From Candidatus Aenigmatarchaeota archaeon (GTDB lineage Archaea; Aenigmatarchaeota; Aenigmatarchaeia; CG10238-14; SCSR01): a stretch of DNA of 64,000 nucleotides. Both the position numbers and the translations under genes were made by a program. A model generated the notes under the pieces. That model had not been told where the DNA came from. It made no database searches and saw nothing but the letters and a program-made list of their open reading frames with translations. This document shows positions 1 to 64,000 of this stretch, piece after piece. Numbering within the stretch: the stretch's first letter is position 1; every line of letters begins with the position of its first letter. The stretch spans positions 1-64,000 of the forward strand of contig JAWBWS010000002.1 of the NCBI GenBank assembly GCA_038999725.1, given 5' to 3'.

Positions 1-236
1 GAATAGAAGTCTTAGGTCCAGGTTGTCCTAGATGTTTGGCAACAATACAAACAATTAAACTGGCTATAAAGAATCTAAAAGTGAATGCAGAAGTAAAGCA
101 TGTTCATGATTTTGAAAAGTTTATCGAGTATGGTGTAATGATGACACCAGCTGTTGTAATAAATGGAAAATTAAAAATACAGGGAAAAATTCCAACTATA
201 GAAGAAGCTGAAAGGATGATAAAAGAGGAGTTATAA
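1..236 (+). CDS. Small redox-active disulfide (thioredoxin-like) protein, 5'-truncated by window edge
   Basis: Frame is open upstream of the called start: IEVLGPGCPRC (CxxC), later YGVMMTPAVVING (cis-Pro motif). Confidence 0.85.
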   Translation, partial: IEVLGPGCPRCLATIQTIKLAIKNLKVNAEVKHVHDFEKFIEYGVMMTPAVVINGKLKIQGKIPTIEEAERMIKEEL

Positions 237-429
237 TACATAAAACAAATAAAGAGAGTGTCTTACATTGTAATGTTTTAAGCTAAATAATCCGTCAAAT
301 TTTTTGTTATTGTGTGTACACTAATGGTAAAACAAATAATCTGTTCATTTATCAGCCTTTTCAACAACTTTTTTAATTATCTTTCCTTCTCTATTTCTAA
401 CCATTAACTCAAGTTCATAAAGAAAGGCT

Positions 430-720
430 AAAGAGTTTGGTAAGGGAAAAACAATTGTTGTCATGCTTCGGATGGTGTGAAGGATATTTAAGTACTGAAC
501 TGTTTGAAGAGTAATGTAGAATTAGCTGGAGTCAAATCTGACAAGCTTGTTGCGGTTGAGACAACATATATGATTCAAATTCCTTTTTTTTTATCTAGGG
601 TAAAAGTATAGCGAGTGAAATTTCAATCTGCAAACCTGAAGGAGTTTTGAATATAGGAGAAAGCAACTTAAAAAAACTTTTATGTTATGAAAAGTGTAGT
701 TCTAGAAAGTCGTAGATTTG
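430..720 (+). pseudogene. Possible decayed DGC-type zinc-binding protein remnant
   Basis: Fragments in different frames (KTIVVM, DG, CLKSNVELAGVKSDKLV) resemble the DGC family; stops and shifts; next to a thioredoxin-like gene. Confidence 0.3.
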
Positions 721-909
721 TAAACAACCTTTAAGAGGTCAAAAGATAGTATAATTCGTGAAGAAATTACTCATTTTTGTTTTAACATAGTTTCTTTTTC
801 TCTCATTAATTACCTAAAAATCGGTATTCTCATTAATTATCTAGAACTCATTAGAAATCGGGAACAAATTTTTTTAAATACACTAGAAAAATCATCCAGA
901 ATTAAAAAA

Positions 910-1561
910 ATGAGAATAAATTATTCCTTTGGTATGGAGATTGAAATGGGAAGTTTTGTATTTTCAGCAAAGGAGACATAACTGTTACCAAGTTTGGAGA
1001 TGTTTATAAGATTGCGATGGATATTTCCACACTATCTTCCCAAACAGGAGGAATAATCATGGGACCAATCATAAGAGAACTTTATTATATTCTTCCTCAA
1101 AGAAATGTGAGTTGCACAAAATTTATAGACGAATATATTTGTGAGGAAGTAAAAATGGGTCACTTCCATATGAGACTCAAATGTTTACTCCACAATATCA
1201 CCTTGCTTTAATAAAAGAATATATAGAATTGGATGTGGCAAAAATTTCTTATTTAGGAACAAAAGAAGTCATGAATAGAAAATGTAATCTCTTAAAGGTT
1301 GAAGATGTCAACAGAGTTATGGAAGTGTGTCTTGATGAAGAATATGGAGTTGTTCTAGAGCTCATCACGAAGATGGGGATTGGAGAATCTGGTGAAAGTG
1401 GAACAAAGACGCAATTAAGTTTCAGTTTTAATGCAACACGACTTAGTTTTGACATAGAAGAAACAGAAGTCTTACCTCCTGTCCCTATTGATAAGCGTCG
1501 ACACCGAAAAATTAACAAAGCTAGAGTGTTGAAAAATAAAAAAATTGTTCTATTTTCCTAG
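910..1561 (+). pseudogene. Frameshifted hypothetical gene in three consecutive frames
   Basis: ATG910 frame stops at 981; next frame is open from ~969 through ORF 1017-1211; third frame is ORF 1181-1561; consistent with two single-base shifts. Confidence 0.5.
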
Positions 1562-1762
1562 ATATTGTTGGGGTTTGGATTTTTCATGACAAAAAAAGTC
1601 TCACACAACCCTATTTTTAAGCTTAACCGAAAGATTTAAAAGCAAGTGATTAGAAAAACTCTTATTTAAAGTTATCGGTTAACTTTATTTTTCCTATAGT
1701 TTTATGTTATACAGAGATAAGCTCCTTGCCTTAAAGGATGAAAATTGTAAAGGGGTGAGAAA

Positions 1763-1807
1763 ATGGCAAAGAAGAAGAAAGAAGAAAAGCCTGAAGGACA
1801 AGCTTGA
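1763..1807 (+). CDS. Candidate 14-aa micropeptide MAKKKKEEKPEGQA
   Basis: SD-like AGGGGTGA just upstream of ATG; long T-rich tract immediately after the TGA. Confidence 0.35.
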   Translation: MAKKKKEEKPEGQA

Positions 1808-1906
1808 GTTGTTTTTTTATTTCTTCTTTCTTTTTTTAAATGATTAAACTTCTCACATCAAAATCAATACAAAACCTTTAATTATTCTGATATATTTAGT
1901 ATTAGT

Positions 1907-2683
1907 ATGGTCAGAAAGAAAGGACTGCCCAAATGGGATGAGCTTGTTCTAGTTACGGTTGAAAAACTTACTCCATATGCTGCTTGGTGTAAGCTTGTCG
2001 AATACCCTGAAGTTGAGGGTATGATTCACGTGACAGAAGTTGCTGGAAAGTGGGTCCATGATATTCGTGATTTTGTTAAGGTTAAAAAGCAATATGTGGC
2101 TAAGGTTATCAAAATAGACTATCAGAAAAGATTTGTGAATTTAAGTTTGAAGAGGGTGAGCAAGTTAGATGAAAAAGAAAAGATGAATGAGTTTAGGAGG
2201 GAAAAAAGAGCTGAAAGGTTGTTGGAGCAAGTGGGAAAAACATTTGGAAAAAATTTAGACCAAACTTATGAAGAGGTTGGCTTCTTACTACAAGAAAAAT
2301 TTGGTAATCTATCAACAGCTTTTGAACTAGCAAAAAAGGGTAAAGAAGAATTGATTAAAAATGGTGTAAGTAAAGAGTGGAGTGAAGCAATAGCCAAAGT
2401 TGCGGAAGAGAGTACCCAAGAAAAAGAATTTGAAATAAAGGCTGAAGTTGAGTTAAAATGTTTTGCTAAGGATGGTGTAAAAAAAATAAAAGAACTGCTC
2501 TCTGAACTTAAGAAAAAAACTGGTTGTAATGTGAAGTATATATCTGCCCCAAAATATAGAGTTGAGGTTAAGGGTAAAGATCCTAAGAATTTGGAAAGAA
2601 ACCTCACACGTGAGCTTGAAACTTTATGCAAAGAAATTTCAAAATTCAATGGGGAGGGGAGCTTCAAACTTCTTAAAAGTTAA
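1907..2683 (+). CDS. eif2a: Translation initiation factor 2 subunit alpha
   Basis: N-terminal S1 domain (EGMIHVTEV...LSLKRV), C-terminal YISAPKYR; upstream of nop10. Confidence 0.95.
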   Translation: MVRKKGLPKWDELVLVTVEKLTPYAAWCKLVEYPEVEGMIHVTEVAGKWVHDIRDFVKVKKQYVAKVIKIDYQKRFVNLSLKRVSKLDEKEKMNEFRREKRAERLLEQVGKTFGKNLDQTYEEVGFLLQEKFGNLSTAFELAKKGKEELIKNGVSKEWSEAIAKVAEESTQEKEFEIKAEVELKCFAKDGVKKIKELLSELKKKTGCNVKYISAPKYRVEVKGKDPKNLERNLTRELETLCKEISKFNGEGSFKLLKS

Positions 2684-2987
2684 AGATTGTCCTGATTAAA
2701 ACATAAGCTGCTTTGAAAACATATAGAATTGCAAATAGATAGAAAAGATGAAAATCTGAGCCAAATGAAATTAAAAACAATACAATCCCTGCCAAAACAT
2801 CGAGAATTCCCATCCAATCAAAAAATCCCATTGGAAAGCTTGTGAAGACTGATAAAATTCCTTTAATCAAGAGCATGTAAGCGAAGTAAATGCTGTAGGC
2901 TCCAATTATTGGAAAACTTGGACCAAAGTAAATGATTAATGCACCGCAAGCGTCTAATATTCCCAAAAATAATAGGAATGAATTCAT
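2673..2987 (-). CDS. Hypothetical membrane protein (about 4 TM, internal repeat)
   Basis: Hydrophobic; repeated LGILD/MGILD motif. Confidence 0.7.
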   Translation of the reverse strand: MNSFLLFLGILDACGALIIYFGPSFPIIGAYSIYFAYMLLIKGILSVFTSFPMGFFDWMGILDVLAGIVLFLISFGSDFHLFYLFAILYVFKAAYVLIRTIFNF

Positions 2988-3021
2988 ATTTTTTCATTTT
3001 TGTAGATTAAAAATAAATAAT

Positions 3022-3207
3022 ATGAAGATGAAGAAGTGTCCTGTTTGCAAAACTTATACTTTCAAAGGAAAATGTGTTAAATGTGGAAGTGAAACCTTCT
3101 CTCCACATCCACCAAAATTCTCACCTCAAGATAAGTATGGCGAATTGAGAAGAAAGATGATAAAAAAGCTTAATCTTCAGGAAAGATTGACTTTTCAACA
3201 TACATAA
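3022..3207 (+). CDS. nop10: H/ACA RNP protein Nop10
   Basis: CPVC..YT..CVKCG..HPPKFSPQDKYG; start moved to ATG 3022. Confidence 0.93.
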   Translation: MKMKKCPVCKTYTFKGKCVKCGSETFSPHPPKFSPQDKYGELRRKMIKKLNLQERLTFQHT

Positions 3208-3244
3208 ATTTAAAGAATGAACGAGATAATCTATATGTGAACTT

Positions 3245-4039
3245 ATGGTAACAAAAATAATTGAATTCGAAAGACCTAAGCTAAAGAATCCTATATTCAT
3301 CGAGGGCTTACCTGGAATTGGAAATGTTGGTAGAATTGCAGCCGGTTATTTGGTGGAAGAGCTGAGAGCGAAAAAATTTGCTGAGCTTTATTCTTCCCAC
3401 TTTATGCCATTTGTCCTGCTACATGAAAACTCTTCAGTTCATGTGCTTAAAAACGAGTTTTATTATTGGAAGGCCAAGAACAAAAACCAGAGGGATTTAA
3501 TTTTGTTAATCGGAGATAGTCAAAGCATTGACCCGGAAGGACATTATGAAATAGTTGAAACTATTCTTGATTACATTCAAAAGTTTGGGGTGAAAGAAAT
3601 TTTTGCTTTAGCTGGACTTAGCATTGGGGAAGAAAAAGAAAAACCCAAAGTGATTGGTACTGTAAGTGATCCCGAACTCGTAAAGAAGTATGAAAAATAT
3701 GGAATAGATTTTCAGTCTGCGAATAAAGTTGGCACCATAGTTGGGGCATCTGGCCTTTTCATAGGGCTTGGAAAGATAAGAAAAATGGAGGGTGTATGCC
3801 TCTTGGGAGAGACTATAGGTCTCCCTATAATCCCAGATCCGAAAAGCGCAGAAGCCGTGCTTAATGTCTTGACAAAAATCTTGAATTTGAAGATAGATAT
3901 TTCTAGGCTTGGAAAGAAAGTAAAAGAAATGGAAGAGTTGATAAAAAAGGTTGAAAATGTACAGAAAAAAGCTTTAAGTCAATTGTTAACACCACCTGAA
4001 AAGGTTGGGAAGAAGGAAGAGTTAACTTACATAGGTTGA
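3245..4039 (+). CDS. Proteasome assembly chaperone (PAC2 family)
   Basis: IEGLPGIGNVG, CLLGET, PDPKSA motifs; conserved position after nop10. Confidence 0.9.
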   Translation: MVTKIIEFERPKLKNPIFIEGLPGIGNVGRIAAGYLVEELRAKKFAELYSSHFMPFVLLHENSSVHVLKNEFYYWKAKNKNQRDLILLIGDSQSIDPEGHYEIVETILDYIQKFGVKEIFALAGLSIGEEKEKPKVIGTVSDPELVKKYEKYGIDFQSANKVGTIVGASGLFIGLGKIRKMEGVCLLGETIGLPIIPDPKSAEAVLNVLTKILNLKIDISRLGKKVKEMEELIKKVENVQKKALSQLLTPPEKVGKKEELTYIG

Positions 4040-4043
4040 GCTA

Positions 4044-4631
4044 ATGCCAGTAAAACTTCTAATCCCTAGGCAAAAATATTTGGCTTCTGGAATACATATG
4101 GGGATGAAACTTAGAACTAAAGACATGAAAGAGTTTATTTTCAATATAAGACCAGATGGTCTTACCATTCTAAATTTGAGGAAAATTGATGAAAGGATAA
4201 GGATTGCTTCAAAATTCTTGGCAAGAGCAAAAAATATAATCGTGGCTAGCAAAAAAAGTCCTGTACAGAGAGGTGTGGAGAAGTTTGCCGAAGTCATAAA
4301 TGCTAAGGCTTTTATCGGAAGATTTCTGCCCGGCACTTTGACAAACCCCTATTTTGAAAAGTATACGGAAGCTGATGTTGTTTTTGTTCTCGATCCCATG
4401 ATTGATAAACAAGCTGTAGAGGAGGCTGTGAAAGCAAGGGTTCCTGTTGTGGCCGTTTGCAACACTTTTAATGAAACAAAGAATGTTGATCTTATAATTC
4501 CTGCAAACAATAAAGGAAAAAAAGCTTTGGCAACTTTACTTTGGCTACTCGCTCGTGAAATATTGAAAGAGAGGGGAAAAATAAAGTCAGATGAAGACTT
4601 CAAACTTAAGGTTGAAGATTTGGAAGAGTAA
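4044..4631 (+). CDS. rps2: 30S ribosomal protein uS2
   Basis: YLASGIHMG, GRFLPGTLTNP, IPANNKG motifs. Confidence 0.95.
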   Translation: MPVKLLIPRQKYLASGIHMGMKLRTKDMKEFIFNIRPDGLTILNLRKIDERIRIASKFLARAKNIIVASKKSPVQRGVEKFAEVINAKAFIGRFLPGTLTNPYFEKYTEADVVFVLDPMIDKQAVEEAVKARVPVVAVCNTFNETKNVDLIIPANNKGKKALATLLWLLAREILKERGKIKSDEDFKLKVEDLEE

Positions 4632-4640
4632 GGCGCAAAT

Positions 4641-4650
4641 CTTATAAATA
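4641..4650 (+). promoter_or_regulatory. TATA box for the RNase P RNA
   Basis: CTTATAAATA about 25 nt upstream of the RNA 5' end. Confidence 0.6.
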
Positions 4651-4669
4651 CATTTTTTCAGTAAATTAT

Positions 4670-4924
4670 TAGGCGAGCTGGTTGGGTAGCTTCGGCCTTT
4701 CTGCTAGGAAAGGCTGAGGAAGTTCCGTCCACCTAGAGGATGAATTTGCCTGAGAAGGCAGCACCGATATCAGAAACGAGACTTTCCTACCTCGCTAACG
4801 ATGAAAGGAAATAGAGTTGAGGTAGAGAAAGATGAAACGGATCGGTGCCTCCGTGAGGTGCAAGTTTGAAACGCTTAGACAAATGCTACCTTGAACAAAA
4901 GACGGGCTACAACCAGCACGCCTA
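4670..4924 (+). ncRNA. rnpB: RNase P RNA, short (~255 nt) archaeal form
   Basis: P1 TAGGCGAGCTGGTTG/CAACCAGCACGCCTA; CR-I GAGGAAGTTCCGTCC (4716); CR-V AACAAAAGACGGGCTAC (4894-4910); AGAAAC and TGAAAC S-domain motifs. Confidence 0.93.
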
Positions 4925-5027
4925 CTTCTTTTCCTCAAGAAGAAAAAACAAATTCTCGAAAAATTCAGCCTCACATTTTTTTGGTCAAAGATTGGATATA
5001 TTTAAATTTTGAGTGTATATTTAAATT

Positions 5028-5186
5028 ATGGCGAGAGCAAAAGATCGAGTGTATATGCCTATGAGCACGGGTGGCTTGCTGAGGTATCAGGAAGAAGAGG
5101 AAATGTTTACAATAAAGCCAGAGCATGTTGTGTTTATTGGCATAGGTATAATAGCTTTAGAAGTTTTGATTAAATTCTTTGGATAA
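5028..5186 (+). CDS. secG: Preprotein translocase subunit Sec61beta (52 aa, not in ORF track)
   Basis: My translation MARAKDRVYMPMSTGGLLRYQEEEEMFTIKPEHVVFIGIGIIALEVLIKFFG: GGLLRY motif plus C-terminal TM. Confidence 0.88.
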   Translation: MARAKDRVYMPMSTGGLLRYQEEEEMFTIKPEHVVFIGIGIIALEVLIKFFG

Positions 5187-5217
5187 AGATTTTTCTTTTA
5201 GAAACTATCTTTAAATT

Positions 5218-6048
5218 ATGAAAATTTTTCTTGGTCCTGCAGGAATTCCAACAGTAGCTGAAGATAGAACAACAGAAGGTGGTATAAAAAAAGTTTCGGA
5301 GCTTGGATTGAATTCAATGGAAATTGAGTTTGTGAGGAATGTTTATTTGAGCGAAAAAAAAGCAGAAGAAATTGGAAGGCTTGCCAAGAATTTTGGAATA
5401 AGCCTTACAGTTCATGCCCCTTATTTCATAAATTTGCTTTCTGATAAGAAAACAACTGTGGAAGCTTCAAAGAAGAGAATTTTGGAATCTTTGGATAGGG
5501 CAGAAAGAATGGGGGCTAAAGCTGTTGTGGTACATGCTGGATACTATGGAAATTTAGGAAAAGAGGAAGCTATGGAAAAGATGGTCAAAATAACTGAAGA
5601 AATTCTGGAAGAAATGGAGAAAAGGGAAATTAAGAAAACTTTACTTGCCTATGAAACCATGGCAAAAGAAAGCCAATTTGCTGGCTTGGATGAGCTGCTT
5701 GAGCTTATGAAAAGAGTTAAATCTAAGCAGCTTTCTGTAAATGTTGACTTTGCCCACCTATTTGTTAGAAGTAATGGTAAAATCGACTATGGAGAAATTT
5801 TTGAAAAGCTTAAGCATTTTAACCACATCTTTTCCCACTTTTCCAATGTCAAGTATAATATCAATACTAAGAAATTTGTGGATATTCATGTTCAGTTAAA
5901 TTCCCACCCTCCTTTCAAGCCCTTGGCAGAAGAAATTCTGAAGAGAAAACTCAACATAACAATAATTTCTGAATCTCCTGTTCTTGAACAAGATAGTTTA
6001 AAGATGCTCCAAATTTTCAAAAAAATAGATTCAAAATTCGAACTTTAG
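5218..6048 (+). CDS. nfo: Endonuclease IV family AP endonuclease
   Basis: HAPYFINL, VVHAG, YETM, VDFAH, ISESP motifs. Confidence 0.88.
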   Translation: MKIFLGPAGIPTVAEDRTTEGGIKKVSELGLNSMEIEFVRNVYLSEKKAEEIGRLAKNFGISLTVHAPYFINLLSDKKTTVEASKKRILESLDRAERMGAKAVVVHAGYYGNLGKEEAMEKMVKITEEILEEMEKREIKKTLLAYETMAKESQFAGLDELLELMKRVKSKQLSVNVDFAHLFVRSNGKIDYGEIFEKLKHFNHIFSHFSNVKYNINTKKFVDIHVQLNSHPPFKPLAEEILKRKLNITIISESPVLEQDSLKMLQIFKKIDSKFEL

Positions 6049-6675
6049 CTTTTTCCTCTTTTTTACAATGAGTTTGGTGAACACTAAACCAAACAAGAAG
6101 CCACCTATGTGTGCCCAGAAGGCTATGTTGCTCCCTATACCTCCAAACAAACTTAGTGCACCAAAGATGAATTGAATCAAAAACCAAAAGCCTATGACAA
6201 TAAAAGCTGGAACTTTTATGAAAGTGTAGTGGACACGTGTTAAAATCTTCTCTTTTGGGAATAAAATCAAATAAGCTCCAAGTACGCCAGAAATTGCTCC
6301 AGAAGCTCCTATGCTTGGAGTAGCTGAATAGGGGTCTGTTAAAAATTGGAAAAAAGCTGCTGAAAGGCCAGAAAGAAAATAGAGTAAGAGAAACTTGACT
6401 TTGCCTAGCCTATCTTCAACATTGTCACCAAAAATCCAAAGGTACCACAAGTTTCCGAATAAATGATCTAAACCACCGTGTAAGAACATGGAGGTAAAAA
6501 GAGTTAAAGTGGAAAATTGAAGTGGAATAAATCCATATTGATAAATTATCCTTTCAAAATCTGTGAGGCTCCAGAGGAAGATTAAAATATTAATGGCTAT
6601 TAGTGAAAAGGTAAGGAGAGGAAACCTTTTTCGCGGAGCTGTATCTTGAAGGGGAAAAAACTGACCTTTTGCCAT
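6031..6675 (-). CDS. Rhomboid intramembrane serine protease
   Basis: SMFLHGG..HLFGN, GASG, AHIGG motifs. Confidence 0.93.
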   Translation of the reverse strand: MAKGQFFPLQDTAPRKRFPLLTFSLIAINILIFLWSLTDFERIIYQYGFIPLQFSTLTLFTSMFLHGGLDHLFGNLWYLWIFGDNVEDRLGKVKFLLLYFLSGLSAAFFQFLTDPYSATPSIGASGAISGVLGAYLILFPKEKILTRVHYTFIKVPAFIVIGFWFLIQFIFGALSLFGGIGSNIAFWAHIGGFLFGLVFTKLIVKKRKKLKFEF

Positions 6676-6738
6676 ATATTTTTAGTAGAAAATTAATAAA
6701 AATAAGGTTTTTAAACTTTCGTCCTCATTATTTTAATT

Positions 6739-7179
6739 ATGAGTAAGATGAAAGATATTTTTGAAGAAATAAAAGAATATGTGGAGGAATATTCACGATT
6801 TATTGGAAGAAAAATCCAGAGATACATATATGTACCCGATAATACCTTGAAGACAATTCGTGCGTATCTTGAAGAAAGAGGAGAAGACCAAAAAGATGTG
6901 CTGCCAATCTCCCTAAATGAAGTCGAAGAAAGGATGAACAGAATATATGAGATGCTTGAAGAAATAACTAAAGAAAGGAAAGAGTCATCATATGTTCTTG
7001 TTGCAAGAAGGAATGAAGAATTGGAAATATCTGTTGTACCCCTAGTGTTCCACATTGACTCTCGAACAGGAGATGTGATTAACAAAGAAAATGGAGAAGT
7101 GATAGGGAAACTCACAGAAGAAGATTTAAGAGATCCTTCATTACCTGATATTATCTCCAGGATTTACTCCCTGAGATAA
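6739..7179 (+). CDS. Hypothetical protein
   Basis: 146-aa ORF with genome-typical composition; no recognised motif. Confidence 0.65.
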   Translation: MSKMKDIFEEIKEYVEEYSRFIGRKIQRYIYVPDNTLKTIRAYLEERGEDQKDVLPISLNEVEERMNRIYEMLEEITKERKESSYVLVARRNEELEISVVPLVFHIDSRTGDVINKENGEVIGKLTEEDLRDPSLPDIISRIYSLR

Positions 7180-7180
7180 G

Positions 7181-8113
7181 CTAGGTAATGTAAGAGAGAG
7201 TAGATAAGGAAGAGAGGAGTTTCTCCATTTTTATTTTATAACTCTCTACTTTTCCTTCTACTTTACTAACTCTTAGTATCTTGATACGAGCCAAGCAAAT
7301 TTGACTAACTTTAGATTGAGTTATAAAACTTTTTATTTTTTCTTTCACTTCCTCTGCTGAGCTAAAGTAATCTTTCAATCCTTCAGAGGGTATTTTCTTA
7401 AATAACAATTCTAAGTTCCTTTCTTCAATCACACGTGGTAAAACACTTCCTTCACATGCATCAGCTATCATATAAGCCGCAACTCCACCAGTTAGCACAG
7501 GAGGTAAGTCATAAACATAAGTTTTAGTGGGGAGTGTTTTCTCTCCTTCTATTATTTTTAATACCACGTCTAGCTCATATAGGCCTTGAGAAATCTTAAA
7601 AAGCTTTCTATTTTCATTACTTAGTTTAAATGTTTTATCTCTTTGGTATATATCAAGTGCATTTTGCATTAATATGTTACGGCCTATTTTAAAATCTAAA
7701 GCGTCTAATGCTCTTGTTGTCTCTTCTAGTATTATTGCTTCTGAATCTGTTGGAAAACTTATATCCTCTCTTGTTCTTTCTCCTCTTCCTACTTCTTTGA
7801 GAATATCCTCAATTAAGTTGGGGGTAGAAAATTTAATTAAACTTTGGTAAACTTCAGCTTCTTCTTTAAGAGCTGGTATTAATTTAACTTTTGGTCGAGT
7901 TAAAAGATTGGATGCTTCCTTTAGAGTATCCATGAGCCATGGAAAATATAGGTGGATAAACATATTAAATTTAGAATAACCTTGTAATTTTATTATGTCG
8001 TCATATGCTGAACCTAACTGGAATCTTCTTACTTGTAAGGACTTTTGCTCTTTTAGAAGATATCCCCTCAAGTAACTTAAAATTTTTGGTGAGTACCATT
8101 CTTCAACACTCAT
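7181..8113 (-). CDS. Hypothetical protein
   Basis: 310-aa ORF with GGTGA SD upstream; no recognised motif. Confidence 0.7.
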   Translation of the reverse strand: MSVEEWYSPKILSYLRGYLLKEQKSLQVRRFQLGSAYDDIIKLQGYSKFNMFIHLYFPWLMDTLKEASNLLTRPKVKLIPALKEEAEVYQSLIKFSTPNLIEDILKEVGRGERTREDISFPTDSEAIILEETTRALDALDFKIGRNILMQNALDIYQRDKTFKLSNENRKLFKISQGLYELDVVLKIIEGEKTLPTKTYVYDLPPVLTGGVAAYMIADACEGSVLPRVIEERNLELLFKKIPSEGLKDYFSSAEEVKEKIKSFITQSKVSQICLARIKILRVSKVEGKVESYKIKMEKLLSSLSTLSYIT

Positions 8114-8199
8114 TTCTTATCACCAACGACTCCCTCAAAAGAAGAAGTCATTGTCTGTTTTAATACTCATCTTCACTCTATTTAAGCTTTTCTAAAAAA

Positions 8200-8283
8200 G
8201 TGTGAGGTTTAGGCTCTCTGCGTTTCTTAACTTCCTTTCGGAAGTTAGAACGCTTTGTTTTACTGAACCTAAACTTCCTCCTA
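8200..8283 (-). ncRNA. Candidate small structured RNA (hairpin with internal loop, 3' ACA)
   Basis: Nested inverted repeats 8204-8213/8268-8277 and 8220-8235/8240-8253, GAAA loop on minus strand, TATA at 8305-8312, U-tract at 8194-8199. Confidence 0.55.
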
Positions 8284-8324
8284 ATTTCTATTTCGAAAAG
8301 CTAGTTTATAAATTTTACTAAAAA

Positions 8325-8798
8325 CTATTCACCAATCTCAAAAATTAAGGGAGATATAAGATTTATCAAATCCTTCATTTTCATCTCCAGAAGTTTGTTT
8401 TTATTTCCCCCTCCTGCGAAGAATTCATCCATCCTACTCGCCTCTAAATCCATTACCACTTTCTTCACATTTTTCCAAAAACATGGAGGAACTGCTCCAG
8501 CCTCATAGCCAGAAAATTTTAAAACCTCTTCAGATGTTGCAAGTCTGATATCTTTAACCTTTAAAACTTTCTTCAATTTCTTAAAACTCAATTTTTTATT
8601 GGCCTTTAAAATTGCAACCACTGGCTCATCGTTAGAGTCTATCAAGACTAAGGTTTTAATTATTTTTTCTAAAGGAACTTTCTTACTCGCATCTTCCGCA
8701 GTTTTAACCTCAACATCAAACTCATGAACTTTGAATGGAACCCCTTTCCTTTTTAAAAATTCTACTAAAGAGGAAGAATTGAAATATTCTTCTTCCAT
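8325..8798 (-). CDS. YbaK/EbsC aminoacyl-tRNA deacylase family protein
   Basis: IIKTLV, RLA..EEV...SGY..GAVPP, AGGG motifs. Confidence 0.9.
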   Translation of the reverse strand: MEEEYFNSSSLVEFLKRKGVPFKVHEFDVEVKTAEDASKKVPLEKIIKTLVLIDSNDEPVVAILKANKKLSFKKLKKVLKVKDIRLATSEEVLKFSGYEAGAVPPCFWKNVKKVVMDLEASRMDEFFAGGGNKNKLLEMKMKDLINLISPLIFEIGE

Positions 8799-8809
8799 AA
8801 AAATAAATT

Positions 8810-9229
8810 ATGGCAAAGTTTAAGTTTATTGATATAACCACAGCAGATGTTGCTTTTGAAGCTTATGGAAAAGAATTGAATGAATTGTTTGCTAATGCAG
8901 CTTTAGCTATGTTTGAAGTCATGATAAATACAAAACAAATTGAGCCAAAGGTTGAAAGAAAGGTTGAAGTTGAAGGTTCGGATTTAGAATCTTTAATGTT
9001 CAACTGGCTTAATGAATTGCTAATCTTTGTTGACTCTGAAAATATTGCTTTCTCTGAATTTAAGGTTGAGATTGATGAAAAGAATTTCAAATTGAAAGCA
9101 GTTTGTAAAGGAGAAGTTATAGATAGAAATAAACATGAAACAAGAACTCATGTCAAGGCCTGTACTTATCATAAAATGGAAATAAAAAAGAATGAAAGCT
9201 GGAAGGCTAGAGTCATTCTTGACATTTAG
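8810..9229 (+). CDS. Archease (RtcB cofactor)
   Basis: TADV..EAYG, LF.NAA.AMF, VKACTYH, terminal ILDI. Confidence 0.93.
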   Translation: MAKFKFIDITTADVAFEAYGKELNELFANAALAMFEVMINTKQIEPKVERKVEVEGSDLESLMFNWLNELLIFVDSENIAFSEFKVEIDEKNFKLKAVCKGEVIDRNKHETRTHVKACTYHKMEIKKNESWKARVILDI

Positions 9230-9504
9230 CCTAACTCTTTTACTTCTTCCCTCCCCTTCTTTAGCTCTTCTTCTTGTTCTTTATCCATTTCCAAAAGCAA
9301 AGCTTGAAACTCATCAACATGTGTTTTCTCTTCTTTTGCTATGCCCAACAAAACTTTCTTCAATTTTTCATTTTTTGTGGTGGTTGCTAGTTGTTCGTAT
9401 AAGTTAATGGCATCAAGTTCTGCCATCATACCTACTCTAGCTATTTCTTTGTCTATTTCTTCTTTCTTCAACTTCTCGAGTTTAAAAGGAATTTGGGAAA
9501 GCAT
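9226..9504 (-). CDS. Short ferritin-like / rubrerythrin-family protein
   Basis: ELDAINLYEQ and EEKTH di-iron half motifs in 92 aa. Confidence 0.85.
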   Translation of the reverse strand: MLSQIPFKLEKLKKEEIDKEIARVGMMAELDAINLYEQLATTTKNEKLKKVLLGIAKEEKTHVDEFQALLLEMDKEQEEELKKGREEVKELG

Positions 9505-9527
9505 TTTTCACCTCAAATTAATTTTCT

Positions 9528-9752
9528 TTGCTTTACAATCGCTTATCCGGTTTAACAAAACCAAAAAGTGTGAAAGAATTTGCCATAATAAATAATTTAA
9601 ATTATTTTACGGCCCTTTCTTATCTTCTACATAATAGGAAAAGAAGGTTTATAAAGAAGACAGGAGTAAAATACGTAATAAGTAAGAAAGGGAAAGATTT
9701 TATTAATTTTTATGAGAACGTATTAAAATCATCATCCCTTCATCACGGCTAG
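9528..9752 (+). CDS. Possible small winged-helix protein
   Basis: KYVISKKGKDF resembles the wing motif of archaeal wHTH proteins; start uncertain. Confidence 0.4.
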   Translation: MLYNRLSGLTKPKSVKEFAIINNLNYFTALSYLLHNRKRRFIKKTGVKYVISKKGKDFINFYENVLKSSSLHHG

Positions 9753-11189
9753 AGGATATAACTCTGCGACACGTCTGCTTATACCAGACTCCTCTATCGC
9801 TCTAACAACTTCCACCGAAAATTTGTATGCCTCTGGCCTTTCTTCAGCTAAGACCTTCAAGCTAGCCGCCTTAGCCAAAATGCCTTTTTGCATAAGTTGC
9901 TTTAATACTTCTTCTCCCCTTATCTGCTTTAATGCTCTTGCCCGTGATTCTACTCTTCCAGACCCATGAACTGTAGAATAAAAAGTTTCTATTGCTTTTT
10001 CTGTTCCTACTAACACGAAGCTGGGGGTAGACATTGAAGCGGCTACCAACACAGGCTGCCCTACTTTCCTATACTCTATTGGAAGGTCTGGATGTCCTGG
10101 TGGAAAACAACGTGTACTGCCTTTTCTATGTACATAAACCTTCTTTTTTTCTCCTTCTATTTCATACTCCTCTATCTTTGCTGTATTGTGGGTAACATCG
10201 TAAATCACTTCCAAACCAATATCCTCCAATTTCGTACCCAAAACCTTAACAAAACTTTCTCTTACCCAATGTGTGATCATGCTTCTATTGCACCATGCAT
10301 AATTCATAGCACAAGCCATAGCTGAGAAATAATCTTCACATTCTTGAGTCCCAGCAGGAGCATAAACCAGCTCACGATCAGGAAGCTTTCTTAGCTCATC
10401 TCTAAACCTTGATTCTAAAATTCTTAAATAATCTGTACAAACTTGATGACCAAAACCTCTTGATCCTGTATGAATCATTACACATACTTGACCTTCTCTT
10501 TCAATTCCAAAAACTTTCGCAATCTCTGGTAAAAATATTTTATTCACAACTTGGATTTCAAGAAAATGATTTCCTGCTCCTAAGGTTCCAAGCTGAGGAG
10601 CACCTCTTTTTTTAGCTTCGTTAGAAACTTTTTCTGGATTTGCACCTTTCATGCAACCTTGTTCTTCCAAATGCTCCAAATCCTTTTCAGTTCCATAACC
10701 TTTTTCAACAGCCCATCTTGCTCCATTGACTAAGACTTCATCCAGCTCAGAAAAGCTTAGCTTAATTTTTCCAACCTCACCAACACCAGAAGGAACATTT
10801 TGGAAAATTGATTCTAGCAACTCCTTAAGTTTTGGTTTTATTTGCTCTACCGTAAGGTTTGTTCTAAGCAAACGCACGCCACAATTGATATCAAAGCCTA
10901 TTCCACCTGGACTCAAACCACCTTCCTCATAATCTAGAGCAGCGACCCCTCCTATTGGAAAACCATATCCAAAATGCATATCGGGGAGTGCAATGCTGTG
11001 TTTGTAAATCCCTGGTAGAAAAGCGACATTAGCTGCTTGCTCTATTGCTCCTTCTTCTACTTCTTTCAAAAGTTTTTCAGACAAGAAAAGCCATGCTGGT
11101 ACTTTCATCCCTGGCTTTGCTTCTTTTGGCAATTCCCATAGGCAAGGGCCAATCTTTTTCAGTTTATTTTTTAGTGTTATTTTTATCAC
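9732..11189 (-). CDS. rtcB: tRNA-splicing ligase RtcB
   Basis: PDMHFGYGFPIG, GFDINCG, GNHF, HTGSRG, HN, HGSGR; likely GTG start at 11189 rather than 11231. Confidence 0.95.
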   Translation of the reverse strand: MIKITLKNKLKKIGPCLWELPKEAKPGMKVPAWLFLSEKLLKEVEEGAIEQAANVAFLPGIYKHSIALPDMHFGYGFPIGGVAALDYEEGGLSPGGIGFDINCGVRLLRTNLTVEQIKPKLKELLESIFQNVPSGVGEVGKIKLSFSELDEVLVNGARWAVEKGYGTEKDLEHLEEQGCMKGANPEKVSNEAKKRGAPQLGTLGAGNHFLEIQVVNKIFLPEIAKVFGIEREGQVCVMIHTGSRGFGHQVCTDYLRILESRFRDELRKLPDRELVYAPAGTQECEDYFSAMACAMNYAWCNRSMITHWVRESFVKVLGTKLEDIGLEVIYDVTHNTAKIEEYEIEGEKKKVYVHRKGSTRCFPPGHPDLPIEYRKVGQPVLVAASMSTPSFVLVGTEKAIETFYSTVHGSGRVESRARALKQIRGEEVLKQLMQKGILAKAASLKVLAEERPEAYKFSVEVVRAIEESGISRRVAELYPLAVMKG

Positions 11190-11352
11190 CTTTTTATAAT
11201 TTTTCTTTTTCTTCTTTAATATATACGACATTTGCTCTCTTCATATTCATGCCAGCAATAAAAGGCTTCCACCAGTTATTTTTATTCAAAGAGTAAATTT
11301 CATCTTTCCTCTTCAGCTTTTATATTTAAATTTCCATTAGAATCTTAAATTT

Positions 11353-12420
11353 ATGGTAGTTAAGCCAGAAGACTATTTGCTTTTGATGTTCTCGATGAAA
11401 GGTGTTAACAAAAGAGTTGATTTCGCTCATGTGAAGGAAAAGCTTTCTCGTGACATGAAAATTTCTTCTGATAAAGAAATTCAAAAGATTTTGAACAATC
11501 TAATTCAAAAAGGTTTTTTGGAACAAGTTAGAGGTTTATATGGGATAACTGAAAGGGGGAAAGAATATTTTGCTGATTTGCTGCCAAATATTGAGACAGA
11601 GTTAAGAAAAGTTAATGAGCCTTGGGTTATAGTTTATAAGGCCAAACAATATTATCCAACCGTTGCCGAAACTGTGTTTGAATTTTGTAAAGATAGATAC
11701 ATAGGATTTTATGCATTGTTTACTGAAAAAAGGTTTTTTAGGAGAGATTTTAGAGGTAAAAAAATAGTTTTAAATTCTCCCAAGGACTTGCTTTTCTTCA
11801 TTAACATTCATTATATCGATGTTATTCCCTGTGTTCATAAAATTGGAGTTAATAGACCAGATTGGCTTGTTGTCGACATTGATCCAGGACCAAAAGTTTC
11901 ATGGGAAACAACTAAAGAAGTAGCAGAAATAACCTATAAGATTTTTGAAAAATTGGACTTAAACCCAGCTATGAAATTTTCAGGGTCAAGAGGTTTTCAA
12001 GTTTGGAGCTTGATAAAGGATTTTGAAATCCCAGAATATTATCAACCTTTACCTTTAAGAGGGAAAACTAAAAGGGAAAGAAATTATTTCACCCTATTCT
12101 CTGATTTTGTCAGGCTGATTCAAAAAGAGGTTGATAAAGAAATTCCAAAGATAACAACTTCTGAAACTTTAGCAAAGAAAGAGAGGGAAGATAAGATTTT
12201 GTTGGATCCATCGAGCATGAAACCTCTTGGCCTGGTGAGAAGCCCTTATGGTATGCATTCGAAGACCGGTTTAATTTCTCTTCCTTTGTCATTGAAAGAA
12301 TTGAAAGGGTTTGAACCTGAAGATGCTGTTGTGGAGAAAGTTTTGGAAAGATTTAAAAAAAGAGGTAATGAATTCTCGCTTGAAGAAGCTAATCCATCAA
12401 AAATATTGGAACTTCTTTAA
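11353..12420 (+). CDS. LigD-type primase-polymerase (AEP) domain with N-terminal winged helix
   Basis: PDWLVVDIDP (motif I), FSGSRGFQV (II), ILLD (III), SPYG; N-terminal L..KG...YGITERGKE wHTH. Confidence 0.85.
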   Translation: MVVKPEDYLLLMFSMKGVNKRVDFAHVKEKLSRDMKISSDKEIQKILNNLIQKGFLEQVRGLYGITERGKEYFADLLPNIETELRKVNEPWVIVYKAKQYYPTVAETVFEFCKDRYIGFYALFTEKRFFRRDFRGKKIVLNSPKDLLFFINIHYIDVIPCVHKIGVNRPDWLVVDIDPGPKVSWETTKEVAEITYKIFEKLDLNPAMKFSGSRGFQVWSLIKDFEIPEYYQPLPLRGKTKRERNYFTLFSDFVRLIQKEVDKEIPKITTSETLAKKEREDKILLDPSSMKPLGLVRSPYGMHSKTGLISLPLSLKELKGFEPEDAVVEKVLERFKKRGNEFSLEEANPSKILELL

Positions 12421-12459
12421 ACTTAATATTTTCCAAACTCTAACTATTTGTTAGAGAAC

Positions 12460-12744
12460 ATGCCAATAAGTGCTGCACCTTACAGAAGAAAGTATGCCCA
12501 CACAAAATCAAGGGGGAGAGAATCAACAGTTACATGTGGCGTTTGTGGAAGACAGGTACCAAGGTACAAGACTTTTGTTGTGAGAAAAGGGTTTAGAATT
12601 ACAGATCCCACAATTCTCCAGCAAGTGGACAAAAGATTCATCCACACCATAACCAAAACTATAAGGGTGTGTCCAGCTTGCGCAAGATTTCATGGGATAG
12701 TTGAACCTGGAAAAAGTGTGAGGAAAAAACATTTCCCAAGATGA
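12460..12744 (+). CDS. rps26e: 30S ribosomal protein eS26
   Basis: RGR...VTCGVCGRQVPRYK and VCPACARFHGIV zinc-ribbon pattern. Confidence 0.85.
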   Translation: MPISAAPYRRKYAHTKSRGRESTVTCGVCGRQVPRYKTFVVRKGFRITDPTILQQVDKRFIHTITKTIRVCPACARFHGIVEPGKSVRKKHFPR

Positions 12745-12747
12745 AGC

Positions 12748-14514
12748 ATGATTAAGAAAATTTTGAGCATGAGAGGAATTTTGTATAGGAAAATTAGGGG
12801 AGTTGGGAGAAGGAGGGAAGAAGAATCAATTCTTAATGAAATCTTACCCGGATTTGGTGTGATGAAACCTAAGAGGATAGTCGAATTTCCCGATGTAACC
12901 GAAATGACAAAAATTAATGTGATTTATCCTTTAATTGAGCCTTTTGCTTATGCACAAATCAAATGGAATATTGAAGGTAAGGAGTTGATTTACAATGTGT
13001 TGGAACCAAAACTAAGTGAAAAAGAAGAAGAAATCCTTAAGAAGATTTCTGAAGGTTTGATGGAACTCATTGACGTTGAACTTTCGAGTATCAAGCAACC
13101 CTCAAAGCTCATAGAATATTTGGAAAAAAATGTCATAAAAGTGATAAAAGAGTTAGGAATAAAACTTGCTCAAGAGCAATACACTAAGATAATGTACTAC
13201 ATTTACAGAAACTTTGTAGGCTTGAATGAAATTGAGCCATTCATGCAAGACCCAAATATAGAAGATATAAGCTGCGATGGTGTGAATATACCATTTTATG
13301 TTGTCCATAGAAAGTATGGCTCTCTCAAGACCAATGTTGTTTTTAAAGATTTGGAAAGATTAAGAGAGCTTATTGTCAAGCTTGCACAAAGATGTGGAAG
13401 ATATGTAAGCTATGCAGAACCCATTCTTGACGGAACTTTACCAGATGGTTCGAGAGTTGCAGCAACATTAGCTCATGATGTTGCAACTCGTGGACCAGTG
13501 ATAACAATAAGAAAATTTGGTGAAAAACCTTTTTCACCTATTGATCAGATTGAGTCCAAAACAGCTTCCCCCTCTCTCTTAGCGTATTTCTGGTATCTTA
13601 TGGAGCATGGTATCTCGGCACTTATCATAGGTGGGGTTGCCACGGGTAAAACCAGCTTTCTAAACACATTGTGCATGTTCATCCCACCAGAAGCAAAGAT
13701 AGTAAGCATAGAGGACACAAGAGAACTTAACATTCCCAACGAGCATTGGGTCCCTACCCTTGCAAGACCGGGTTTCGGTATACCAATGCCATCTGGTGAA
13801 AAATATGGTGGTGTGAGTCTTTTCGACTTGTTAAAAGAAAGTTTCAGACAAAATCCTGATTATGTGATCGTTGGGGAAACAAGAGGTGAAGAAGCTTACG
13901 TGATGTTCCAGGGAATAAGTTCAGGTCACCCCAGCCTGAGCACAATGCACGCAGGCTCTGTTGAAACTTTGATAAAAAGGTTGACTACACCACCAATAGA
14001 ACTTTCACCAACTTTGATTGAAGGTTTGGATGTTGTTGTGACGATGGTACATGCAAGAGAAAGGGGAAAGTCGGCAAGGAGGGTAAGAGAAGTTGTGGAA
14101 ATAGAATCAGTAGACCCTAAAACTGGAGAAGTGAAATATAGAACAATTTTTAGGTGGAACCCTGAGAGAGATGAACACGAGAAGGTTGGGGAAAGTATAA
14201 AAGTGGAGAAAGTGACTTTAGCAAAAGGTGGAAGTGTGGAAGAAGCTTGGAAAGAAATTAAAAGAAGAGAAAAAATCTTAGAGTGGATGAGAAGAAAGGG
14301 GATTAAAGATTATGTGGAAGTTGTTAAAATGATGAATCTTTATCGCAAAGATAAGAAGAAATTCTTTGAGATTGTGGGAAAAGAATTGGAAGAAATTAAA
14401 CCCGAAGAAACGAGAAAGCCAAGAGTTGAACCTTTGATAAAAGTTGAGAAAAGGGAAAGGAAAAGAATACCCTTATTACAAATCCTTGGGTTTAAAATCT
14501 TGAGGGAAAGGTGA
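12748..14514 (+). CDS. Type II/IV secretion (pilus assembly) ATPase
   Basis: DPNIEDIS, LPDGSR, Walker A GGVATGKT, SIEDTRE, RQNPDYVIVGETRG, GH..LSTMHA. Confidence 0.95.
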   Translation: MIKKILSMRGILYRKIRGVGRRREEESILNEILPGFGVMKPKRIVEFPDVTEMTKINVIYPLIEPFAYAQIKWNIEGKELIYNVLEPKLSEKEEEILKKISEGLMELIDVELSSIKQPSKLIEYLEKNVIKVIKELGIKLAQEQYTKIMYYIYRNFVGLNEIEPFMQDPNIEDISCDGVNIPFYVVHRKYGSLKTNVVFKDLERLRELIVKLAQRCGRYVSYAEPILDGTLPDGSRVAATLAHDVATRGPVITIRKFGEKPFSPIDQIESKTASPSLLAYFWYLMEHGISALIIGGVATGKTSFLNTLCMFIPPEAKIVSIEDTRELNIPNEHWVPTLARPGFGIPMPSGEKYGGVSLFDLLKESFRQNPDYVIVGETRGEEAYVMFQGISSGHPSLSTMHAGSVETLIKRLTTPPIELSPTLIEGLDVVVTMVHARERGKSARRVREVVEIESVDPKTGEVKYRTIFRWNPERDEHEKVGESIKVEKVTLAKGGSVEEAWKEIKRREKILEWMRRKGIKDYVEVVKMMNLYRKDKKKFFEIVGKELEEIKPEETRKPRVEPLIKVEKRERKRIPLLQILGFKILRER

Positions 14515-15389
14515 TGTTAGAATCTATTAAAGGTTTTTCGACCTCAAACTTTGGCTGGATTGTAGACAAATATCCAGAGTTTTTTTCTATTCTCAAGGAA
14601 AATCTGTCAAAGGCGGATATAAAAATCAGCCACAGAACTTATGCCAGTCTTGTAATCTTTTTTTCTTTAGTAACATTCATCTTAAGCTTTATAGTTTCTT
14701 TCGTAGCTTTGAGTATAATCCAACTTCAGATTCTTCTGAGGATACTTTATTCTTTTTTCTGTTCTTTTCTCATAGCTGTGGTTACTCTCATTGTTTTCAT
14801 TTTTTATCCCTCTCAGCGCGCCGAAAGGAGGAAAAAAGATATAGAAGCAAATTTACCCTTTGCTCTAACACATATGGGGGCAATAGCAGAATCCGGAATT
14901 CCACCATATGTTGTCTTCAGACTTCTCGCTAATTTCAAAGAATATGGTGAAATTTCGGGAGAGATGAGAAAAATAGTTAAGAATATTGATGAATTTGGCA
15001 TTGACCCGTTAACTGCTATTAAAGAGTGTGCAAATAGGTCGCCTAGTGATCAATTCAAGCAAGTTCTCCTAGGTTTTGCCACAACAATAGAAGCTGGTGG
15101 TAATGTAAAGACTTTCTTGAAGACTATGGGAGAACAAGCGCTCTTCGAGTGGAGAATGAAGAGAGAAAAGTTCATCCAACAACTAACCACAGTTGCAGAG
15201 TTTTACACAGGAATATTAATAGCTGCTCCTCTTTTCATTATTTCCTTGTTTGCTGTGATGAATATGATTCAACCCACTTTAGCTGGTTTTGAAATTTTTG
15301 ACTTAATGAAGCTTAGTATATACATTTTGGTCCCGGTAATCAACATAGGCTTTTTGTTATTCTTGAGTGGAATCGAGGTTCAAATATGA
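14511..15389 (+). CDS. Type II secretion system F / TadC membrane platform protein
   Basis: LPFAL..M...AESG, YGEIS.E, G.D..TA, SPS motifs with TM helices; coupled to ATPase. Confidence 0.9.
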   Translation: MMLESIKGFSTSNFGWIVDKYPEFFSILKENLSKADIKISHRTYASLVIFFSLVTFILSFIVSFVALSIIQLQILLRILYSFFCSFLIAVVTLIVFIFYPSQRAERRKKDIEANLPFALTHMGAIAESGIPPYVVFRLLANFKEYGEISGEMRKIVKNIDEFGIDPLTAIKECANRSPSDQFKQVLLGFATTIEAGGNVKTFLKTMGEQALFEWRMKREKFIQQLTTVAEFYTGILIAAPLFIISLFAVMNMIQPTLAGFEIFDLMKLSIYILVPVINIGFLLFLSGIEVQI

Positions 15390-16210
15390 AGATAGAAAAG
15401 AAGTATTTGCTGCTTATAGTTTTGAACGCTTTTGTTGTATTGGGAATAGTAGCCCTCAACTTTCTATTCTTGAGTGAAATTCCAAACATCTTTTCCACTA
15501 TCAACATCCTTGCTTGCATAATGTTTGTTATGCCAATAGTCCTGCTCGAATATTTGAACTATAGAAAACTTAAAATTATTGAAAATATGTTTCCCGCATT
15601 TCTCAGAGATTTTATAGAATTAACAAGAGGGGGGATGAATGTGGAACAAGCCATGAAAAATTTGAGGAAAAATGATTATAAGGAACTTAATCCCTATGTT
15701 AAGAAAATGGCAATACAACTTGATTGGGGTATACCTGTGGAGAGAGCTTTTGTCAATTTTGCTAAGGCAACGAAATCAAAAATGATACAAAGAACTATAT
15801 CTTCAGTAATTGAGAGTCACAGGTTTGGAGGTAATCTTACTGACACACTTGAAGCACTTGGTAATGCCAGCACGGAAATAGAGAGAATAAAAAGTGAAAG
15901 AGCGATGTACTTATATTCTCAAGTAACCACAGGCTACATAATATTCTTTGTTTTTCTAGGTGTGATGATTGCTATGGGTAGATTTTTGATACCAAGTCTG
16001 ATGAGTTTTAGTGTTGAGGGTGTCACACCTTCTGCACAAAGAGATTTGAGTGGCGAGTACAAGAACCTTTTCAGGAATTTGATATTGCTCCAGGGGGGAT
16101 TTGCAGGTTTAAGTGTAGGGAAGATGGCTGAGGGTAGGATTATAAGTGGTGTAAAGCATAGCTTGATTATGAGTATTGTTGGTCTAATCGTGTTTACATT
16201 TTTGGGCTAA
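15386..16210 (+). CDS. Second T2SSF / TadC platform protein
   Basis: FPAFLRD, QLDWGIP, GG.L.D.L, G.MAEG...SG.KH. Confidence 0.9.
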   Translation: MKIEKKYLLLIVLNAFVVLGIVALNFLFLSEIPNIFSTINILACIMFVMPIVLLEYLNYRKLKIIENMFPAFLRDFIELTRGGMNVEQAMKNLRKNDYKELNPYVKKMAIQLDWGIPVERAFVNFAKATKSKMIQRTISSVIESHRFGGNLTDTLEALGNASTEIERIKSERAMYLYSQVTTGYIIFFVFLGVMIAMGRFLIPSLMSFSVEGVTPSAQRDLSGEYKNLFRNLILLQGGFAGLSVGKMAEGRIISGVKHSLIMSIVGLIVFTFLG

Positions 16211-16680
16211 CAACTCAAAATTTCTGAAGCTTTTCGTTCATCTGATACCCTTTCTGTACAATTTGTGGAAACGCGAATAATGTTGTAATTTTCATTCGCA
16301 GAAACATTAAACATGTATTTTTCATTCGCAAACATAGTTAAATTACCACAGCAAGATGTTTCTGGTATAACAGCCCCACCGCCGAAAGAAAGGTAATACT
16401 TCTGAATTGATGCATTTGAATAAATGATTGTAAGGGCTATATTTCCAAGTGGTATTGTACCTATGTTGGTGATGTAGCCTGAAAGATAGTTATTCGAGTA
16501 GCAAACGTCTGAAAGAGAAATTCCCCCTCCACTGCAGACTATTTCTATATCTGCTTGCTGTTTTACAGTTTGTGTGGAAGTTCTTGTAAAACCAAAAATC
16601 CAAGTTCCAACTAAACCAGCAACGGCAACTGTTATTGCAATTAGGAGAATAGAAGCAACAAGGGGGGAAATTCCTTTCAT
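16207..16680 (-). CDS. Archaeal type IV pilin
   Basis: Class III signal peptide MKG|ISPLVASILLIAITV. Confidence 0.9.
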   Translation of the reverse strand: MKGISPLVASILLIAITVAVAGLVGTWIFGFTRTSTQTVKQQADIEIVCSGGGISLSDVCYSNNYLSGYITNIGTIPLGNIALTIIYSNASIQKYYLSFGGGAVIPETSCCGNLTMFANEKYMFNVSANENYNIIRVSTNCTERVSDERKASEILSC

Positions 16681-17112
16681 TTATCCACCGCAAACAGATT
16701 CTTTACTTAACTCAGGGCATGCTGAAGTTCCGATTATGAGTTTTGAAAATTCTTCAGCCGATATTTTAGTTGAGGAATTTGGGAGGGCAAAACTTTTGTA
16801 TTCACCCACCATAAGAGAATAGTTCAAACTTATTGTTGGTGTTACTGTGTTGTTTTTCAATACAATAAAGGCTGTAAGATCCGGAATCTCATATTGGCCT
16901 ATGTTTCTGAGTATGAAAGTGATTGTTCCTGTACTTTTATCCAAACTACAGTGGTATATTTCAAAATTAGAGAATCTACATTCTTCTGTCCTGTTGTATT
17001 TTGGTAAAGTTTGGGTGGTAAAACTTGAAACCCAAAAAGCCAATATACCTGCAACAGACATTGTTATTGCTATCAAAAGGACTGATGCCACTAGTGGGGA
17101 AATTCCTTTCAT
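16681..17112 (-). CDS. Archaeal type IV pilin
   Basis: Class III signal peptide MKG|ISPLVASVLLIAITM. Confidence 0.9.
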   Translation of the reverse strand: MKGISPLVASVLLIAITMSVAGILAFWVSSFTTQTLPKYNRTEECRFSNFEIYHCSLDKSTGTITFILRNIGQYEIPDLTAFIVLKNNTVTPTISLNYSLMVGEYKSFALPNSSTKISAEEFSKLIIGTSACPELSKESVCGG

Positions 17113-17167
17113 TAATCTAAATTTGAATTTTGGCTAATAAATATATTGCGATAACAAAATTTAATTA

Positions 17168-17755
17168 ATGAGAAAAGGTCAAGCTGAAGTTATAGAAAAT
17201 GTTTTCACAATTTTCTTTGGTATCATACTTTTAACTGCAATTTCTGTCATAGCTTATAACCTCTACACAAATCAACTCAAAACTGAAATTGAGAACAATC
17301 TTAAGCAATTAGCTCTTGAAATTTCAAACAACATCTTAAAACTTTATGAGAGTGGAAAAAATTCTAAGTATTCACCAATGCCAAATGAAATTGCTAAACT
17401 TGCTGAAATTAATTTAAATTTGCCACCTAGAATTTCTGGTAGAAATTATGAGATTTTTTTGATCTCTTCTAGCCCAATTTGGATTCAAATCTCAAGTCTA
17501 ACTATCGGTGGAATCTCGCCTGCTACTCAAATAATCACTTCTCCTGGTGCAAAGATTATCTTGAGAACAACACAATTTCCTGAAGTTGTGGTTGAGCAAG
17601 AAGTTCCAAATATCGATGTTTTGGTTCAAGGGAAGATTGAAAACGGTTTAAACAGCACCCTCCTTTACTACAGATCCAATCTTGATAATAGAATAAAAGA
17701 TTTCATAACACTTGGCGAACAAGAAATAATTGTAGATATTTTAAGGGTGGGTTGA
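17168..17755 (+). CDS. Pilin-like protein (minor pilin)
   Basis: MRKG|Q...E followed by hydrophobic helix. Confidence 0.75.
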   Translation: MRKGQAEVIENVFTIFFGIILLTAISVIAYNLYTNQLKTEIENNLKQLALEISNNILKLYESGKNSKYSPMPNEIAKLAEINLNLPPRISGRNYEIFLISSSPIWIQISSLTIGGISPATQIITSPGAKIILRTTQFPEVVVEQEVPNIDVLVQGKIENGLNSTLLYYRSNLDNRIKDFITLGEQEIIVDILRVG

Positions 17756-18447
17756 TGGCTTTCACCCATGTGGATTTTGCAATAGCTACTGGTCTTTTCT
17801 TTGTTTTCATTAGCATACTTTTTAGTTATATGATTAGTTACCTTGTTAACTATAGGAACATAGCCGAAAATTCTGAATTAAGAAGTATAGCCTCTGATTT
17901 TTTCAACAGTTTTTTTACTGGTGAGGGTATACCAAGCAATTGGGAGGAGAGTAATCTAACACCTGTAAAAATTGGATTGATGGACAAACTTTATGTGATT
18001 ATAATAAATGTGACGGAAACAAATGGCAGCTATAGAAATGATATAACTGTAAATGGAAGTGTAGATTTTGATCCAAATTGTGTAAGAAAAATTATGAATA
18101 ATACTGTGAGGTTATATGATGCAAACTCTCAAATTCCTTTCCAACTTTACAATCAAAGCTTTTGTGGGAACTTTCTTAAAAAAGGGGAAGTTGTGTTTAA
18201 GCTTAGCCTTGAGCCTTATCAATCCAAATTTTTCTTCTTGTATTTCTCATCTGAAAAAAATGTCTTGGCACCAACCTATTCGGTTGAATTCCCTGTAAAT
18301 GTGGGCAACTATACATTTCAGACTTACCCTATCCAAGAGCTTCAAGCTATTTCGGTGGATAAACTTCTTGCATTAAGAAATTTGAGCTATTCTAATGTTG
18401 TACAAACGATACCTAAGGGCTATGTATTTGAGGTGGAGATATCATGA
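17752..18447 (+). CDS. Pilin-like / membrane-anchored protein
   Basis: N-terminal DFAIA..LF hydrophobic helix, G.P.NW motif; overlapping operon with pilin-like genes. Confidence 0.65.
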   Translation: MMAFTHVDFAIATGLFFVFISILFSYMISYLVNYRNIAENSELRSIASDFFNSFFTGEGIPSNWEESNLTPVKIGLMDKLYVIIINVTETNGSYRNDITVNGSVDFDPNCVRKIMNNTVRLYDANSQIPFQLYNQSFCGNFLKKGEVVFKLSLEPYQSKFFFLYFSSEKNVLAPTYSVEFPVNVGNYTFQTYPIQELQAISVDKLLALRNLSYSNVVQTIPKGYVFEVEIS

Positions 18448-18827
18448 AAGGAATACTTAAAAGTTTTGAAGCTTTGGTTGCAATTCTTTTAGTTTTAACT
18501 GCTTACTTTGCACTCTTCACCGAAGAAAAGGTTCCAGATGTTGAAACTGTTATATGGAGGCTTAAAGGAATTGAAGCTTTGAAAGCATTGGATGATTCAA
18601 ATGAACTGGTAAATTATGTTTTGGCTAATGAAAGTGAAAAAATTGAAAGCAAACTAGGTAGAATTTTACCCATTGGTCTTGATTATAAAGTTGTGGTGTG
18701 CGACCAAACCTGTATTGAACCAAACATTTCCTCAGAAAAAATTGTTTCTGTTGGTTATTTTATTGGTGGAAATGCTACACATGTCGAACCCAGGGAAATT
18801 TGGCTTTATTTATGGCGAGGGAGATGA
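18444..18827 (+). CDS. Pilin-like protein
   Basis: MKG|ILKSFEALVAILLVL. Confidence 0.72.
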   Translation: MKGILKSFEALVAILLVLTAYFALFTEEKVPDVETVIWRLKGIEALKALDDSNELVNYVLANESEKIESKLGRILPIGLDYKVVVCDQTCIEPNISSEKIVSVGYFIGGNATHVEPREIWLYLWRGR

Positions 18828-19453
18828 AGGGGCAATTCTTCTTGATATCTGGAACTATACTCGTGTTAGTTCTTTTCTTGATAAAGAGCAGCCTAAATCT
18901 TTCTAGGATAATTGAAGATAGGCGCAACCTTGAGGTGAGTGTAGAAAGAAAGGAATTTTTGAATGTGAAAAATAGCCTTATCAAAACTGTGGAATATTCT
19001 TACAATAAAAACGAGAGTGAAAAGATTGAGAATTATCTGAAGTACGTGAGGGAGAGACTTAAAAGCAGAGCAATAGAGCTAAATGGAATAGCAGTTGAAT
19101 CTACCTATAAAAATGCTACAGCTTCTGTTGACTCTGACTTAAATGTTACTGTTTACAATTTCCTCGGTGAAACTATAACAAATTTAATATTAGATTTCAA
19201 TGGTAGCGTGGAGCAACATTACAATGTTGAAGACGGGAAAAGTGTTAAGAGTGGCTTTACATTCAACACAAATTCAGATTTCAACTACACTTTAAACGTG
19301 AATTACACCACCTCTAAAGAAAGCAAACAGTATAGAATTGTAATTCCTGTTGAGCTTGGGAAAAGTAAATTTATTGGCTTCTTTGACTTGAGGATGAAAA
19401 GTTTTAGAGTTGAAAATAGGGATGAGTTTTCAAAGATTGTAGAAACATTCTAA
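18824..19453 (+). CDS. Pilin-like protein
   Basis: MKG|QFFLI; start moved to ATG 18824 (ATGA overlap, GGAG SD). Confidence 0.72.
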   Translation: MKGQFFLISGTILVLVLFLIKSSLNLSRIIEDRRNLEVSVERKEFLNVKNSLIKTVEYSYNKNESEKIENYLKYVRERLKSRAIELNGIAVESTYKNATASVDSDLNVTVYNFLGETITNLILDFNGSVEQHYNVEDGKSVKSGFTFNTNSDFNYTLNVNYTTSKESKQYRIVIPVELGKSKFIGFFDLRMKSFRVENRDEFSKIVETF

Positions 19454-19493
19454 CAAGATAAGAAATAAACTTGAGTAAAACAATTTCTATTTG

Positions 19494-20660
19494 ATGAAGA
19501 AGGGAATTTCACCTGTGATTTCGACTGTTTTCTTGATATTAATCACTATCTCTGCAACTTATATTGTGATGAATGTTGTGAAGCCCACAATTGATAGGGC
19601 TTATGAAGCTGGTGTGATGAATGAAGCTGAACAGAACATGCGTCTCTTGGATAACTTGATAAGAGAAGTAGCTTCTGAGGGGAGGGGAAGTCTGAGAACT
19701 GTTGTGCTGAAAGTTACTGATGGTAATTATAAAATAATTAACACTAGTGGAAATTTTACTGGAGCTCTTCAGTTTAATATTGAGTTGAAACACAGTCCTT
19801 TTGCCGCTCCTATGCTCAAAAGAGTGGGAAATTTAAAGTATACTGCTGGGATGAATTCTGTTGGTTTGATTGGATATTGGAATTTGAACGAAAGAAATGG
19901 AACAAAAGCTGAAGATAGCTCTGGTTATGGAAATCATGGCACACTTTACAATGGAAGTTCAATTTGTAGCAATCCGCCATCGGCTGGATGTCCAGAATGG
20001 GTTGAGGGTAAGTTTGGTAGAGCTTTGAGTTTTGATGGAGTGGATGATTATGTAAGCATTCCTCAGAGTAGTTTCAATTTCGCTTCAGATTCTGCTTTTA
20101 CCATAGCCACCTGGGTTTATTTTAATGGTAGTGGAAGTGAAAGAGGTATAGTATCTAATGGGGAAGGAAATGCAAGAGGATGGATGTTATTTTGGCGCGG
20201 TGATAGCTACTATATGTATTGGAGAAATTCAAACGGTACGCAAGGCGATGATTTGTATTTTAATGCTAATGGTTATCAAAATAGATGGGTCCATATAGTT
20301 GCAATTTGGAATAATGGATATAAAGCACTTTACTTAAATGGTAGTAAAGTTGCACAAAAAAGCACATCATTAACATTAGGGGGATATCCTACTCGTGATT
20401 TATATATTGGTAGAAAAGACTCTTTTTCCACTATTTTCAATGGTACAATAGATGAAGTTAGGATTTACAACAGAGCTTTAAGTGAAGAAGAAATAAAAGA
20501 AAATTACAATGCCAAAGCTTCAAACTATCAGATTGTTTTAGAATATGGTAAGATAGTTCTCATGGGTAATATAAGATTTAGTAAAGGCACTCATAAAATA
20601 TGTATAGAAAAGATTGGTGAGTTGAGTAACAAGCCTTTAATAAAAATATTCTTTTGCTAA
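19494..20660 (+). CDS. Pilin with inserted LamG/concanavalin-like domain
   Basis: MKKG|ISPVIS signal; GLIGYWNL..D.SG.GN.G, ALSFDGVDDYV, FNGTIDEVRIYNRALS. Confidence 0.88.
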   Translation: MKKGISPVISTVFLILITISATYIVMNVVKPTIDRAYEAGVMNEAEQNMRLLDNLIREVASEGRGSLRTVVLKVTDGNYKIINTSGNFTGALQFNIELKHSPFAAPMLKRVGNLKYTAGMNSVGLIGYWNLNERNGTKAEDSSGYGNHGTLYNGSSICSNPPSAGCPEWVEGKFGRALSFDGVDDYVSIPQSSFNFASDSAFTIATWVYFNGSGSERGIVSNGEGNARGWMLFWRGDSYYMYWRNSNGTQGDDLYFNANGYQNRWVHIVAIWNNGYKALYLNGSKVAQKSTSLTLGGYPTRDLYIGRKDSFSTIFNGTIDEVRIYNRALSEEEIKENYNAKASNYQIVLEYGKIVLMGNIRFSKGTHKICIEKIGELSNKPLIKIFFC

Positions 20661-20760
20661 AAAGTGTTAAAAAGGGAAAAAAGATATCGTGAGTTGTAGC
20701 TATTGCTGACTACATTTATATTGACTATCACAATTTATAGCCCTGAACTCATAGAAACTT

Positions 20761-21180
20761 TTATGATGCCCAGCAGGTTTGTCCTGTTCTGCATTCTCCT
20801 GAAACTCCTATTGATCTACATCTGCCTGAACAAACAACTGCATTATTGTTCCCCCTTGTCCAAGTTTTGCTTGTTATATTCCCGGGAACAAGAGGATCTA
20901 TATCCACCCCCCCAAGTGAGGTACCATTCCCGGCCATGCATACAATACCACTTATGTTCTCGCTACCTGGATTCATTATGAAAACTGCTTTGTCTGTAAC
21001 ATAATAGACATATGGGTAGGTTCCTGAACATTTTATCTGATCTTCTGTTGCCCCTGAAACAGCAGCTCCTGTTGTTCTCGTGTAACCTGTCAACCAAACA
21101 CTTATTATACCACCCACAGCTACTGTGAAAGCTATTAACAAGATTGTAGCTATCATAGGGCTTATAGCTTTTGGACTCAT
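20761..21180 (-). CDS. Archaeal type IV pilin
   Basis: KA|ISPMIATILLIAFTV class III signal. Confidence 0.9.
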   Translation of the reverse strand: MSPKAISPMIATILLIAFTVAVGGIISVWLTGYTRTTGAAVSGATEDQIKCSGTYPYVYYVTDKAVFIMNPGSENISGIVCMAGNGTSLGGVDIDPLVPGNITSKTWTRGNNNAVVCSGRCRSIGVSGECRTGQTCWAS

Positions 21181-21241
21181 AATTTTTATTTGATTTTTTT
21201 AGTATAAAAAGCTTTTATTTTCGCCAAAAGAAGAAATAAAT

Positions 21242-21787
21242 ATGAAATATAAGTGGAAAAAACATTCTAGTCAATACAAAATCCTTTATATACTGCTTTT
21301 GCTCGTTATTGTTTTTCTAACCACTTACATTCTTTGGCCAAGGAAGGTGGAGAGAATTTTGCAGCCAATTCTTTTACCTGAACTCTCTACCACTGGTTTT
21401 TCAAAGGTCGAAAATATTGAAATAAATATCTTTGGAAATGTTGCCGCTGTGAACCTAAGGACAGATTGTTATGAGTTGGTTGCAACTGTTGAAGCTAGCC
21501 AGGCAGAATCTATTCAAAGAGGGGTTGGAAAAGTATATGTGGCAAGACCAAACGCTCATGACATAGTTGTTGATGCTTTCAATTCTTTGGGAATAGAAGT
21601 TGTTATGGTTAAGATAACTGAGCTTAAGGAAAATGCTTTCTATTCCAAGCTAATTTTAAGACAAGAAAATACTGTGTTAAGTCTAGATGCAAGGCCTAGT
21701 GATGCTATTGCCATAGCAACAAGGACAAATTCTTCAATTTACATTAATTCCACGCTTTTGAAAGAAGTTGGGAGAAAAATTTGCTGA
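21242..21787 (+). CDS. Bifunctional nuclease (BFN/DUF151) family protein with N-terminal TM anchor
   Basis: QAESI, RPNAHD, FYSKL, LDARPSDAIAIA motifs. Confidence 0.85.
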   Translation: MKYKWKKHSSQYKILYILLLLVIVFLTTYILWPRKVERILQPILLPELSTTGFSKVENIEINIFGNVAAVNLRTDCYELVATVEASQAESIQRGVGKVYVARPNAHDIVVDAFNSLGIEVVMVKITELKENAFYSKLILRQENTVLSLDARPSDAIAIATRTNSSIYINSTLLKEVGRKIC

Positions 21788-21788
21788 A

Positions 21789-22067
21789 TTAACTTTTCAA
21801 AGCTTTCTTGAATTCTTCCTTAAATTCTCTCGCTTTTTCAGCTATCCTCTCAGCAGCTTTTTCCAAAGCCTCTTTGGGAGAACCTTTAGAAACTCTTACA
21901 AAAATCTTTGGTTGACTTAAGTAAGGATGCTCCTTAACATCAGCCGCCTCAGAAACATTTTTATCTTCCCACAAAGCTTCTCTGATTGTGTTTGTAAGTG
22001 TGTGGGTTTCACCAACAACCTCTATGAAGAGTGTCTTTTCATCCTCTTTTATAATCCTTAGCTCCAT
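21789..22067 (-). CDS. rpoL: RNA polymerase subunit L (Rpo11)
   Basis: GETHTL.N, EHP motifs; 92 aa. Confidence 0.88.
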   Translation of the reverse strand: MELRIIKEDEKTLFIEVVGETHTLTNTIREALWEDKNVSEAADVKEHPYLSQPKIFVRVSKGSPKEALEKAAERIAEKAREFKEEFKKALKS

Positions 22068-22086
22068 TTTTTAGCCTCGGAAGTTT

Positions 22087-23085
22087 TTAATCAAGTAAAT
22101 AACATTTTTTATTTGAATTGCTAATATTTAAATCCTTCTCCTTAAGAGAATTTAGCTTTAAATCTTCGAGGATTTGGTCTATATTGACTATTGGGATAGA
22201 GTATCTCTCCAGGTCATCCAGAGCTATACGGGGACATGCCATGTTAATTAAGAAATCTAAGTGTAGACCTTCTATTTTCTCTGGTGTTATTTCATCCATA
22301 GCCAAAACATAAACATCTTTACCCAATTTCTCTAATTTAGCTTTTACATCAAACACGTAAGATTTATATTGCCCCCCTTTCCAACTGACGAGTATGCCTA
22401 CATGCTTAGCACTCTTAAACTCAGATTTGTTCCATGCCAAAATTTTTAATACTTTTGTTTTTAAACTCTCCAGGCTATAAATTTCATTTCTTTCTAAATC
22501 CAAATTCAACACAGGCTTCGGTGTTTCTAGAGTTAGAGAAAAGCCATAAAATTCTCCTGCAGAAACTGCAAGAAAACAATCAACCTTTTTTTCTATGATT
22601 TTGGCTGCTTTCAAGTTGCAACCAAGCACTTGGCCTGGATATTGCAATGCTTTGTGTAAAAAAACTTTCTTTCCTCTTTTTTCCAAATATTTTTTCACTT
22701 TGGGCAAAATCTTGACGAACTGTATGCTTGTTATCAACCCTATGTTATTGAAACCTTTCAACTTCTCAAACTCTTTCTCCAAAATTGGGGTTGGGTCTGC
22801 GTCAAGGAAATATTCCCAATAAACAACAGGAATTTTAGTTTTGGGTAAAAACTTCTCATGACCTATATGAAGAATAGCGTCACAATTTAAGAAATCGGCC
22901 TCTTTTTCTCTCACATCACAAGCACCAAAACACTTCTCCAAACATAGAAAAACTTGAAAGCCTCTTCTCTCAAGCTCTTTAGCTATATCCTGTATCTTAA
23001 GTTTCAAGCCTTCAGGAAATTGAACAAAAACTCTTTTTGCTTTCAGTTTTTTAAGCTTCTTAAAAATTTCTTCAGGAATTTCCAT
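22087..23085 (-). CDS. dph2: Diphthamide biosynthesis enzyme Dph2
   Basis: QFPEGLK, CFGACD, HIGH, GQVLGC, ACPRI. Confidence 0.93.
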   Translation of the reverse strand: MEIPEEIFKKLKKLKAKRVFVQFPEGLKLKIQDIAKELERRGFQVFLCLEKCFGACDVREKEADFLNCDAILHIGHEKFLPKTKIPVVYWEYFLDADPTPILEKEFEKLKGFNNIGLITSIQFVKILPKVKKYLEKRGKKVFLHKALQYPGQVLGCNLKAAKIIEKKVDCFLAVSAGEFYGFSLTLETPKPVLNLDLERNEIYSLESLKTKVLKILAWNKSEFKSAKHVGILVSWKGGQYKSYVFDVKAKLEKLGKDVYVLAMDEITPEKIEGLHLDFLINMACPRIALDDLERYSIPIVNIDQILEDLKLNSLKEKDLNISNSNKKCYLLD

Positions 23086-23088
23086 AAT

Positions 23089-23214
23089 TTATGTTAATCT
23101 CCTATTCTTTTTCAGTTTTTCCCTACATTTTTTACAAACATCAAGAAATCGGTAACGATAAAGTCTTCCTACCTCACGTACAGTTTTTTTGCAAATATCA
23201 CAAAATTTTTTCAT
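23089..23214 (-). CDS. Small CxxC-CxxC zinc-finger protein (41 aa, not in ORF track)
   Basis: My translation MKKFCDICKKTVREVGRLYRYRFLDVCKKCREKLKKNRRLT; stop 3 nt before the dph2 start. Confidence 0.7.
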   Translation of the reverse strand: MKKFCDICKKTVREVGRLYRYRFLDVCKKCREKLKKNRRLT

Positions 23215-23267
23215 CAATTTCTTTTTATTTTTTCATCAATTTAAATCTTGACCACAATATTCAATTG

Positions 23268-23510
23268 ATGAAAATTTCGAGTGAAATTAAAGCTAAGGCA
23301 AGAAAATTGTTTGAAGAAGAAAAAGTTAGAAAAGAATTTGAAACTGACAAAAGAATTCACTTCACAGTTCAGGGGGAAACTGAAGAACATTCAGTAATTT
23401 TTGAAAAAGAGAGTAAAAAGTTTTTATGTGATTGCACTTATTTCGCTCTCAAAGAAAAATCATGTTCTCATGTTGAAGCTGTTAGGCTATTCTTGAAAAA
23501 GAAATTTTAA
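23268..23510 (+). CDS. SWIM zinc-finger protein
   Basis: CDC...CSH; start moved to ATG 23268. Confidence 0.8.
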   Translation: MKISSEIKAKARKLFEEEKVRKEFETDKRIHFTVQGETEEHSVIFEKESKKFLCDCTYFALKEKSCSHVEAVRLFLKKKF

Positions 23511-24815
23511 CTATGGTGATACTCTTGTTACATATCTTGGGAAAAGGGTAACTTCTTTTATATTTTTTATATCAAGCAATTGCATCGTGAATCTTTCTAA
23601 ACCAAGACTAAATCCTCCATGTGGTGGGGCACCGTATTTGAAATGTTCTGTGAACCATTTTATTTGCTCCAAGCTCATATTTTTTTCTCTCACTTGCTTA
23701 ATTATTTTCTCATACCTATGCTCCCTTTGACCCCCTGAAGAAACTTCCAACCCCTTAAAGATTAAATCAACGCTCCTTGCCCATTCAGGCTCTTCATCTA
23801 CACGCATTACATAAAAAGGCTTGACTTTTGAAGGGAATCTGTTTATGAAGAAGAAATCGTGCTTGAATTTTTCTTTAACATGTTTTGACAATATTTTTTC
23901 AGCTTCTTTATCGAGGTCCGACCCAAAGGGAAGTTCTTTACCATACTCCCTCAATATTTCATAGATTTTTGGGAATCTTAGCTCTGGAAATGGTTTTTTT
24001 GAAATTTTTATTTCCTTACCAAGGATTTCAAGTTCATCTCCACATTCTTTCACAACTTTTTTTATCCCATACCTCACCATCTCTTCCTCCAATTTTATCA
24101 CATCACTTTCATCCTTCAACACAAACTCAGGAGCTATGCTTCTGTGCTCTGCCAAATGGTAAGGGGTGTCAGAAGGCTCTGCCCTCCAATTTGGACCCAC
24201 GTCAAAAATTCTTTCAAACCCTGCTAATATCAAAAGCTGTCTGTGTAGCTGTGGGTCTTGCCTTAAAAAAGCTTCTTTCCCGAAGAAATCTATTTTGAAA
24301 ACATCGGCCCCACCTTCAGAGATTCCACCAATTATAGATGGTGTAAAAACTTGTAAGAAGTTCTCTTTTCTCAAAAATTCCGTCATACCTTCAACAATTT
24401 TTGCTTGGATTTTAAATATAGCAAGATTCTCTTTTCTTCTTAAATCTAATGGTCTCCATTCCAACCTCGTGTCCAAATTTGCTGGTGTTACCCATCTTGG
24501 GTCCAGGGGGAGAGGGGGTTGCACCCTGTTCACAATTTCTATATTTTCCAATAAAACCTCTACCCCTCTTTTTACCTTACTCTTAACAACCTTTCCTTCA
24601 ATTGAAACAACATCTTCCTGATGCAATTTTTTTATAGAGTTGAAAGTTTCTTCAGGAATTTTTCCCTTTTGGGCAACAACCTGGACTATCCCTTCTCTAT
24701 CTCTCAAAAGCAAGAAGTTGATTTTTCCCAAAAGTCGAACGTCGTGAATCCAGCCAAATAGTTTCACCTTTTTACCAACAAACCTATTCAGCTCTCTGAT
24801 GTAAATTTTTTTCAT
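23511..24815 (-). CDS. aspS: Aspartate--tRNA ligase (archaeal type)
   Basis: OB anticodon domain, RLEWR.LDLR, SEGGA, WRAE, SGGQREH, YGAPPHGG.SLGLER. Confidence 0.93.
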   Translation of the reverse strand: MKKIYIRELNRFVGKKVKLFGWIHDVRLLGKINFLLLRDREGIVQVVAQKGKIPEETFNSIKKLHQEDVVSIEGKVVKSKVKRGVEVLLENIEIVNRVQPPLPLDPRWVTPANLDTRLEWRPLDLRRKENLAIFKIQAKIVEGMTEFLRKENFLQVFTPSIIGGISEGGADVFKIDFFGKEAFLRQDPQLHRQLLILAGFERIFDVGPNWRAEPSDTPYHLAEHRSIAPEFVLKDESDVIKLEEEMVRYGIKKVVKECGDELEILGKEIKISKKPFPELRFPKIYEILREYGKELPFGSDLDKEAEKILSKHVKEKFKHDFFFINRFPSKVKPFYVMRVDEEPEWARSVDLIFKGLEVSSGGQREHRYEKIIKQVREKNMSLEQIKWFTEHFKYGAPPHGGFSLGLERFTMQLLDIKNIKEVTLFPRYVTRVSP

Positions 24816-25067
24816 TTAAACACCCAAGTTATAAAGTAAAACCCAAACAGTTAGCCAGCATAGGAAGAAAGTAATTGAGCTGTTGTAGAGTAACACATTT
24901 TTCTTCTTCACGAAAATCAAGAAGGGGGGTAAAGAAATGAAATAAATGGCAAATGAGATTGCTAGTGTGATTATTGATCCAAAGGTTGTATGTAAATGGT
25001 TTGCTATGAATCCTGAAATTAAACCTAGGATTGTGTAGATGCCCACTATCTTTTGTTCAATTTTCAT
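24816..25067 (-). CDS. Small three-TM protein, EMC6-like
   Basis: Three hydrophobic helices; C-terminal F...WL..W.LLYN. Confidence 0.6.
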   Translation of the reverse strand: MKIEQKIVGIYTILGLISGFIANHLHTTFGSIITLAISFAIYFISLPPFLIFVKKKNVLLYNSSITFFLCWLTVWVLLYNLGV

Positions 25068-25770
25068 TCTCCCCCTCTTTACATTTTTCATCTTTCTTAA
25101 AGAAATCTTTAATTTTTTGTTGGAGAGATTTCTTTTTTAACTCTTGGATTGTAATCCAGGACTGTCTAACATAAGAAGGAAGCTTACCTTTTCTCTCTTT
25201 TATCAATCTTTTAAGAAATTCTATGGTTTTGGGGTCGTGGCTATAGCCTATACCAAAATCCACTCCCTCCTTCTTCTTTATCTCCTCCACCACAGCATCG
25301 CGTCCAACTTTAGCAATTATACTAGCGGCCGAGACAACAGGAACGGATTCATCCAAATAATTTTTAACAACAAGCTCAACATCTTTTTCTTTCAAAAAAC
25401 TCCTAATAAGATTTTCGAACCTCTTTGTATTTTGTTCCAAGGAATCGATAAAAACTTTCTTTGCACCACACATCTCAATTATCTCCGCCATCTTCATGGC
25501 TTCTATTTTATCCAAATTTATCCCCTTAGCACGATAAGCATCTATCCTGCAAGGTTGAACCCTTAGGATAATTATGTTCTTTGCTATTTCTTCTATTTTT
25601 TTGGCGAGCTCTTCTCTTCTTCTTGGGGATAAAGTCTTAGAATCCCTCACCCCTATTCTTTTAAGTTTCTTCTCATCTCTCTTCTCTACCACAACTCCGG
25701 CTATAACCATTGGGCCGATTAAAGCACCTCTTCCCGCCTCATCAATTCCACAAATTAAGATAGGCATCAC
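25057..25770 (-). CDS. rnhB: Ribonuclease HII
   Basis: GIDEAGRG..IGP, RDSK.L, VSAASIIAKV. Confidence 0.95.
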   Translation of the reverse strand: MMPILICGIDEAGRGALIGPMVIAGVVVEKRDEKKLKRIGVRDSKTLSPRRREELAKKIEEIAKNIIILRVQPCRIDAYRAKGINLDKIEAMKMAEIIEMCGAKKVFIDSLEQNTKRFENLIRSFLKEKDVELVVKNYLDESVPVVSAASIIAKVGRDAVVEEIKKKEGVDFGIGYSHDPKTIEFLKRLIKERKGKLPSYVRQSWITIQELKKKSLQQKIKDFFKKDEKCKEGENEN

Positions 25771-25802
25771 CTTTTATCATAAAATTTAATCTTTATATTA
25801 TT

Positions 25803-26279
25803 ATGATTGGGCTTGAAGAAATAGAAAAGTTAGCAAAAGAAAAGCCAATAGAAGAAGTTCTGGAGAATTTTGGTTGGAAAGAATTTGAAGAAGTTGTTGC
25901 TGAAATTTTCAGGAGGCACGAGTTTTTTGTCAGGAGAAATTTTAGACTAAAAACAAGGAAAAGATACGAAATAGATATCGTAGCAGTAAAAAGTAATTTT
26001 GTTTTTTGTATCGATTGTAAGAGATGGTTGGGTGGCAGATATAAGAAATCTGCCATTAAAAGAAGTGCAAAAGAGCAAGAAAAAAGGACTAGAGTTATGA
26101 AAAGATTTTTGGAAAAAAATCCAATCTTAAGAGAAAGTTTAAAGATTGCAAGCAAGTTTGAAATTATACCTTTGATTTTAACACTAATGGAAGAAGATTT
26201 AATTAAAGAAGGTAATACTTTTATAGTTCCTTTGTTCAAGCTCAACTCATTCTTGTTAGAATTTGAAAGTTATCTCTAG
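25803..26279 (+). CDS. PD-(D/E)XK restriction-endonuclease-like protein (Mrr-like)
   Basis: W.EFE..VA, EIDIVA, IDCK. Confidence 0.8.
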   Translation: MIGLEEIEKLAKEKPIEEVLENFGWKEFEEVVAEIFRRHEFFVRRNFRLKTRKRYEIDIVAVKSNFVFCIDCKRWLGGRYKKSAIKRSAKEQEKRTRVMKRFLEKNPILRESLKIASKFEIIPLILTLMEEDLIKEGNTFIVPLFKLNSFLLEFESYL

Positions 26280-26755
26280 ATTAGGTGGTAGGTCTTTAAA
26301 ACTTCAATTCCAAGAGTGAGTATAAAAAGCGAAAGGCAAATTCTTAAGGTTTTCCCAGCACTCATTGCAAGCAAAAAGGATTTCAAACCCATCTTCAAAA
26401 AACCAACCAACATGGCAAAAACTGCAAATGGAAAGGGAACGGGAAGAAAAGAAACCAAAAAAACCGAGAAGCTACCATATCTTTTTATTATTTTTTCCAT
26501 ATCTTTCATTCTTCCCCTGTATTTTAACAAACTCTCTGAACCAAAAAAACCGAAATAATAACTCAACACCCCACTGAGAGTTGAGCCAGAGATTAGAGAA
26601 AGAAATATAGAAAGTGGTGAAAAATTGAGGCTGAGAAAAATTATACAAGAAAGTTCCACAAAAGCGGGAAAAAGCAAGAAGTTAGAAGAAAAGGAACCTA
26701 AGAAAAGTGCAATCAAACCATATTCTTTGAGAAATGAGAGAAGAAAATCTATCAT
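26276..26755 (-). CDS. DedA/VTT (YqaA-like) membrane protein
   Basis: GSTL...LSY.FG, RYG, F.P.PF, G..KM, GK..R. Confidence 0.8.
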   Translation of the reverse strand: MIDFLLSFLKEYGLIALFLGSFSSNFLLFPAFVELSCIIFLSLNFSPLSIFLSLISGSTLSGVLSYYFGFFGSESLLKYRGRMKDMEKIIKRYGSFSVFLVSFLPVPFPFAVFAMLVGFLKMGLKSFLLAMSAGKTLRICLSLFILTLGIEVLKTYHLI

Positions 26756-26820
26756 AATAAAGGTTTATTTAAAAGCCCTTTAAATACTTTTAGCAAAATA
26801 TAAATATAGGTAGTGATATT

Positions 26821-27375
26821 ATGTCTGATTTCAAGATAAGGATTGAAAATATAGTTGCTTCAGCTTCTCTACATGTGGAAGTGCCTCTTGAAAAAATAGT
26901 TTCAAAGCTCGAAGGAACAGAATATGAGCCTGAGCAGTTCCCAGGGCTTGTTTACAGAATGGAGAAACCGAAAGCAGCTGCTTTAATTTTTGGCTCTGGT
27001 AAAATAGTTTGCACTGGGGCGAGAAATATAGAAGATGTTAACACCGTCTTTAAAAAAATAGTTTCTGTGATCAGAAGCGTGGGAATTCAAGTTCCAAAAA
27101 ACTTTAAAATACAAGTTGAAAATATAGTGGCTTCTGCAAAGATAGATGGAAACCTTAATTTAGATACAATTGCTCTCAAGCTTGAAAATTCAGAATATGA
27201 GCCTGAGCAGTTCCCAGGGCTTGTTTACAGAATGGATGAGCCGAAAGTTGCATTCTTGTTTTTTGGCTCTGGTAAAATAGTTTGCACCGGCGGGAGAAGT
27301 GTGAAAGATGTGAGAACCGCTTTAGAGAAAGTTTACAAGAGGTTAAAAGAAATTAAAGCAATAATCAAAGAATAA
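26821..27375 (+). CDS. tbp: TATA-box-binding protein
   Basis: Two repeats of ENIVAS...YEPEQFPGLVYR...FGSGKIVCTG. Confidence 0.97.
   Translation: MSDFKIRIENIVASASLHVEVPLEKIVSKLEGTEYEPEQFPGLVYRMEKPKAAALIFGSGKIVCTGARNIEDVNTVFKKIVSVIRSVGIQVPKNFKIQVENIVASAKIDGNLNLDTIALKLENSEYEPEQFPGLVYRMDEPKVAFLFFGSGKIVCTGGRSVKDVRTALEKVYKRLKEIKAIIKE
26918..27287 (+). repeat. Nucleotide-identical blocks between the two TBP halves
   Basis: 46 bp (26918-26963 = 27191-27236) and 28 bp (26987-27014 = 27260-27287), offset 273. Confidence 0.9.
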
Positions 27376-27456
27376 ACTGCGAAGATTTTGCCCATTTTTT
27401 ACTTTTTTCACTATTCCAAAAAACTTAAAATTAATAAGCGCGAAGAAATAATTGTC

Positions 27457-29466
27457 ATGGAGAGGGAAGAGATAGTTGAAAAGTTTGCTGAATTCCTTAA
27501 AGAATATTTCTACAATGAACTGGTTTCGGCTACAACTGAAGGTAGAAAATCTCTGCTTATCGATTTTCTAACTTTAGATAAATTCAACCCCGAGCTTGCA
27601 GATTATTTACTTGAAAATCCTGAAGAAGTCTTAGCTGCAATTGAAGACTCTTTAAAGCAAATAGACTTGCCAGGCAACATAAACATAAGGGTAAGATTTT
27701 TCAACTTGCCAGAAGATAGACAAATTAGGATAAGGAATATAAGAGCAGAACACATAAACAAGCTCATATCTGTTGACGGAATTGTCAAGAGGGCAAGTGA
27801 AATCAGGCCAGAAGTTTCGGAGGCAATTTTCCAGTGTGGTGAATGTGGATCAAAAATAAATGTCATACAAACTGAAAGGTTTATAAAACCGCCAACTGAA
27901 TGCCAGTGTGGCAATAGGAAGAATTTCAAGTTGATAGACCAAAAGCTTTATGATGCCAGATGGATAACAATTGAAGAACCTTTTGAGATAACAAGTGGGG
28001 AAAGGCCTTCTGAGATAATGGTTTTCTTGAAAGAAGACCTGACCTCACCAAAAATGCAGAATAAGACTGATCCGGGAAATAGGATAAGGGTTGTTGGTGT
28101 CTTAAAACAAATCCCAAGAAGGGTTAAAGGTACAAGATCTAGACAACTTGAAATTTACATTGATGCGAATTCTGTTGAAAGCGTGGAAGTTGAGTGGGAA
28201 GAACTAGAAATAACTCCCGAAGATGAGAAGAAAATTCTGGAATTTGCGAAAGACCCTGAAATCTACTCAAAGCTTGTAGCATCGATAGCACCTAGTTTGT
28301 ATGGATTGGAAGAGATAAAGGAAGCTATAGTGCTACAATTGTTTGGTGGTGAGCCGCATGTACAAAAAGATAAATCGAGGGTTAGGGGAGATATCCATAT
28401 ATTGTTAGTTGGAGATCCATCGACTGCCAAGAGTGCTTTGATGAAGGTTGTGTCAACTTTGATTCCTAGAGGGAGATATGTGAGTGGAAAGGGTGTAACA
28501 GCTGCTGGTTTAACAGCAACTGTAGTTAGAGATGAAGAATTTTTGGGAGGTTGGGTTCTTGAGGCTGGTGCTTTGGTTATGTGCAACAAATCACTTTGTG
28601 CTATAGATGAATTTGAAAAAGTGGAGAAAAGTGATCAAATCGCTTTGCATGAAGCAATGGAACAACAGAGTATAAGCATAGCCAAGGCAAATATAGTGGC
28701 TACCTTACCAGCACAAACTTCAATTCTTGCTGGTGGTAACCCAAAGCTTGGGAGGTTTGATCCTTATTTGCCGATAAAAGAACAGATAGATGTTCCTGAG
28801 ACTTTACTTTCAAGATTTGATTTAAAGTTTGCTTTGCGTGATGTGCCAAACCCTGAAGTTGATGCTAAAGTTGCTGAGCACATACTCAAAGCAAGACATT
28901 ATGGAGAGGAGGAAGTAAAGCCAGTGATAGAACCAGAGTTTCTTAAGAAATATATAGCTTATGCAAGGAAGAATTGCCATCCAAAGCTATCTAGAGAAGC
29001 TGGTGAAGAAATAAAGAATTTCTTCGTCAGTCTTAGAGAAAAAGCTAGTACCGAAGAAGCCGCTGTGCCCATAACACTAAGGCAATATGAAGCTTTAATA
29101 AGGTTAGCAGAAGCTTCCGCAAAAGTTCAATTGAGAGATGTTGTAACAAGGGAAGATGCTATAAGAGCCATAAACTTGATGAAAGCTTCGCTGAGAGAAT
29201 TTGGATTTGAAATTGAAACTGGAAGACTTGATGTTGACAGGCTTGAAGGCAGAACAACTGCATCAGAAAGGGGTAAAATAAGGATTGTGTTGGATATCAT
29301 AGAGGAATTATCAAAAACTATGGGAAATGCCATTCCCAAAGAAGATATAATCAGAATTGCAAAAGATAGGGGACTCAAAGAATTTGATGTTGAGAAGATT
29401 TTGAATGAATTGAAAAATAAGGGAGATTTGTTCGAACCTAGGGTGGGAATTCTGCAAAAAATGTAA
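27457..29466 (+). CDS. mcm: Replicative helicase MCM
   Basis: Zn finger, GDPSTAKS, IDEFEK, LLSRFD, ITLRQ.E, C-terminal wH; start moved to ATG 27457. Confidence 0.97.
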   Translation: MEREEIVEKFAEFLKEYFYNELVSATTEGRKSLLIDFLTLDKFNPELADYLLENPEEVLAAIEDSLKQIDLPGNINIRVRFFNLPEDRQIRIRNIRAEHINKLISVDGIVKRASEIRPEVSEAIFQCGECGSKINVIQTERFIKPPTECQCGNRKNFKLIDQKLYDARWITIEEPFEITSGERPSEIMVFLKEDLTSPKMQNKTDPGNRIRVVGVLKQIPRRVKGTRSRQLEIYIDANSVESVEVEWEELEITPEDEKKILEFAKDPEIYSKLVASIAPSLYGLEEIKEAIVLQLFGGEPHVQKDKSRVRGDIHILLVGDPSTAKSALMKVVSTLIPRGRYVSGKGVTAAGLTATVVRDEEFLGGWVLEAGALVMCNKSLCAIDEFEKVEKSDQIALHEAMEQQSISIAKANIVATLPAQTSILAGGNPKLGRFDPYLPIKEQIDVPETLLSRFDLKFALRDVPNPEVDAKVAEHILKARHYGEEEVKPVIEPEFLKKYIAYARKNCHPKLSREAGEEIKNFFVSLREKASTEEAAVPITLRQYEALIRLAEASAKVQLRDVVTREDAIRAINLMKASLREFGFEIETGRLDVDRLEGRTTASERGKIRIVLDIIEELSKTMGNAIPKEDIIRIAKDRGLKEFDVEKILNELKNKGDLFEPRVGILQKM

Positions 29467-29500
29467 AAAGGATATTTAATTTTAATAACTAATTTTAATC

Positions 29501-30241
29501 GTGGAAAAGAAAAGAAGTGTATCAAAAAAGGTTAGAATTTTTGATATAGTTAATGGTGTATTTTTCCACGGTAATAAGGTAGAGATGAAACCGAACTATG
29601 TGATTACACCATTTGGAGAAAAAATTTCAAGAGTGAATTTGATAGGCACTTTAACCAATTTATTCATTTCAGAAGACGAAAGTTATGGAAGCCTCACAAT
29701 AGAAGATGGTACTGCTTCTATCAGGGCAAAAGTTTTTGGAAGCGATGTTAAATTGATAAAAAACATTTCAAATGGCGACTTGTTGCTTGTGATTGGTAAG
29801 TTGAAAGAATATAATGGTGAAATCTATGTGGCTGTAGAAATCGTGAGAAAGCTTGAAGACCCTAATTACGAAATTTTGAGAAAGCTGGAAATATTGAAAA
29901 ATTTGAAAGAAAAGAAGAAAATGGTGGAGGAAATAAAAAGTTTGTTTGAAGAGATGTCGGAAGAGGAGTTGAAAGAATATGTGAAAGGAAAATATGGGTT
30001 GGATGAGGAAAGCTTAAGTGTTATTAGAGAAAACTTAAAAGTTGTGAGGGATATAGATTATAAGCCAAAAATACTTGAAATAATAGCAAGTATGGACAGG
30101 GGCGAGGGTGTGGAAATGAGTAAAATATTTGAGATGATTGATCTGCCAGAAAGGGTGATTGAAAACACTATAAATGAGCTTCTGAATTCAGGAGATCTTT
30201 TTGAACCAAGGCCAGGCTTCTTTAAAAAAGTGGGAACATGA
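29501..30241 (+). CDS. RPA32-like OB-fold ssDNA-binding protein with C-terminal winged helix
   Basis: RVNLIG, IEDGTASI, VIGK..EYNGE; C-terminal GDLFEPRPG. Confidence 0.8.
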   Translation: MEKKRSVSKKVRIFDIVNGVFFHGNKVEMKPNYVITPFGEKISRVNLIGTLTNLFISEDESYGSLTIEDGTASIRAKVFGSDVKLIKNISNGDLLLVIGKLKEYNGEIYVAVEIVRKLEDPNYEILRKLEILKNLKEKKKMVEEIKSLFEEMSEEELKEYVKGKYGLDEESLSVIRENLKVVRDIDYKPKILEIIASMDRGEGVEMSKIFEMIDLPERVIENTINELLNSGDLFEPRPGFFKKVGT

Positions 30242-30642
30242 ATTATGAAGAATTGTTGAAGAAGGCAATGGAAAAATTACCAAAGAAAGGTGAAGAGAAA
30301 AAAAGGTTTGTTGTTCCAAGTGTTGAACTTGAATTCAGTGGTATAAAAACAATATTCAAGAATTTTGGGGAAATAGCTGATGTTTTGAGAAGAGATGTCA
30401 CCCATTTATCCAAATACCTTTTGAAAGAGCTTGCAACCCCAGGCTCGATTCAAGGCTCTTCCTTGGTTTTTCAGAGAAAACTCCCAAGTGGTTTGCTTCA
30501 AGAAAAGCTTAACTCCTACATCAAAAAATTTGTGTATTGTAAGGTTTGTGGTGAACCTGACACAAAACTTGTGAAAGAGGATAGGGTAGTTTTTCTGGTT
30601 TGTGAAGCCTGTGGAGCCAAATATCCTTTGGAAAACATTTGA
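30238..30642 (+). CDS. eif2b: Translation initiation factor 2 subunit beta
   Basis: NF..IA..L.R, KELATPG, C..CGEPDT, CEACGA. Confidence 0.95.
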   Translation: MNYEELLKKAMEKLPKKGEEKKRFVVPSVELEFSGIKTIFKNFGEIADVLRRDVTHLSKYLLKELATPGSIQGSSLVFQRKLPSGLLQEKLNSYIKKFVYCKVCGEPDTKLVKEDRVVFLVCEACGAKYPLENI

Positions 30643-30651
30643 GGGATTAAG

Positions 30652-30951
30652 ATGTTTTGGTGTAATATTTTTAAGGATAAAAGGGATGTAGTGGTGGTGA
30701 TGTGTGATAGAGAGCTTTTGGGAAAGAAGCTCAAGATGAAAGATAAGAAGATAACTATAAATGTGAGTGAGAAATTTTATGGTGGGAGTCTCGTGAATGA
30801 AGACGATGCTCTAAAGCTTTTGAGCAAGGCTACCATAGGAAACTTGATGGGAAAGAGAATAGTTGAGCTTGCTTGTAAGAATGGCTTTATTGTTAAGGAA
30901 AATGTAATTTTAATTGATGGAGTCCCCCATGCGCAATTCATTAAAATCTAG
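30652..30951 (+). CDS. DUF424 family protein
   Basis: CD.ELLG, FYGG, NL.G, IDGVPHAQ. Confidence 0.9.
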   Translation: MFWCNIFKDKRDVVVVMCDRELLGKKLKMKDKKITINVSEKFYGGSLVNEDDALKLLSKATIGNLMGKRIVELACKNGFIVKENVILIDGVPHAQFIKI

Positions 30952-31327
30952 GAAGGCTCAATTCTTCTTGCTTTCGGCTTTTGCCATAGTTACCACAATC
31001 TTTTACATCAGCCAATGGATTGAACCTTACACAATAACAGATACTTCCTCAATTGTCATGAGAAATGACTTTTTCATTTTCAATAACATAGTTGAAAAAG
31101 CAAAAGAGACTGTTGCTTTAAGCAGAAGTTGTGAAGAGTTGCAATTCAATTTGGAAGAATATAAATTATTTGTTAGGAATTTTGCCTCCTTTGAAGCTTT
31201 CGATTTAGTTTTTGATTATGGGATTGTAAGCTGCAGCTCTGCTGGAGCAACTGTATCTTTCAACATAAGTTTAAGGTCTCCCTCATCTTACATCAAAAAA
31301 TCTTTTATAGAGAGTAAATCATTCTAA
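30929..31327 (+). CDS. Orphan pilin-like protein
   Basis: RKA|QFFLLSAF class III-like signal. Confidence 0.6.
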   Translation: MRNSLKSRKAQFFLLSAFAIVTTIFYISQWIEPYTITDTSSIVMRNDFFIFNNIVEKAKETVALSRSCEELQFNLEEYKLFVRNFASFEAFDLVFDYGIVSCSSAGATVSFNISLRSPSSYIKKSFIESKSF

Positions 31328-32518
31328 TAAAGACTTCAAACTTTCTTTTTCTACACCAAGAGAAGAAGCAAACTCACCCAATTTTTTCTTGTCTTTTAAA
31401 ATTATTCTCAAGAAAGGAAGATATTCTGATTTAATTTTTTTCTGAGAAGCGTGTAACTCTTTAGAAAGCTTGCCTAAAATTTCAGTTGTAGCTTTCCTTG
31501 AAGATTTCGTTCTTCCTAGAAGCATGATGTTGCTTGGATATTGGTACTTCGTGAATTTGTGATACATTTCTTTTTTTGAAATTGCTATTCCAGCCGTCAT
31601 AAGATCAATCATGTAAGCTCTAAAGCTCCAATCTTGTCTAAGGGCTACTCTTCTCCTGAAAATGTCGGCTTTACTTAATAAATCAAATGCCCTAACAATT
31701 TCTTCAGGTTTCTCGTATTCTCTAAGAATGTTGTTTTCAATCCACCAGAAAATTTCTTCAGGGTCTTTATCAACTTCAGCAATAGAGAGCTTTGCTGCCA
31801 AAGCACTTTTTGTTTTAAAAATCATCTTGAGTGCATCAAAAATATTTTTTTCTCTTTCTCTATAGCCCAAGGCTTCTAAATCCTCTATGGTTATTTCTTT
31901 TTTCCCCCTTGCCACAATTTCAAGATCGTTTATAGCAGCTCTTAGGTCCCCTTCAGACCTTTTAGCTATTTCTCTCAAAACTTCTTCCTCGTATTTTATT
32001 TTTTCTTTTCCACATATTTCCTTCAATCTTTTTTCTATATCCAAGACGTGAATCTTTTTAAACTCAACTAGCTCACAATATTCTCTCAACTCTCTAAGCT
32101 TTTGGTTGAATGGATTGTTTGCCGTCAACACCACAGGAAATCTAGATTCTTTAATTATTTTTATTATTGCCCCAACACCACCCAAGTCTTCCCTTCCTGC
32201 AATCCCATCAACTTCATCAATCAAAAAAAGCTTCCCCTTTCTAAACAAAGATGCTTGCCTCATGGATTGGCCAAAAACCTCCTGGATTTGTGAAGCACTT
32301 CGCCAATCGCTTGCATTCATCTCAATTAATTCCAAATTTTTTTCATTTGCATAAGCGTAAACCAAACAACTCTTTCCAGTTCCTGGCATGCCATAAAAAA
32401 GCAAGGCTTTGCTACCAGGTTTCCATCTTTTTATCCAGTTTAAGAAAGTGTGTAAAGCTTCTTTCTGGTTCACAAATTCCCTCAAATTTTTTGGCTTATA
32501 TTTTTCTGTTAAAAGCAT
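31319..32518 (-). CDS. rfcL: Replication factor C large subunit
   Basis: EKYKP, G.PGTGK, EMNASD, IDEVDG, GDLRAAINDL, W..EN. Confidence 0.95.
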   Translation of the reverse strand: MLLTEKYKPKNLREFVNQKEALHTFLNWIKRWKPGSKALLFYGMPGTGKSCLVYAYANEKNLELIEMNASDWRSASQIQEVFGQSMRQASLFRKGKLFLIDEVDGIAGREDLGGVGAIIKIIKESRFPVVLTANNPFNQKLRELREYCELVEFKKIHVLDIEKRLKEICGKEKIKYEEEVLREIAKRSEGDLRAAINDLEIVARGKKEITIEDLEALGYREREKNIFDALKMIFKTKSALAAKLSIAEVDKDPEEIFWWIENNILREYEKPEEIVRAFDLLSKADIFRRRVALRQDWSFRAYMIDLMTAGIAISKKEMYHKFTKYQYPSNIMLLGRTKSSRKATTEILGKLSKELHASQKKIKSEYLPFLRIILKDKKKLGEFASSLGVEKESLKSLLE

Positions 32519-32522
32519 CTAC

Positions 32523-33482
32523 TCACTTTTTGGAGAAAAGTAGAAATTGAGTTAAGAGTGCTTCGAGTTGAATTAAATCGTCTCCACCTTCAGAAATCCT
32601 GAACTCGTATTCACCACATTTTTCAACAAGCTGCACTTTAGCTTCTTCTGAAATAGGTAAAGAATAAATTTGTTTGTGAATTTCTTTTATCACATCTCTT
32701 CCAGACAAACCTTGCCTCAAGAGCATATCTTGCAGTTTCTTTCTCGCATCTTCAAATCTACCATTTAAAGCCAATTCCAACATCTCCTTCACATCTGTTG
32801 GTCTAGCTTGCGAAGCAACATCATAAACTACATTTTCTGTTATTTTTTCTCCTAAGGCTGCAGAAGCCTGCAGCAAGTTCGCAACTTTTCTTAAATCACC
32901 TTCGGCAAGATAAATTATAGCATTTATTGCATCTTCTGTTATTTTCAATTTTTCTCCATCAACAATCCTTTGAATATATTTTCTTACATCAGTTTCACTT
33001 AGAGCTTTAAATCTGAATACAACACATCTACTTTGAATTGGTTCAATTATTTTACTTGAATAATTCCCAATCAAGATGAATCGTGTAACCAAACTGAAAG
33101 ATTCCATGGTTCTCCTCAAAGCTTGTTGGGCATCTGCAGTCAAATTATCAGCCTCGTCGAGGATTATTATTTTGAAAGGAACATCGCCTATTGGTTTTGT
33201 TCTTGCAAAGTCTTTTATTTGCCCCCTTATCACATCTATTCCTCTTTCGTCGCTTGCATTTGTAGACAAGATGTTTTGCCTCCAATTTTTTCCATACAGC
33301 TCATAAGCAATACAAAGAGCTACAGTTGTTTTTCCTGTACCAGCAGGACCAGCGAAAAGCATGTGTGGTATGTTTTTCTCTTTCACAAAAGCTTTTATTC
33401 TTTCGATAATATGTTTTTGATTTATCACTTCACTCAACCTGGTTGGTCTGTATTTTTCAGCCCAAACCATTTCCTCAATCAA
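32523..33482 (-). CDS. rfcS: Replication factor C small subunit
   Basis: WAEKYRP, GPAGTGKT, NASDERG, LDEAD, AQQALRR, IQSRC. Confidence 0.97.
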   Translation of the reverse strand: MIEEMVWAEKYRPTRLSEVINQKHIIERIKAFVKEKNIPHMLFAGPAGTGKTTVALCIAYELYGKNWRQNILSTNASDERGIDVIRGQIKDFARTKPIGDVPFKIIILDEADNLTADAQQALRRTMESFSLVTRFILIGNYSSKIIEPIQSRCVVFRFKALSETDVRKYIQRIVDGEKLKITEDAINAIIYLAEGDLRKVANLLQASAALGEKITENVVYDVASQARPTDVKEMLELALNGRFEDARKKLQDMLLRQGLSGRDVIKEIHKQIYSLPISEEAKVQLVEKCGEYEFRISEGGDDLIQLEALLTQFLLFSKK

Positions 33483-33517
33483 ACTCTCACCTCGCAGAAT
33501 AGTTTTTCTTCATACTT

Positions 33518-35467
33518 TTACTTATACTCTATCTCACTTAAAGCTTCACTCAAGATGCTCACCTCTCTCTCAATTAAACCTCTAAACTTTCTTATCAATG
33601 TATTCACGGTCTCCAAATTTCCTCTTATATTTTCCAAACTTTCTTCACTCAAACAATCTTTTAGCAATTTATATATTTCTTGCAAATACTCCTCTTTTTG
33701 TGTCTGTATGATTTTTATCTCCCCTTCCTTTCCCTCTAAGAAAAATTTCAACTCTTCTTTAAATCTTTCATCTGTTAAACTTATCAGATCTATGGTTTTC
33801 TTCAAAGGTTCTTTTTCCATTTTTTCTAAACTAATTAAAATCATCCTCACCCTATCCTTCATTTGATTGATATCAGAAATTTCTAATGAATTGTTGATGA
33901 TGTTCCTAATATCTTCAAGCCCCATAAAACATTCCTCAAACTTTTTTTCTATATTTGTTCCCTCTTTTTCTCTTGGCTTTCTTGTTGAGAGGAGAAAAAC
34001 AATAGGAAGAGAAAAGAGGGGTAAAAAGAATGCGATGGCAAGAATAGGCTTCTTCTTAATTCTATCAATAATGTTAGAGAATAGCTTTGAGTTCTTAATC
34101 CATTTGAAAATATTATTCGATGGTTTTGATTCCTCTTCTTTTGTGGTTGATTGAAGAAAGGTAGTTGTTGTTTGAGGGATGTTGACCGCATTTACCACAC
34201 TGATGTAAGAAGTGAGTGAGGAATTTCTTCCTAAGAGATCTTCAGCATAAATTCTTATGACATAATTACCGTCAATAACTTCCGAAGAATTCCAAATAGT
34301 TGAGCAAATATTACCACCACATTTCATGTCTTTCCATTCTCCAGCAGAACCATCTGACTCTATCCTGAACTTAACTTTTGATGTACCTATACCGTCATCT
34401 ATAACTTCTGCAGAGATGTTAAAATTTCCGCTAACAGTGGTAGCTTGTGTTGGTGAGATAATCCTTATATTTGGTGGTAAATTGTCAATTGTTATCGGAA
34501 TAGAAGCATTCACTTTATTTCCTGCATTATCGTAAACTTCAATTACCACATCATATTTTCCATCATTTACCACAATAGAATTGAAACTAGCACTGCAATT
34601 CGCTTGATAAGCGTTTGAGCAATAGAAGTAACCAAAAAAATTACCAACTCTATAAATTGTAAAATTCAACCCAGAATACTTGTCTGAAGCCTCTATCTTG
34701 AAGACATAACTCCCATAAATAAGCTGATTTTCTTTTGGCTCACTTACATTGAACGATGGAAGTTCATTATCCACAAATGTAATAATTCTTGTGTAAGCAG
34801 TATTTCCAAATATATCACTTGCTTTCCCGTAAATATAAACACTTTCATTATTTGGGTATGACCTTGTGTTCCATTTTTCCAAGCTTATAAATATCCTTTC
34901 ATCCTCACCTCTCATGTCGAGCCAAGTTGAATTGTCAAAAGAATATTTAACAGAAGTTGGGTCTACTCCAGAGTATTTGTCCCAAACTTGGAGTCTAATT
35001 TCGACCTCACCAGAAGAATAGGACTGGTTTCTGGGTGAGATGAAATCTATTTCTGGTGGACTCCTGTCTATCCTTACCCTTAGAGGATCTGAAGAATTTC
35101 CGAGGGTTCCATAGTTGTCCTCCATATCAAAAGCATCAAAATAGAATAGAAGCCAATCACCATCTTTCACAAGAGCTTCTAAACCCATAACATATCCTGT
35201 ACAATTCCATCTCGAGCTTGAAATCAGAAAGCAGTTCATGGTGATGTTTCTCCAAATTGACGTAGGATCTTCTACCCTTGCGTGTAACTTTACGGTTGAA
35301 GTATCAAGGCTGCCTTCTATTGCAACTGCAAATAGATCAGAATCTTTACCATAGATATAGGTCCCATTTTTTGGAATTACTGAAGCTGGATCAAATGTAG
35401 GAACTGCCACACTGACTTGAATAAGAAAAATGGAAAAAATGGTAAAAAACAAACACACTTTCTTCAT
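33518..35467 (-). CDS. Membrane-anchored Ig-like repeat surface protein with cytoplasmic helical tail
   Basis: Signal peptide from MKKVCLFF; repeated D..P....SP / DG.Y....YD..GN modules; Thr-rich linker, TM, E/K-rich tail. Confidence 0.78.
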   Translation of the reverse strand: MKKVCLFFTIFSIFLIQVSVAVPTFDPASVIPKNGTYIYGKDSDLFAVAIEGSLDTSTVKLHARVEDPTSIWRNITMNCFLISSSRWNCTGYVMGLEALVKDGDWLLFYFDAFDMEDNYGTLGNSSDPLRVRIDRSPPEIDFISPRNQSYSSGEVEIRLQVWDKYSGVDPTSVKYSFDNSTWLDMRGEDERIFISLEKWNTRSYPNNESVYIYGKASDIFGNTAYTRIITFVDNELPSFNVSEPKENQLIYGSYVFKIEASDKYSGLNFTIYRVGNFFGYFYCSNAYQANCSASFNSIVVNDGKYDVVIEVYDNAGNKVNASIPITIDNLPPNIRIISPTQATTVSGNFNISAEVIDDGIGTSKVKFRIESDGSAGEWKDMKCGGNICSTIWNSSEVIDGNYVIRIYAEDLLGRNSSLTSYISVVNAVNIPQTTTTFLQSTTKEEESKPSNNIFKWIKNSKLFSNIIDRIKKKPILAIAFFLPLFSLPIVFLLSTRKPREKEGTNIEKKFEECFMGLEDIRNIINNSLEISDINQMKDRVRMILISLEKMEKEPLKKTIDLISLTDERFKEELKFFLEGKEGEIKIIQTQKEEYLQEIYKLLKDCLSEESLENIRGNLETVNTLIRKFRGLIEREVSILSEALSEIEYK

Positions 35468-35471
35468 ATTA

Positions 35472-36086
35472 TTATGTTGGTGTGAATGGGATAAATATTG
35501 TCCCCTTTTCACCCATTTCATCAATTATAGAAACTTGAAGAATATATTTTTTCCCAAAGTAAAAACATGTGGTTAAATACGCCTTGAAATAACCGTTTGA
35601 AAAGGTTGTAGTGTTTGTCGCTCTTAAGCCTTCTATTGAAAGAAATAATTTACCAGAACTTACCAAATTACCTTTTATATTATAAGCATTGCCTTCAATG
35701 TATATTGTTTTTTGTTGACACTCTTTACTCACTTGAGAAGACATCACATAAAAACTATCGATGCAGCTTGCGATATGTGTTAAGTTATTTATGGTGACAT
35801 TCACATCGTAAGTTCCTATGTCAAAAGATTGGGTGAAAATTGAAAAATACGTGCCATTTAAATCCGAAGTTGTTGTTTGTAAAGCTTTTGGAGACCCATA
35901 TTTGGTTATGGTTATTGTTACATTGGCTATATTACTGACTTCTCCTGTCACATTTCCAACAACCAAAACAGTCGAACCAGTAGCATAAGGTCCACCAGCC
36001 TCGCAAGTTACAGTTAAAGATTTTGCCATATGGATAAGAAGAAAAAAAGCAAAAATTGTGACTAAGAAAAACAATTTCATGCTCAT
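35472..36086 (-). CDS. Secreted beta-sandwich protein
   Basis: Signal peptide; LTVTCEAGGPY module paralogous to the neighbour. Confidence 0.7.
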   Translation of the reverse strand: MSMKLFFLVTIFAFFLLIHMAKSLTVTCEAGGPYATGSTVLVVGNVTGEVSNIANVTITITKYGSPKALQTTTSDLNGTYFSIFTQSFDIGTYDVNVTINNLTHIASCIDSFYVMSSQVSKECQQKTIYIEGNAYNIKGNLVSSGKLFLSIEGLRATNTTTFSNGYFKAYLTTCFYFGKKYILQVSIIDEMGEKGTIFIPFTPT

Positions 36087-37072
36087 GCCCTGAATTGAAT
36101 CTCACTCCAAGATACACTTCCCGTTGATGAATCTATTATTTGAACTATTGCTGTGTGCCTTGCATCAGGAAACAGGCAAGAAGTAAAGGTTACAGTCCAT
36201 TTTCCTTCTGTAAAGCTTGTTGTGAATTCATCACCATTTTCAGCTATGTAAATTTTCACAGTACCTGATGGGATAATTTCCCCTGTTAAGTAGTTTTGAG
36301 CTGTTCCGCTCAAGCTCACAGTCTTTGGAACACAGCCAGAAAGCCTGCTTATCACGCTGAATGTGTCTAGGGAAGAAGCAGATGCAGAAGAATAATTTGC
36401 CTTCACATTCACAACATAAGCTCCCAAGTCAAGACCAGAAAATGTTGCAAAATATTTGCCATCAGAAGATGTGATAACATCCTTGCTAGCTACAAAGTTT
36501 GATCCTCTATAGATTTGAATTGAAACATTAGCGTTGCTTACAGGTGAACCAACAACTTTCACCTCACCTACTACTAGCACAAGTGGAGCCTCCACATCTT
36601 TAACATACGGGCCGCCAGCCTCAACTGTTACTGTCAAGTTGCCACAACAAATTTGATAGGGGTAGAAGCCGCATGGACCAAGATGCGAATTTGTTTCTTT
36701 AGCTAGAGAGGCTACACATAAACCATTGCACGTAGCATTGAGCACACAAGTCATTAAATAATCAAACTTCACACAAAGTTTATAAGAGGTAAATCCTTGC
36801 TTTGCTGCATGTGTATCGCTTGGTTTGTAAAAATTTATAACTTCTGTTTCATCGCTTTCACAAGCAGTTTTAATTGAAGGGGTTTGCACATCTGGACAAC
36901 AGACTTTGTAGCTGTAGTAATTGTAGTCTCCAGCATGAGCGTTATTTTCTTTAGCCAGAGAAAAAATAGCATATTTGTCTGTGGGGCAGCCTCCATAGTT
37001 AACTGTGCATGAAGCAAGTGCAAGAGTTGAGAAAAGGATGAAGAAAGTTGTAATGAAGAGAAAATTTCTCAT
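36083..37072 (-). CDS. Secreted protein with Cys-rich N-terminal repeats and beta-sandwich module
   Basis: Signal peptide from MRNFLF; three N/D.H...Y..C(C) repeats; LTVTVEAGGPY. Confidence 0.72.
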   Translation of the reverse strand: MRNFLFITTFFILFSTLALASCTVNYGGCPTDKYAIFSLAKENNAHAGDYNYYSYKVCCPDVQTPSIKTACESDETEVINFYKPSDTHAAKQGFTSYKLCVKFDYLMTCVLNATCNGLCVASLAKETNSHLGPCGFYPYQICCGNLTVTVEAGGPYVKDVEAPLVLVVGEVKVVGSPVSNANVSIQIYRGSNFVASKDVITSSDGKYFATFSGLDLGAYVVNVKANYSSASASSLDTFSVISRLSGCVPKTVSLSGTAQNYLTGEIIPSGTVKIYIAENGDEFTTSFTEGKWTVTFTSCLFPDARHTAIVQIIDSSTGSVSWSEIQFRA

Positions 37073-37132
37073 AAAATAATCTTTGTTTTCCCTAAAATTA
37101 AAGTTTTTAAGCTTAAAGTACAATTTATTTAC

Positions 37133-37720
37133 ATGCAAAAAATAAGAATTTTGGTGACAGTGGTTTGCATAGCTCTACTTGTTGGATTAATATTCTCAAC
37201 ACTTACAGGTTTCGTCTCTTTCTCTTTTGGAATTCCAAAAAGCGAAGTCAAGAATAGAGTGAAAACTTTGTTTGAGCTTGCAAACCCTGGCACAAATGTT
37301 GAAATTTTAACACTAACTGAAGAAAGTGGTTTGTATAAGATCTTGATAAAAGCCGTTGGATTGGGAGGAACAAATTACGTTGAGGTTTATACCACAAAAG
37401 ATGGAAAGCTTTTGACGCAAAATGTTATATTTGTTGAACAGTCTATACAACAAATAAAAAGGTTGAAAGATTTTGTAGATTGTTTGGATGGTAAGGGTGT
37501 TAGAATTTATGGGCTTAACAATCAAACAGCAACTTTACTTCAATTGAATATACTTGGTGTTTATTCAACAAAGCTGTATGTGTCTTGTGATGGTGACCTT
37601 GTGGCAAATTGTGTACAAGCAAATGTGACTCAAGTGCCTTCGGTTGTTTTTGCTGGTAGAGTTGATCCTGGAGTTAAAGCTATTCAATGGTTTGAATCGG
37701 TTACAGGCTGTAAATTTTAA
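37133..37720 (+). CDS. Membrane-anchored thioredoxin-fold-like protein lacking CxxC
   Basis: N-terminal TM, Y.TKDGK.L, CL..KGV.IYG, V.C...C....V..VP, TGC. Confidence 0.55.
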   Translation: MQKIRILVTVVCIALLVGLIFSTLTGFVSFSFGIPKSEVKNRVKTLFELANPGTNVEILTLTEESGLYKILIKAVGLGGTNYVEVYTTKDGKLLTQNVIFVEQSIQQIKRLKDFVDCLDGKGVRIYGLNNQTATLLQLNILGVYSTKLYVSCDGDLVANCVQANVTQVPSVVFAGRVDPGVKAIQWFESVTGCKF

Positions 37721-38211
37721 TCTTTAAGTTTGTAAAACTTTTCTTTTCCTATTTCTATTCCTTCTACTAAGCCTAAAGATTCCATTTGTTTAAAGTATTC
37801 GTTGCATCTTGTTCTCGACAAGCCTAAAATTTGAGAAAGTTGGGAAGAGGAAAGTTTGCCATGTTCTTGAAGCAAAGAAATTATTTTTTCTATTCTTTTT
37901 TGCTCAACTATTGTGAGCTTTTCTTTTGAAGCTATTATTGGTCTAGCTATTGTTTTTATCTCAGAAATTATTCTGTTCACCACTTCATTACCATCAATTA
38001 TTTCTTGCTTGAAAGTTGATTCGCTCAAAACTTTTTCTGGAATTTTATCATTTATCATTTTTTCTAATCTGTCAACCTTAAGGTAAAGGTCATCTAATTT
38101 TTCTCTCAATTCCCTTAAAACTTCAAGAGTAGCACCAATTAAAACAGCATCTTTTGGAATTTCTGCACGCACGCTTTCATTGTTTTCTTTCAATTTTTGG
38201 AAGAAAGACAT
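37717..38211 (-). CDS. Coiled-coil plus winged-helix DNA-binding protein
   Basis: LSSSQLSQILGLSRTRCNEY...ME..GLV...G.EKFY. Confidence 0.8.
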   Translation of the reverse strand: MSFFQKLKENNESVRAEIPKDAVLIGATLEVLRELREKLDDLYLKVDRLEKMINDKIPEKVLSESTFKQEIIDGNEVVNRIISEIKTIARPIIASKEKLTIVEQKRIEKIISLLQEHGKLSSSQLSQILGLSRTRCNEYFKQMESLGLVEGIEIGKEKFYKLKD

Positions 38212-38521
38212 AATTATTATTTGATTTTTGGCTTAAAATTGATTTTCCTGTCGAACTTGAGTCGAAAAAACCGGATGAAAAATTTGGGGAAAAATTCAGT
38301 TTTAAAGCAATTTTTTAAATTTAAAATGAAATTGGTCGAGGTTTTTATGAAAAATTCTTTTAGTTTAAAATAAATTAATGTTTTTTCTGAAGAGGAGAGA
38401 AAAAATAAACTTCTTTTCACGTCGAAAAAACTTTAAATGAGAGGAGAAACTTTTAGCTTGCTTTTCTTCTATCTTATTTTTTCTATTTGATAGAAATTGA
38501 TATAAAGTTCGACAAAGTAAA

Positions 38522-38551
38522 ACATTGTTAGACATTGGTAGACATTGGTCG
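38522..38551. repeat. Three tandem 10-bp repeats
   Basis: ACATTGTTAG ACATTGGTAG ACATTGGTCG. Confidence 0.85.
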
Positions 38552-38559
38552 CTTAAGTA

Positions 38560-38590
38560 AACCTAAGTCAATCAAAGTTTGACTTAGGTT
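38560..38590. promoter_or_regulatory. Perfect 12-bp inverted repeat, candidate operator or hairpin
   Basis: AACCTAAGTCAA-7 nt-TTGACTTAGGTT directly before the SD of the HTH gene. Confidence 0.65.
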
Positions 38591-38607
38591 ACCAAAGGAG
38601 AAATGAG

Positions 38608-38814
38608 ATGGTAGGAAATGGTATAGAGGAGAGTATACTCAAATTATTGGAAAAAAATCTAAATGGAATGAAAATAGCAGACATATCTAAAGCTCTCAAT
38701 ATTCCTCGCCAAACTGTGTCGAAGTACGTTTATGCCTTAGCTGTTAGAGGCTTGATTGAGCAAAGAGAGGTTGGTAGAGCTAAGCTTTGCTTCCTAAAGA
38801 GGAGGAAAAAATGA
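38608..38814 (+). CDS. Small winged-helix transcriptional regulator
   Basis: IADISKALNIPRQTVSKY..L...GLI..R.VG.AKL. Confidence 0.85.
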   Translation: MVGNGIEESILKLLEKNLNGMKIADISKALNIPRQTVSKYVYALAVRGLIEQREVGRAKLCFLKRRKK

Positions 38815-41800
38815 TAAGTTTTAAATTAAGAGTATTTTCAATCTCAATAATCTTGTTTATATTCTCCATACTTCCTTCCATGGTTTTAGCACAAACCCAA
38901 AGCCATCCCTTAAGTGAAATTTGGCCAATAGATGTGAATTTGAACATGTCTCAAAAAAACATAACCAATGTTAGTTATTTCTTCCTTTCTAGTGGGAGAT
39001 ATATTTATGATACTGGCTCATTAATTGGCCTTTCCTCTGGCTTACAGCTTGGTGGAAACCTTAATCTCAACTCCTTTTCTTTGATCGCTGGAAATTGGAT
39101 TAATGCTTCTAATTTCAATGTATCAAATCAACTTTGTTTGGGAGGAATTTGTCAATCAGCTTGGCCCGTCAGCTCAAGCACAGGAACTCCTGGTTATCTT
39201 TCTCTTTGGGTCACTTCAACTAGCCTAGGAAATTCTCTCATTAACCAAACAGGGGGGAATGTTTGGATAACTGCTGGCAACTTGAACATTTTGAGTGGAG
39301 CTTTGCAGATTGGTGGAACTAGTGTGATAGATTCTTCTAGAAACATTGTTAATGTTAATTGGGTTAATGTAACTAATTTGAATGCTAGCAATGCATTGTA
39401 TGCTCAAAGCATTTATGAGGCAGGAGCAAGCTTGGCAAGCAAGTATGTGCCACAAACAAGACAAATAAATACAGGAGCGCCTTTAACTGGAGGGGGAAGC
39501 TTAAGTTCTGATTTAACTTTGGACATAAGCATACCAATTTGTACTTCAGGTCAATTCTTAACAAGCTCTGATGGAAACAGCTTTGTTTGTCAAACCCCTG
39601 CTCCAGGCACAGCTGGAGGATGGACTGATGAAGGAACAATAGTTAGGCTAACTACTGCTACAGATAGTGTGAATGCAACAAGCTTGTGGATAAACAATAC
39701 TGCTCAAAGAGTGGGAATAGGGACTTACTCTCCTGCTTACGCTTTACATGTTATTGGAGATGTTGGATGGACAGGAAGCTTGCAGCTTGGTACAGTACCT
39801 TGGACTAGGTTATCTGGCTATGATTTGAATGTTGCTTGGAGTAACAAGCTTGGTTGGGGGAATTTAACTGGTTATAATTTAAATGTTGCATGGACTGGAA
39901 GCTTGGGAGGAGGCAACATAACTGCTGGAACAATAACAACAGCCCAAATAGCTGATAATGCTGTCACACTCGCTAAAATTAATCAAACTTCTTGTCCTTC
40001 TGGATTTGCGATAAGGGTAATAGGGGGAGGAACTTATGTTTGTGAGCAAATTAACGCTACTAGCGGAGTTGGAAATGTTTCTGGTTCAGGAATAGCAAAT
40101 GCTTTGGCTTATTGGACTGGTAACAGTGTAATAAGTGCATTTTCTTGGGGTAGTAGTGGTCAGTTTTTGAAATCACAAGGCTCTGGTTCACAGCCAATTT
40201 GGGACACTATCGATCTTGGAACTGATACGGAAGGAAACTATGTTGCTGGAATAAATGCTGGAAGTGGGATACAAATAACTGGGAGTCCAGGAGAAGGGTG
40301 GAGTCCAACTGTTAGCTTAACAACAACAGGAGTAACTGCTGGGAGCTATGGGTCAGCTTCACAAGTTGCTAGCTTTAGTGTTGACGCATATGGAAGAATT
40401 ACTTCTGCAAGCAATGTTAGCATTGCTATAGATGCTAGCCAAATCACTTCAGGAACTTTGCCTTTAGCAAGGGGTGGGACTGGAGCAAGTGATGCTGCAA
40501 CGGCAAGGAGCAATTTGCAGGCAAGCGGGATAGGAAGTTGTCCTTCTGGACAAGTTGTTCAGAATTTAACAACTGGCTTGCCTCAATGCGTAGCAGTGGA
40601 TGTGAATGCTGGGGATGATATAACTGGATCTGGAACTGCTGGATACATAGCAATGTGGAATTCTAGTCAAAGCATAAACAATTCGGTGATTTATCAGAGC
40701 GGTGGCAACGTGGGGATTGGGACTACTAGTCCGAGTGAAAAATTAACAGTAAATGGAAGTGTTGGCCTAAGGGATGGGGCTTTGTGGCAACCAGTTTATC
40801 CATCAGATGATGGTTTGGTTTTGTATTTGCCATTTTCAGAGGGAAGTGGAACGAAAACTTATGATAAATCTCCTTATGGAAACGATGGAACTATATCCTA
40901 CGGTAACTGGAGTGATGGAAAATATGGAAAGGCTTTGAGTTTTAATGGAACTCATGGTTGTGTTGTTTTACCATCATATTTCCCAAAATTATCATGGAAT
41001 AAAACTATCACAGCATGGATAAATAGGCAACCAAATTCTTTAGCAACTATTTTTAGTGTAGATGATTCTTCCTGGGGTTTGCGAGGTTATGCTTTTACAA
41101 TAAATTCTAATGGACAATTAGTTTTTCGTGTTGGTAATGGTATAACAGCTGAAAATAAGGGTAGTTCTATTTATGCCCCACCAAATACTTGGAACTTTGT
41201 TGCAGCTGTATATGATAATTCTACTAATAGTGTGACATTTTTCATTAATGGAATAAAGGATGGCCCATATTATTTCTCAATATCTAATACATGGAATATT
41301 TCTGAGAATTGGGTTGTGATTGGTGGAGAGGACTGTGTAGGAAACGAAGTTGGTTTAAATGGTACCATAGATGAAGTTAAAGTTTACAATAGAACATTAT
41401 CTGAAGAGGAAATTAGAACTCAATATCTCCAAGGCTTACAATCCCATGGCTATGTAATGGCGGATAACTTCAAAGTAATTAATACCTCTGCTCAAGAATT
41501 AATGAGAATCACTCCTTCAGGCAACGTTGGCATAGGGACGACAACACCAGCTTATAAGCTAGATGTAGCTGGAGATATAAGGGCTACTGGGACAATATAT
41601 GGAGCTCTTTCTGGGACTGCTGATAATGCTAAAGCTTGCAATGCAGATGGAATTTGTGAAACTAATGACATTGCTTTGGCTTCAGGTGGGCAAATTGATT
41701 TCTATGATGAAACTGGAGATAAAGCTTATTGGTATTCGAACACTTATGGAACTGGGATAGAATCTGGAACATTAACTGATTGGTCTGCCACAAGATTCAG

Positions 41801-42902
41801 ATGGAGGATTGGTGGAACTTCTGTTTCTTCTGGTACAGAAAAAATGACTTTAACTTCTACTGGCTTGAAGATAGGTGGAGGGGATGCAAGCTATGCTTTA
41901 GATGTGGTTGGAAGTGCGGCTATTGATTCACCTACATTTTTTGTTGATGCAGCTAATGATAGAGTTGGTATTGGTACAACAGCTCCGAGCCAAAAATTGG
42001 AAGTCATAGGAAATATTAAAGCTACTGGTAGTACACCCTTAATGTGGGTTGGTTCTGGGGGAAGAAACTACCAGATTGAAAATTACGACAACCGTTTAAT
42101 CCTTGCTGATGCTGGTGTTAGAAGAGTTTTTGAATACGATCCAAGTGGATGGCTAAATCTTGCTGCTGGGACTAACATTTATATTTCAAGTGGTGGCAAC
42201 GTCGGCATCGGGACGACGGCACCTGCTGGTAAGCTAGATGTTACTGGAACATCTATCATAAGGAGAGGAGAGGGAATTCAAGATAAAATAGTTTTAGCGG
42301 CGGGAGATCCAAATGTGGGTCTTGAACTTCGTTCAGAAACATCAGGAGGAACACCTTTTATAGATTTTGCTAACGATGCTTCTACAGATTTTGATGCCAG
42401 AATTAGACTTACTGGTAATGGATTGTTGGCAATAGAAGGAGCCAACGTCGGCATAGGTACAACTTCACCCTCATCAAAACTGGAAGTTTACGGTGGAGAT
42501 ATTGAAATAAACAATGGAGAAGCAACAGGAAGCTACAAGATAAAAGGTTTGAGGATATTTTATGCTGGTGATGAAACAGAAGTAAGTACCACTAGCACTC
42601 AATATGTACTTAAAAAGCATTTCACTGCAATTTTCGATTCCCAATATGGAATCAAGCCAAGCTATGTTAATGTGATAGCAAGACTTAAAAATACTGGTGG
42701 TTACACTACTTCACTCAACATAACCATGGAAGGTTGTACAGGCATAACACTCACCACAACATCAACTAGCTACACTTTAGTCAAAGGAACTTTGAACACT
42801 AACTGCGGAGATGGAATCTACCCAACAAAAATTTACTTGATGACAAGTAATTCAGCGGGCACAGCTTATAATGATATAATAGAATTTTATTATGTCGAGT
42901 AA
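38811..42902 (+). CDS. Large secreted surface/fibre-like protein with GNVGIGTT repeats and a LamG domain
   Basis: Signal peptide from MISFKL (GGAGG SD); six (GN/R)VGIGT motifs; VDAYGRITSA; LamG (GLVLYLPF...IDEVKVYNR). Confidence 0.85.
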   Translation: MISFKLRVFSISIILFIFSILPSMVLAQTQSHPLSEIWPIDVNLNMSQKNITNVSYFFLSSGRYIYDTGSLIGLSSGLQLGGNLNLNSFSLIAGNWINASNFNVSNQLCLGGICQSAWPVSSSTGTPGYLSLWVTSTSLGNSLINQTGGNVWITAGNLNILSGALQIGGTSVIDSSRNIVNVNWVNVTNLNASNALYAQSIYEAGASLASKYVPQTRQINTGAPLTGGGSLSSDLTLDISIPICTSGQFLTSSDGNSFVCQTPAPGTAGGWTDEGTIVRLTTATDSVNATSLWINNTAQRVGIGTYSPAYALHVIGDVGWTGSLQLGTVPWTRLSGYDLNVAWSNKLGWGNLTGYNLNVAWTGSLGGGNITAGTITTAQIADNAVTLAKINQTSCPSGFAIRVIGGGTYVCEQINATSGVGNVSGSGIANALAYWTGNSVISAFSWGSSGQFLKSQGSGSQPIWDTIDLGTDTEGNYVAGINAGSGIQITGSPGEGWSPTVSLTTTGVTAGSYGSASQVASFSVDAYGRITSASNVSIAIDASQITSGTLPLARGGTGASDAATARSNLQASGIGSCPSGQVVQNLTTGLPQCVAVDVNAGDDITGSGTAGYIAMWNSSQSINNSVIYQSGGNVGIGTTSPSEKLTVNGSVGLRDGALWQPVYPSDDGLVLYLPFSEGSGTKTYDKSPYGNDGTISYGNWSDGKYGKALSFNGTHGCVVLPSYFPKLSWNKTITAWINRQPNSLATIFSVDDSSWGLRGYAFTINSNGQLVFRVGNGITAENKGSSIYAPPNTWNFVAAVYDNSTNSVTFFINGIKDGPYYFSISNTWNISENWVVIGGEDCVGNEVGLNGTIDEVKVYNRTLSEEEIRTQYLQGLQSHGYVMADNFKVINTSAQELMRITPSGNVGIGTTTPAYKLDVAGDIRATGTIYGALSGTADNAKACNADGICETNDIALASGGQIDFYDETGDKAYWYSNTYGTGIESGTLTDWSATRFRWRIGGTSVSSGTEKMTLTSTGLKIGGGDASYALDVVGSAAIDSPTFFVDAANDRVGIGTTAPSQKLEVIGNIKATGSTPLMWVGSGGRNYQIENYDNRLILADAGVRRVFEYDPSGWLNLAAGTNIYISSGGNVGIGTTAPAGKLDVTGTSIIRRGEGIQDKIVLAAGDPNVGLELRSETSGGTPFIDFANDASTDFDARIRLTGNGLLAIEGANVGIGTTSPSSKLEVYGGDIEINNGEATGSYKIKGLRIFYAGDETEVSTTSTQYVLKKHFTAIFDSQYGIKPSYVNVIARLKNTGGYTTSLNITMEGCTGITLTTTSTSYTLVKGTLNTNCGDGIYPTKIYLMTSNSAGTAYNDIIEFYYVE

Positions 42903-43062
42903 AAATTGCAAAAATTCTCTTTAAAAACTAGAAGAATATAATACGAATTTAAACAAACTTGTAAATCATGAAAAACAACATTAGTTCAGAATTCAAGTGA
43001 GTTTTGGGATGCTGGTATTTTGGGCATCAGTGCTTCACTCTTCTTGTTTCCCATTTTTGAGT

Positions 43063-43275
43063 TTAAACAATTCTAATCCTTTTTCTTCCTATTTGGGTCA
43101 CATTTTCAGGTACTTTAATGCTCACATTCTCTTGAAATGGCCTTGTGGTTGTGGTAATGTTGGTTTGAGTTTGGCTAGTTTTTTGAATTCCGCCAAACTC
43201 TAAAAAAATGAAGAGGAAGATGAGAAGCAACAAGATGAGTAAAGCAATTTTTTTTACCTCTTTGCTTATTTTCAT
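43063..43275 (-). CDS. Small single-TM protein
   Basis: Basic N-terminus, TM, Thr-rich linker, C-terminal RIRIV. Confidence 0.65.
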   Translation of the reverse strand: MKISKEVKKIALLILLLLIFLFIFLEFGGIQKTSQTQTNITTTTRPFQENVSIKVPENVTQIGRKRIRIV

Positions 43276-43510
43276 AATATTAATTTTGGAATTTCCACTT
43301 TAATTGTTTTAGTTGTGCAAGTGAACTTTTGGAACATTGCACTTAAAGCTAGCTGTGCTTCTTTGTTTTTTCATTTGTCTCATTATTTTGGAAAAAGGGC
43401 TGAGTGGAGCACAATTTGGAAAATGAAATAAAAAGGCTTCATCTTCTAACTAGTTTTGTTTGCTAGTGCTAATTATATTTTTATTAATTATGTACCCTAA
43501 ATAAAATATA

Positions 43511-43927
43511 ATGAAGATTGTTTGGGCTGCCATTATTTTCCTTATAGGAGTCGCAACAATAGCAGGCTATTTCTTGTTTTTTAGTGAGATGGAAGAAATT
43601 GCCCCTCAAACTACCACAACAACTCTTCAAACTACCACAACTGAAGTTAGAATTGGGGAAAAAATAACAGTTACGAAAAATGAAGTGTTTATTTATTCTG
43701 ATAAATTTGAACCTTCTCAATTAACCATCAAAGCTGGTGAAAAAGTGAAGTGGGTAAACAAAGATAACAAACAACACGAACTTGTTTGTGTAAGTGCAAA
43801 TCAAGCTCTATTCGATGTAATACTGTATAAAGAAGAGTTTTGGGAGTTTTCTTTTAATGAAACCACAGAATGTTGGGATCCTTCGGTAAGTGAAGAAACC
43901 ATGAGAATGAGTATTACAGTGAGTTAA
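43511..43927 (+). CDS. Cupredoxin-fold membrane-anchored protein
   Basis: F.P..L.IK.G..V.W.N.D...H, M...ITV; C-terminal Cu-ligand His absent. Confidence 0.75.
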   Translation: MKIVWAAIIFLIGVATIAGYFLFFSEMEEIAPQTTTTTLQTTTTEVRIGEKITVTKNEVFIYSDKFEPSQLTIKAGEKVKWVNKDNKQHELVCVSANQALFDVILYKEEFWEFSFNETTECWDPSVSEETMRMSITVS

Positions 43928-45655
43928 CTAAACTATCCTTATTCTTCCTCCCCTTATTTCTATTACTCCACCACCGCGCCAGAGACCATCTGCCTCACAT
44001 TTCCAAGAGCCAACTGCACTGCCAGGATTGACATTTTGAACAAAACTATAACCAGAGCCAGAGCCTCCGGCTTGCTTACAGAAATAGAGCTCGCCGTTAA
44101 AAGTAAGATAGCTTGCGTTGATGCTGCCTACATTGTTATGAGATACGACTTCTCCTTGGACACAAGCTGAATTGCCTATGCCTGAGGCTTCAAAGAGGTC
44201 TGGAGAACCGTCATCACCACAGCATGGACGATTGTTACCATCTGAAGTACTTGAAAACCAAGTTTTACCACACCCACTACAATAACTTAAAGAGCTATCA
44301 GGATCGTATACATCGTAATCACAGTAGTCATCAATTGTGTCATAGCAGTAGTAGTCGTAATAAGAGTATGGGGGTCCACCAGAACATCCATCATATTCAT
44401 TACAATTTTTTGTTGTGTAAGTATAGCTTGAACCACTTGCACAATATTCAGTTAATGTACTGCCTGAACAAGAATCACGATAAATGTTATAGAGTGTGCA
44501 ACTACTATCACCATTGTTACAACCAGTGTAATCTATCACATAGCCTCCTGTTGTGTAGTTATAACAACCATTATCGCTATCCACTGATTGTTTGGTGCTG
44601 CAATTTTCTACAACCGAACCTAACTCAAAAGTACAAGTGTTTGTATTAGGAACAACATAGTAGTCTATGTAGCTGTATACAACATTTGAGTAGCAGTAAC
44701 TTAATTGTCCATTGTTTGGACATCTGTCAGAACTATCACAATCAAAAATTGGACAATTAAGTCTGGTGGAGCTACATGTATTAGTATTCTGAATGACGAA
44801 ATAATCTGTTAGGTTAGAAGGTGGGTCGTCCCCACATCCAGGAACATTTCCTCCTCCTTCCCAACCATCCTGGTTATCGCAATCAACTGATGGGCAATTA
44901 GCTTGGGTGTATGTACATGTATTAGTATTAGGCGAAACATAATAATCTCTTAGCTCAGAAGGTGGATCGTCCATTTGGTAACAACCTGGTCCTAAATCTC
45001 CTCCTCCATACCAATTATCTAGGTTATCACAATCAGTAGTATCAGTTACATTGTAATTACATTGTCCTAGCGAAACACAATAATAGTCTCTTAGCTCAGA
45101 AGGTGGATCGTCCATTTGGTAACAACCTGGTCCTAAATCTCCTCCTCCATACCAAGCGTCCAGTTTATTTCCACACCTGTCTGGGTTAGAGGAAGTTCTC
45201 CACCCAAATGTGTTGCCATCGTTTGTACAGTAATAAGTTGTTCCCCCGCACACTTGAGAATAACATTCTAAAGTCTGATCACAATATATCACATCCCTAC
45301 CACATCCTGTATCCCTACACACACTCAGGTTAAGAGGATTAAAGTTGCATACATCTGCTGTTAAAGTACAGTAGTAAGCATAACCACAGTATATTGTATC
45401 CCAACCACCACATATGTCGCCAGTATAACTACCATAACAATGTTGAGTATCAAGAGAGTAATAACAAGTGCTTCCTACTTTGTAAGAGGAAGGACAACTT
45501 GGACAACCACTCACACCTGGACAATAAGTAACTGCTAAAACTATTGTTTTTGAGTTAGGAAAATATAGGAAGAAAATTACAAAGAAAAATAGAATCAAAA
45601 CATAAATTCCCATCTTAGTTAATCCTTTTCTTCCAAAAATTTCTTTTTTCCCCAC
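43928..45655 (-). CDS. Cysteine-rich repetitive extracellular protein
   Basis: N-terminal TM/signal; about 48 Cys; repeated W.GGG...PGC..DDPPS...DY units. Confidence 0.8.
   Translation of the reverse strand: MGKKEIFGRKGLTKMGIYVLILFFFVIFFLYFPNSKTIVLAVTYCPGVSGCPSCPSSYKVGSTCYYSLDTQHCYGSYTGDICGGWDTIYCGYAYYCTLTADVCNFNPLNLSVCRDTGCGRDVIYCDQTLECYSQVCGGTTYYCTNDGNTFGWRTSSNPDRCGNKLDAWYGGGDLGPGCYQMDDPPSELRDYYCVSLGQCNYNVTDTTDCDNLDNWYGGGDLGPGCYQMDDPPSELRDYYVSPNTNTCTYTQANCPSVDCDNQDGWEGGGNVPGCGDDPPSNLTDYFVIQNTNTCSSTRLNCPIFDCDSSDRCPNNGQLSYCYSNVVYSYIDYYVVPNTNTCTFELGSVVENCSTKQSVDSDNGCYNYTTGGYVIDYTGCNNGDSSCTLYNIYRDSCSGSTLTEYCASGSSYTYTTKNCNEYDGCSGGPPYSYYDYYCYDTIDDYCDYDVYDPDSSLSYCSGCGKTWFSSTSDGNNRPCCGDDGSPDLFEASGIGNSACVQGEVVSHNNVGSINASYLTFNGELYFCKQAGGSGSGYSFVQNVNPGSAVGSWKCEADGLWRGGGVIEIRGGRIRIV
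44946..45155. repeat. Perfect 69-bp intragenic direct repeat
   Basis: 44946-45014 identical to 45087-45155 (offset 141 bp = 47 aa). Confidence 0.9.
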
Positions 45656-45695
45656 ACAAATCTAATTTAATATACTCATGGGGAAATAAATTTTT

Positions 45696-47045
45696 TCATA
45701 TCTTTCTGTAAACTTTATAAGAGGGCAACCCTTCTATTTCCATTTCCAAAATGTAGTTTTCCCGGATAAATCTGTTGAAGCTTTCTTCCGACATTAAATA
45801 TTCTTCTGCATCTATGAAAAAAGCTGGCTTCTTTTTCATCAACTCTTCTAGAATTTTACTTTCGTTCACAAATTTCAGGTAATCCAAGAAAGTGTCGAAA
45901 TAATTTGAAGTTATTTCTATGCCTGTTGAGAAAGAGATGAAGGAAGTTGTAGAATATTCGCCGAAAATTGTCTCCCCTTCTTTCGTTCTGTTTTGAATTA
46001 ACTCTTTAACTTGATAAATGCTAGTAAAACGCTTGGGATTGATGTAAAACTCTAGTGTTGAGAAATTCGTGTAGAAGGAAAGGAAGAAAATCAAGAGAAG
46101 GAAAACTTTTACAGAAATTTCTTTTGAAAGCAAGAATGCACTTGAAGTAGCAATCATGATAAAAGGTAGGGAAAACAAAAAGTAATGGTAAGCTATGTTC
46201 TTAAAGGAGAGTAAAAGGATGGAATCCACAAGAAGTGGGTAAAGAGAAAAAAGCATGTATTTTTTGTTTTCTTGTCTTGACAAAACAAGGGAAGAAACCA
46301 AACATAAAAAAATTGTGAAAAAACCGAAGTTGAGATATTGAAATATAAGCTTTGGTTTTGTGGAAATAAGTCTTGAAAAAAACTGGAAAATTATGGTATC
46401 GTGAATGAAATTGTAACCGAAAATTGAAAATAGGAGCAAGAATGTTGAAAGTGCCAAAGACGAAAGTGACAATACAAATTTCTTCAATTCACTCTTCTCG
46501 AAAAAGAGAAAATACAGAAGAAGAAATGGGAGATAAGTCAAGGCTAAATACCTGAAGAACAAGGCAATTGTGAATGAAAATGCTGAAAGTATAGGTTTGT
46601 GATCGAGGGCAAAGTGGAATGAAAGAAGTAAGAAAGCAAGAGCTTCCCAGGTGCCATATCCTTGATCTGAAAAAGTCAAGAAAGCTGGGAAAAGTAGGAA
46701 AAAAATGGAGGATAAGAGAGCTGTTTTTGAGTTAAACAGTTTCCTTGAGATGAAGAAAACCAGTGCCACGGAAAAACTGCTAGCAAGAAGTGGAACTAAT
46801 TTAGCTGTATGAAGTGAAACACCAAAAAGATGAAAAAAGAGTGCATACGTGTAAAGTTGAAGTGGGGGATGTACATAGCTGAAATCTTTATAAGGAATAA
46901 GACCCTCTTTCACCTTTTTCCCCATCAAGAAGTAAAGGTTTTCGTCAGAAAATGTTGGATGGATTGTTAGAAACTTGAGCAGAAAAAATATCAAGATTGA
47001 TGAGAACAAAATGATTTCTTCTTTCGAAAAAATTTCTGACTTCAT
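45696..47045 (-). CDS. GT-C fold membrane glycosyltransferase (GT39/GT83-like)
   Basis: SDE..Y, G..PY.DF..HPPL first-loop motif; many TMs. Confidence 0.82.
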   Translation of the reverse strand: MKSEIFSKEEIILFSSILIFFLLKFLTIHPTFSDENLYFLMGKKVKEGLIPYKDFSYVHPPLQLYTYALFFHLFGVSLHTAKLVPLLASSFSVALVFFISRKLFNSKTALLSSIFFLLFPAFLTFSDQGYGTWEALAFLLLSFHFALDHKPILSAFSFTIALFFRYLALTYLPFLLLYFLFFEKSELKKFVLSLSSLALSTFLLLFSIFGYNFIHDTIIFQFFSRLISTKPKLIFQYLNFGFFTIFLCLVSSLVLSRQENKKYMLFSLYPLLVDSILLLSFKNIAYHYFLFSLPFIMIATSSAFLLSKEISVKVFLLLIFFLSFYTNFSTLEFYINPKRFTSIYQVKELIQNRTKEGETIFGEYSTTSFISFSTGIEITSNYFDTFLDYLKFVNESKILEELMKKKPAFFIDAEEYLMSEESFNRFIRENYILEMEIEGLPSYKVYRKI

Positions 47046-47046
47046 C

Positions 47047-48642
47047 CTATCTATCTTTAAGGAGTTCTTTACTTAAAAATAAAAGTGGGAAGATGAAAAA
47101 GAGAAGTGGTAGAAATGGTATGTGAATGTAAGGTCTGTTGCATTTAAAACCACAAGGCATGGGTGTCAGCCTTATATCAACTTCATAAATATAACCATTC
47201 AAAACCTCTTCTAATATCCTGCTCCTGGGCCCATATTTAAAGAACTGTGGAATATAGTGTTCAAGTAATGGATTGGAAAGTATCTTGAAACTGTTTTGTT
47301 CTGTAAACCAGTCACCTCTCATATCCATAGTTTTCCAGTCATAAGCATCGTCTTCAGCAAAACCTAACCCTAGGATGTTCACGATAATGGACAACACAGC
47401 CAAGAATAAAAATAATTTCTTGGCATGGTTTTTGCTCAGGAGGTAAATCAGGGGAATGAATAGGAAAGGTGTGATTGGAAGGAAATATCTTTCTCCGAAA
47501 CAATAGCCACCCCACCAAATTCTTCTCATCGAAACAAAAATTGGGAATAGTAATAAAAGTGAAAAAATGAAAATAGACTCAAGCTTGTATTTTTTGCTCA
47601 TCAAGATGAGGCCTGGGATTGAAAGTAGCAAAACTGAATGGTAGAAGAAGAGGCCCCTGTAAGGATAAAAGAGCAATCTCAACACAACAAAAAGATTTGG
47701 TTTGGATTCAAAGTGTAATTTTTCGAGAAAGTTTAAGTCAAAGAGGGAAAGTTTTTTAACTTTTACACTTGGAGTTTGGGAAATCTCGTAAGCCCTAATG
47801 AAAATGTTCCTGTCAACATATGTGCTCGCGAAAACAAATGGGTTTTTAAAGTTGACGAAGTTATAGAGCAATAAGGGCAATGCTCCTAGCATGAAGCCAA
47901 AAAATATTGGTAAGAATTGCCTTTTCTTGAAAATTGAAAAGAGTAGGAGGGGTAAAGCCAAAAGTAAGATGGAATGGTCAATTGTTGTTGCAAAGCCTAG
48001 AGCTATGCCACCCAACAACATTTTTCTGAAGGTTGTGTGGGAGAGAAGTGTGTAGAAAGAGAGAAAAGCAAAGAAAGTCGAAGTTGCGTGATTCATGAAA
48101 TGAAGAGAATATGGGAATTGAAGTGTGGCTAAACCGTAAGTCAGAGCAACAGAAGCTTTCCATCTTTCACTTTTCAGAAACATTGAAGAAACTTTGAACA
48201 CGAGCACAACTGTTAATGCTGAAAAAATTGTTGAAGAAAATATCGTGAGAAAAATCATCGAGTAGTAATCTAATAAACCGAGGTTGACATACCAGTAAAT
48301 TTTCTCCTTACCAGAAATGTCTTCATAAAAAATATTGGGATTAAAGCTATACTCTTCTTTTAATTTGGATGGTAAAAACTGGTAGAGCCTGGACCAAAAA
48401 ATGTAAATTGGTTGAGAAATTATAGCTAACCCAGGATCTTTATCAGAGTAATAATGCCCGTTGAAAACAGCCCTATCTCCTGTGGTGTTGTAGAAAGAAT
48501 CTATCTCAAATCTGTTTTCTTCTCCTATTGCCTTCACGAGAACAAAATGAGATTGTTCGTTCCAACCATACCAGTTGATGAAAAGAGAATAGAATATGAA
48601 AAATGATAAAAAAACTTTAAATTCTTTCTTCATTCGACTCAT
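47047..48642 (-). CDS. Polytopic membrane protein, probable GT-C glycosyltransferase
   Basis: NE.S, GD.A...GHYYSDK.PG, RGLF, WWGG..FG.RY; many TMs. Confidence 0.7.
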   Translation of the reverse strand: MSRMKKEFKVFLSFFIFYSLFINWYGWNEQSHFVLVKAIGEENRFEIDSFYNTTGDRAVFNGHYYSDKDPGLAIISQPIYIFWSRLYQFLPSKLKEEYSFNPNIFYEDISGKEKIYWYVNLGLLDYYSMIFLTIFSSTIFSALTVVLVFKVSSMFLKSERWKASVALTYGLATLQFPYSLHFMNHATSTFFAFLSFYTLLSHTTFRKMLLGGIALGFATTIDHSILLLALPLLLFSIFKKRQFLPIFFGFMLGALPLLLYNFVNFKNPFVFASTYVDRNIFIRAYEISQTPSVKVKKLSLFDLNFLEKLHFESKPNLFVVLRLLFYPYRGLFFYHSVLLLSIPGLILMSKKYKLESIFIFSLLLLFPIFVSMRRIWWGGYCFGERYFLPITPFLFIPLIYLLSKNHAKKLFLFLAVLSIIVNILGLGFAEDDAYDWKTMDMRGDWFTEQNSFKILSNPLLEHYIPQFFKYGPRSRILEEVLNGYIYEVDIRLTPMPCGFKCNRPYIHIPFLPLLFFIFPLLFLSKELLKDR

Positions 48643-48656
48643 ACTAAAATTGGTAT

Positions 48657-49946
48657 TTAAAAAATTAAATTCAAGAGGAAATCACAAAAATCTTCTGAAG
48701 TCATGTTGCTTTTCACCTTAACCTTTTTGTTTAAGATTACAAAACCCTTATCTTCTGGAAGAGAAGAAATGGTCCTACTCAAAATAAAATCTGAAAAACG
48801 ATAATTTTTTCCACTCAAATAGAATTCTTTATCTTCAATGATTTTAGGAAGCTTTCTCTTCAACAAAATTCCTGAATCAAAATCTTCAACATCAAACATT
48901 TCATACCCATATGGTAAAGTCCTCATTTCAGAAAAAATTTCCTTCAACTCTTCTTTCACTTCTTCCTTATTTTCAGCTTGAATAAAAATCTTTAGCTCTT
49001 CATCTATACCCTCTTCAAGCGTGTAAGCTTTCGTCCTTGAAAAATCTATTTCTTCCCTATAGTCAAATTCAAGAAGTCCCAATTCTTTCAATATTTTATT
49101 GATGTTGATTTTCTCCACAACTTTAGGGGGAAATTCTTCTTTAACTCCTCTGTTTGAAACTATAACTACCAGTTTGTTTGGCTTGTTTATTTTTCCAATG
49201 AAATCATCCAGTTCAATGAAATAATTTTCAATCACCCCACCATATCTCTCTATCTCTTTTTCAGTCACATAGCTACCAAATTTGTGAGGATGAGAATACA
49301 TCCAAAAATACTGTTCAATCCTTAAAGGTGAGGAAAAAACGAGAAAAGAGATTCTTGGTTTAAACTTTTCCCTCAAATAGAAAAACTCTCTCACATTCCT
49401 ATCGAGAAGATAAAACTCGTAAACCAAATCTTTCTCGGCTTTATTTTGTGGCAGCATCACTTTAAGCCAGTAAACTTTTCTGAGAAATTCTGTTATTGGA
49501 TTTTTGAAAATCAATAAAGCTTTAGAGTCGTATATCTCTTCAGGATATTCTTTCTTACCTTCAAACTCATCAGGAATCATGAATAAACCGTGTTCGGAAA
49601 CATTTGGCCAGTAAAGAGTTCCAAAACTTGTATTTCTCTCCTTCAATTTATTCCATAAGGATGTTTCATTGCATATGGTAAGAGAGTTCCAAGCTGAATA
49701 TGAGTCTAGTTTTGAAGTTGTGTAAAATGGTACAAATGTGCCTTCTTTAACAATCTTTTCTACATTTGGCAACTTCTTTTTTTCTATAAGAGATTGAAAA
49801 ACTTCATAGTCTCCACCATCCAATCCTATAACTAAAATCTCTTTTTCAGGTAAACTGAAAAGAAAGGGATAGAGAAAAGGGTAGAGGGAGAGGGAGAAAA
49901 GGATCGTGAAGGAAATGGCTATGATGAGTACATTCTTAAGCACCAT
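48657..49946 (-). CDS. Alkaline-phosphatase superfamily (type I phosphodiesterase-like) protein, divergent
   Basis: N-terminal TM, VIGLDG, AW.SL, D..IG, IVSNRG in place of SDHG, IDFSRTKAY. Confidence 0.7.
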   Translation of the reverse strand: MVLKNVLIIAISFTILFSLSLYPFLYPFLFSLPEKEILVIGLDGGDYEVFQSLIEKKKLPNVEKIVKEGTFVPFYTTSKLDSYSAWNSLTICNETSLWNKLKERNTSFGTLYWPNVSEHGLFMIPDEFEGKKEYPEEIYDSKALLIFKNPITEFLRKVYWLKVMLPQNKAEKDLVYEFYLLDRNVREFFYLREKFKPRISFLVFSSPLRIEQYFWMYSHPHKFGSYVTEKEIERYGGVIENYFIELDDFIGKINKPNKLVVIVSNRGVKEEFPPKVVEKININKILKELGLLEFDYREEIDFSRTKAYTLEEGIDEELKIFIQAENKEEVKEELKEIFSEMRTLPYGYEMFDVEDFDSGILLKRKLPKIIEDKEFYLSGKNYRFSDFILSRTISSLPEDKGFVILNKKVKVKSNMTSEDFCDFLLNLIF

Positions 49947-49998
49947 GCTTTATTTTTAGAGCGTTAAGGATTTATTTCTCATGTTATAAGAAATTCTT

Positions 49999-50790
49999 AT
50001 GTTGAACAATTTGAAAAAAATTTATTCCTCAAAAAACATCATATTGAGTTTGGCTTTCACCGACTTAAAGATAAGGTATGTTGGTTCTTACTTGGGCATT
50101 TTCTGGTCTCTGCTCGAGCCTTTGTTATTGATTTCTGTATATTCAATAATTTTTCCCCTGATATTGAAAACAGATTTCTTGGAATGGTTTTTGCCTTTTA
50201 TTTGTGGTTTAATTCCCTATCGCTTCTTCAAAAGAGGTGTGATGGAAATGACAACTTGTCTAGTTGATTTTTCAAGTGTGCTTGAAAAATCTCTAATGAA
50301 TCCTGAAAATGTAATCTATGCAAAGGCGATTTCCACTTCACTCTCATTTTTTATAGAGCTTTTCATACTTCTTATCCTCGTGAGTATTTTCGTGCCGTTA
50401 TCACCATTTATCCTTTTATTACCTATTGTTTTTTCAATAAACTTTTTACTGAATTTGGGGCTTGGTATGTATCTTTCTGTCTTTTTCCCAAGGATGAGAG
50501 ATATAAGCTACATCCTTACAATCCTATTTGAAGCTCTGATGTTTTTGACCCCTATTGTTTACAGGATTGAATACATACCAAGCCTCTATAGAGGGATTTA
50601 CCTGCTCAACCCCATAGCAAGATTAATTTACGTTTATCAAGCTATTTTCCTCCACTCATCCCAAAAATTCGCTAAATACCTTTCAATATCACATGAACTA
50701 ATGTTGTTGTTTTTATTTTCTTCAGCTGTATTTATAATTGGGTACAAGAAGTTTGAAAGCAAAAGAGAAATTGGTTTGGAGTTGAGCTAA
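49999..50790 (+). CDS. wzm: Polysaccharide ABC exporter permease (Wzm/RfbA-like)
   Basis: DLK.RY.GS.LG..WSLL.PL, RD, FLTPIVY, LNP. Confidence 0.92.
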   Translation: MLNNLKKIYSSKNIILSLAFTDLKIRYVGSYLGIFWSLLEPLLLISVYSIIFPLILKTDFLEWFLPFICGLIPYRFFKRGVMEMTTCLVDFSSVLEKSLMNPENVIYAKAISTSLSFFIELFILLILVSIFVPLSPFILLLPIVFSINFLLNLGLGMYLSVFFPRMRDISYILTILFEALMFLTPIVYRIEYIPSLYRGIYLLNPIARLIYVYQAIFLHSSQKFAKYLSISHELMLLFLFSSAVFIIGYKKFESKREIGLELS

Positions 50791-52163
50791 TGGCGGTAAT
50801 AGAACTGAAGAATGTTTGGAAAGAATTCTCTCTTGAGAGAGAAAAGGAAATGACACTCAAGGAAAGATTTGTAAATTTAGGTAAGAGAAAAAAAGAAGAA
50901 AAGATTGTGGCTTTGAAAAATATCAATTTAAGTGTTGAAAGAGGAGAATGCTTAGGAATCTTGGGAAAAAATGGGTCTGGGAAGACAACTCTCCTGAAAA
51001 TAATTGCAGGGATACTTAAGCCAAATAGAGGATCTGTAAGGGTTGAGGGAAAAATAGCTCCAATACTTGCTCTTGGTCTTGGTTTTCAAAGGGAGTTAAC
51101 AGCAAAGGAGAACCTATATCTCTATGCTTCAATTCTTGGCTTGGATAAGAAAAAAACAGATGAAATATATGAAAAAATAGTGAAATTCTCTGAACTAGAA
51201 AAGATGATGGATGTTAAACTTAAAGACTTTTCAGATGGTATGATAATGAGACTCTCTTTCTCGATAGCATTTCACATAGATGCTGACATAATACTTATAG
51301 ATGAGGTACTGGCTGTTGGAGATGCTTCATTCCAAGCAAAATGTTTAGAGAAAATTAAGCAGTTAAAAGAAGAAGGTAAAACAATAGTCATAGTCCTTCA
51401 TACCACAGCTGAGATAAGAAAACTTTGTAATAGGGCTTTGATACTTGAGAAGGGTGAAATTATTTTTTCTGGGCAAGCAAGTGAAGTGTGTGAAAAATAT
51501 GATGAAATCATAGAAAATGAGAGGTTGAAGAGATTCAATGAAATGGTGATGGAAGAAACTGGCATAAAATTCAATGTTTTTTGTGAGGAAGAATTCATCT
51601 TGAAGAAAGGTAAAAAATGCTTAATAGAAGTAAAAATTGATAAGCCTATAGAATTACTTGAATTGTTCTTTGTGGGAAGGAATAGTGTGAGGGTGTTTAG
51701 CAAAAATCTTGATAATGGAAAAATAGTTTTTCAAATAGATTCTTTGCCTCTTCCTCAAGATGAATATGAAGTTTGGATTAGACATGAGGGTAAATTTTTA
51801 TCACAAAAACCATTCAAGGTAATTGTGAAAGGTTGGGAAGAAAGTAGAGAAAACAAGATTTATATGCTGCCTAGTTCAAGTTATCCATTTCAAGATTTGA
51901 CTGTTGTTTTTGGTGAAAATCCTGAAAAAGAGATGAAGATGTTTGAAGAGGGTAAAACAATATTTATCTTCAGTAATTTGGAAAAAATAGATGAGAAAGA
52001 AAATGCTTGCCTTTTTAGCGGAAGAAAACTATTGCTGAAGGGAAGAGGGGAACATGTTTTGAGAGAATTAAAAGAAAAAGTTTGGCATGATTTGGCTACA
52101 AGATATTTTAGTGATATCCTGATGAATAACCAAGTGGGAAAGGTTTTAATGGGGGTTTCATGA
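50790..52163 (+). CDS. wzt: Polysaccharide ABC exporter ATPase (Wzt) with C-terminal extension
   Basis: GKNGSGKT, GF..ELT..EN, FS.GM..RL.F, IDEVLAVGD..FQ.KC; about 200-aa extra C-terminal region. Confidence 0.92.
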   Translation: MAVIELKNVWKEFSLEREKEMTLKERFVNLGKRKKEEKIVALKNINLSVERGECLGILGKNGSGKTTLLKIIAGILKPNRGSVRVEGKIAPILALGLGFQRELTAKENLYLYASILGLDKKKTDEIYEKIVKFSELEKMMDVKLKDFSDGMIMRLSFSIAFHIDADIILIDEVLAVGDASFQAKCLEKIKQLKEEGKTIVIVLHTTAEIRKLCNRALILEKGEIIFSGQASEVCEKYDEIIENERLKRFNEMVMEETGIKFNVFCEEEFILKKGKKCLIEVKIDKPIELLELFFVGRNSVRVFSKNLDNGKIVFQIDSLPLPQDEYEVWIRHEGKFLSQKPFKVIVKGWEESRENKIYMLPSSSYPFQDLTVVFGENPEKEMKMFEEGKTIFIFSNLEKIDEKENACLFSGRKLLLKGRGEHVLRELKEKVWHDLATRYFSDILMNNQVGKVLMGVS

Positions 52164-53293
52164 GAGAAATAGTGAAAAAAATTTTAGAGGTTATAGGACA
52201 CGAAGATGTGGTATTTGTTGGGAGAGAAAACCAAAAGGAGATAAAAACTATTCGACCTGAAGAATTAGAACTTTACCCAAGAAAATTTAGAAATATAATA
52301 ATTGAAGATCTTGACCAAATAGATGAAAAGATTATTGAAAAAATAGCAAGAATGGGGGATTGTCTGTGGATACCAGTTTCTATGGATAAACTTATAAGAA
52401 AAGTTGATTCTGTAATTGAAGGCATGATTGAAAAAGAAGAGTTTGAAGAAGTGAATGTGAACAAAAAAATGGAGATATTGAAAAAATTGTTTGATGGTAA
52501 TATATTTGTTGCAAATTTTAACCTATCTGATAAAGCAGTTGTAATACCAAGAGAGATGGAAAAAATTCCCAGTGATGTGAAAATTGAGCCATTCTCCTCG
52601 TTTTTCCTCAATTTAAGTATGGTTGAATATTTGAAGTTAAAGTTAGAGGAAGTCAAAAGCGAGAAAGAAAGGTTAAGTAAGGAGTTAGAAGAAGAAAGAA
52701 GTAAAGTTAGAAGCGAGAGTGAAAAGGTTAAACTTGTGAGTGAGGAGCTGGAAAAAATAAAAAAGGAGAAGGAAGAATTGCAGAAGAGATTTGAGACTGA
52801 GAAAAAGGAATTGCAGAAGAGATTTAGAAGAGAAGTGGTCAGAATTTTGAAAGAGAAGGAAAGGTTGGAAGATGAGAAAAAGGAATTGCAAAGTGAGATT
52901 GAGGAAGAGAGAAAAAGGTTGGAAGATGAGATTGAAAGGTTGAAAAAAGAAAGAGAAAAAAGTATCTCCAACTTAGAAGCTAGAATTTTGAAAGAGAAGA
53001 AAAGGTTGGAAGATGAGAAAAAGGAATTGCAGAAGAGATTTAGAAGAGAAGTGGTCAGAATTTTGAAAGAGAAGGAAAGGTTGGAAGATGAGAAAAAGGA
53101 ATTGCAAAGTGAGATTGAGGAAGAGAGAAAAAGGTTGGAAGATGAGATTGAAAGGTTGAAAGAAAAATTTGAAATAGAGAAAAAAGCCATAGAGGAACAG
53201 TATAAAGAAGAATTGAAAAAAATTGTGTTTGAAATGGGCTTAAAAATAGAGGAAAAGGAAGAAGAGTTGAAAAGATTGAGGGGATGGAGATAA
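52160..53293 (+). CDS. Coiled-coil protein with repeat-expanded C-terminal half
   Basis: About 150-aa globular N-terminus then about 220 aa E/K/R-rich heptads; ATGA overlap with wzt. Confidence 0.8.
   Translation: MREIVKKILEVIGHEDVVFVGRENQKEIKTIRPEELELYPRKFRNIIIEDLDQIDEKIIEKIARMGDCLWIPVSMDKLIRKVDSVIEGMIEKEEFEEVNVNKKMEILKKLFDGNIFVANFNLSDKAVVIPREMEKIPSDVKIEPFSSFFLNLSMVEYLKLKLEEVKSEKERLSKELEEERSKVRSESEKVKLVSEELEKIKKEKEELQKRFETEKKELQKRFRREVVRILKEKERLEDEKKELQSEIEEERKRLEDEIERLKKEREKSISNLEARILKEKKRLEDEKKELQKRFRREVVRILKEKERLEDEKKELQSEIEEERKRLEDEIERLKEKFEIEKKAIEEQYKEELKKIVFEMGLKIEEKEEELKRLRGWR
52798..53161. repeat. Perfect 148-bp intragenic direct repeat
   Basis: 52798-52945 identical to 53014-53161 (offset 216 bp = 72 aa), itself built of shorter sub-repeats. 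Confidence 0.9.
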
Positions 53294-53299
53294 AAGGAT

Positions 53300-54193
53300 A
53301 TGAAAGTCTCTATAATAGTTTGTTCGACTGGAAGAGAAACTCTTTTTGACTGTCTTAAGTCATTGAAATCTCAAGATTTTGATGAAGATTATGAAATATT
53401 AGTTGTTTCATTTGAAAAATCAATAGAAGAAAGAGTTAAGAATTTTGGAGCAAGGTTCATCTTTTCACCCAAAGCGAATGTTTCTTACCAGAGGAATTTG
53501 GGAATTTTAGAAAGCAGAGGGGAACTTGTTTGTTTTATAGATGATGATGCTGTAGCAGAAAGTTCTTGGATAAAATTTATTTCTGAACCATTCAAGGATG
53601 AGAAAGTCGCTTGTGTTGGAGGAAAAATAAAATTGATGATTAAAGAGAAGATGCCAGAAGCTCTAAAAACTTTGGATGAAAAAGTGATTAAAGGCTTCTT
53701 GGGAGAAACTATGTTGGGAGAAGAGAGAAAAGAAGTAGAAAATCAATTCCTTTGGGGTTGCAACGTTTGTTTCAGGAAAAGTATTTTTGATGAGGTTGGG
53801 TACTTTGATGAAAAAATAGGGAGAACACCGTCCCTACCTTTATGTAATGAAGATATAGAGATTCAGAAGAGAATCCTTAAGAAAGGGTTTAAAATCATTT
53901 ACGAGCCAAGAGCTTTAGTTTGGCATAAAATTCTTCCAGAAAAACTAACTATCAGCTACTTCTTAGAAAGAAGTTTTTGGCAAGGGTATAGTGATGTGTT
54001 GGCTGCAAGGAGGGACGAAAAAGTTAAGAAATTTATGGAAAACATAAAATTCCCCTTCTGGAATTTCCTGATGAAGGAGAAAATCTTTGAAAACATGTTT
54101 GAGACATTTATCACTAAAGATTTAAATGAAAGAGTTTTTAGGTATAAGAAAATGGGAAGAATTGTTGGTTTTCTTGAGTTGATAGGTGAATAA
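53300..54193 (+). CDS. Glycosyltransferase family 2
   Basis: VSIIV, RN.GI, FIDDDA, GCN..FRK..F..VG.FD, ED. Confidence 0.93.
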   Translation: MKVSIIVCSTGRETLFDCLKSLKSQDFDEDYEILVVSFEKSIEERVKNFGARFIFSPKANVSYQRNLGILESRGELVCFIDDDAVAESSWIKFISEPFKDEKVACVGGKIKLMIKEKMPEALKTLDEKVIKGFLGETMLGEERKEVENQFLWGCNVCFRKSIFDEVGYFDEKIGRTPSLPLCNEDIEIQKRILKKGFKIIYEPRALVWHKILPEKLTISYFLERSFWQGYSDVLAARRDEKVKKFMENIKFPFWNFLMKEKIFENMFETFITKDLNERVFRYKKMGRIVGFLELIGE

Positions 54194-55234
54194 ATGGAAG
54201 AACTTAGCAAAAGTCAAATTATGAAATATTTGCTTTCATACTTTACCCTCTTTCCATTCACCAAGCCACTCTTCATAAACATAGGTTTAACACATAGGTG
54301 TAATCTAAGGTGTAAAATATGTGAGACTTGGAAAGTCTGGTCAAAATCGGAAAAAGAATTGAATTTGACTGAACTGAAAAATGTTGTTAATGAAATAGGC
54401 TGGTGGGGGGATATAAACATTAGTTTTGCTGGTGGGGAACCCCTTATCAGGAAGTATGAACTTTTGGAATGTATAAAACTGGCGAAGAAGTGGAAACTTG
54501 TAACCCATGTTACATCAAATGGTCAATTGATTGATAGAAAAACAGCTGAAGAACTTGTATCTTCAGGCTTAGACTATTTACAAATTTCCTTAGACGGAAG
54601 TAAAGAAAAAACAAATGATTATATAAGAGGAGATGGGAGTTACAAGAAGATAATAAAAGCTATAAAGGAAGTAAGGAGAGCTAAAGAGAAACTAAATTCA
54701 AACTTAAAACTTTCCCTTACAACTGTTGTAACAGACAAGAATTTGGATGAATTGTTATATATAGTGAAATTGGTTGAGGACTTCAATCTTCATGAAGTTT
54801 CTTTTAACCCCTATAACTTGGACACATCCTACATAAGGAGCAAAAAGTACGAAGAAGATGAGTTTTGGGTCAAAAAAAAGAACATACCCAAGCTGAAGAG
54901 AATATGTGATGAGCTTATCAAAATAAAGAAGAAAAAAAAGAGGATTGGTACCCCATTCTTCATGCTAAGAATGATGCCAAATTACTTTGAGAAAAGGAGG
55001 AAGTTTAAGGATGGTATCTGTTTGGCCGGGTTTACTTACATGTATATTAAACCAAATGGTGATGTTGATGTGTGTGGAAAAGGTCCTTCTTTAAATGTGA
55101 GGGAGAATTCAATTAAAAAAATATGGTACAGCTTGAATTTTGCAAAAACACGACTCAAAATAATGAGATGTAAGAGACCATGTCTCATGCTTTGTTTTCC
55201 AAGAATAGATTTAAGAATGGTTCTAGGTGAGTGA
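54194..55234 (+). CDS. Radical SAM protein 1 (C-terminal Cys-rich domain, group A)
   Basis: CNLRCKIC, GGEP, SNG, ISLDG; CLAG..C..CKRPCLMLC. Confidence 0.93.
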   Translation: MEELSKSQIMKYLLSYFTLFPFTKPLFINIGLTHRCNLRCKICETWKVWSKSEKELNLTELKNVVNEIGWWGDINISFAGGEPLIRKYELLECIKLAKKWKLVTHVTSNGQLIDRKTAEELVSSGLDYLQISLDGSKEKTNDYIRGDGSYKKIIKAIKEVRRAKEKLNSNLKLSLTTVVTDKNLDELLYIVKLVEDFNLHEVSFNPYNLDTSYIRSKKYEEDEFWVKKKNIPKLKRICDELIKIKKKKKRIGTPFFMLRMMPNYFEKRRKFKDGICLAGFTYMYIKPNGDVDVCGKGPSLNVRENSIKKIWYSLNFAKTRLKIMRCKRPCLMLCFPRIDLRMVLGE

Positions 55235-56333
55235 TGTGAAGAGCCTTTACAGTGGATTTTTAACGTTCCTCAGAGACTATTCACTTAATTGGTTGTCTTA
55301 TCACATTAATTACCCGTTGGTTAAGCCGTGGAGAGTGAATTTTGACATAACTCAAAGGTGTCCATTGAGATGTATAATGTGTAATGTTTGGAGAGAGAAG
55401 GCGAAAGTTTCTAAAGAGCTCACTTTAGATGAATTAAGAAGGCTTGTGGATGAAATTGCTGAATGGGGAATAGATCATATATCTCTTGCGGGAGGGGAAA
55501 CTTTGGTTAGAGCTAGAGATGTGGTGGAATTTATAAAACACGCCTCAAGCAAGCTTAATATGAGAGTTGATTTGATAACAAACGGTTATTATCTGGATGA
55601 AAAGTTGTGTAAAGAGTTGTTAGAGGCAAAAGTTTCTAAAATTTCTCTTTCTGTGGATGGAGCGAAAAGGGAAACGCACGATTTCATAAGAGGTAAAGGA
55701 AGTTTTGATAGAGTTATGAGAGCGGCTAGAATTCTCACAAAAATTAAAAAAAGGATGAAGAGCGATGTGGAGCTTGAATTCACAACAGTTGTTACATCTT
55801 ACAATTTTAAAGAACTTGTAGATATCTTTAACTTGATGAGGAAACTTGGATTTCACTACATCACTTATCAAGCTGTTGTTCCAGACAACACCTTCACAAG
55901 AAGGCTAGATGTTTTCTACAAATTTTATGAGAGTGATGTGTGGATAAAAGAAAAAGACTTACCTGAACTGGAAAATATAGTGAAAAAACTTGTTTTGTTG
56001 AAGAAGAAAACGGGACAAATAAGAAATACAAGAAGATACCTGCTTTTTTTACCGGAGTACTTCAGGAAAAAGGAAAGATTCAAAACAGGAAAGTGTATAG
56101 TTGGTTATAGCTACATGAACATAGACGCCTACGGTAAGTTGAATGTTTGTGGCCTTGGTCCTAAAATTAGTGTGAAGGATGGGAAATTGAAAAATTTGTG
56201 GAAAAGCAAAAGGTATAAGCTAACAAGGGTCTTGATAAAAAGATGTAAGAGGCCTTGCTTGATGTTGTGTTATGAAAAACTGAATTTCAAAGAACTTTTG
56301 GAAGCATGGCTGGAGTTAAGAGGATGGATTTGA
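55227..56333 (+). CDS. Radical SAM protein 2 (group A)
   Basis: CPLRCIMC, GGET, TNG, SVDG; CIVG..C..CKRPCLMLC. Confidence 0.93.
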   Translation: MSDVKSLYSGFLTFLRDYSLNWLSYHINYPLVKPWRVNFDITQRCPLRCIMCNVWREKAKVSKELTLDELRRLVDEIAEWGIDHISLAGGETLVRARDVVEFIKHASSKLNMRVDLITNGYYLDEKLCKELLEAKVSKISLSVDGAKRETHDFIRGKGSFDRVMRAARILTKIKKRMKSDVELEFTTVVTSYNFKELVDIFNLMRKLGFHYITYQAVVPDNTFTRRLDVFYKFYESDVWIKEKDLPELENIVKKLVLLKKKTGQIRNTRRYLLFLPEYFRKKERFKTGKCIVGYSYMNIDAYGKLNVCGLGPKISVKDGKLKNLWKSKRYKLTRVLIKRCKRPCLMLCYEKLNFKELLEAWLELRGWI

Positions 56334-57382
56334 GAGAAAAAATAAAAAAAGTAGGAATTTACTTAAGATACTACTTTTCTTACCTTTTAAATCGTCCCTT
56401 AATCTATCCCAAAGAAGTAAATTTTCAAATGACAAACAGGTGCACACTGCAGTGTAAAATGTGCAACATATGGAAATTGCCAAGAGAGAAAGAAGAAATT
56501 AGTGTGGATGAAATGAAAAGAATTTTGAGTGAAGTAAAAAATTGGAAAAATACAAAGTATGTTTCCTTTGTTGGGGGCGAATCTTTGATAAGGATGGAAG
56601 AAACACTTGAGCTAATCGAGTATGCTAATTCCCTCGGGTTCCACACAAACCTTGTGTCAAATGCAACACTCTTGAATGAAGCTATTTGTAAAAGATTGGT
56701 TGAAGTTGGTCTAGATAGAATTGCACTCTCGCTCGATGGAGCGAAAAGGGAAACGCACGATTTCATAAGAGGTAAAGGTAACTTTAACCAAGTGATAAAA
56801 GCTGCAAAAATTTTTCTAAAACTTAAAAAAGATTATCATATAAAAGTTGACTTCACAAGTGTTTTGATGTCTTACAACTTTAGAGAGTTTGTTGATCTTT
56901 ATTGGCTGGGTAAAAAAATTGGTGTTGACCAATGGTTTATTCAGTGTCTTGTATTAGACAATACCTTCCGCAGTTTTGATTACAATTCACCCCTTTGGAT
57001 AAAAGAAGGTCAATTGGAAAAACTGAAAGAAGTGGTGAATAAATTGATAGAGCTTAAAATTAAAGACAAAAACTTTATACACAATTCAATCGACTACCTT
57101 AGGGCAATACCAAAATATTTTGAGTTAAAGAAAAATTTTAAACTTGGAAAATGTATGGCCGGCTACTTCACACTAAACATAGATCCATACGGTAATATCA
57201 ACATATGCAATTTTGGACCCAACATCAACCTCATAGGAAAAGATGTTAATGAAGCTTGGAAAAATGAAAAATTCAAGCGAACTAGAATTTTGATAAAAGA
57301 ATGTAAAAATCCGTGTATGATGCTATGCTATCAAAGATTTAGCTTTCCAGAACTTCTAAGAACATTTCTATCCGGTGATTAA
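56324..57382 (+). CDS. Radical SAM protein 3 (group A)
   Basis: CTLQCKMC, GGES, SLDG; CMAG..C..CKNPCMMLC; start moved to ATG 56324. Confidence 0.93.
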   Translation: MDLREKIKKVGIYLRYYFSYLLNRPLIYPKEVNFQMTNRCTLQCKMCNIWKLPREKEEISVDEMKRILSEVKNWKNTKYVSFVGGESLIRMEETLELIEYANSLGFHTNLVSNATLLNEAICKRLVEVGLDRIALSLDGAKRETHDFIRGKGNFNQVIKAAKIFLKLKKDYHIKVDFTSVLMSYNFREFVDLYWLGKKIGVDQWFIQCLVLDNTFRSFDYNSPLWIKEGQLEKLKEVVNKLIELKIKDKNFIHNSIDYLRAIPKYFELKKNFKLGKCMAGYFTLNIDPYGNINICNFGPNINLIGKDVNEAWKNEKFKRTRILIKECKNPCMMLCYQRFSFPELLRTFLSGD

Positions 57383-58414
57383 GTGAATGATATTTTTGAA
57401 GCAATAACCTTGGGTAAAAAAGTGGAGCCAAAACTTCTAATGCTTTCCCCAACGGATTATTGCAATCTTGCATGTAAAATATGTTGGAGATTAAAAGAGG
57501 ATGCAAAATTCAGCCAACCTTCTTTCAATTTTCTTAAAAAAATTATAAAAGAAGCAAGTGAAATGAAAGTGAAAACCATAGACCTCACAGGTGGTGGCGA
57601 GCCTTTCGTTAGGGGGGATATCCTTAATTTAATGAAGCTTGTGAAAAAACTCGGAATGAAAGGAACTTTAACAACCAACTCTACTTTAATAAAAAAATCC
57701 CACATCAAAAATATAGTCAAAATGAAGTGGGATGAAATAAACCTCTCGCTAGATGGCTCAACACCTGAAATAAATGATTACATAAGAGGTGAGGGTACTT
57801 TTGAAAAAGTTCTAGAAAAAATTAAAACATTTCAAGAAATCAAAAAAAATAACAATAGCTCCAATCCTTTGTTGAGGCTTTGTTTTACCATAACTAGCAC
57901 CAATTTCCAAGATTTGCCGAACTACATAAAATTGGCGAAACATTTGGACATCAAGAACATCAACTTCTCCATTCTTTTTAAATGGGAATCCAATAGGGAA
58001 TTTTGGCTAAAGCAATATGATAAAGAGAAAGTTAATTATATTCTTAGAGAAAGTTCAAGATTGGCAAAGAGTTTAGATATAAAAACAAACTTAGAACCAA
58101 TAAAGATGTTTGGTATTTGGAAACACGAGCCGCCTAAATTTTGCTTTGCACCTTGGTACATGCTCTTCATAAATGCAAGTAGGGAGGCTATGGCATGCTG
58201 CACTCTTGCTTCTTTGTATCAAAATAAGTTGGGAAAAGTAAATAGTTTGGAAGAAGTTTGGTTCAGTAGAAAAATGGAAATGTTGAGAGAAAGGATGAAA
58301 AAAAGAATTTTCTTTAAAGAGTGTAAAAGATGTTTACCTGAATTTACTCAAATGTTTAACCAAATGTATGGTGAGATGAAAAGATGGAGCTTGAAGAAAT
58401 CAAAAGAAGGTTAG
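57383..58414 (+). CDS. Radical SAM/SPASM-Twitch protein 4 (group B)
   Basis: CNLACKIC, GGGEP, SLDG; CFAPW..CC..CKRC. Confidence 0.93.
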   Translation: MNDIFEAITLGKKVEPKLLMLSPTDYCNLACKICWRLKEDAKFSQPSFNFLKKIIKEASEMKVKTIDLTGGGEPFVRGDILNLMKLVKKLGMKGTLTTNSTLIKKSHIKNIVKMKWDEINLSLDGSTPEINDYIRGEGTFEKVLEKIKTFQEIKKNNNSSNPLLRLCFTITSTNFQDLPNYIKLAKHLDIKNINFSILFKWESNREFWLKQYDKEKVNYILRESSRLAKSLDIKTNLEPIKMFGIWKHEPPKFCFAPWYMLFINASREAMACCTLASLYQNKLGKVNSLEEVWFSRKMEMLRERMKKRIFFKECKRCLPEFTQMFNQMYGEMKRWSLKKSKEG

Positions 58415-59475
58415 AACTCTGGGCTGATGGAAAAAAAGCAGGACCTGTTAGAATGGAGCTTCATCCTACCGATGCTTGTAATTTGAGTTGTATTTTTTGT
58501 TGGAGAAGAAAATCTGAAGGATTAAGAAAAAAAGAACTTCCTGAATCCAAACTGCTACAAATAGTCAGAGAAGCTGCAAAATTGGGAGTTAAAGAGTGGG
58601 TGGTATCTGGAGGGGGTGAGCCTCTAGTTAGGAAGGAAGTTACTTTAAAGATTTTGGGTGAGATTAAAAAACACAATATGTGGGGGTTATTGACAACAAA
58701 TGGAACCTTACTTACAAAAAGGGATTCAGAGTTTTTAATTAGGATTGGTTGGGACCAAGTCCAATTCAGTATAGACGGTCCGAATAAAAAGTTGAACGAC
58801 TTCCTCAGACCGCCAAACTCATTTGAAAGAATAATAAAAGCGATAAAAACATTGAGAAAAGTGAGAGATTCTAAAAGTTCAAAGAAGCCATACATTGGCT
58901 TCAACACAATCCTAAACAATAGGAATTTTGACAAAATAGATGAGATGATTGAGTTGGCTTATGAAGTTGGGGCAGAACTTGTGTTCTTCGAGCCTATCTA
59001 TCCAGGATATTCAGAAGTAGAGTTGGGAATTTCTAAGAAAGAAACAAAAAAGCTGGTTAAATCTGTGAAAAGAGGGGGAAGGGTTGCCAAGAAGCTTGGT
59101 ATTGATACAAATGTTAAAGACTTTTTAGAAGTTCATTTAGCAGACAAATCAAATTTGAGAGAAAAAATTATCAAAGAAGTTGAAGGGTTAAATGGGTTTA
59201 AAGGAGCACCTTGCTTCAGGCCTTGGTATTTGATGGGGATAAAGGCCTCGGGATTTGCTGGATGTTGCTCAACATTCGAAAGGGGTGAGTTTATTCAAGG
59301 TAAATGTTTAGAAGAAGTTTGGTTTGGGAAAATTTTTAATAAGTTGAGGGAAGAGATGTGTGAGAAGAAGATACCAGACTATTGTTCAAAGTGTAGTATT
59401 GTTGTTTTGAAAGAGAACAGAATTTTGAGAGAAATGTTGATGGGAAATGGAGGAAAAAATAGAAAGATTGATTAA
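58384..59475 (+). CDS. Radical SAM/SPASM-Twitch protein 5 (group B)
   Basis: CNLSCIFC, GGGEP, TTNG, SIDG; CFRPW..CC..CSKC. Confidence 0.93.
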   Translation: MELEEIKRRLELWADGKKAGPVRMELHPTDACNLSCIFCWRRKSEGLRKKELPESKLLQIVREAAKLGVKEWVVSGGGEPLVRKEVTLKILGEIKKHNMWGLLTTNGTLLTKRDSEFLIRIGWDQVQFSIDGPNKKLNDFLRPPNSFERIIKAIKTLRKVRDSKSSKKPYIGFNTILNNRNFDKIDEMIELAYEVGAELVFFEPIYPGYSEVELGISKKETKKLVKSVKRGGRVAKKLGIDTNVKDFLEVHLADKSNLREKIIKEVEGLNGFKGAPCFRPWYLMGIKASGFAGCCSTFERGEFIQGKCLEEVWFGKIFNKLREEMCEKKIPDYCSKCSIVVLKENRILREMLMGNGGKNRKID

Positions 59476-60526
59476 ATGGTCGAAAGGGGGAAAAGCCCCT
59501 CCATTAACTTTAGAGTTGAATATAACCAACAAATGCAATTTACTTTGTAAAATGTGTTGGTTGAGGTCTACCAACCCAAATTATGATGAAGAAATGAAAG
59601 ATGAAGAACTTGCTCGAATAATTGATGAAGCTATAGAACTGGGTGTGAAAGAGTTCAGATTTCCTGGTAGTGGTGAACCTCTTATGAGAAAAGAAATTCT
59701 CTTCAAGTTGATGAAAAAGATAAAAGAAAGGGGTGGTAATGGTCTTCTTATATCTAATGGCACACTTTTTTCTGAAGAAGATGTGAAAAAAATGATTGAA
59801 ATGAAATGGGATGTTTTAACAATTAGTCTTGATGGTCCATCTCCTGAAATTAACGATTACATAAGAGGTGTTGAAGGAGCTTTTGAAGGGGTGGTGAAAA
59901 CATTGAACTTAATCAAAAAATGGAAAAAGAAGTTAAGAGAAGAATATCCTTGGTTAAGGATGAATGTGGTTTTAACCAATAAAAACTACAATAAACTTGA
60001 AGAAATTGTGATGTTGGCGAGCGAGTTTGGTTTCAAGGAGGTTCTCTTGCAGCCCATGACCATATTTTCTAAAGAAGGGGAAAAATTAAGAATAAAGAAT
60101 GTGGAAAGTATAAGCGATTATTTGAAAGCTGCAGAAAGAAGGGCAAGAGAATTTGACATCAAAACTAATTTTAGCTCCTTCATAAAGAGCATCATAGTTG
60201 AGAGAACGAATGAGATGAAAAAAATGATTAAAGAGGAAATCAGAAAATTTGATGATGAGTTTTTGTGTGTACCTTGCTACGAACCTTTTTACAATCTAGT
60301 AATTATGCCGAATGGAAAAGTTGGGTCGTGTGCAATCTCTGGAGGTAAAACTGAAGTTGATGTGAAAAACAACAGTCTAAAAGAAGTTTGGTTTGGCCCC
60401 TTTTTTGATGAAGTTAGAAAGAATTTGCTAAAGGGAAAATTATTCCCTTTCTGTTCACATTGCTGTGTTCCCATATTCTTAGAAAACAAAAAATTAAGAA
60501 GTGAACTGGCTAAGGTGATTGAATGA
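59447..60526 (+). CDS. Radical SAM/SPASM-Twitch protein 6 (group B)
   Basis: CNLLCKMC, GSGEP, SNG, SLDG; CYEPF..C..CSHCC. Confidence 0.93.
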   Translation: MEEKIERLIKWSKGGKAPPLTLELNITNKCNLLCKMCWLRSTNPNYDEEMKDEELARIIDEAIELGVKEFRFPGSGEPLMRKEILFKLMKKIKERGGNGLLISNGTLFSEEDVKKMIEMKWDVLTISLDGPSPEINDYIRGVEGAFEGVVKTLNLIKKWKKKLREEYPWLRMNVVLTNKNYNKLEEIVMLASEFGFKEVLLQPMTIFSKEGEKLRIKNVESISDYLKAAERRAREFDIKTNFSSFIKSIIVERTNEMKKMIKEEIRKFDDEFLCVPCYEPFYNLVIMPNGKVGSCAISGGKTEVDVKNNSLKEVWFGPFFDEVRKNLLKGKLFPFCSHCCVPIFLENKKLRSELAKVIE

Positions 60527-61656
60527 TTTTTGAAAAAGAAGCAGTGGAAAGGTTACGCATGTGGTTTGAAAACAAGAAGGCCCCTCCATTACATATTGAT
60601 GTGGAACCTACTTCTTCATGCAACCTAAAATGCCTTTTCTGTTGGACAAGGTCAGAAGACAGAGTAAAGAGCTGTCAGTACCAAAGGAAATTAACTAGCA
60701 AAAGACTTTTGGAAATAGTTCGGGAAGCAGCAGCATTTGGTGTGAAAGAATGGGAAATCGCTGGGGGATGGGAACCGATGAGTAAACCAGAAGTTGTTTT
60801 CAAGATGATGATTTTAATAAAAAAATATGGAATGTATGGATCGATAACAACAAATGGAACTTTATTCACCGAGAAGATGATAAAAAAACTTGTGAAAATT
60901 GGTTGGGATAGAATATTGTTCTCCTTGGAAGGTCCAGATGCAGATACACATGACTTCTTAACACAAGTTAAAGGATCTTTTGAAAGGGAAAAGAGAAACA
61001 TAAGCCTATTCAAGAAGTGGAAAGAAAGGCTTGGTGTGAAAAAACCAGCTTACTCCATCCATTCTGTTCTAACAAACAAGAATTATGATAAACTGGAGCA
61101 GATGATTGAGCTTGGATATGAGTTAGGTTGTGAAGGTGTGAATTTCGAGCCTTTGATGATTTGGTCTGAAGAGGGGAAAAAATTGAAATTGAACAAAAGT
61201 CAGAGAGAAGAGCTTGGAATTCATGTTGAAAGAGCATTAAAAAAGGCTAAAGAGCTTGGAATTCATACAAATGTTGTAAATTTGAGAGAAGAAAAGCTGG
61301 TGAACAAGAGAGACATGAGAAAAGTTATTAGGGAGGGTGTAAACATGAGGAGAAAAAACATTCTTGACTCCCCTTGTTTTTCTCCCTGGCTCAACATGGA
61401 AATAAGGGTGAGTGGTAGAGTTACCGCTTGTAGAATTTGTAATGATGAAACTGGTTGTGAAAATATAATGGATAAAAGTTTGGAAGATATTTGGTTTGGT
61501 GAGTATTTTGAAAACTTGAGAAAACAATTCATAAATGGAAATTTACCAAAGTATTGTAAGGATTGTGCAAGTGGCTTGATTGTTGACATGAGAAGATTGA
61601 GAGAGCAACTCATTAAAAAAGTAGGTCCTTTTGGATGTATAAGGAGGATATTTTAG
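60523..61656 (+). CDS. Radical SAM/SPASM-Twitch protein 7 (group B)
   Basis: CNLKCLFC, GGWEP, TTNG, SLEG; CFSPW..CRIC..CKDC. Confidence 0.93.
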   Translation: MIFEKEAVERLRMWFENKKAPPLHIDVEPTSSCNLKCLFCWTRSEDRVKSCQYQRKLTSKRLLEIVREAAAFGVKEWEIAGGWEPMSKPEVVFKMMILIKKYGMYGSITTNGTLFTEKMIKKLVKIGWDRILFSLEGPDADTHDFLTQVKGSFEREKRNISLFKKWKERLGVKKPAYSIHSVLTNKNYDKLEQMIELGYELGCEGVNFEPLMIWSEEGKKLKLNKSQREELGIHVERALKKAKELGIHTNVVNLREEKLVNKRDMRKVIREGVNMRRKNILDSPCFSPWLNMEIRVSGRVTACRICNDETGCENIMDKSLEDIWFGEYFENLRKQFINGNLPKYCKDCASGLIVDMRRLREQLIKKVGPFGCIRRIF

Positions 61657-62847
61657 ATGGATGAGCATGAAGCTGAAAGTTATAGGAGAATATTGAAATG
61701 GTTTAAGGGAAAAAAGCAACCACCCTTCAAAATAGATATAGAGTTACACAGGAGATGTAATTTAAAGTGTTTGTCTTGCTCGAGAAGAGCATCACCAGAC
61801 TATCCAAGGTTGAATGAAATTTCCAAGCAACTTGAGATGCCTCTAGAAAAATGGCTTGAAATAGTTGATGAAGCAGCTGAAATGAAGGTAAGAGAATGGC
61901 ATATTGCTGGTGGTGGTGAACCCATGTTTTTACCTGAGATGACAATCCCCCTGATGAAAAAAATTAAAAATTATGGTATGCTTGGGATAATAACAACAAA
62001 TGGTACAATGTGGAGAAATAAAGACATAGAGGCCACTGTGAAGATGGGTTGGGATAGAATCCATTTCAGTATAGACGGTCCAAATTCAAAAGTACATGAC
62101 TACCTGAGAAATGTCCCAGGCACATTTGAGAGAGTTATGAGAACAATAAAAAAGTTTAATATGCTGAAGAAAAAATACCACACAGACAAACCAATGCTCA
62201 ACATAAACACAGTGCTCTCAAGAAAAAATTATAGGCTTTTACCAGACATTGTAAATCTTGCGAAGAAATGTGGTATAGGGTTCATCTTTGTTGACCCCTT
62301 GATTGTCTACTCTGATATTGGTGAGAAATTGAAAATGAAAAAGAGTGATTTGGAAAAATTTCATCCCTTTCTAAAGAAGGCGAGAGAGTTGGCTGAGAAG
62401 CTTGGAATAGGAAACAATTTCAGTGGTCTTCAGAACAATTTGAATGAAGAGCTTATAGAAAAGAGTAGTAAGATGAACGAAGTTATAGAGAAAGATGTAA
62501 AAAATGTGGAAAATTTAAATGTAAGTAAGTTTCTCAAAAATTTTCTCACAGTTCCATGTTACAAACCATGGTTTCATATCACCATAAAATGTGATGGAAG
62601 AACAACTTCTTGTGATGTCCCTGTCACAGGAGGTGACAATATAAGGAACAAATCTCTGAAAGAAGTTTGGGATGGTCCATATTTTCAATGGTTAAGAAAA
62701 GGCTTGTTATCTGTAAAAATCCCAGAGTTTTGTGCTCAATGTAACGCTAGCCATATAAGCCAAAGAAGAAAAATGAGATTAGAAATTATAAAAATGCTAG
62801 AGCCTCGTGCATTCAATAAGGCGTGTGAAATCTATGGTGCTCTTTGA
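61657..62847 (+). CDS. Radical SAM/SPASM-Twitch protein 8 (group B)
   Basis: CNLKCLSC, GGGEP, TTNG, SIDG; CYKPW..C..CAQC. Confidence 0.93.
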   Translation: MDEHEAESYRRILKWFKGKKQPPFKIDIELHRRCNLKCLSCSRRASPDYPRLNEISKQLEMPLEKWLEIVDEAAEMKVREWHIAGGGEPMFLPEMTIPLMKKIKNYGMLGIITTNGTMWRNKDIEATVKMGWDRIHFSIDGPNSKVHDYLRNVPGTFERVMRTIKKFNMLKKKYHTDKPMLNINTVLSRKNYRLLPDIVNLAKKCGIGFIFVDPLIVYSDIGEKLKMKKSDLEKFHPFLKKARELAEKLGIGNNFSGLQNNLNEELIEKSSKMNEVIEKDVKNVENLNVSKFLKNFLTVPCYKPWFHITIKCDGRTTSCDVPVTGGDNIRNKSLKEVWDGPYFQWLRKGLLSVKIPEFCAQCNASHISQRRKMRLEIIKMLEPRAFNKACEIYGAL

Positions 62848-63991
62848 AACTAGAGTAGAAAGGTTGGTAAAGTGGGTGAGAGGAGAAAAAGCTCCACCCG
62901 TAACTATAGAGCTTGTTCCCACAGATAGATGCAACCTCAATTGCCTAAGTTGCTGGAGGAGAGGTTGGAGTGAAGAGCAGCTTAAGAGGAGGTATGGAGA
63001 AGAGATGGAAGATGAAAGACTTTTGAAACTTGTTGATGAAGCTGCTGAGATGGGGGTAAAAGAAATAGCCTTTGTTGGTGGAGGAGAACCTTTGATGAGG
63101 AATGTAACACTAGAACTCTTCAAAAGGATGAAGAGTTATGGGATGATTGGAGATTTAGTAACTAATGGTACACTTTTCACAAAAAAATCAATAGAACTTT
63201 TAGTGAAAATTGGTTGGGATAGAATAAAGTTTAGCATTGATGGTCCTGACCCTAAAGTTCATGACTACTTAAGACAAACAAAAGGTGCTTTCAAAACTAC
63301 AATAAGAAACATAAAATTGTTTTCTCAAATGAAGAAAAAATACAAGACTGATAAACCAACACTGATCATTCAATCTGTACTTTCTAATGAGAATTATAAA
63401 AAACTTCATGAGTTGGTGAAGCTTGGGCATAAGGTTGGAGCTGATGAGATGGCTTTATTGCCATTAACCATCTTTGACGAATCTATGAGGCATTTAAAAT
63501 TAAATGAGGAGCAGATAAAGGAATTTAAGTTAATACTTCAAAAATCGATTGAATTGCTTGAAACATTCGGTATGAAAAGTAACTATCGAGAATACATGAA
63601 TGAAAAATATATAATCAAGACCGAAAGTATGGATGAAGTAATGATGGAAGAGGTGGAAAAAATGATAAAGAAAGAATATCCTAAGTTCGAAGATCCTATA
63701 GAGAATTTTAAATTTTTGCCTTGTTATGCTCCATGGATTCATGTCACGATACTTCCAAACGGCAATATTGCACCTTGTTTTAGCCCATGGGTGTGGAACA
63801 CGAAAACTTCAATAAAAGATTTTTCTTTAAAAGAGCTTTGGTATGGAGAATATTTTAATAAATTTAGGAAAATAATTTTAAAGAGAAAACTCCCGGAGAA
63901 TTGTAAAAAATGTTGTGTGTGGGAAGTTTTCAACAACAGAAGGCTTAGAGAGGGTATGAAAGAATTGTTGAGGAGGGGCGTCAATGAGTGA
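62834..63991 (+). CDS. Radical SAM/SPASM-Twitch protein 9 (group B)
   Basis: CNLNCLSC, GGGEP, TNG, SIDG; CYAPW..C..CKKCC; start moved to ATG 62834. Confidence 0.93.
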   Translation: MVLFETRVERLVKWVRGEKAPPVTIELVPTDRCNLNCLSCWRRGWSEEQLKRRYGEEMEDERLLKLVDEAAEMGVKEIAFVGGGEPLMRNVTLELFKRMKSYGMIGDLVTNGTLFTKKSIELLVKIGWDRIKFSIDGPDPKVHDYLRQTKGAFKTTIRNIKLFSQMKKKYKTDKPTLIIQSVLSNENYKKLHELVKLGHKVGADEMALLPLTIFDESMRHLKLNEEQIKEFKLILQKSIELLETFGMKSNYREYMNEKYIIKTESMDEVMMEEVEKMIKKEYPKFEDPIENFKFLPCYAPWIHVTILPNGNIAPCFSPWVWNTKTSIKDFSLKELWYGEYFNKFRKIILKRKLPENCKKCCVWEVFNNRRLREGMKELLRRGVNE

Positions 63992-64000
63992 TGAGATAGA
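63984..64000 (+). CDS. Start of next coupled ORF (MSDEI...), truncated by window edge
   Basis: AGGAGGGG SD then ATG 63984 overlapping the previous stop. Confidence 0.5.

Follow-up and report, generated by a model that had tools for sequence, protein, structure and literature searches.

In this study, we found that the nine consecutive radical SAM genes of the window (the whole 64,000-nt stretch of DNA that was analysed) belong to an array of 24 radical SAM/SPASM-Twitch genes, which occupies 34.7 kb (54194-88883) of the continued contig. On balance, this array is probably part of an island of about 50 kb for ABC-transporter-dependent (Wzm/Wzt) glycan assembly, in which radical chemistry would tailor a lipid-linked glycan before export. 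The original prediction had counted at least nine tandem genes; nine is correct for the window, but the full array has 24. All 24 products carry the Radical_SAM domain and 21 exceed the SPASM cut-off. The source genome, from a hot-spring archaeon, is 729,769 bp long, 93% complete and the smallest of the genome set examined, and the array makes up about 3.6-4% of this 0.73-Mb Aenigmatarchaeota genome. Near homologs and related loci are labelled Candidatus Aenigmatarchaeota. That about 4% of a tiny genome is devoted to 24 old and distinct radical SAM genes at a sugar-polymer export locus points to undescribed radical chemistry on a surface glycan. Our literature search found no description of a radical SAM array in an ABC-transporter-dependent polysaccharide pathway, and the array sets this locus apart from the ABC-dependent O-polysaccharide loci in the literature searched.

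Gene content of the island

All 13 ORFs assigned to Wzm, Wzt, a coiled-coil protein, a GT2 glycosyltransferase and nine radical SAM proteins lie on the plus strand where they had been placed (Table 1), and neighbouring ORFs overlap by up to 41 nt or stand at most 6 nt apart, in agreement with the tight spacing claimed. The best NCBIfam match of Wzm is galactan Wzm/RfbD (1.9e-12, under cut-off), and the TagH/Wzt matches of the Wzt ATPase are likewise below cut-off. The top Foldseek matches to the AF2 model of Wzt (pLDDT 84.7) are full-length Aquifex-type structures, namely A. aeolicus WzmWzt (7k2t, 8dne, 8dku; 371-397 columns, 32-34% identity), with 44-45% identity for the nucleotide-binding domain alone. 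The locus thus resembles E. coli O9a Wzm/Wzt/WbdD and A. aeolicus WzmWzt (7k2t, 8dku) in having a Wzm permease and a Wzt whose model aligns over the full length of A. aeolicus Wzt. It differs from O-polysaccharide systems in that the Pfam scan detected no Wzt_C domain in this Wzt (the domain was detected in a Nanoarchaeota Wzt) and in that its DPANN archaeal host has no outer membrane.

Table 1. Features located in the window, with the evidence for each
Feature	Position	Strand	Evidence
Membrane glycosyltransferase of GT-C type (PMT_2) with 9 predicted TM segments; oriented divergently to the operon	45696..47045	-	PF13231, 42.8 bits (cut-off 26.1)
Multi-TM protein, 7 TM segments, putative membrane glycosyltransferase	47047..48642	-	Paralog of contig gene 92475-94190 at the island's other end
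429-aa protein, N-terminal TM segment, no family; conserved wzm neighbour	48657..49946	-	Orthologs 57-66% identical in G028 and G005
Wzm, ABC-2 permease	49999..50790	+	PF01061, 31.9 bits (cut-off 26.9; Pfam)
Wzt, ABC ATPase, C-terminal extension of ~200 residues (beta-sandwich + alpha/beta domain)	50790..52163	+	PF00005
Coiled-coil protein, no Pfam family	52160..53293	+	N-terminal domain of ~150 aa, then coiled coil
Soluble GT2 glycosyltransferase	53300..54193	+	PF00535, 50.3 bits
R01, radical SAM subfamily A, C-terminal Cx17C...Cx3Cx3C	54194..55234	+	Own orthogroup in 6 genomes, support 0.999
R02, radical SAM subfamily A	55227..56333	+	Orthogroup support 0.979
R03, radical SAM subfamily A	56306..57382	+	Orthogroup support 0.785
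R04, radical SAM, Twitch-like domain; most divergent in main group	57383..58414	+	Orthogroup support 0.995
R05, radical SAM, Twitch-like domain (main group)	58384..59475	+	Orthogroup support 1.0
R06, radical SAM, Twitch-like domain	59447..60526	+	Orthogroup support 1.0
R07, radical SAM, Twitch-like domain	60523..61656	+	Orthogroup support 1.0
R08, radical SAM, Twitch-like domain	61657..62847	+	Orthogroup support 0.955
R09, radical SAM, Twitch-like domain	62807..63991	+	Orthogroup support 1.0
Conserved 91-codon coiled-coil ORF, start in window	63984..64000, on to contig 64259	+	Same R09/R10 gap in G028 and G005

The coiled-coil protein next to Wzt has a helix-rich stretch of about 170 residues without Pro or Gly and an exact 43-residue internal repeat. 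As in ABC-dependent O-polysaccharide loci, its gene adjoins wzt and its length varies among orthologs, the proteins at this position in other islands having 332, 279, 537, 279 and 360 aa. In E. coli O9a, the coiled-coil protein WbdD has a role in chain-length control; unlike WbdD, the protein found here has no kinase, methyltransferase or GT domain recognisable by Pfam, and it is a candidate scaffold or chain-length ruler. A further likeness to those loci is the combination of a soluble GT2 with GT4 enzymes and a single PF00953 initiating transferase, which is encoded elsewhere in the genome, as is SAM synthetase. The GT2 has an AglG-like best NCBIfam match (1.5e-34, under cut-off), and two GT4 genes lie at the end opposite Wzm-Wzt-GT2 in all islands that extend far enough.

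Membrane proteins flank the operon. Orthologs of the GT-C gene stand beside the island in G005, G107 and G099. The neighbouring multi-TM protein gave no Pfam family and no useful PDB sequence match; its paralog at 92475-94190 scores under the cut-off against a putative GT family of NCBIfam (LA_3751/LA_3752, 6e-13) and is the second-best match where the multi-TM protein has orthologs (G005 and G099). Other island genes encode a NodU-like carbamoyltransferase, GDSL enzymes, GT-C proteins, a weakly GH-like protein and, within the array, an aldo/keto reductase with an Fe-S domain.

The further coupled ORF proposed at 63984 is real. Its product is a Lys/Glu-rich coiled coil with no conserved Cys, and the one other place in the genome with its C-terminal S-x-[ST]-[YF]-[RK] tail is the C-terminal extension of R16 (contig 73270-74676). 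Its appearance is not that of a precursor peptide. In agreement with the earlier claim that the operon holds no such peptide, the window has no space for a precursor gene; the presence of this small conserved ORF is to be added to that claim.

Conservation of the radical SAM paralogs

Radical_SAM was matched in all nine window ORFs at 72.9-100.3 bits (Pfam cut-off 29.5). The SPASM domain exceeded its Pfam cut-off in six of them, fell below it in one (58384) and was not listed for two (55227 and 56306). All nine keep CX3CX2C and the C-terminal Cys set, as originally described. The array proteins are about 340-400 aa long, with no TM segment predicted in any of the 24. In each of the 24 paralogs the motif starts (first Cys) at residue 16-57, too near the N-terminus for an RRE or B12 domain to precede it, which upholds another point of the original prediction. 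Among the nine, R01, R02 and R03 form a separate subfamily A, and R02 and R03 have an exact 44-nt tract in common. Members of the main group have four conserved C-terminal Cys in one abbreviated domain (Cx12Gx4C...CxxC).

Pairwise identity among the 24 paralogs is 19-43% (median 32%), whereas clear orthologs in G005, G028, G099, G107 and G261 show 39-81%, and the next-best G000 gene only 28-50%. A FastTree tree of 126 sequences from the six islands placed 21 of the 24 paralogs in clades where no genome has more than one copy, with clade support of at least 0.95 for 18 of them. CX3CX2C is kept in 125 of the 126 copies, the exception being a copy cut by a contig end, and the C-terminal Cys pattern is also kept in 125. 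The islands hold 13-27 distinct paralogs, with a defined conserved core of 13. By these comparisons, the array paralogs are old and non-redundant.

Linkage to glycan export genes

The order Wzm-Wzt-(coiled coil)-GT2-R01...R08 is conserved in the islands of G005, G028, G107 and G261, and R21-R24-GT4-GT4 closes the island in the last three. In G099, the Wzm, Wzt, GT2 and radical SAM genes are all present in rearranged order. The GT2 ortholog sits directly before R01 in all five. The six islands are not six independent observations of synteny, because all descend from one ancestor.

The array is present in 14 of the 370 genomes of the phylum, and Wzm (E <= 3.7e-53) in nine, eight of which also carry the array; Wzm and the array thus go together in the phylum. 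Wzm was not seen in five of the 13 strongly array-positive genomes, all five being fragmented and 73-89% complete, while G042 has Wzm and no array at E <= 1e-60. Four array-less relatives (three of the same genus, one of the same family) gave only generic ABC ATPase matches of 27-34% identity.

Fusions point the same way as far as glycan genes are concerned. Family members with E < 1e-98 to the profile include rSAM::GT4 (P0254), rSAM::TPR and rSAM::alkaline-phosphatase-type (P0229) proteins, the last mirroring the alkaline-phosphatase-superfamily gene 76778 that abuts R18. A smaller locus in a Nanoarchaeota MAG has genes for Wzm, Wzt with Wzt_C, GT2, GDSL and B12-rSAM proteins and four subfamily-A radical SAM proteins, one of which is a GT2::rSAM fusion. 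The two outcomes named beforehand as refuting the original prediction, membership of a characterised non-glycan family and absence of conserved linkage to glycan genes, were looked for and did not refute it: none of the 13 window proteins of the predicted operon reached an NCBIfam cut-off, and the linkage is conserved in five further islands.

Substrate and chemistry of the radical SAM enzymes

The prediction that the array tailors an exported glycan is supported in part, in that synteny, co-occurrence and GT fusions link it to glycan-export genes. We infer the substrate, the succession of steps and what the coiled-coil and GT-C proteins do, as we do the chemistry, because no curated cut-off was reached and the fold neighbours are both sugar- and peptide-acting. 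Sugar-acting BlsE heads the structural neighbours (Z 25.7, 300 residues aligned), with DesII at 22.2; the peptide-acting SkfB (25.2), SuiB (23.6), PqqE (22.4) and anSME (21.7) leave the two classes tied, and BtrN (17.1) and SpeY (10.5) score lower. The BtrN sequence match falls on the C-terminal Cys domain, which together with its four conserved Cys fits the comparison with Twitch enzymes made originally. Like BtrN, BlsE, DesII and SpeY, the array enzymes are some 340-400 aa long, lack an additional N-terminal domain and have a single abbreviated C-terminal Cys domain, although their identity to such enzymes is just 13-19%. NeoN, HygY and AprD4 are further Twitch/SPASM sugar-tailoring enzymes of antibiotic pathways, and AprD4 is accompanied by the reductase AprD3, as the array is by its aldo/keto reductase. 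Those enzymes occur singly or paired in small-molecule clusters, in contrast to the 13-27 distinct paralogs here, whose locus probably exports a polymer.

In the reading we favour, GT2 and the two GT4 enzymes would assemble a sugar polymer at the cytoplasmic face, with polyprenyl phosphate as its carrier. Each radical SAM enzyme may then abstract an H atom from a particular sugar C-H, thereby oxidising, epimerising, dehydrating or otherwise rewriting that position; this step would take place in the cytoplasm, where SAM, reductant and Fe-S enzymes are available. The carbamoyltransferase, GDSL enzyme, aldo/keto reductase and alkaline-phosphatase-type enzyme may add or finish modifications, while the coiled-coil protein would scaffold or measure the chain. 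The C-terminal domain of Wzt would recognise the finished chain, Wzm/Wzt would export it, and the flanking GT-C transferases may attach it at the surface. A role of the array as a substitute for SDR sugar epimerases was considered and rejected: PF01370 gave no match in this genome but was matched in five of five other array-bearing genomes examined.

A possible, though unlikely, product in place of a long surface polymer is a small oligosaccharide or glycolipid with decorations (a secondary metabolite or signal), exported by the ABC-2 pump like Nod factors, with the radical enzymes acting on NDP-sugars or a small scaffold as in aminoglycoside pathways. NodU is the best NCBIfam match of the carbamoyltransferase (2.7e-44), the Wzt ATPase also matches NodI models, BlsE leads the structural neighbours, known Twitch sugar enzymes (BtrN, SpeY, HygY, NeoN) act on small molecules, and the 24 radical enzymes are accompanied by just three soluble GTs. 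However, the Wzt C-terminal domain can be aligned to that part of full-length O-antigen Wzt which binds carbohydrate, a variable-length coiled-coil protein adjoins Wzt as in chain-length-controlled polymer pathways, membrane transferases of GT-C type, three in all, border the island, and no aminotransferase or cyclitol synthase is among the island ORFs scanned.

We regard as improbable a function in the maturation of proteins or peptides (by thioether or C-C crosslinking, epimerisation or formylglycine formation) with nearby secreted or surface proteins as targets, such as large upstream surface proteins or the conserved TM-anchored Cys-rich 189-aa protein inside the island (contig 80594-81163; weak matches in G028, 29%, and in G107, 35% over 97 residues). 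The fold class is shared with SkfB, SuiB, CteB, PqqE and anSME (Z 21-25, profile E-values 5e-25 to 3e-13), some homologs carry TPR domains, and the gene abutting R18 is of the alkaline-phosphatase superfamily. Against this, the array enzymes have no RRE, no precursor gene fits in the window, the sole small conserved ORF encodes the coiled coil described above, which has no conserved Cys, the main group has four auxiliary Cys and not seven as in SPASM maturases and anSME, no maturase model reached its cut-off, and the fusion partners are glycosyltransferases. To our knowledge, peptide systems need one to three radical SAM maturases, compared with the 13-27 conserved here.

Remodelling of isoprenoid membrane lipids or of the polyprenyl carrier (cyclisation, cross-linking, desaturation), as by Tes, Grs, Gms/Hbs and Cds, with the ABC-2 pump flipping the product, has in our view little probability. 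GDGT-MAS is a structural neighbour (Z 18.6), and genes for a Tes/TrsS-like rSAM, a B12-rSAM, a methyltransferase and a UbiA prenyltransferase lie directly downstream; these genes are, however, outside the conserved island in G261 and G028, Tes-model scores are far under cut-off, and the fusions and conserved neighbours are glycosyltransferases, the carbamoyltransferase and GDSL enzymes. Archaeal lipid tailoring has been described as dominated by radical SAM enzymes, one of SPASM/Twitch type (10.1101/2023.10.20.563219), but the 24 array proteins lack TM segments and also lack the additional lipid-binding domains that this source gives for Hbs.

Viperin-like synthesis of modified nucleotides for antiviral defence is very improbable, since the PADLOC pVip matches of all ten array proteins tested (47-91 bits) start right at the beginning of the models (257 to 262 positions long) and mostly span the radical SAM core only, the best NCBIfam viperin score (83.4) misses the 180-bit cut-off, the neighbours are glycan and not defence genes, and viperins are not known to have a C-terminal Fe-S domain, even though viperins are among the structural neighbours (Z 20.8).

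A bacterial singleton 45.5% identical to R05 adjoins genes for ThiF and a class-V aminotransferase, not glycan genes. An Omnitrophota cluster is among those nearest to R08 in the Atlas.

Extent of the array and content of the island

The source genome (729,769 bp in nine contigs, 93% complete) carries 13 plus-strand ORFs between 49999 and 63991, joined by junctions that range from a 41-nt overlap (−41) to a 6-nt gap (+6); because ORF starts were taken as the first ATG, GTG or TTG in each frame, the overlap lengths are to be read as provisional. Pfam assigned these ORFs to an ABC-2 permease, a 457-aa ABC ATPase, a protein without a family, a GT2 glycosyltransferase and nine Radical_SAM proteins, all nine above the cut-off, in agreement with the original prediction of wzm, wzt, a coiled-coil gene, a GT2 gene and nine tightly packed radical SAM genes. 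The coupled ORF that the prediction placed at 63984 proved to be a real gene of 91 codons. The estimate of at least nine radical SAM genes held as a minimum, but when the downstream contig was retrieved and its ORFs and Pfam matches were counted, the true extent was 24: among 30 ORFs scanned at contig positions 64264–100634, 15 further proteins matched both Radical_SAM and SPASM. The 24 genes are referred to in contig order as R01 to R24, with R01–R09 in the window.

A profile of the main group (R04–R24) recovered exactly these 24 from the genome, all within 54263–88877, together with three weak matches elsewhere. Genome-wide, 35 Radical_SAM matches exceeded the cut-off and 26 of them fell within 54–97 kb of the contig, comprising the 24 array members, a downstream Tes/TrsS-like gene and a B12-binding gene. 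The 24 genes occupy 26,386 bp, or 3.62% of the genome, and the island (43928–94190) accounts for 6.89%, a striking cost at a genome size of 0.73 Mb. The features lying among and around the array genes are listed below.

Features of the island and its surroundings (contig positions)
Feature	Position	Strand	Location or remark
Probable surface protein, 668 aa, bacterial Ig-like domains	33518–35524		upstream
Probable surface protein, 351 aa, weak Ig-like match below cut-off	36083–37138		upstream
Probable surface protein, 1371 aa, Laminin_G_3 domain	38787–42902		upstream
Small cupredoxin-like protein	43511–43927		upstream
429-aa TM protein; paralog of 92475; PMT_2 GT-C protein			upstream of wzm, divergent from wzm
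Array radical SAM genes beyond the window	64264, 65333, 72195, 73270, 84557, 85663, 86752, 87810	+	Pfam
Array radical SAM genes beyond the window	67843, 68943, 70001, 74648, 75768, 78212, 79326	−	Pfam
Weak GH113-like protein	66531		among array genes
Aldo/keto reductase with 4Fe-4S dicluster domain	71154		among array genes
Alkaline-phosphatase-type protein	76778		overlaps R18 start
TM-anchored Cys-rich protein, 189 aa	80594–81163 (L008:16594–17163)	−	among array genes
GDSL enzyme	81214		among array genes
NodU/CmcH-type carbamoyltransferase	82344–84089		among array genes
Two GT4 genes	89055, 90333		after array
TM-anchored family-less protein	91360		after array
Multi-TM putative glycosyltransferase	92475		after array

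The 189-aa protein contains 16 Cys and belongs to no family; weak matches to it were found in two of the related genomes, G028 (29% identity) and G107 (35% over 97 residues). A PDB sequence search with the multi-TM protein at 47047–48642 gave no useful match. Four genes at 94222–98710 (L009:10222–14710) follow the island directly. One encodes a Zn-ribbon radical SAM protein with TrsS and the tetraether synthase Tes as its best matches, neither of which reaches the cut-off; the other three encode a B12-binding radical SAM protein, a methyltransferase and a UbiA prenyltransferase. The group resembles a small lipid-type module, here in an archaeon that would be expected to rely on a host for its lipids. 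No tRNA was found at 30–50 kb or 64–104 kb of the contig, and the idea of a tRNA-flanked mobile element was dropped; nor was there any sign of recent transfer, the GC content being 0.334 for the island and 0.349 for the genome. Positions 52001–62000 of the window are present in six DNA runs of hot-springs metagenomes from two studies; among RNA runs, none was listed as containing them.

Sequence and fold of the paralogs

The CX3CX2C motif is present in all 24 array proteins, and their PF04055 scores are 72.9–100.3 bits for the nine in the window and 61.3–104.1 bits for the 15 beyond it, against a cut-off of 29.5. Within the GGGEP stretch, E and P are invariant in all 21 main-group sequences, and the SAM-binding G-G-E is invariant in 15 of 15 sequences of subfamily A, the separate subfamily to which R01–R03 belong. 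On sequence grounds, all 24 can be assigned to the radical SAM superfamily (PF04055). Pairwise identity among them is 19–43% (median 32%). Exact stretches of DNA are shared by R02 and R03 (44 nt, at 55656–55699 and 56735–56778), by R21 and R22, and by R22 and R23 (40 and 34 nt, at contig 84632/85741 and 85880/86963); these pairs are otherwise 38–43% identical in protein, and the shared stretches could be short gene-conversion tracts.

The SPASM family (PF13186) scored above its 21.5-bit cut-off in 21 of the 24 proteins, six of nine in the window and all 15 beyond it; R05 reached 16.9 bits, and R02 and R03 have no listed SPASM match yet keep a Cx17C...Cx3Cx3C pattern. This pattern is the C-terminal signature of subfamily A, in which four C-terminal Cys are invariant and one is 90% conserved. 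R04–R24 have just four invariant C-terminal Cys, arranged as Cx12Gx4C...CxxC, that is, the first half of the SPASM motif plus one CxxC. A full SPASM domain, which holds two auxiliary clusters, has the seven-Cys motif CX9-15GX4C...CX2CX5CX3C...C, and neither the main group nor subfamily A carries it. The Cys pattern fits a Twitch-like domain with a single auxiliary cluster; the Twitch domain of BtrN has four ligands, to which the four Cys of the main group may correspond. In all nine window proteins both the CX3CX2C motif and the C-terminal Cys set are intact, as had been read from the DNA.

None of the 13 window proteins reached any NCBIfam whole-protein cut-off among the matches listed (up to the best 25 for each protein), which speaks against the membership in characterised non-glycan families that had been named as a refutation of the original prediction. 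The best bit scores fell well below the cut-offs (132.7 of 380 for the W-cofactor maturase TIGR04317, 108.8 of 500 for NirJ2 and 83.4 of 180 for viperin), and the best radical SAM matches were generic (TIGR04317, NirJ2, AhbD, PqqE and WgkB). In a profile comparison with PDB sequences, the core accounted for the matches to PqqE, SkfB and SuiB, and the C-terminal domain for that to BtrN (2.4e-17), whose best stretch lay there. The AlphaFold2 model of R23 was confident (pLDDT 92.7, pTM 0.91), and the top hits of the structure search, at 14–21% identity, were BlsE (Z 25.7), SkfB (25.2), SuiB (23.6), PqqE (22.4), DesII (22.2) and anSME (21.7), all ahead of BtrN (17.1), with SpeY at 10.5. On these comparisons the array proteins belong to the SPASM/Twitch branch, outside any characterised family. 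Of the 146 top representatives, 125 are less than 45% identical to any paralog of the source genome; beyond the island, the family is large and diverse.

Retention of the paralogs and linkage to the exporter

Among 40 relatives searched with the profile, five genomes proved to carry arrays: three from the source genus, with 22, 16 and 19 matches, and two from other families, with 25 and 12. Four further genomes of that genus gave no match or weak single matches only. Across 370 genomes of the phylum, with five candidates scored per genome, a match at E <= 1e-60 occurred in 14 genomes and in 10 of 170 genera, all 14 being labelled as the same class or closer. When the ORFs of five islands were compared with the source genome by blastp, most of its radical SAM proteins had a best match of 39–81% identity, versus 28–50% for the next-best gene of the source genome, and gene order was largely retained across the islands. 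The stretches fetched contained 24 family members in G028, 14 in G005 (truncated by the contig end), 27 in G107, 24 in G099 and 13 in G261 (hmmsearch, E <= 1e-40).

In a FastTree LG+gamma tree of 126 sequences and 362 columns, each paralog of the source genome formed its own clade; 21 of the 24 clades held at most one copy per genome and 18 had support of 0.95 or higher, and a neighbour-joining tree gave the same grouping. Across orders of the class, every paralog has persisted as an ortholog in its own right. The CX3CX2C motif is kept in 125 of the 126 copies, the exception being cut by a contig end, and the C-terminal Cys pattern likewise in 125, which bears out the earlier impression of an array maintained rather than decaying. 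The smallest island, that of G261, has all its genes on a single strand, in the order Wzm, long Wzt, a protein of 279 aa, GT2, R01–R08, R11, R21–R24 and two GT4 genes, giving a core of 13 radical SAM genes. Separate retention of each paralog at such a genome cost argues for 13–24 non-redundant reactions.

At the head of the operon, PF01061 (wzm) and PF00005 (wzt) matched above their cut-offs in genes that overlap by 1 nt, and an ABC-2 permease and a Wzt-type ATPase are thereby encoded as a pair; the scores stayed below the NCBIfam equivalog cut-offs for galactan Wzm/Wzt and for TagH. The best matches of the Wzt model (pLDDT 84.7) were the WzmWzt, TagH and TarGH structures, the best alignments with full-length Aquifex aeolicus WzmWzt covering 371–397 columns. 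The model has a beta-sandwich at residues 260–348, in a C-terminal domain that was compared as part of the whole chain; no Pfam Wzt_C match was found in this protein at E <= 0.01, and its similarity to a Nanoarchaeota Wzt that bears Wzt_C is weak (E 0.007).

The order Wzm-Wzt-(coiled coil)-GT2-R01 is retained in G005, G028, G107 and G261, and G099 has the same genes rearranged. In G028, G107 and G261 the island ends with R21-R24-GT4-GT4; the six islands share ancestry and are not independent samples. Wzm orthologs (E <= 3.7e-53) were found in nine of the 370 genomes, eight of them array-bearing, and in the ninth, G042, Wzm lies on a short contig. Together with the gene order in four islands, this distribution accords with the co-occurrence of wzm, wzt and GT2 with the array that the prediction had proposed to test. 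The five array-positive genomes with no Wzm match are fragmented (73–89% completeness), and three array-less genomes of the same genus and one of the same family gave generic ABC ATPase matches only (27–34% identity).

Linkage was also seen outside the islands. Pfam scans of representatives matching the profile at E < 1e-98 revealed one fusion of a radical SAM domain to GT4, one to an alkaline-phosphatase-type domain, three to TPR and several proteins in which the radical SAM module occurs two to five times. A related-locus search seeded by a 6-sequence alignment found a Nanoarchaeota MAG locus with Wzm, a Wzt bearing Pfam Wzt_C, GT2, four subfamily-A radical SAM proteins (one fused to GT2), two GDSL proteins and two B12-radical SAM proteins, as well as a Woesearchaeota locus with a GDSL gene and seven radical SAM-like genes. 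The metagenome representatives P0121–P0128, P0138 and P0199 are single predicted proteins with two to five tandem modules of the array family, one of them 1927 aa long and with a B12-binding domain too; they are either true fusions or gene calls reading through stop codons.

Proposed tailoring before export and competing readings

In the ABC-transporter-dependent route the entire glycan chain is completed on the cytoplasmic side, and the cytoplasm is the sole compartment for SAM-dependent, oxygen-sensitive Fe-S enzymes. The array can therefore be read as a tailoring set acting before export: its members would be position-specific radical enzymes, with either a lipid-linked glycan or the sugar donors for that glycan as substrate. 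Candidate reactions are oxidation, epimerisation, C-C bond formation, and dehydration with subsequent reduction. The aldo/keto reductase with an Fe-S domain, which is kept in G028, G099 and G107, might reduce keto intermediates or supply electrons, and the carbamoyltransferase and GDSL enzyme of the source genome and the B12-radical SAM proteins of other islands could add further decoration. We infer these functional steps.

The glycan-assembly enzymes of the source genome are a GT2 (53300), the two GT4 proteins after the array and one PF00953 initiating transferase (C1:159458), and the genome also encodes two sugar nucleotidyltransferases. More tentatively, a conserved core of at least 13 distinct Twitch enzymes, 24–27 in some lineages, might act serially at the cytoplasmic face, on a polymer linked to lipid, and rewrite a simple three-glycosyltransferase backbone into surface material, doing for a glycan what radical maturation does for proteusin peptides; we consider such an assembly line possible but doubtful. 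That these genes instead make a small exported oligosaccharide or a glycolipid is unlikely. No PF01370 (NAD-dependent epimerase/dehydratase) match was found in the 93%-complete source genome, and the family is present in all 14 control genomes and in nine of the 10 relatives searched. Replacement of SDR sugar epimerases by the array was considered and rejected, PF01370 being present in five of five other array-bearing and four of five array-less genomes, with no correlation.

Maturation of a protein or peptide would suit the fold as well as a sugar substrate does: in the models, sugar-acting and peptide-acting enzymes rank equally among the neighbours, and fold alone names no substrate. This tie and a bacterial singleton, 45.5% identical to R05, that adjoins ThiF and a class-V aminotransferase are among the chief facts against glycan tailoring. 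RiPP maturases carry an N-terminal RRE of about 90–100 residues ahead of the cluster motif. The first Cys of CX3CX2C lies at residue 16–57 in all 24 proteins, too near the N terminus for an RRE or a B12-binding domain to precede it, and no precursor peptide gene was found in the window, given junctions of −41 to +6 nt; the sole small conserved ORF, 63984–64259, is a coiled coil without conserved Cys. Both points had been anticipated from the DNA, and protein maturation is quite improbable. Remodelling of lipids by the array is very improbable, and a viperin-like defence role, for which PADLOC gave core-level viperin matches only, is hardly credible.

Under the favoured reading of glycan tailoring before export, the export locus would hold eight radical enzymes for each glycosyltransferase. 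The sugar-acting radical SAM enzymes known so far each provide a single tailoring step in an antibiotic pathway, and such a locus would be a new route to a surface glycan and a probable source of undescribed sugar chemistry. DPANN archaea depend on contact with host cells, and the product is a candidate contact surface. The 13-gene core of G261 makes the locus a defined, testable gene set. The prediction had known of no described system of this kind, and the full-text literature search likewise found no paper that describes arrays of radical SAM genes in Aenigmatarchaeota or within Wzm/Wzt loci. One paper (10.64898/2026.06.07.730766) lists radical SAM among sugar-metabolism Pfams that co-occur in giant Omnitrophota proteins, another (10.1101/2023.10.20.563219) deals with lipid enzymes of archaea, and a third (PMC2883993) concerns an unrelated Xanthomonas gene that is irrelevant here.

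In G261, G107 and G099, the coiled-coil protein next to Wzt finishes with a short tail of the type S-x-Y-[KR]-L. The conserved 91-aa coiled-coil protein at 63984–64259 ends in S-x-[ST]-[YF]-[RK], and the C-terminal extension of R16 (contig 74400–74676, L008:10400–10676) likewise finishes with a tail of this kind, preceded by a coiled coil; elsewhere in the source genome, no such tail was found. The tail could serve these proteins as a common module for docking or membrane binding, and its sharing suggests that at least one radical SAM protein may dock to the same scaffold. A complex prediction between residues 150–377 of the Wzt-adjacent protein and the R16 tail (380–468) scored 0.15, the mark being 0.32. 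This Wzt-adjacent protein (52160–53293) is 377 aa long, its counterparts in the other islands having 332, 279, 537, 279 and 360 aa, and consists of an N-terminal domain of about 150 residues followed by a long coiled-coil-like stretch, with an exact duplication of 43 residues (220–262 and 292–334). A 305-aa ORF on the opposite strand (52273–53190) is probably spurious, a product of the repeats and the purine-rich sequence here.
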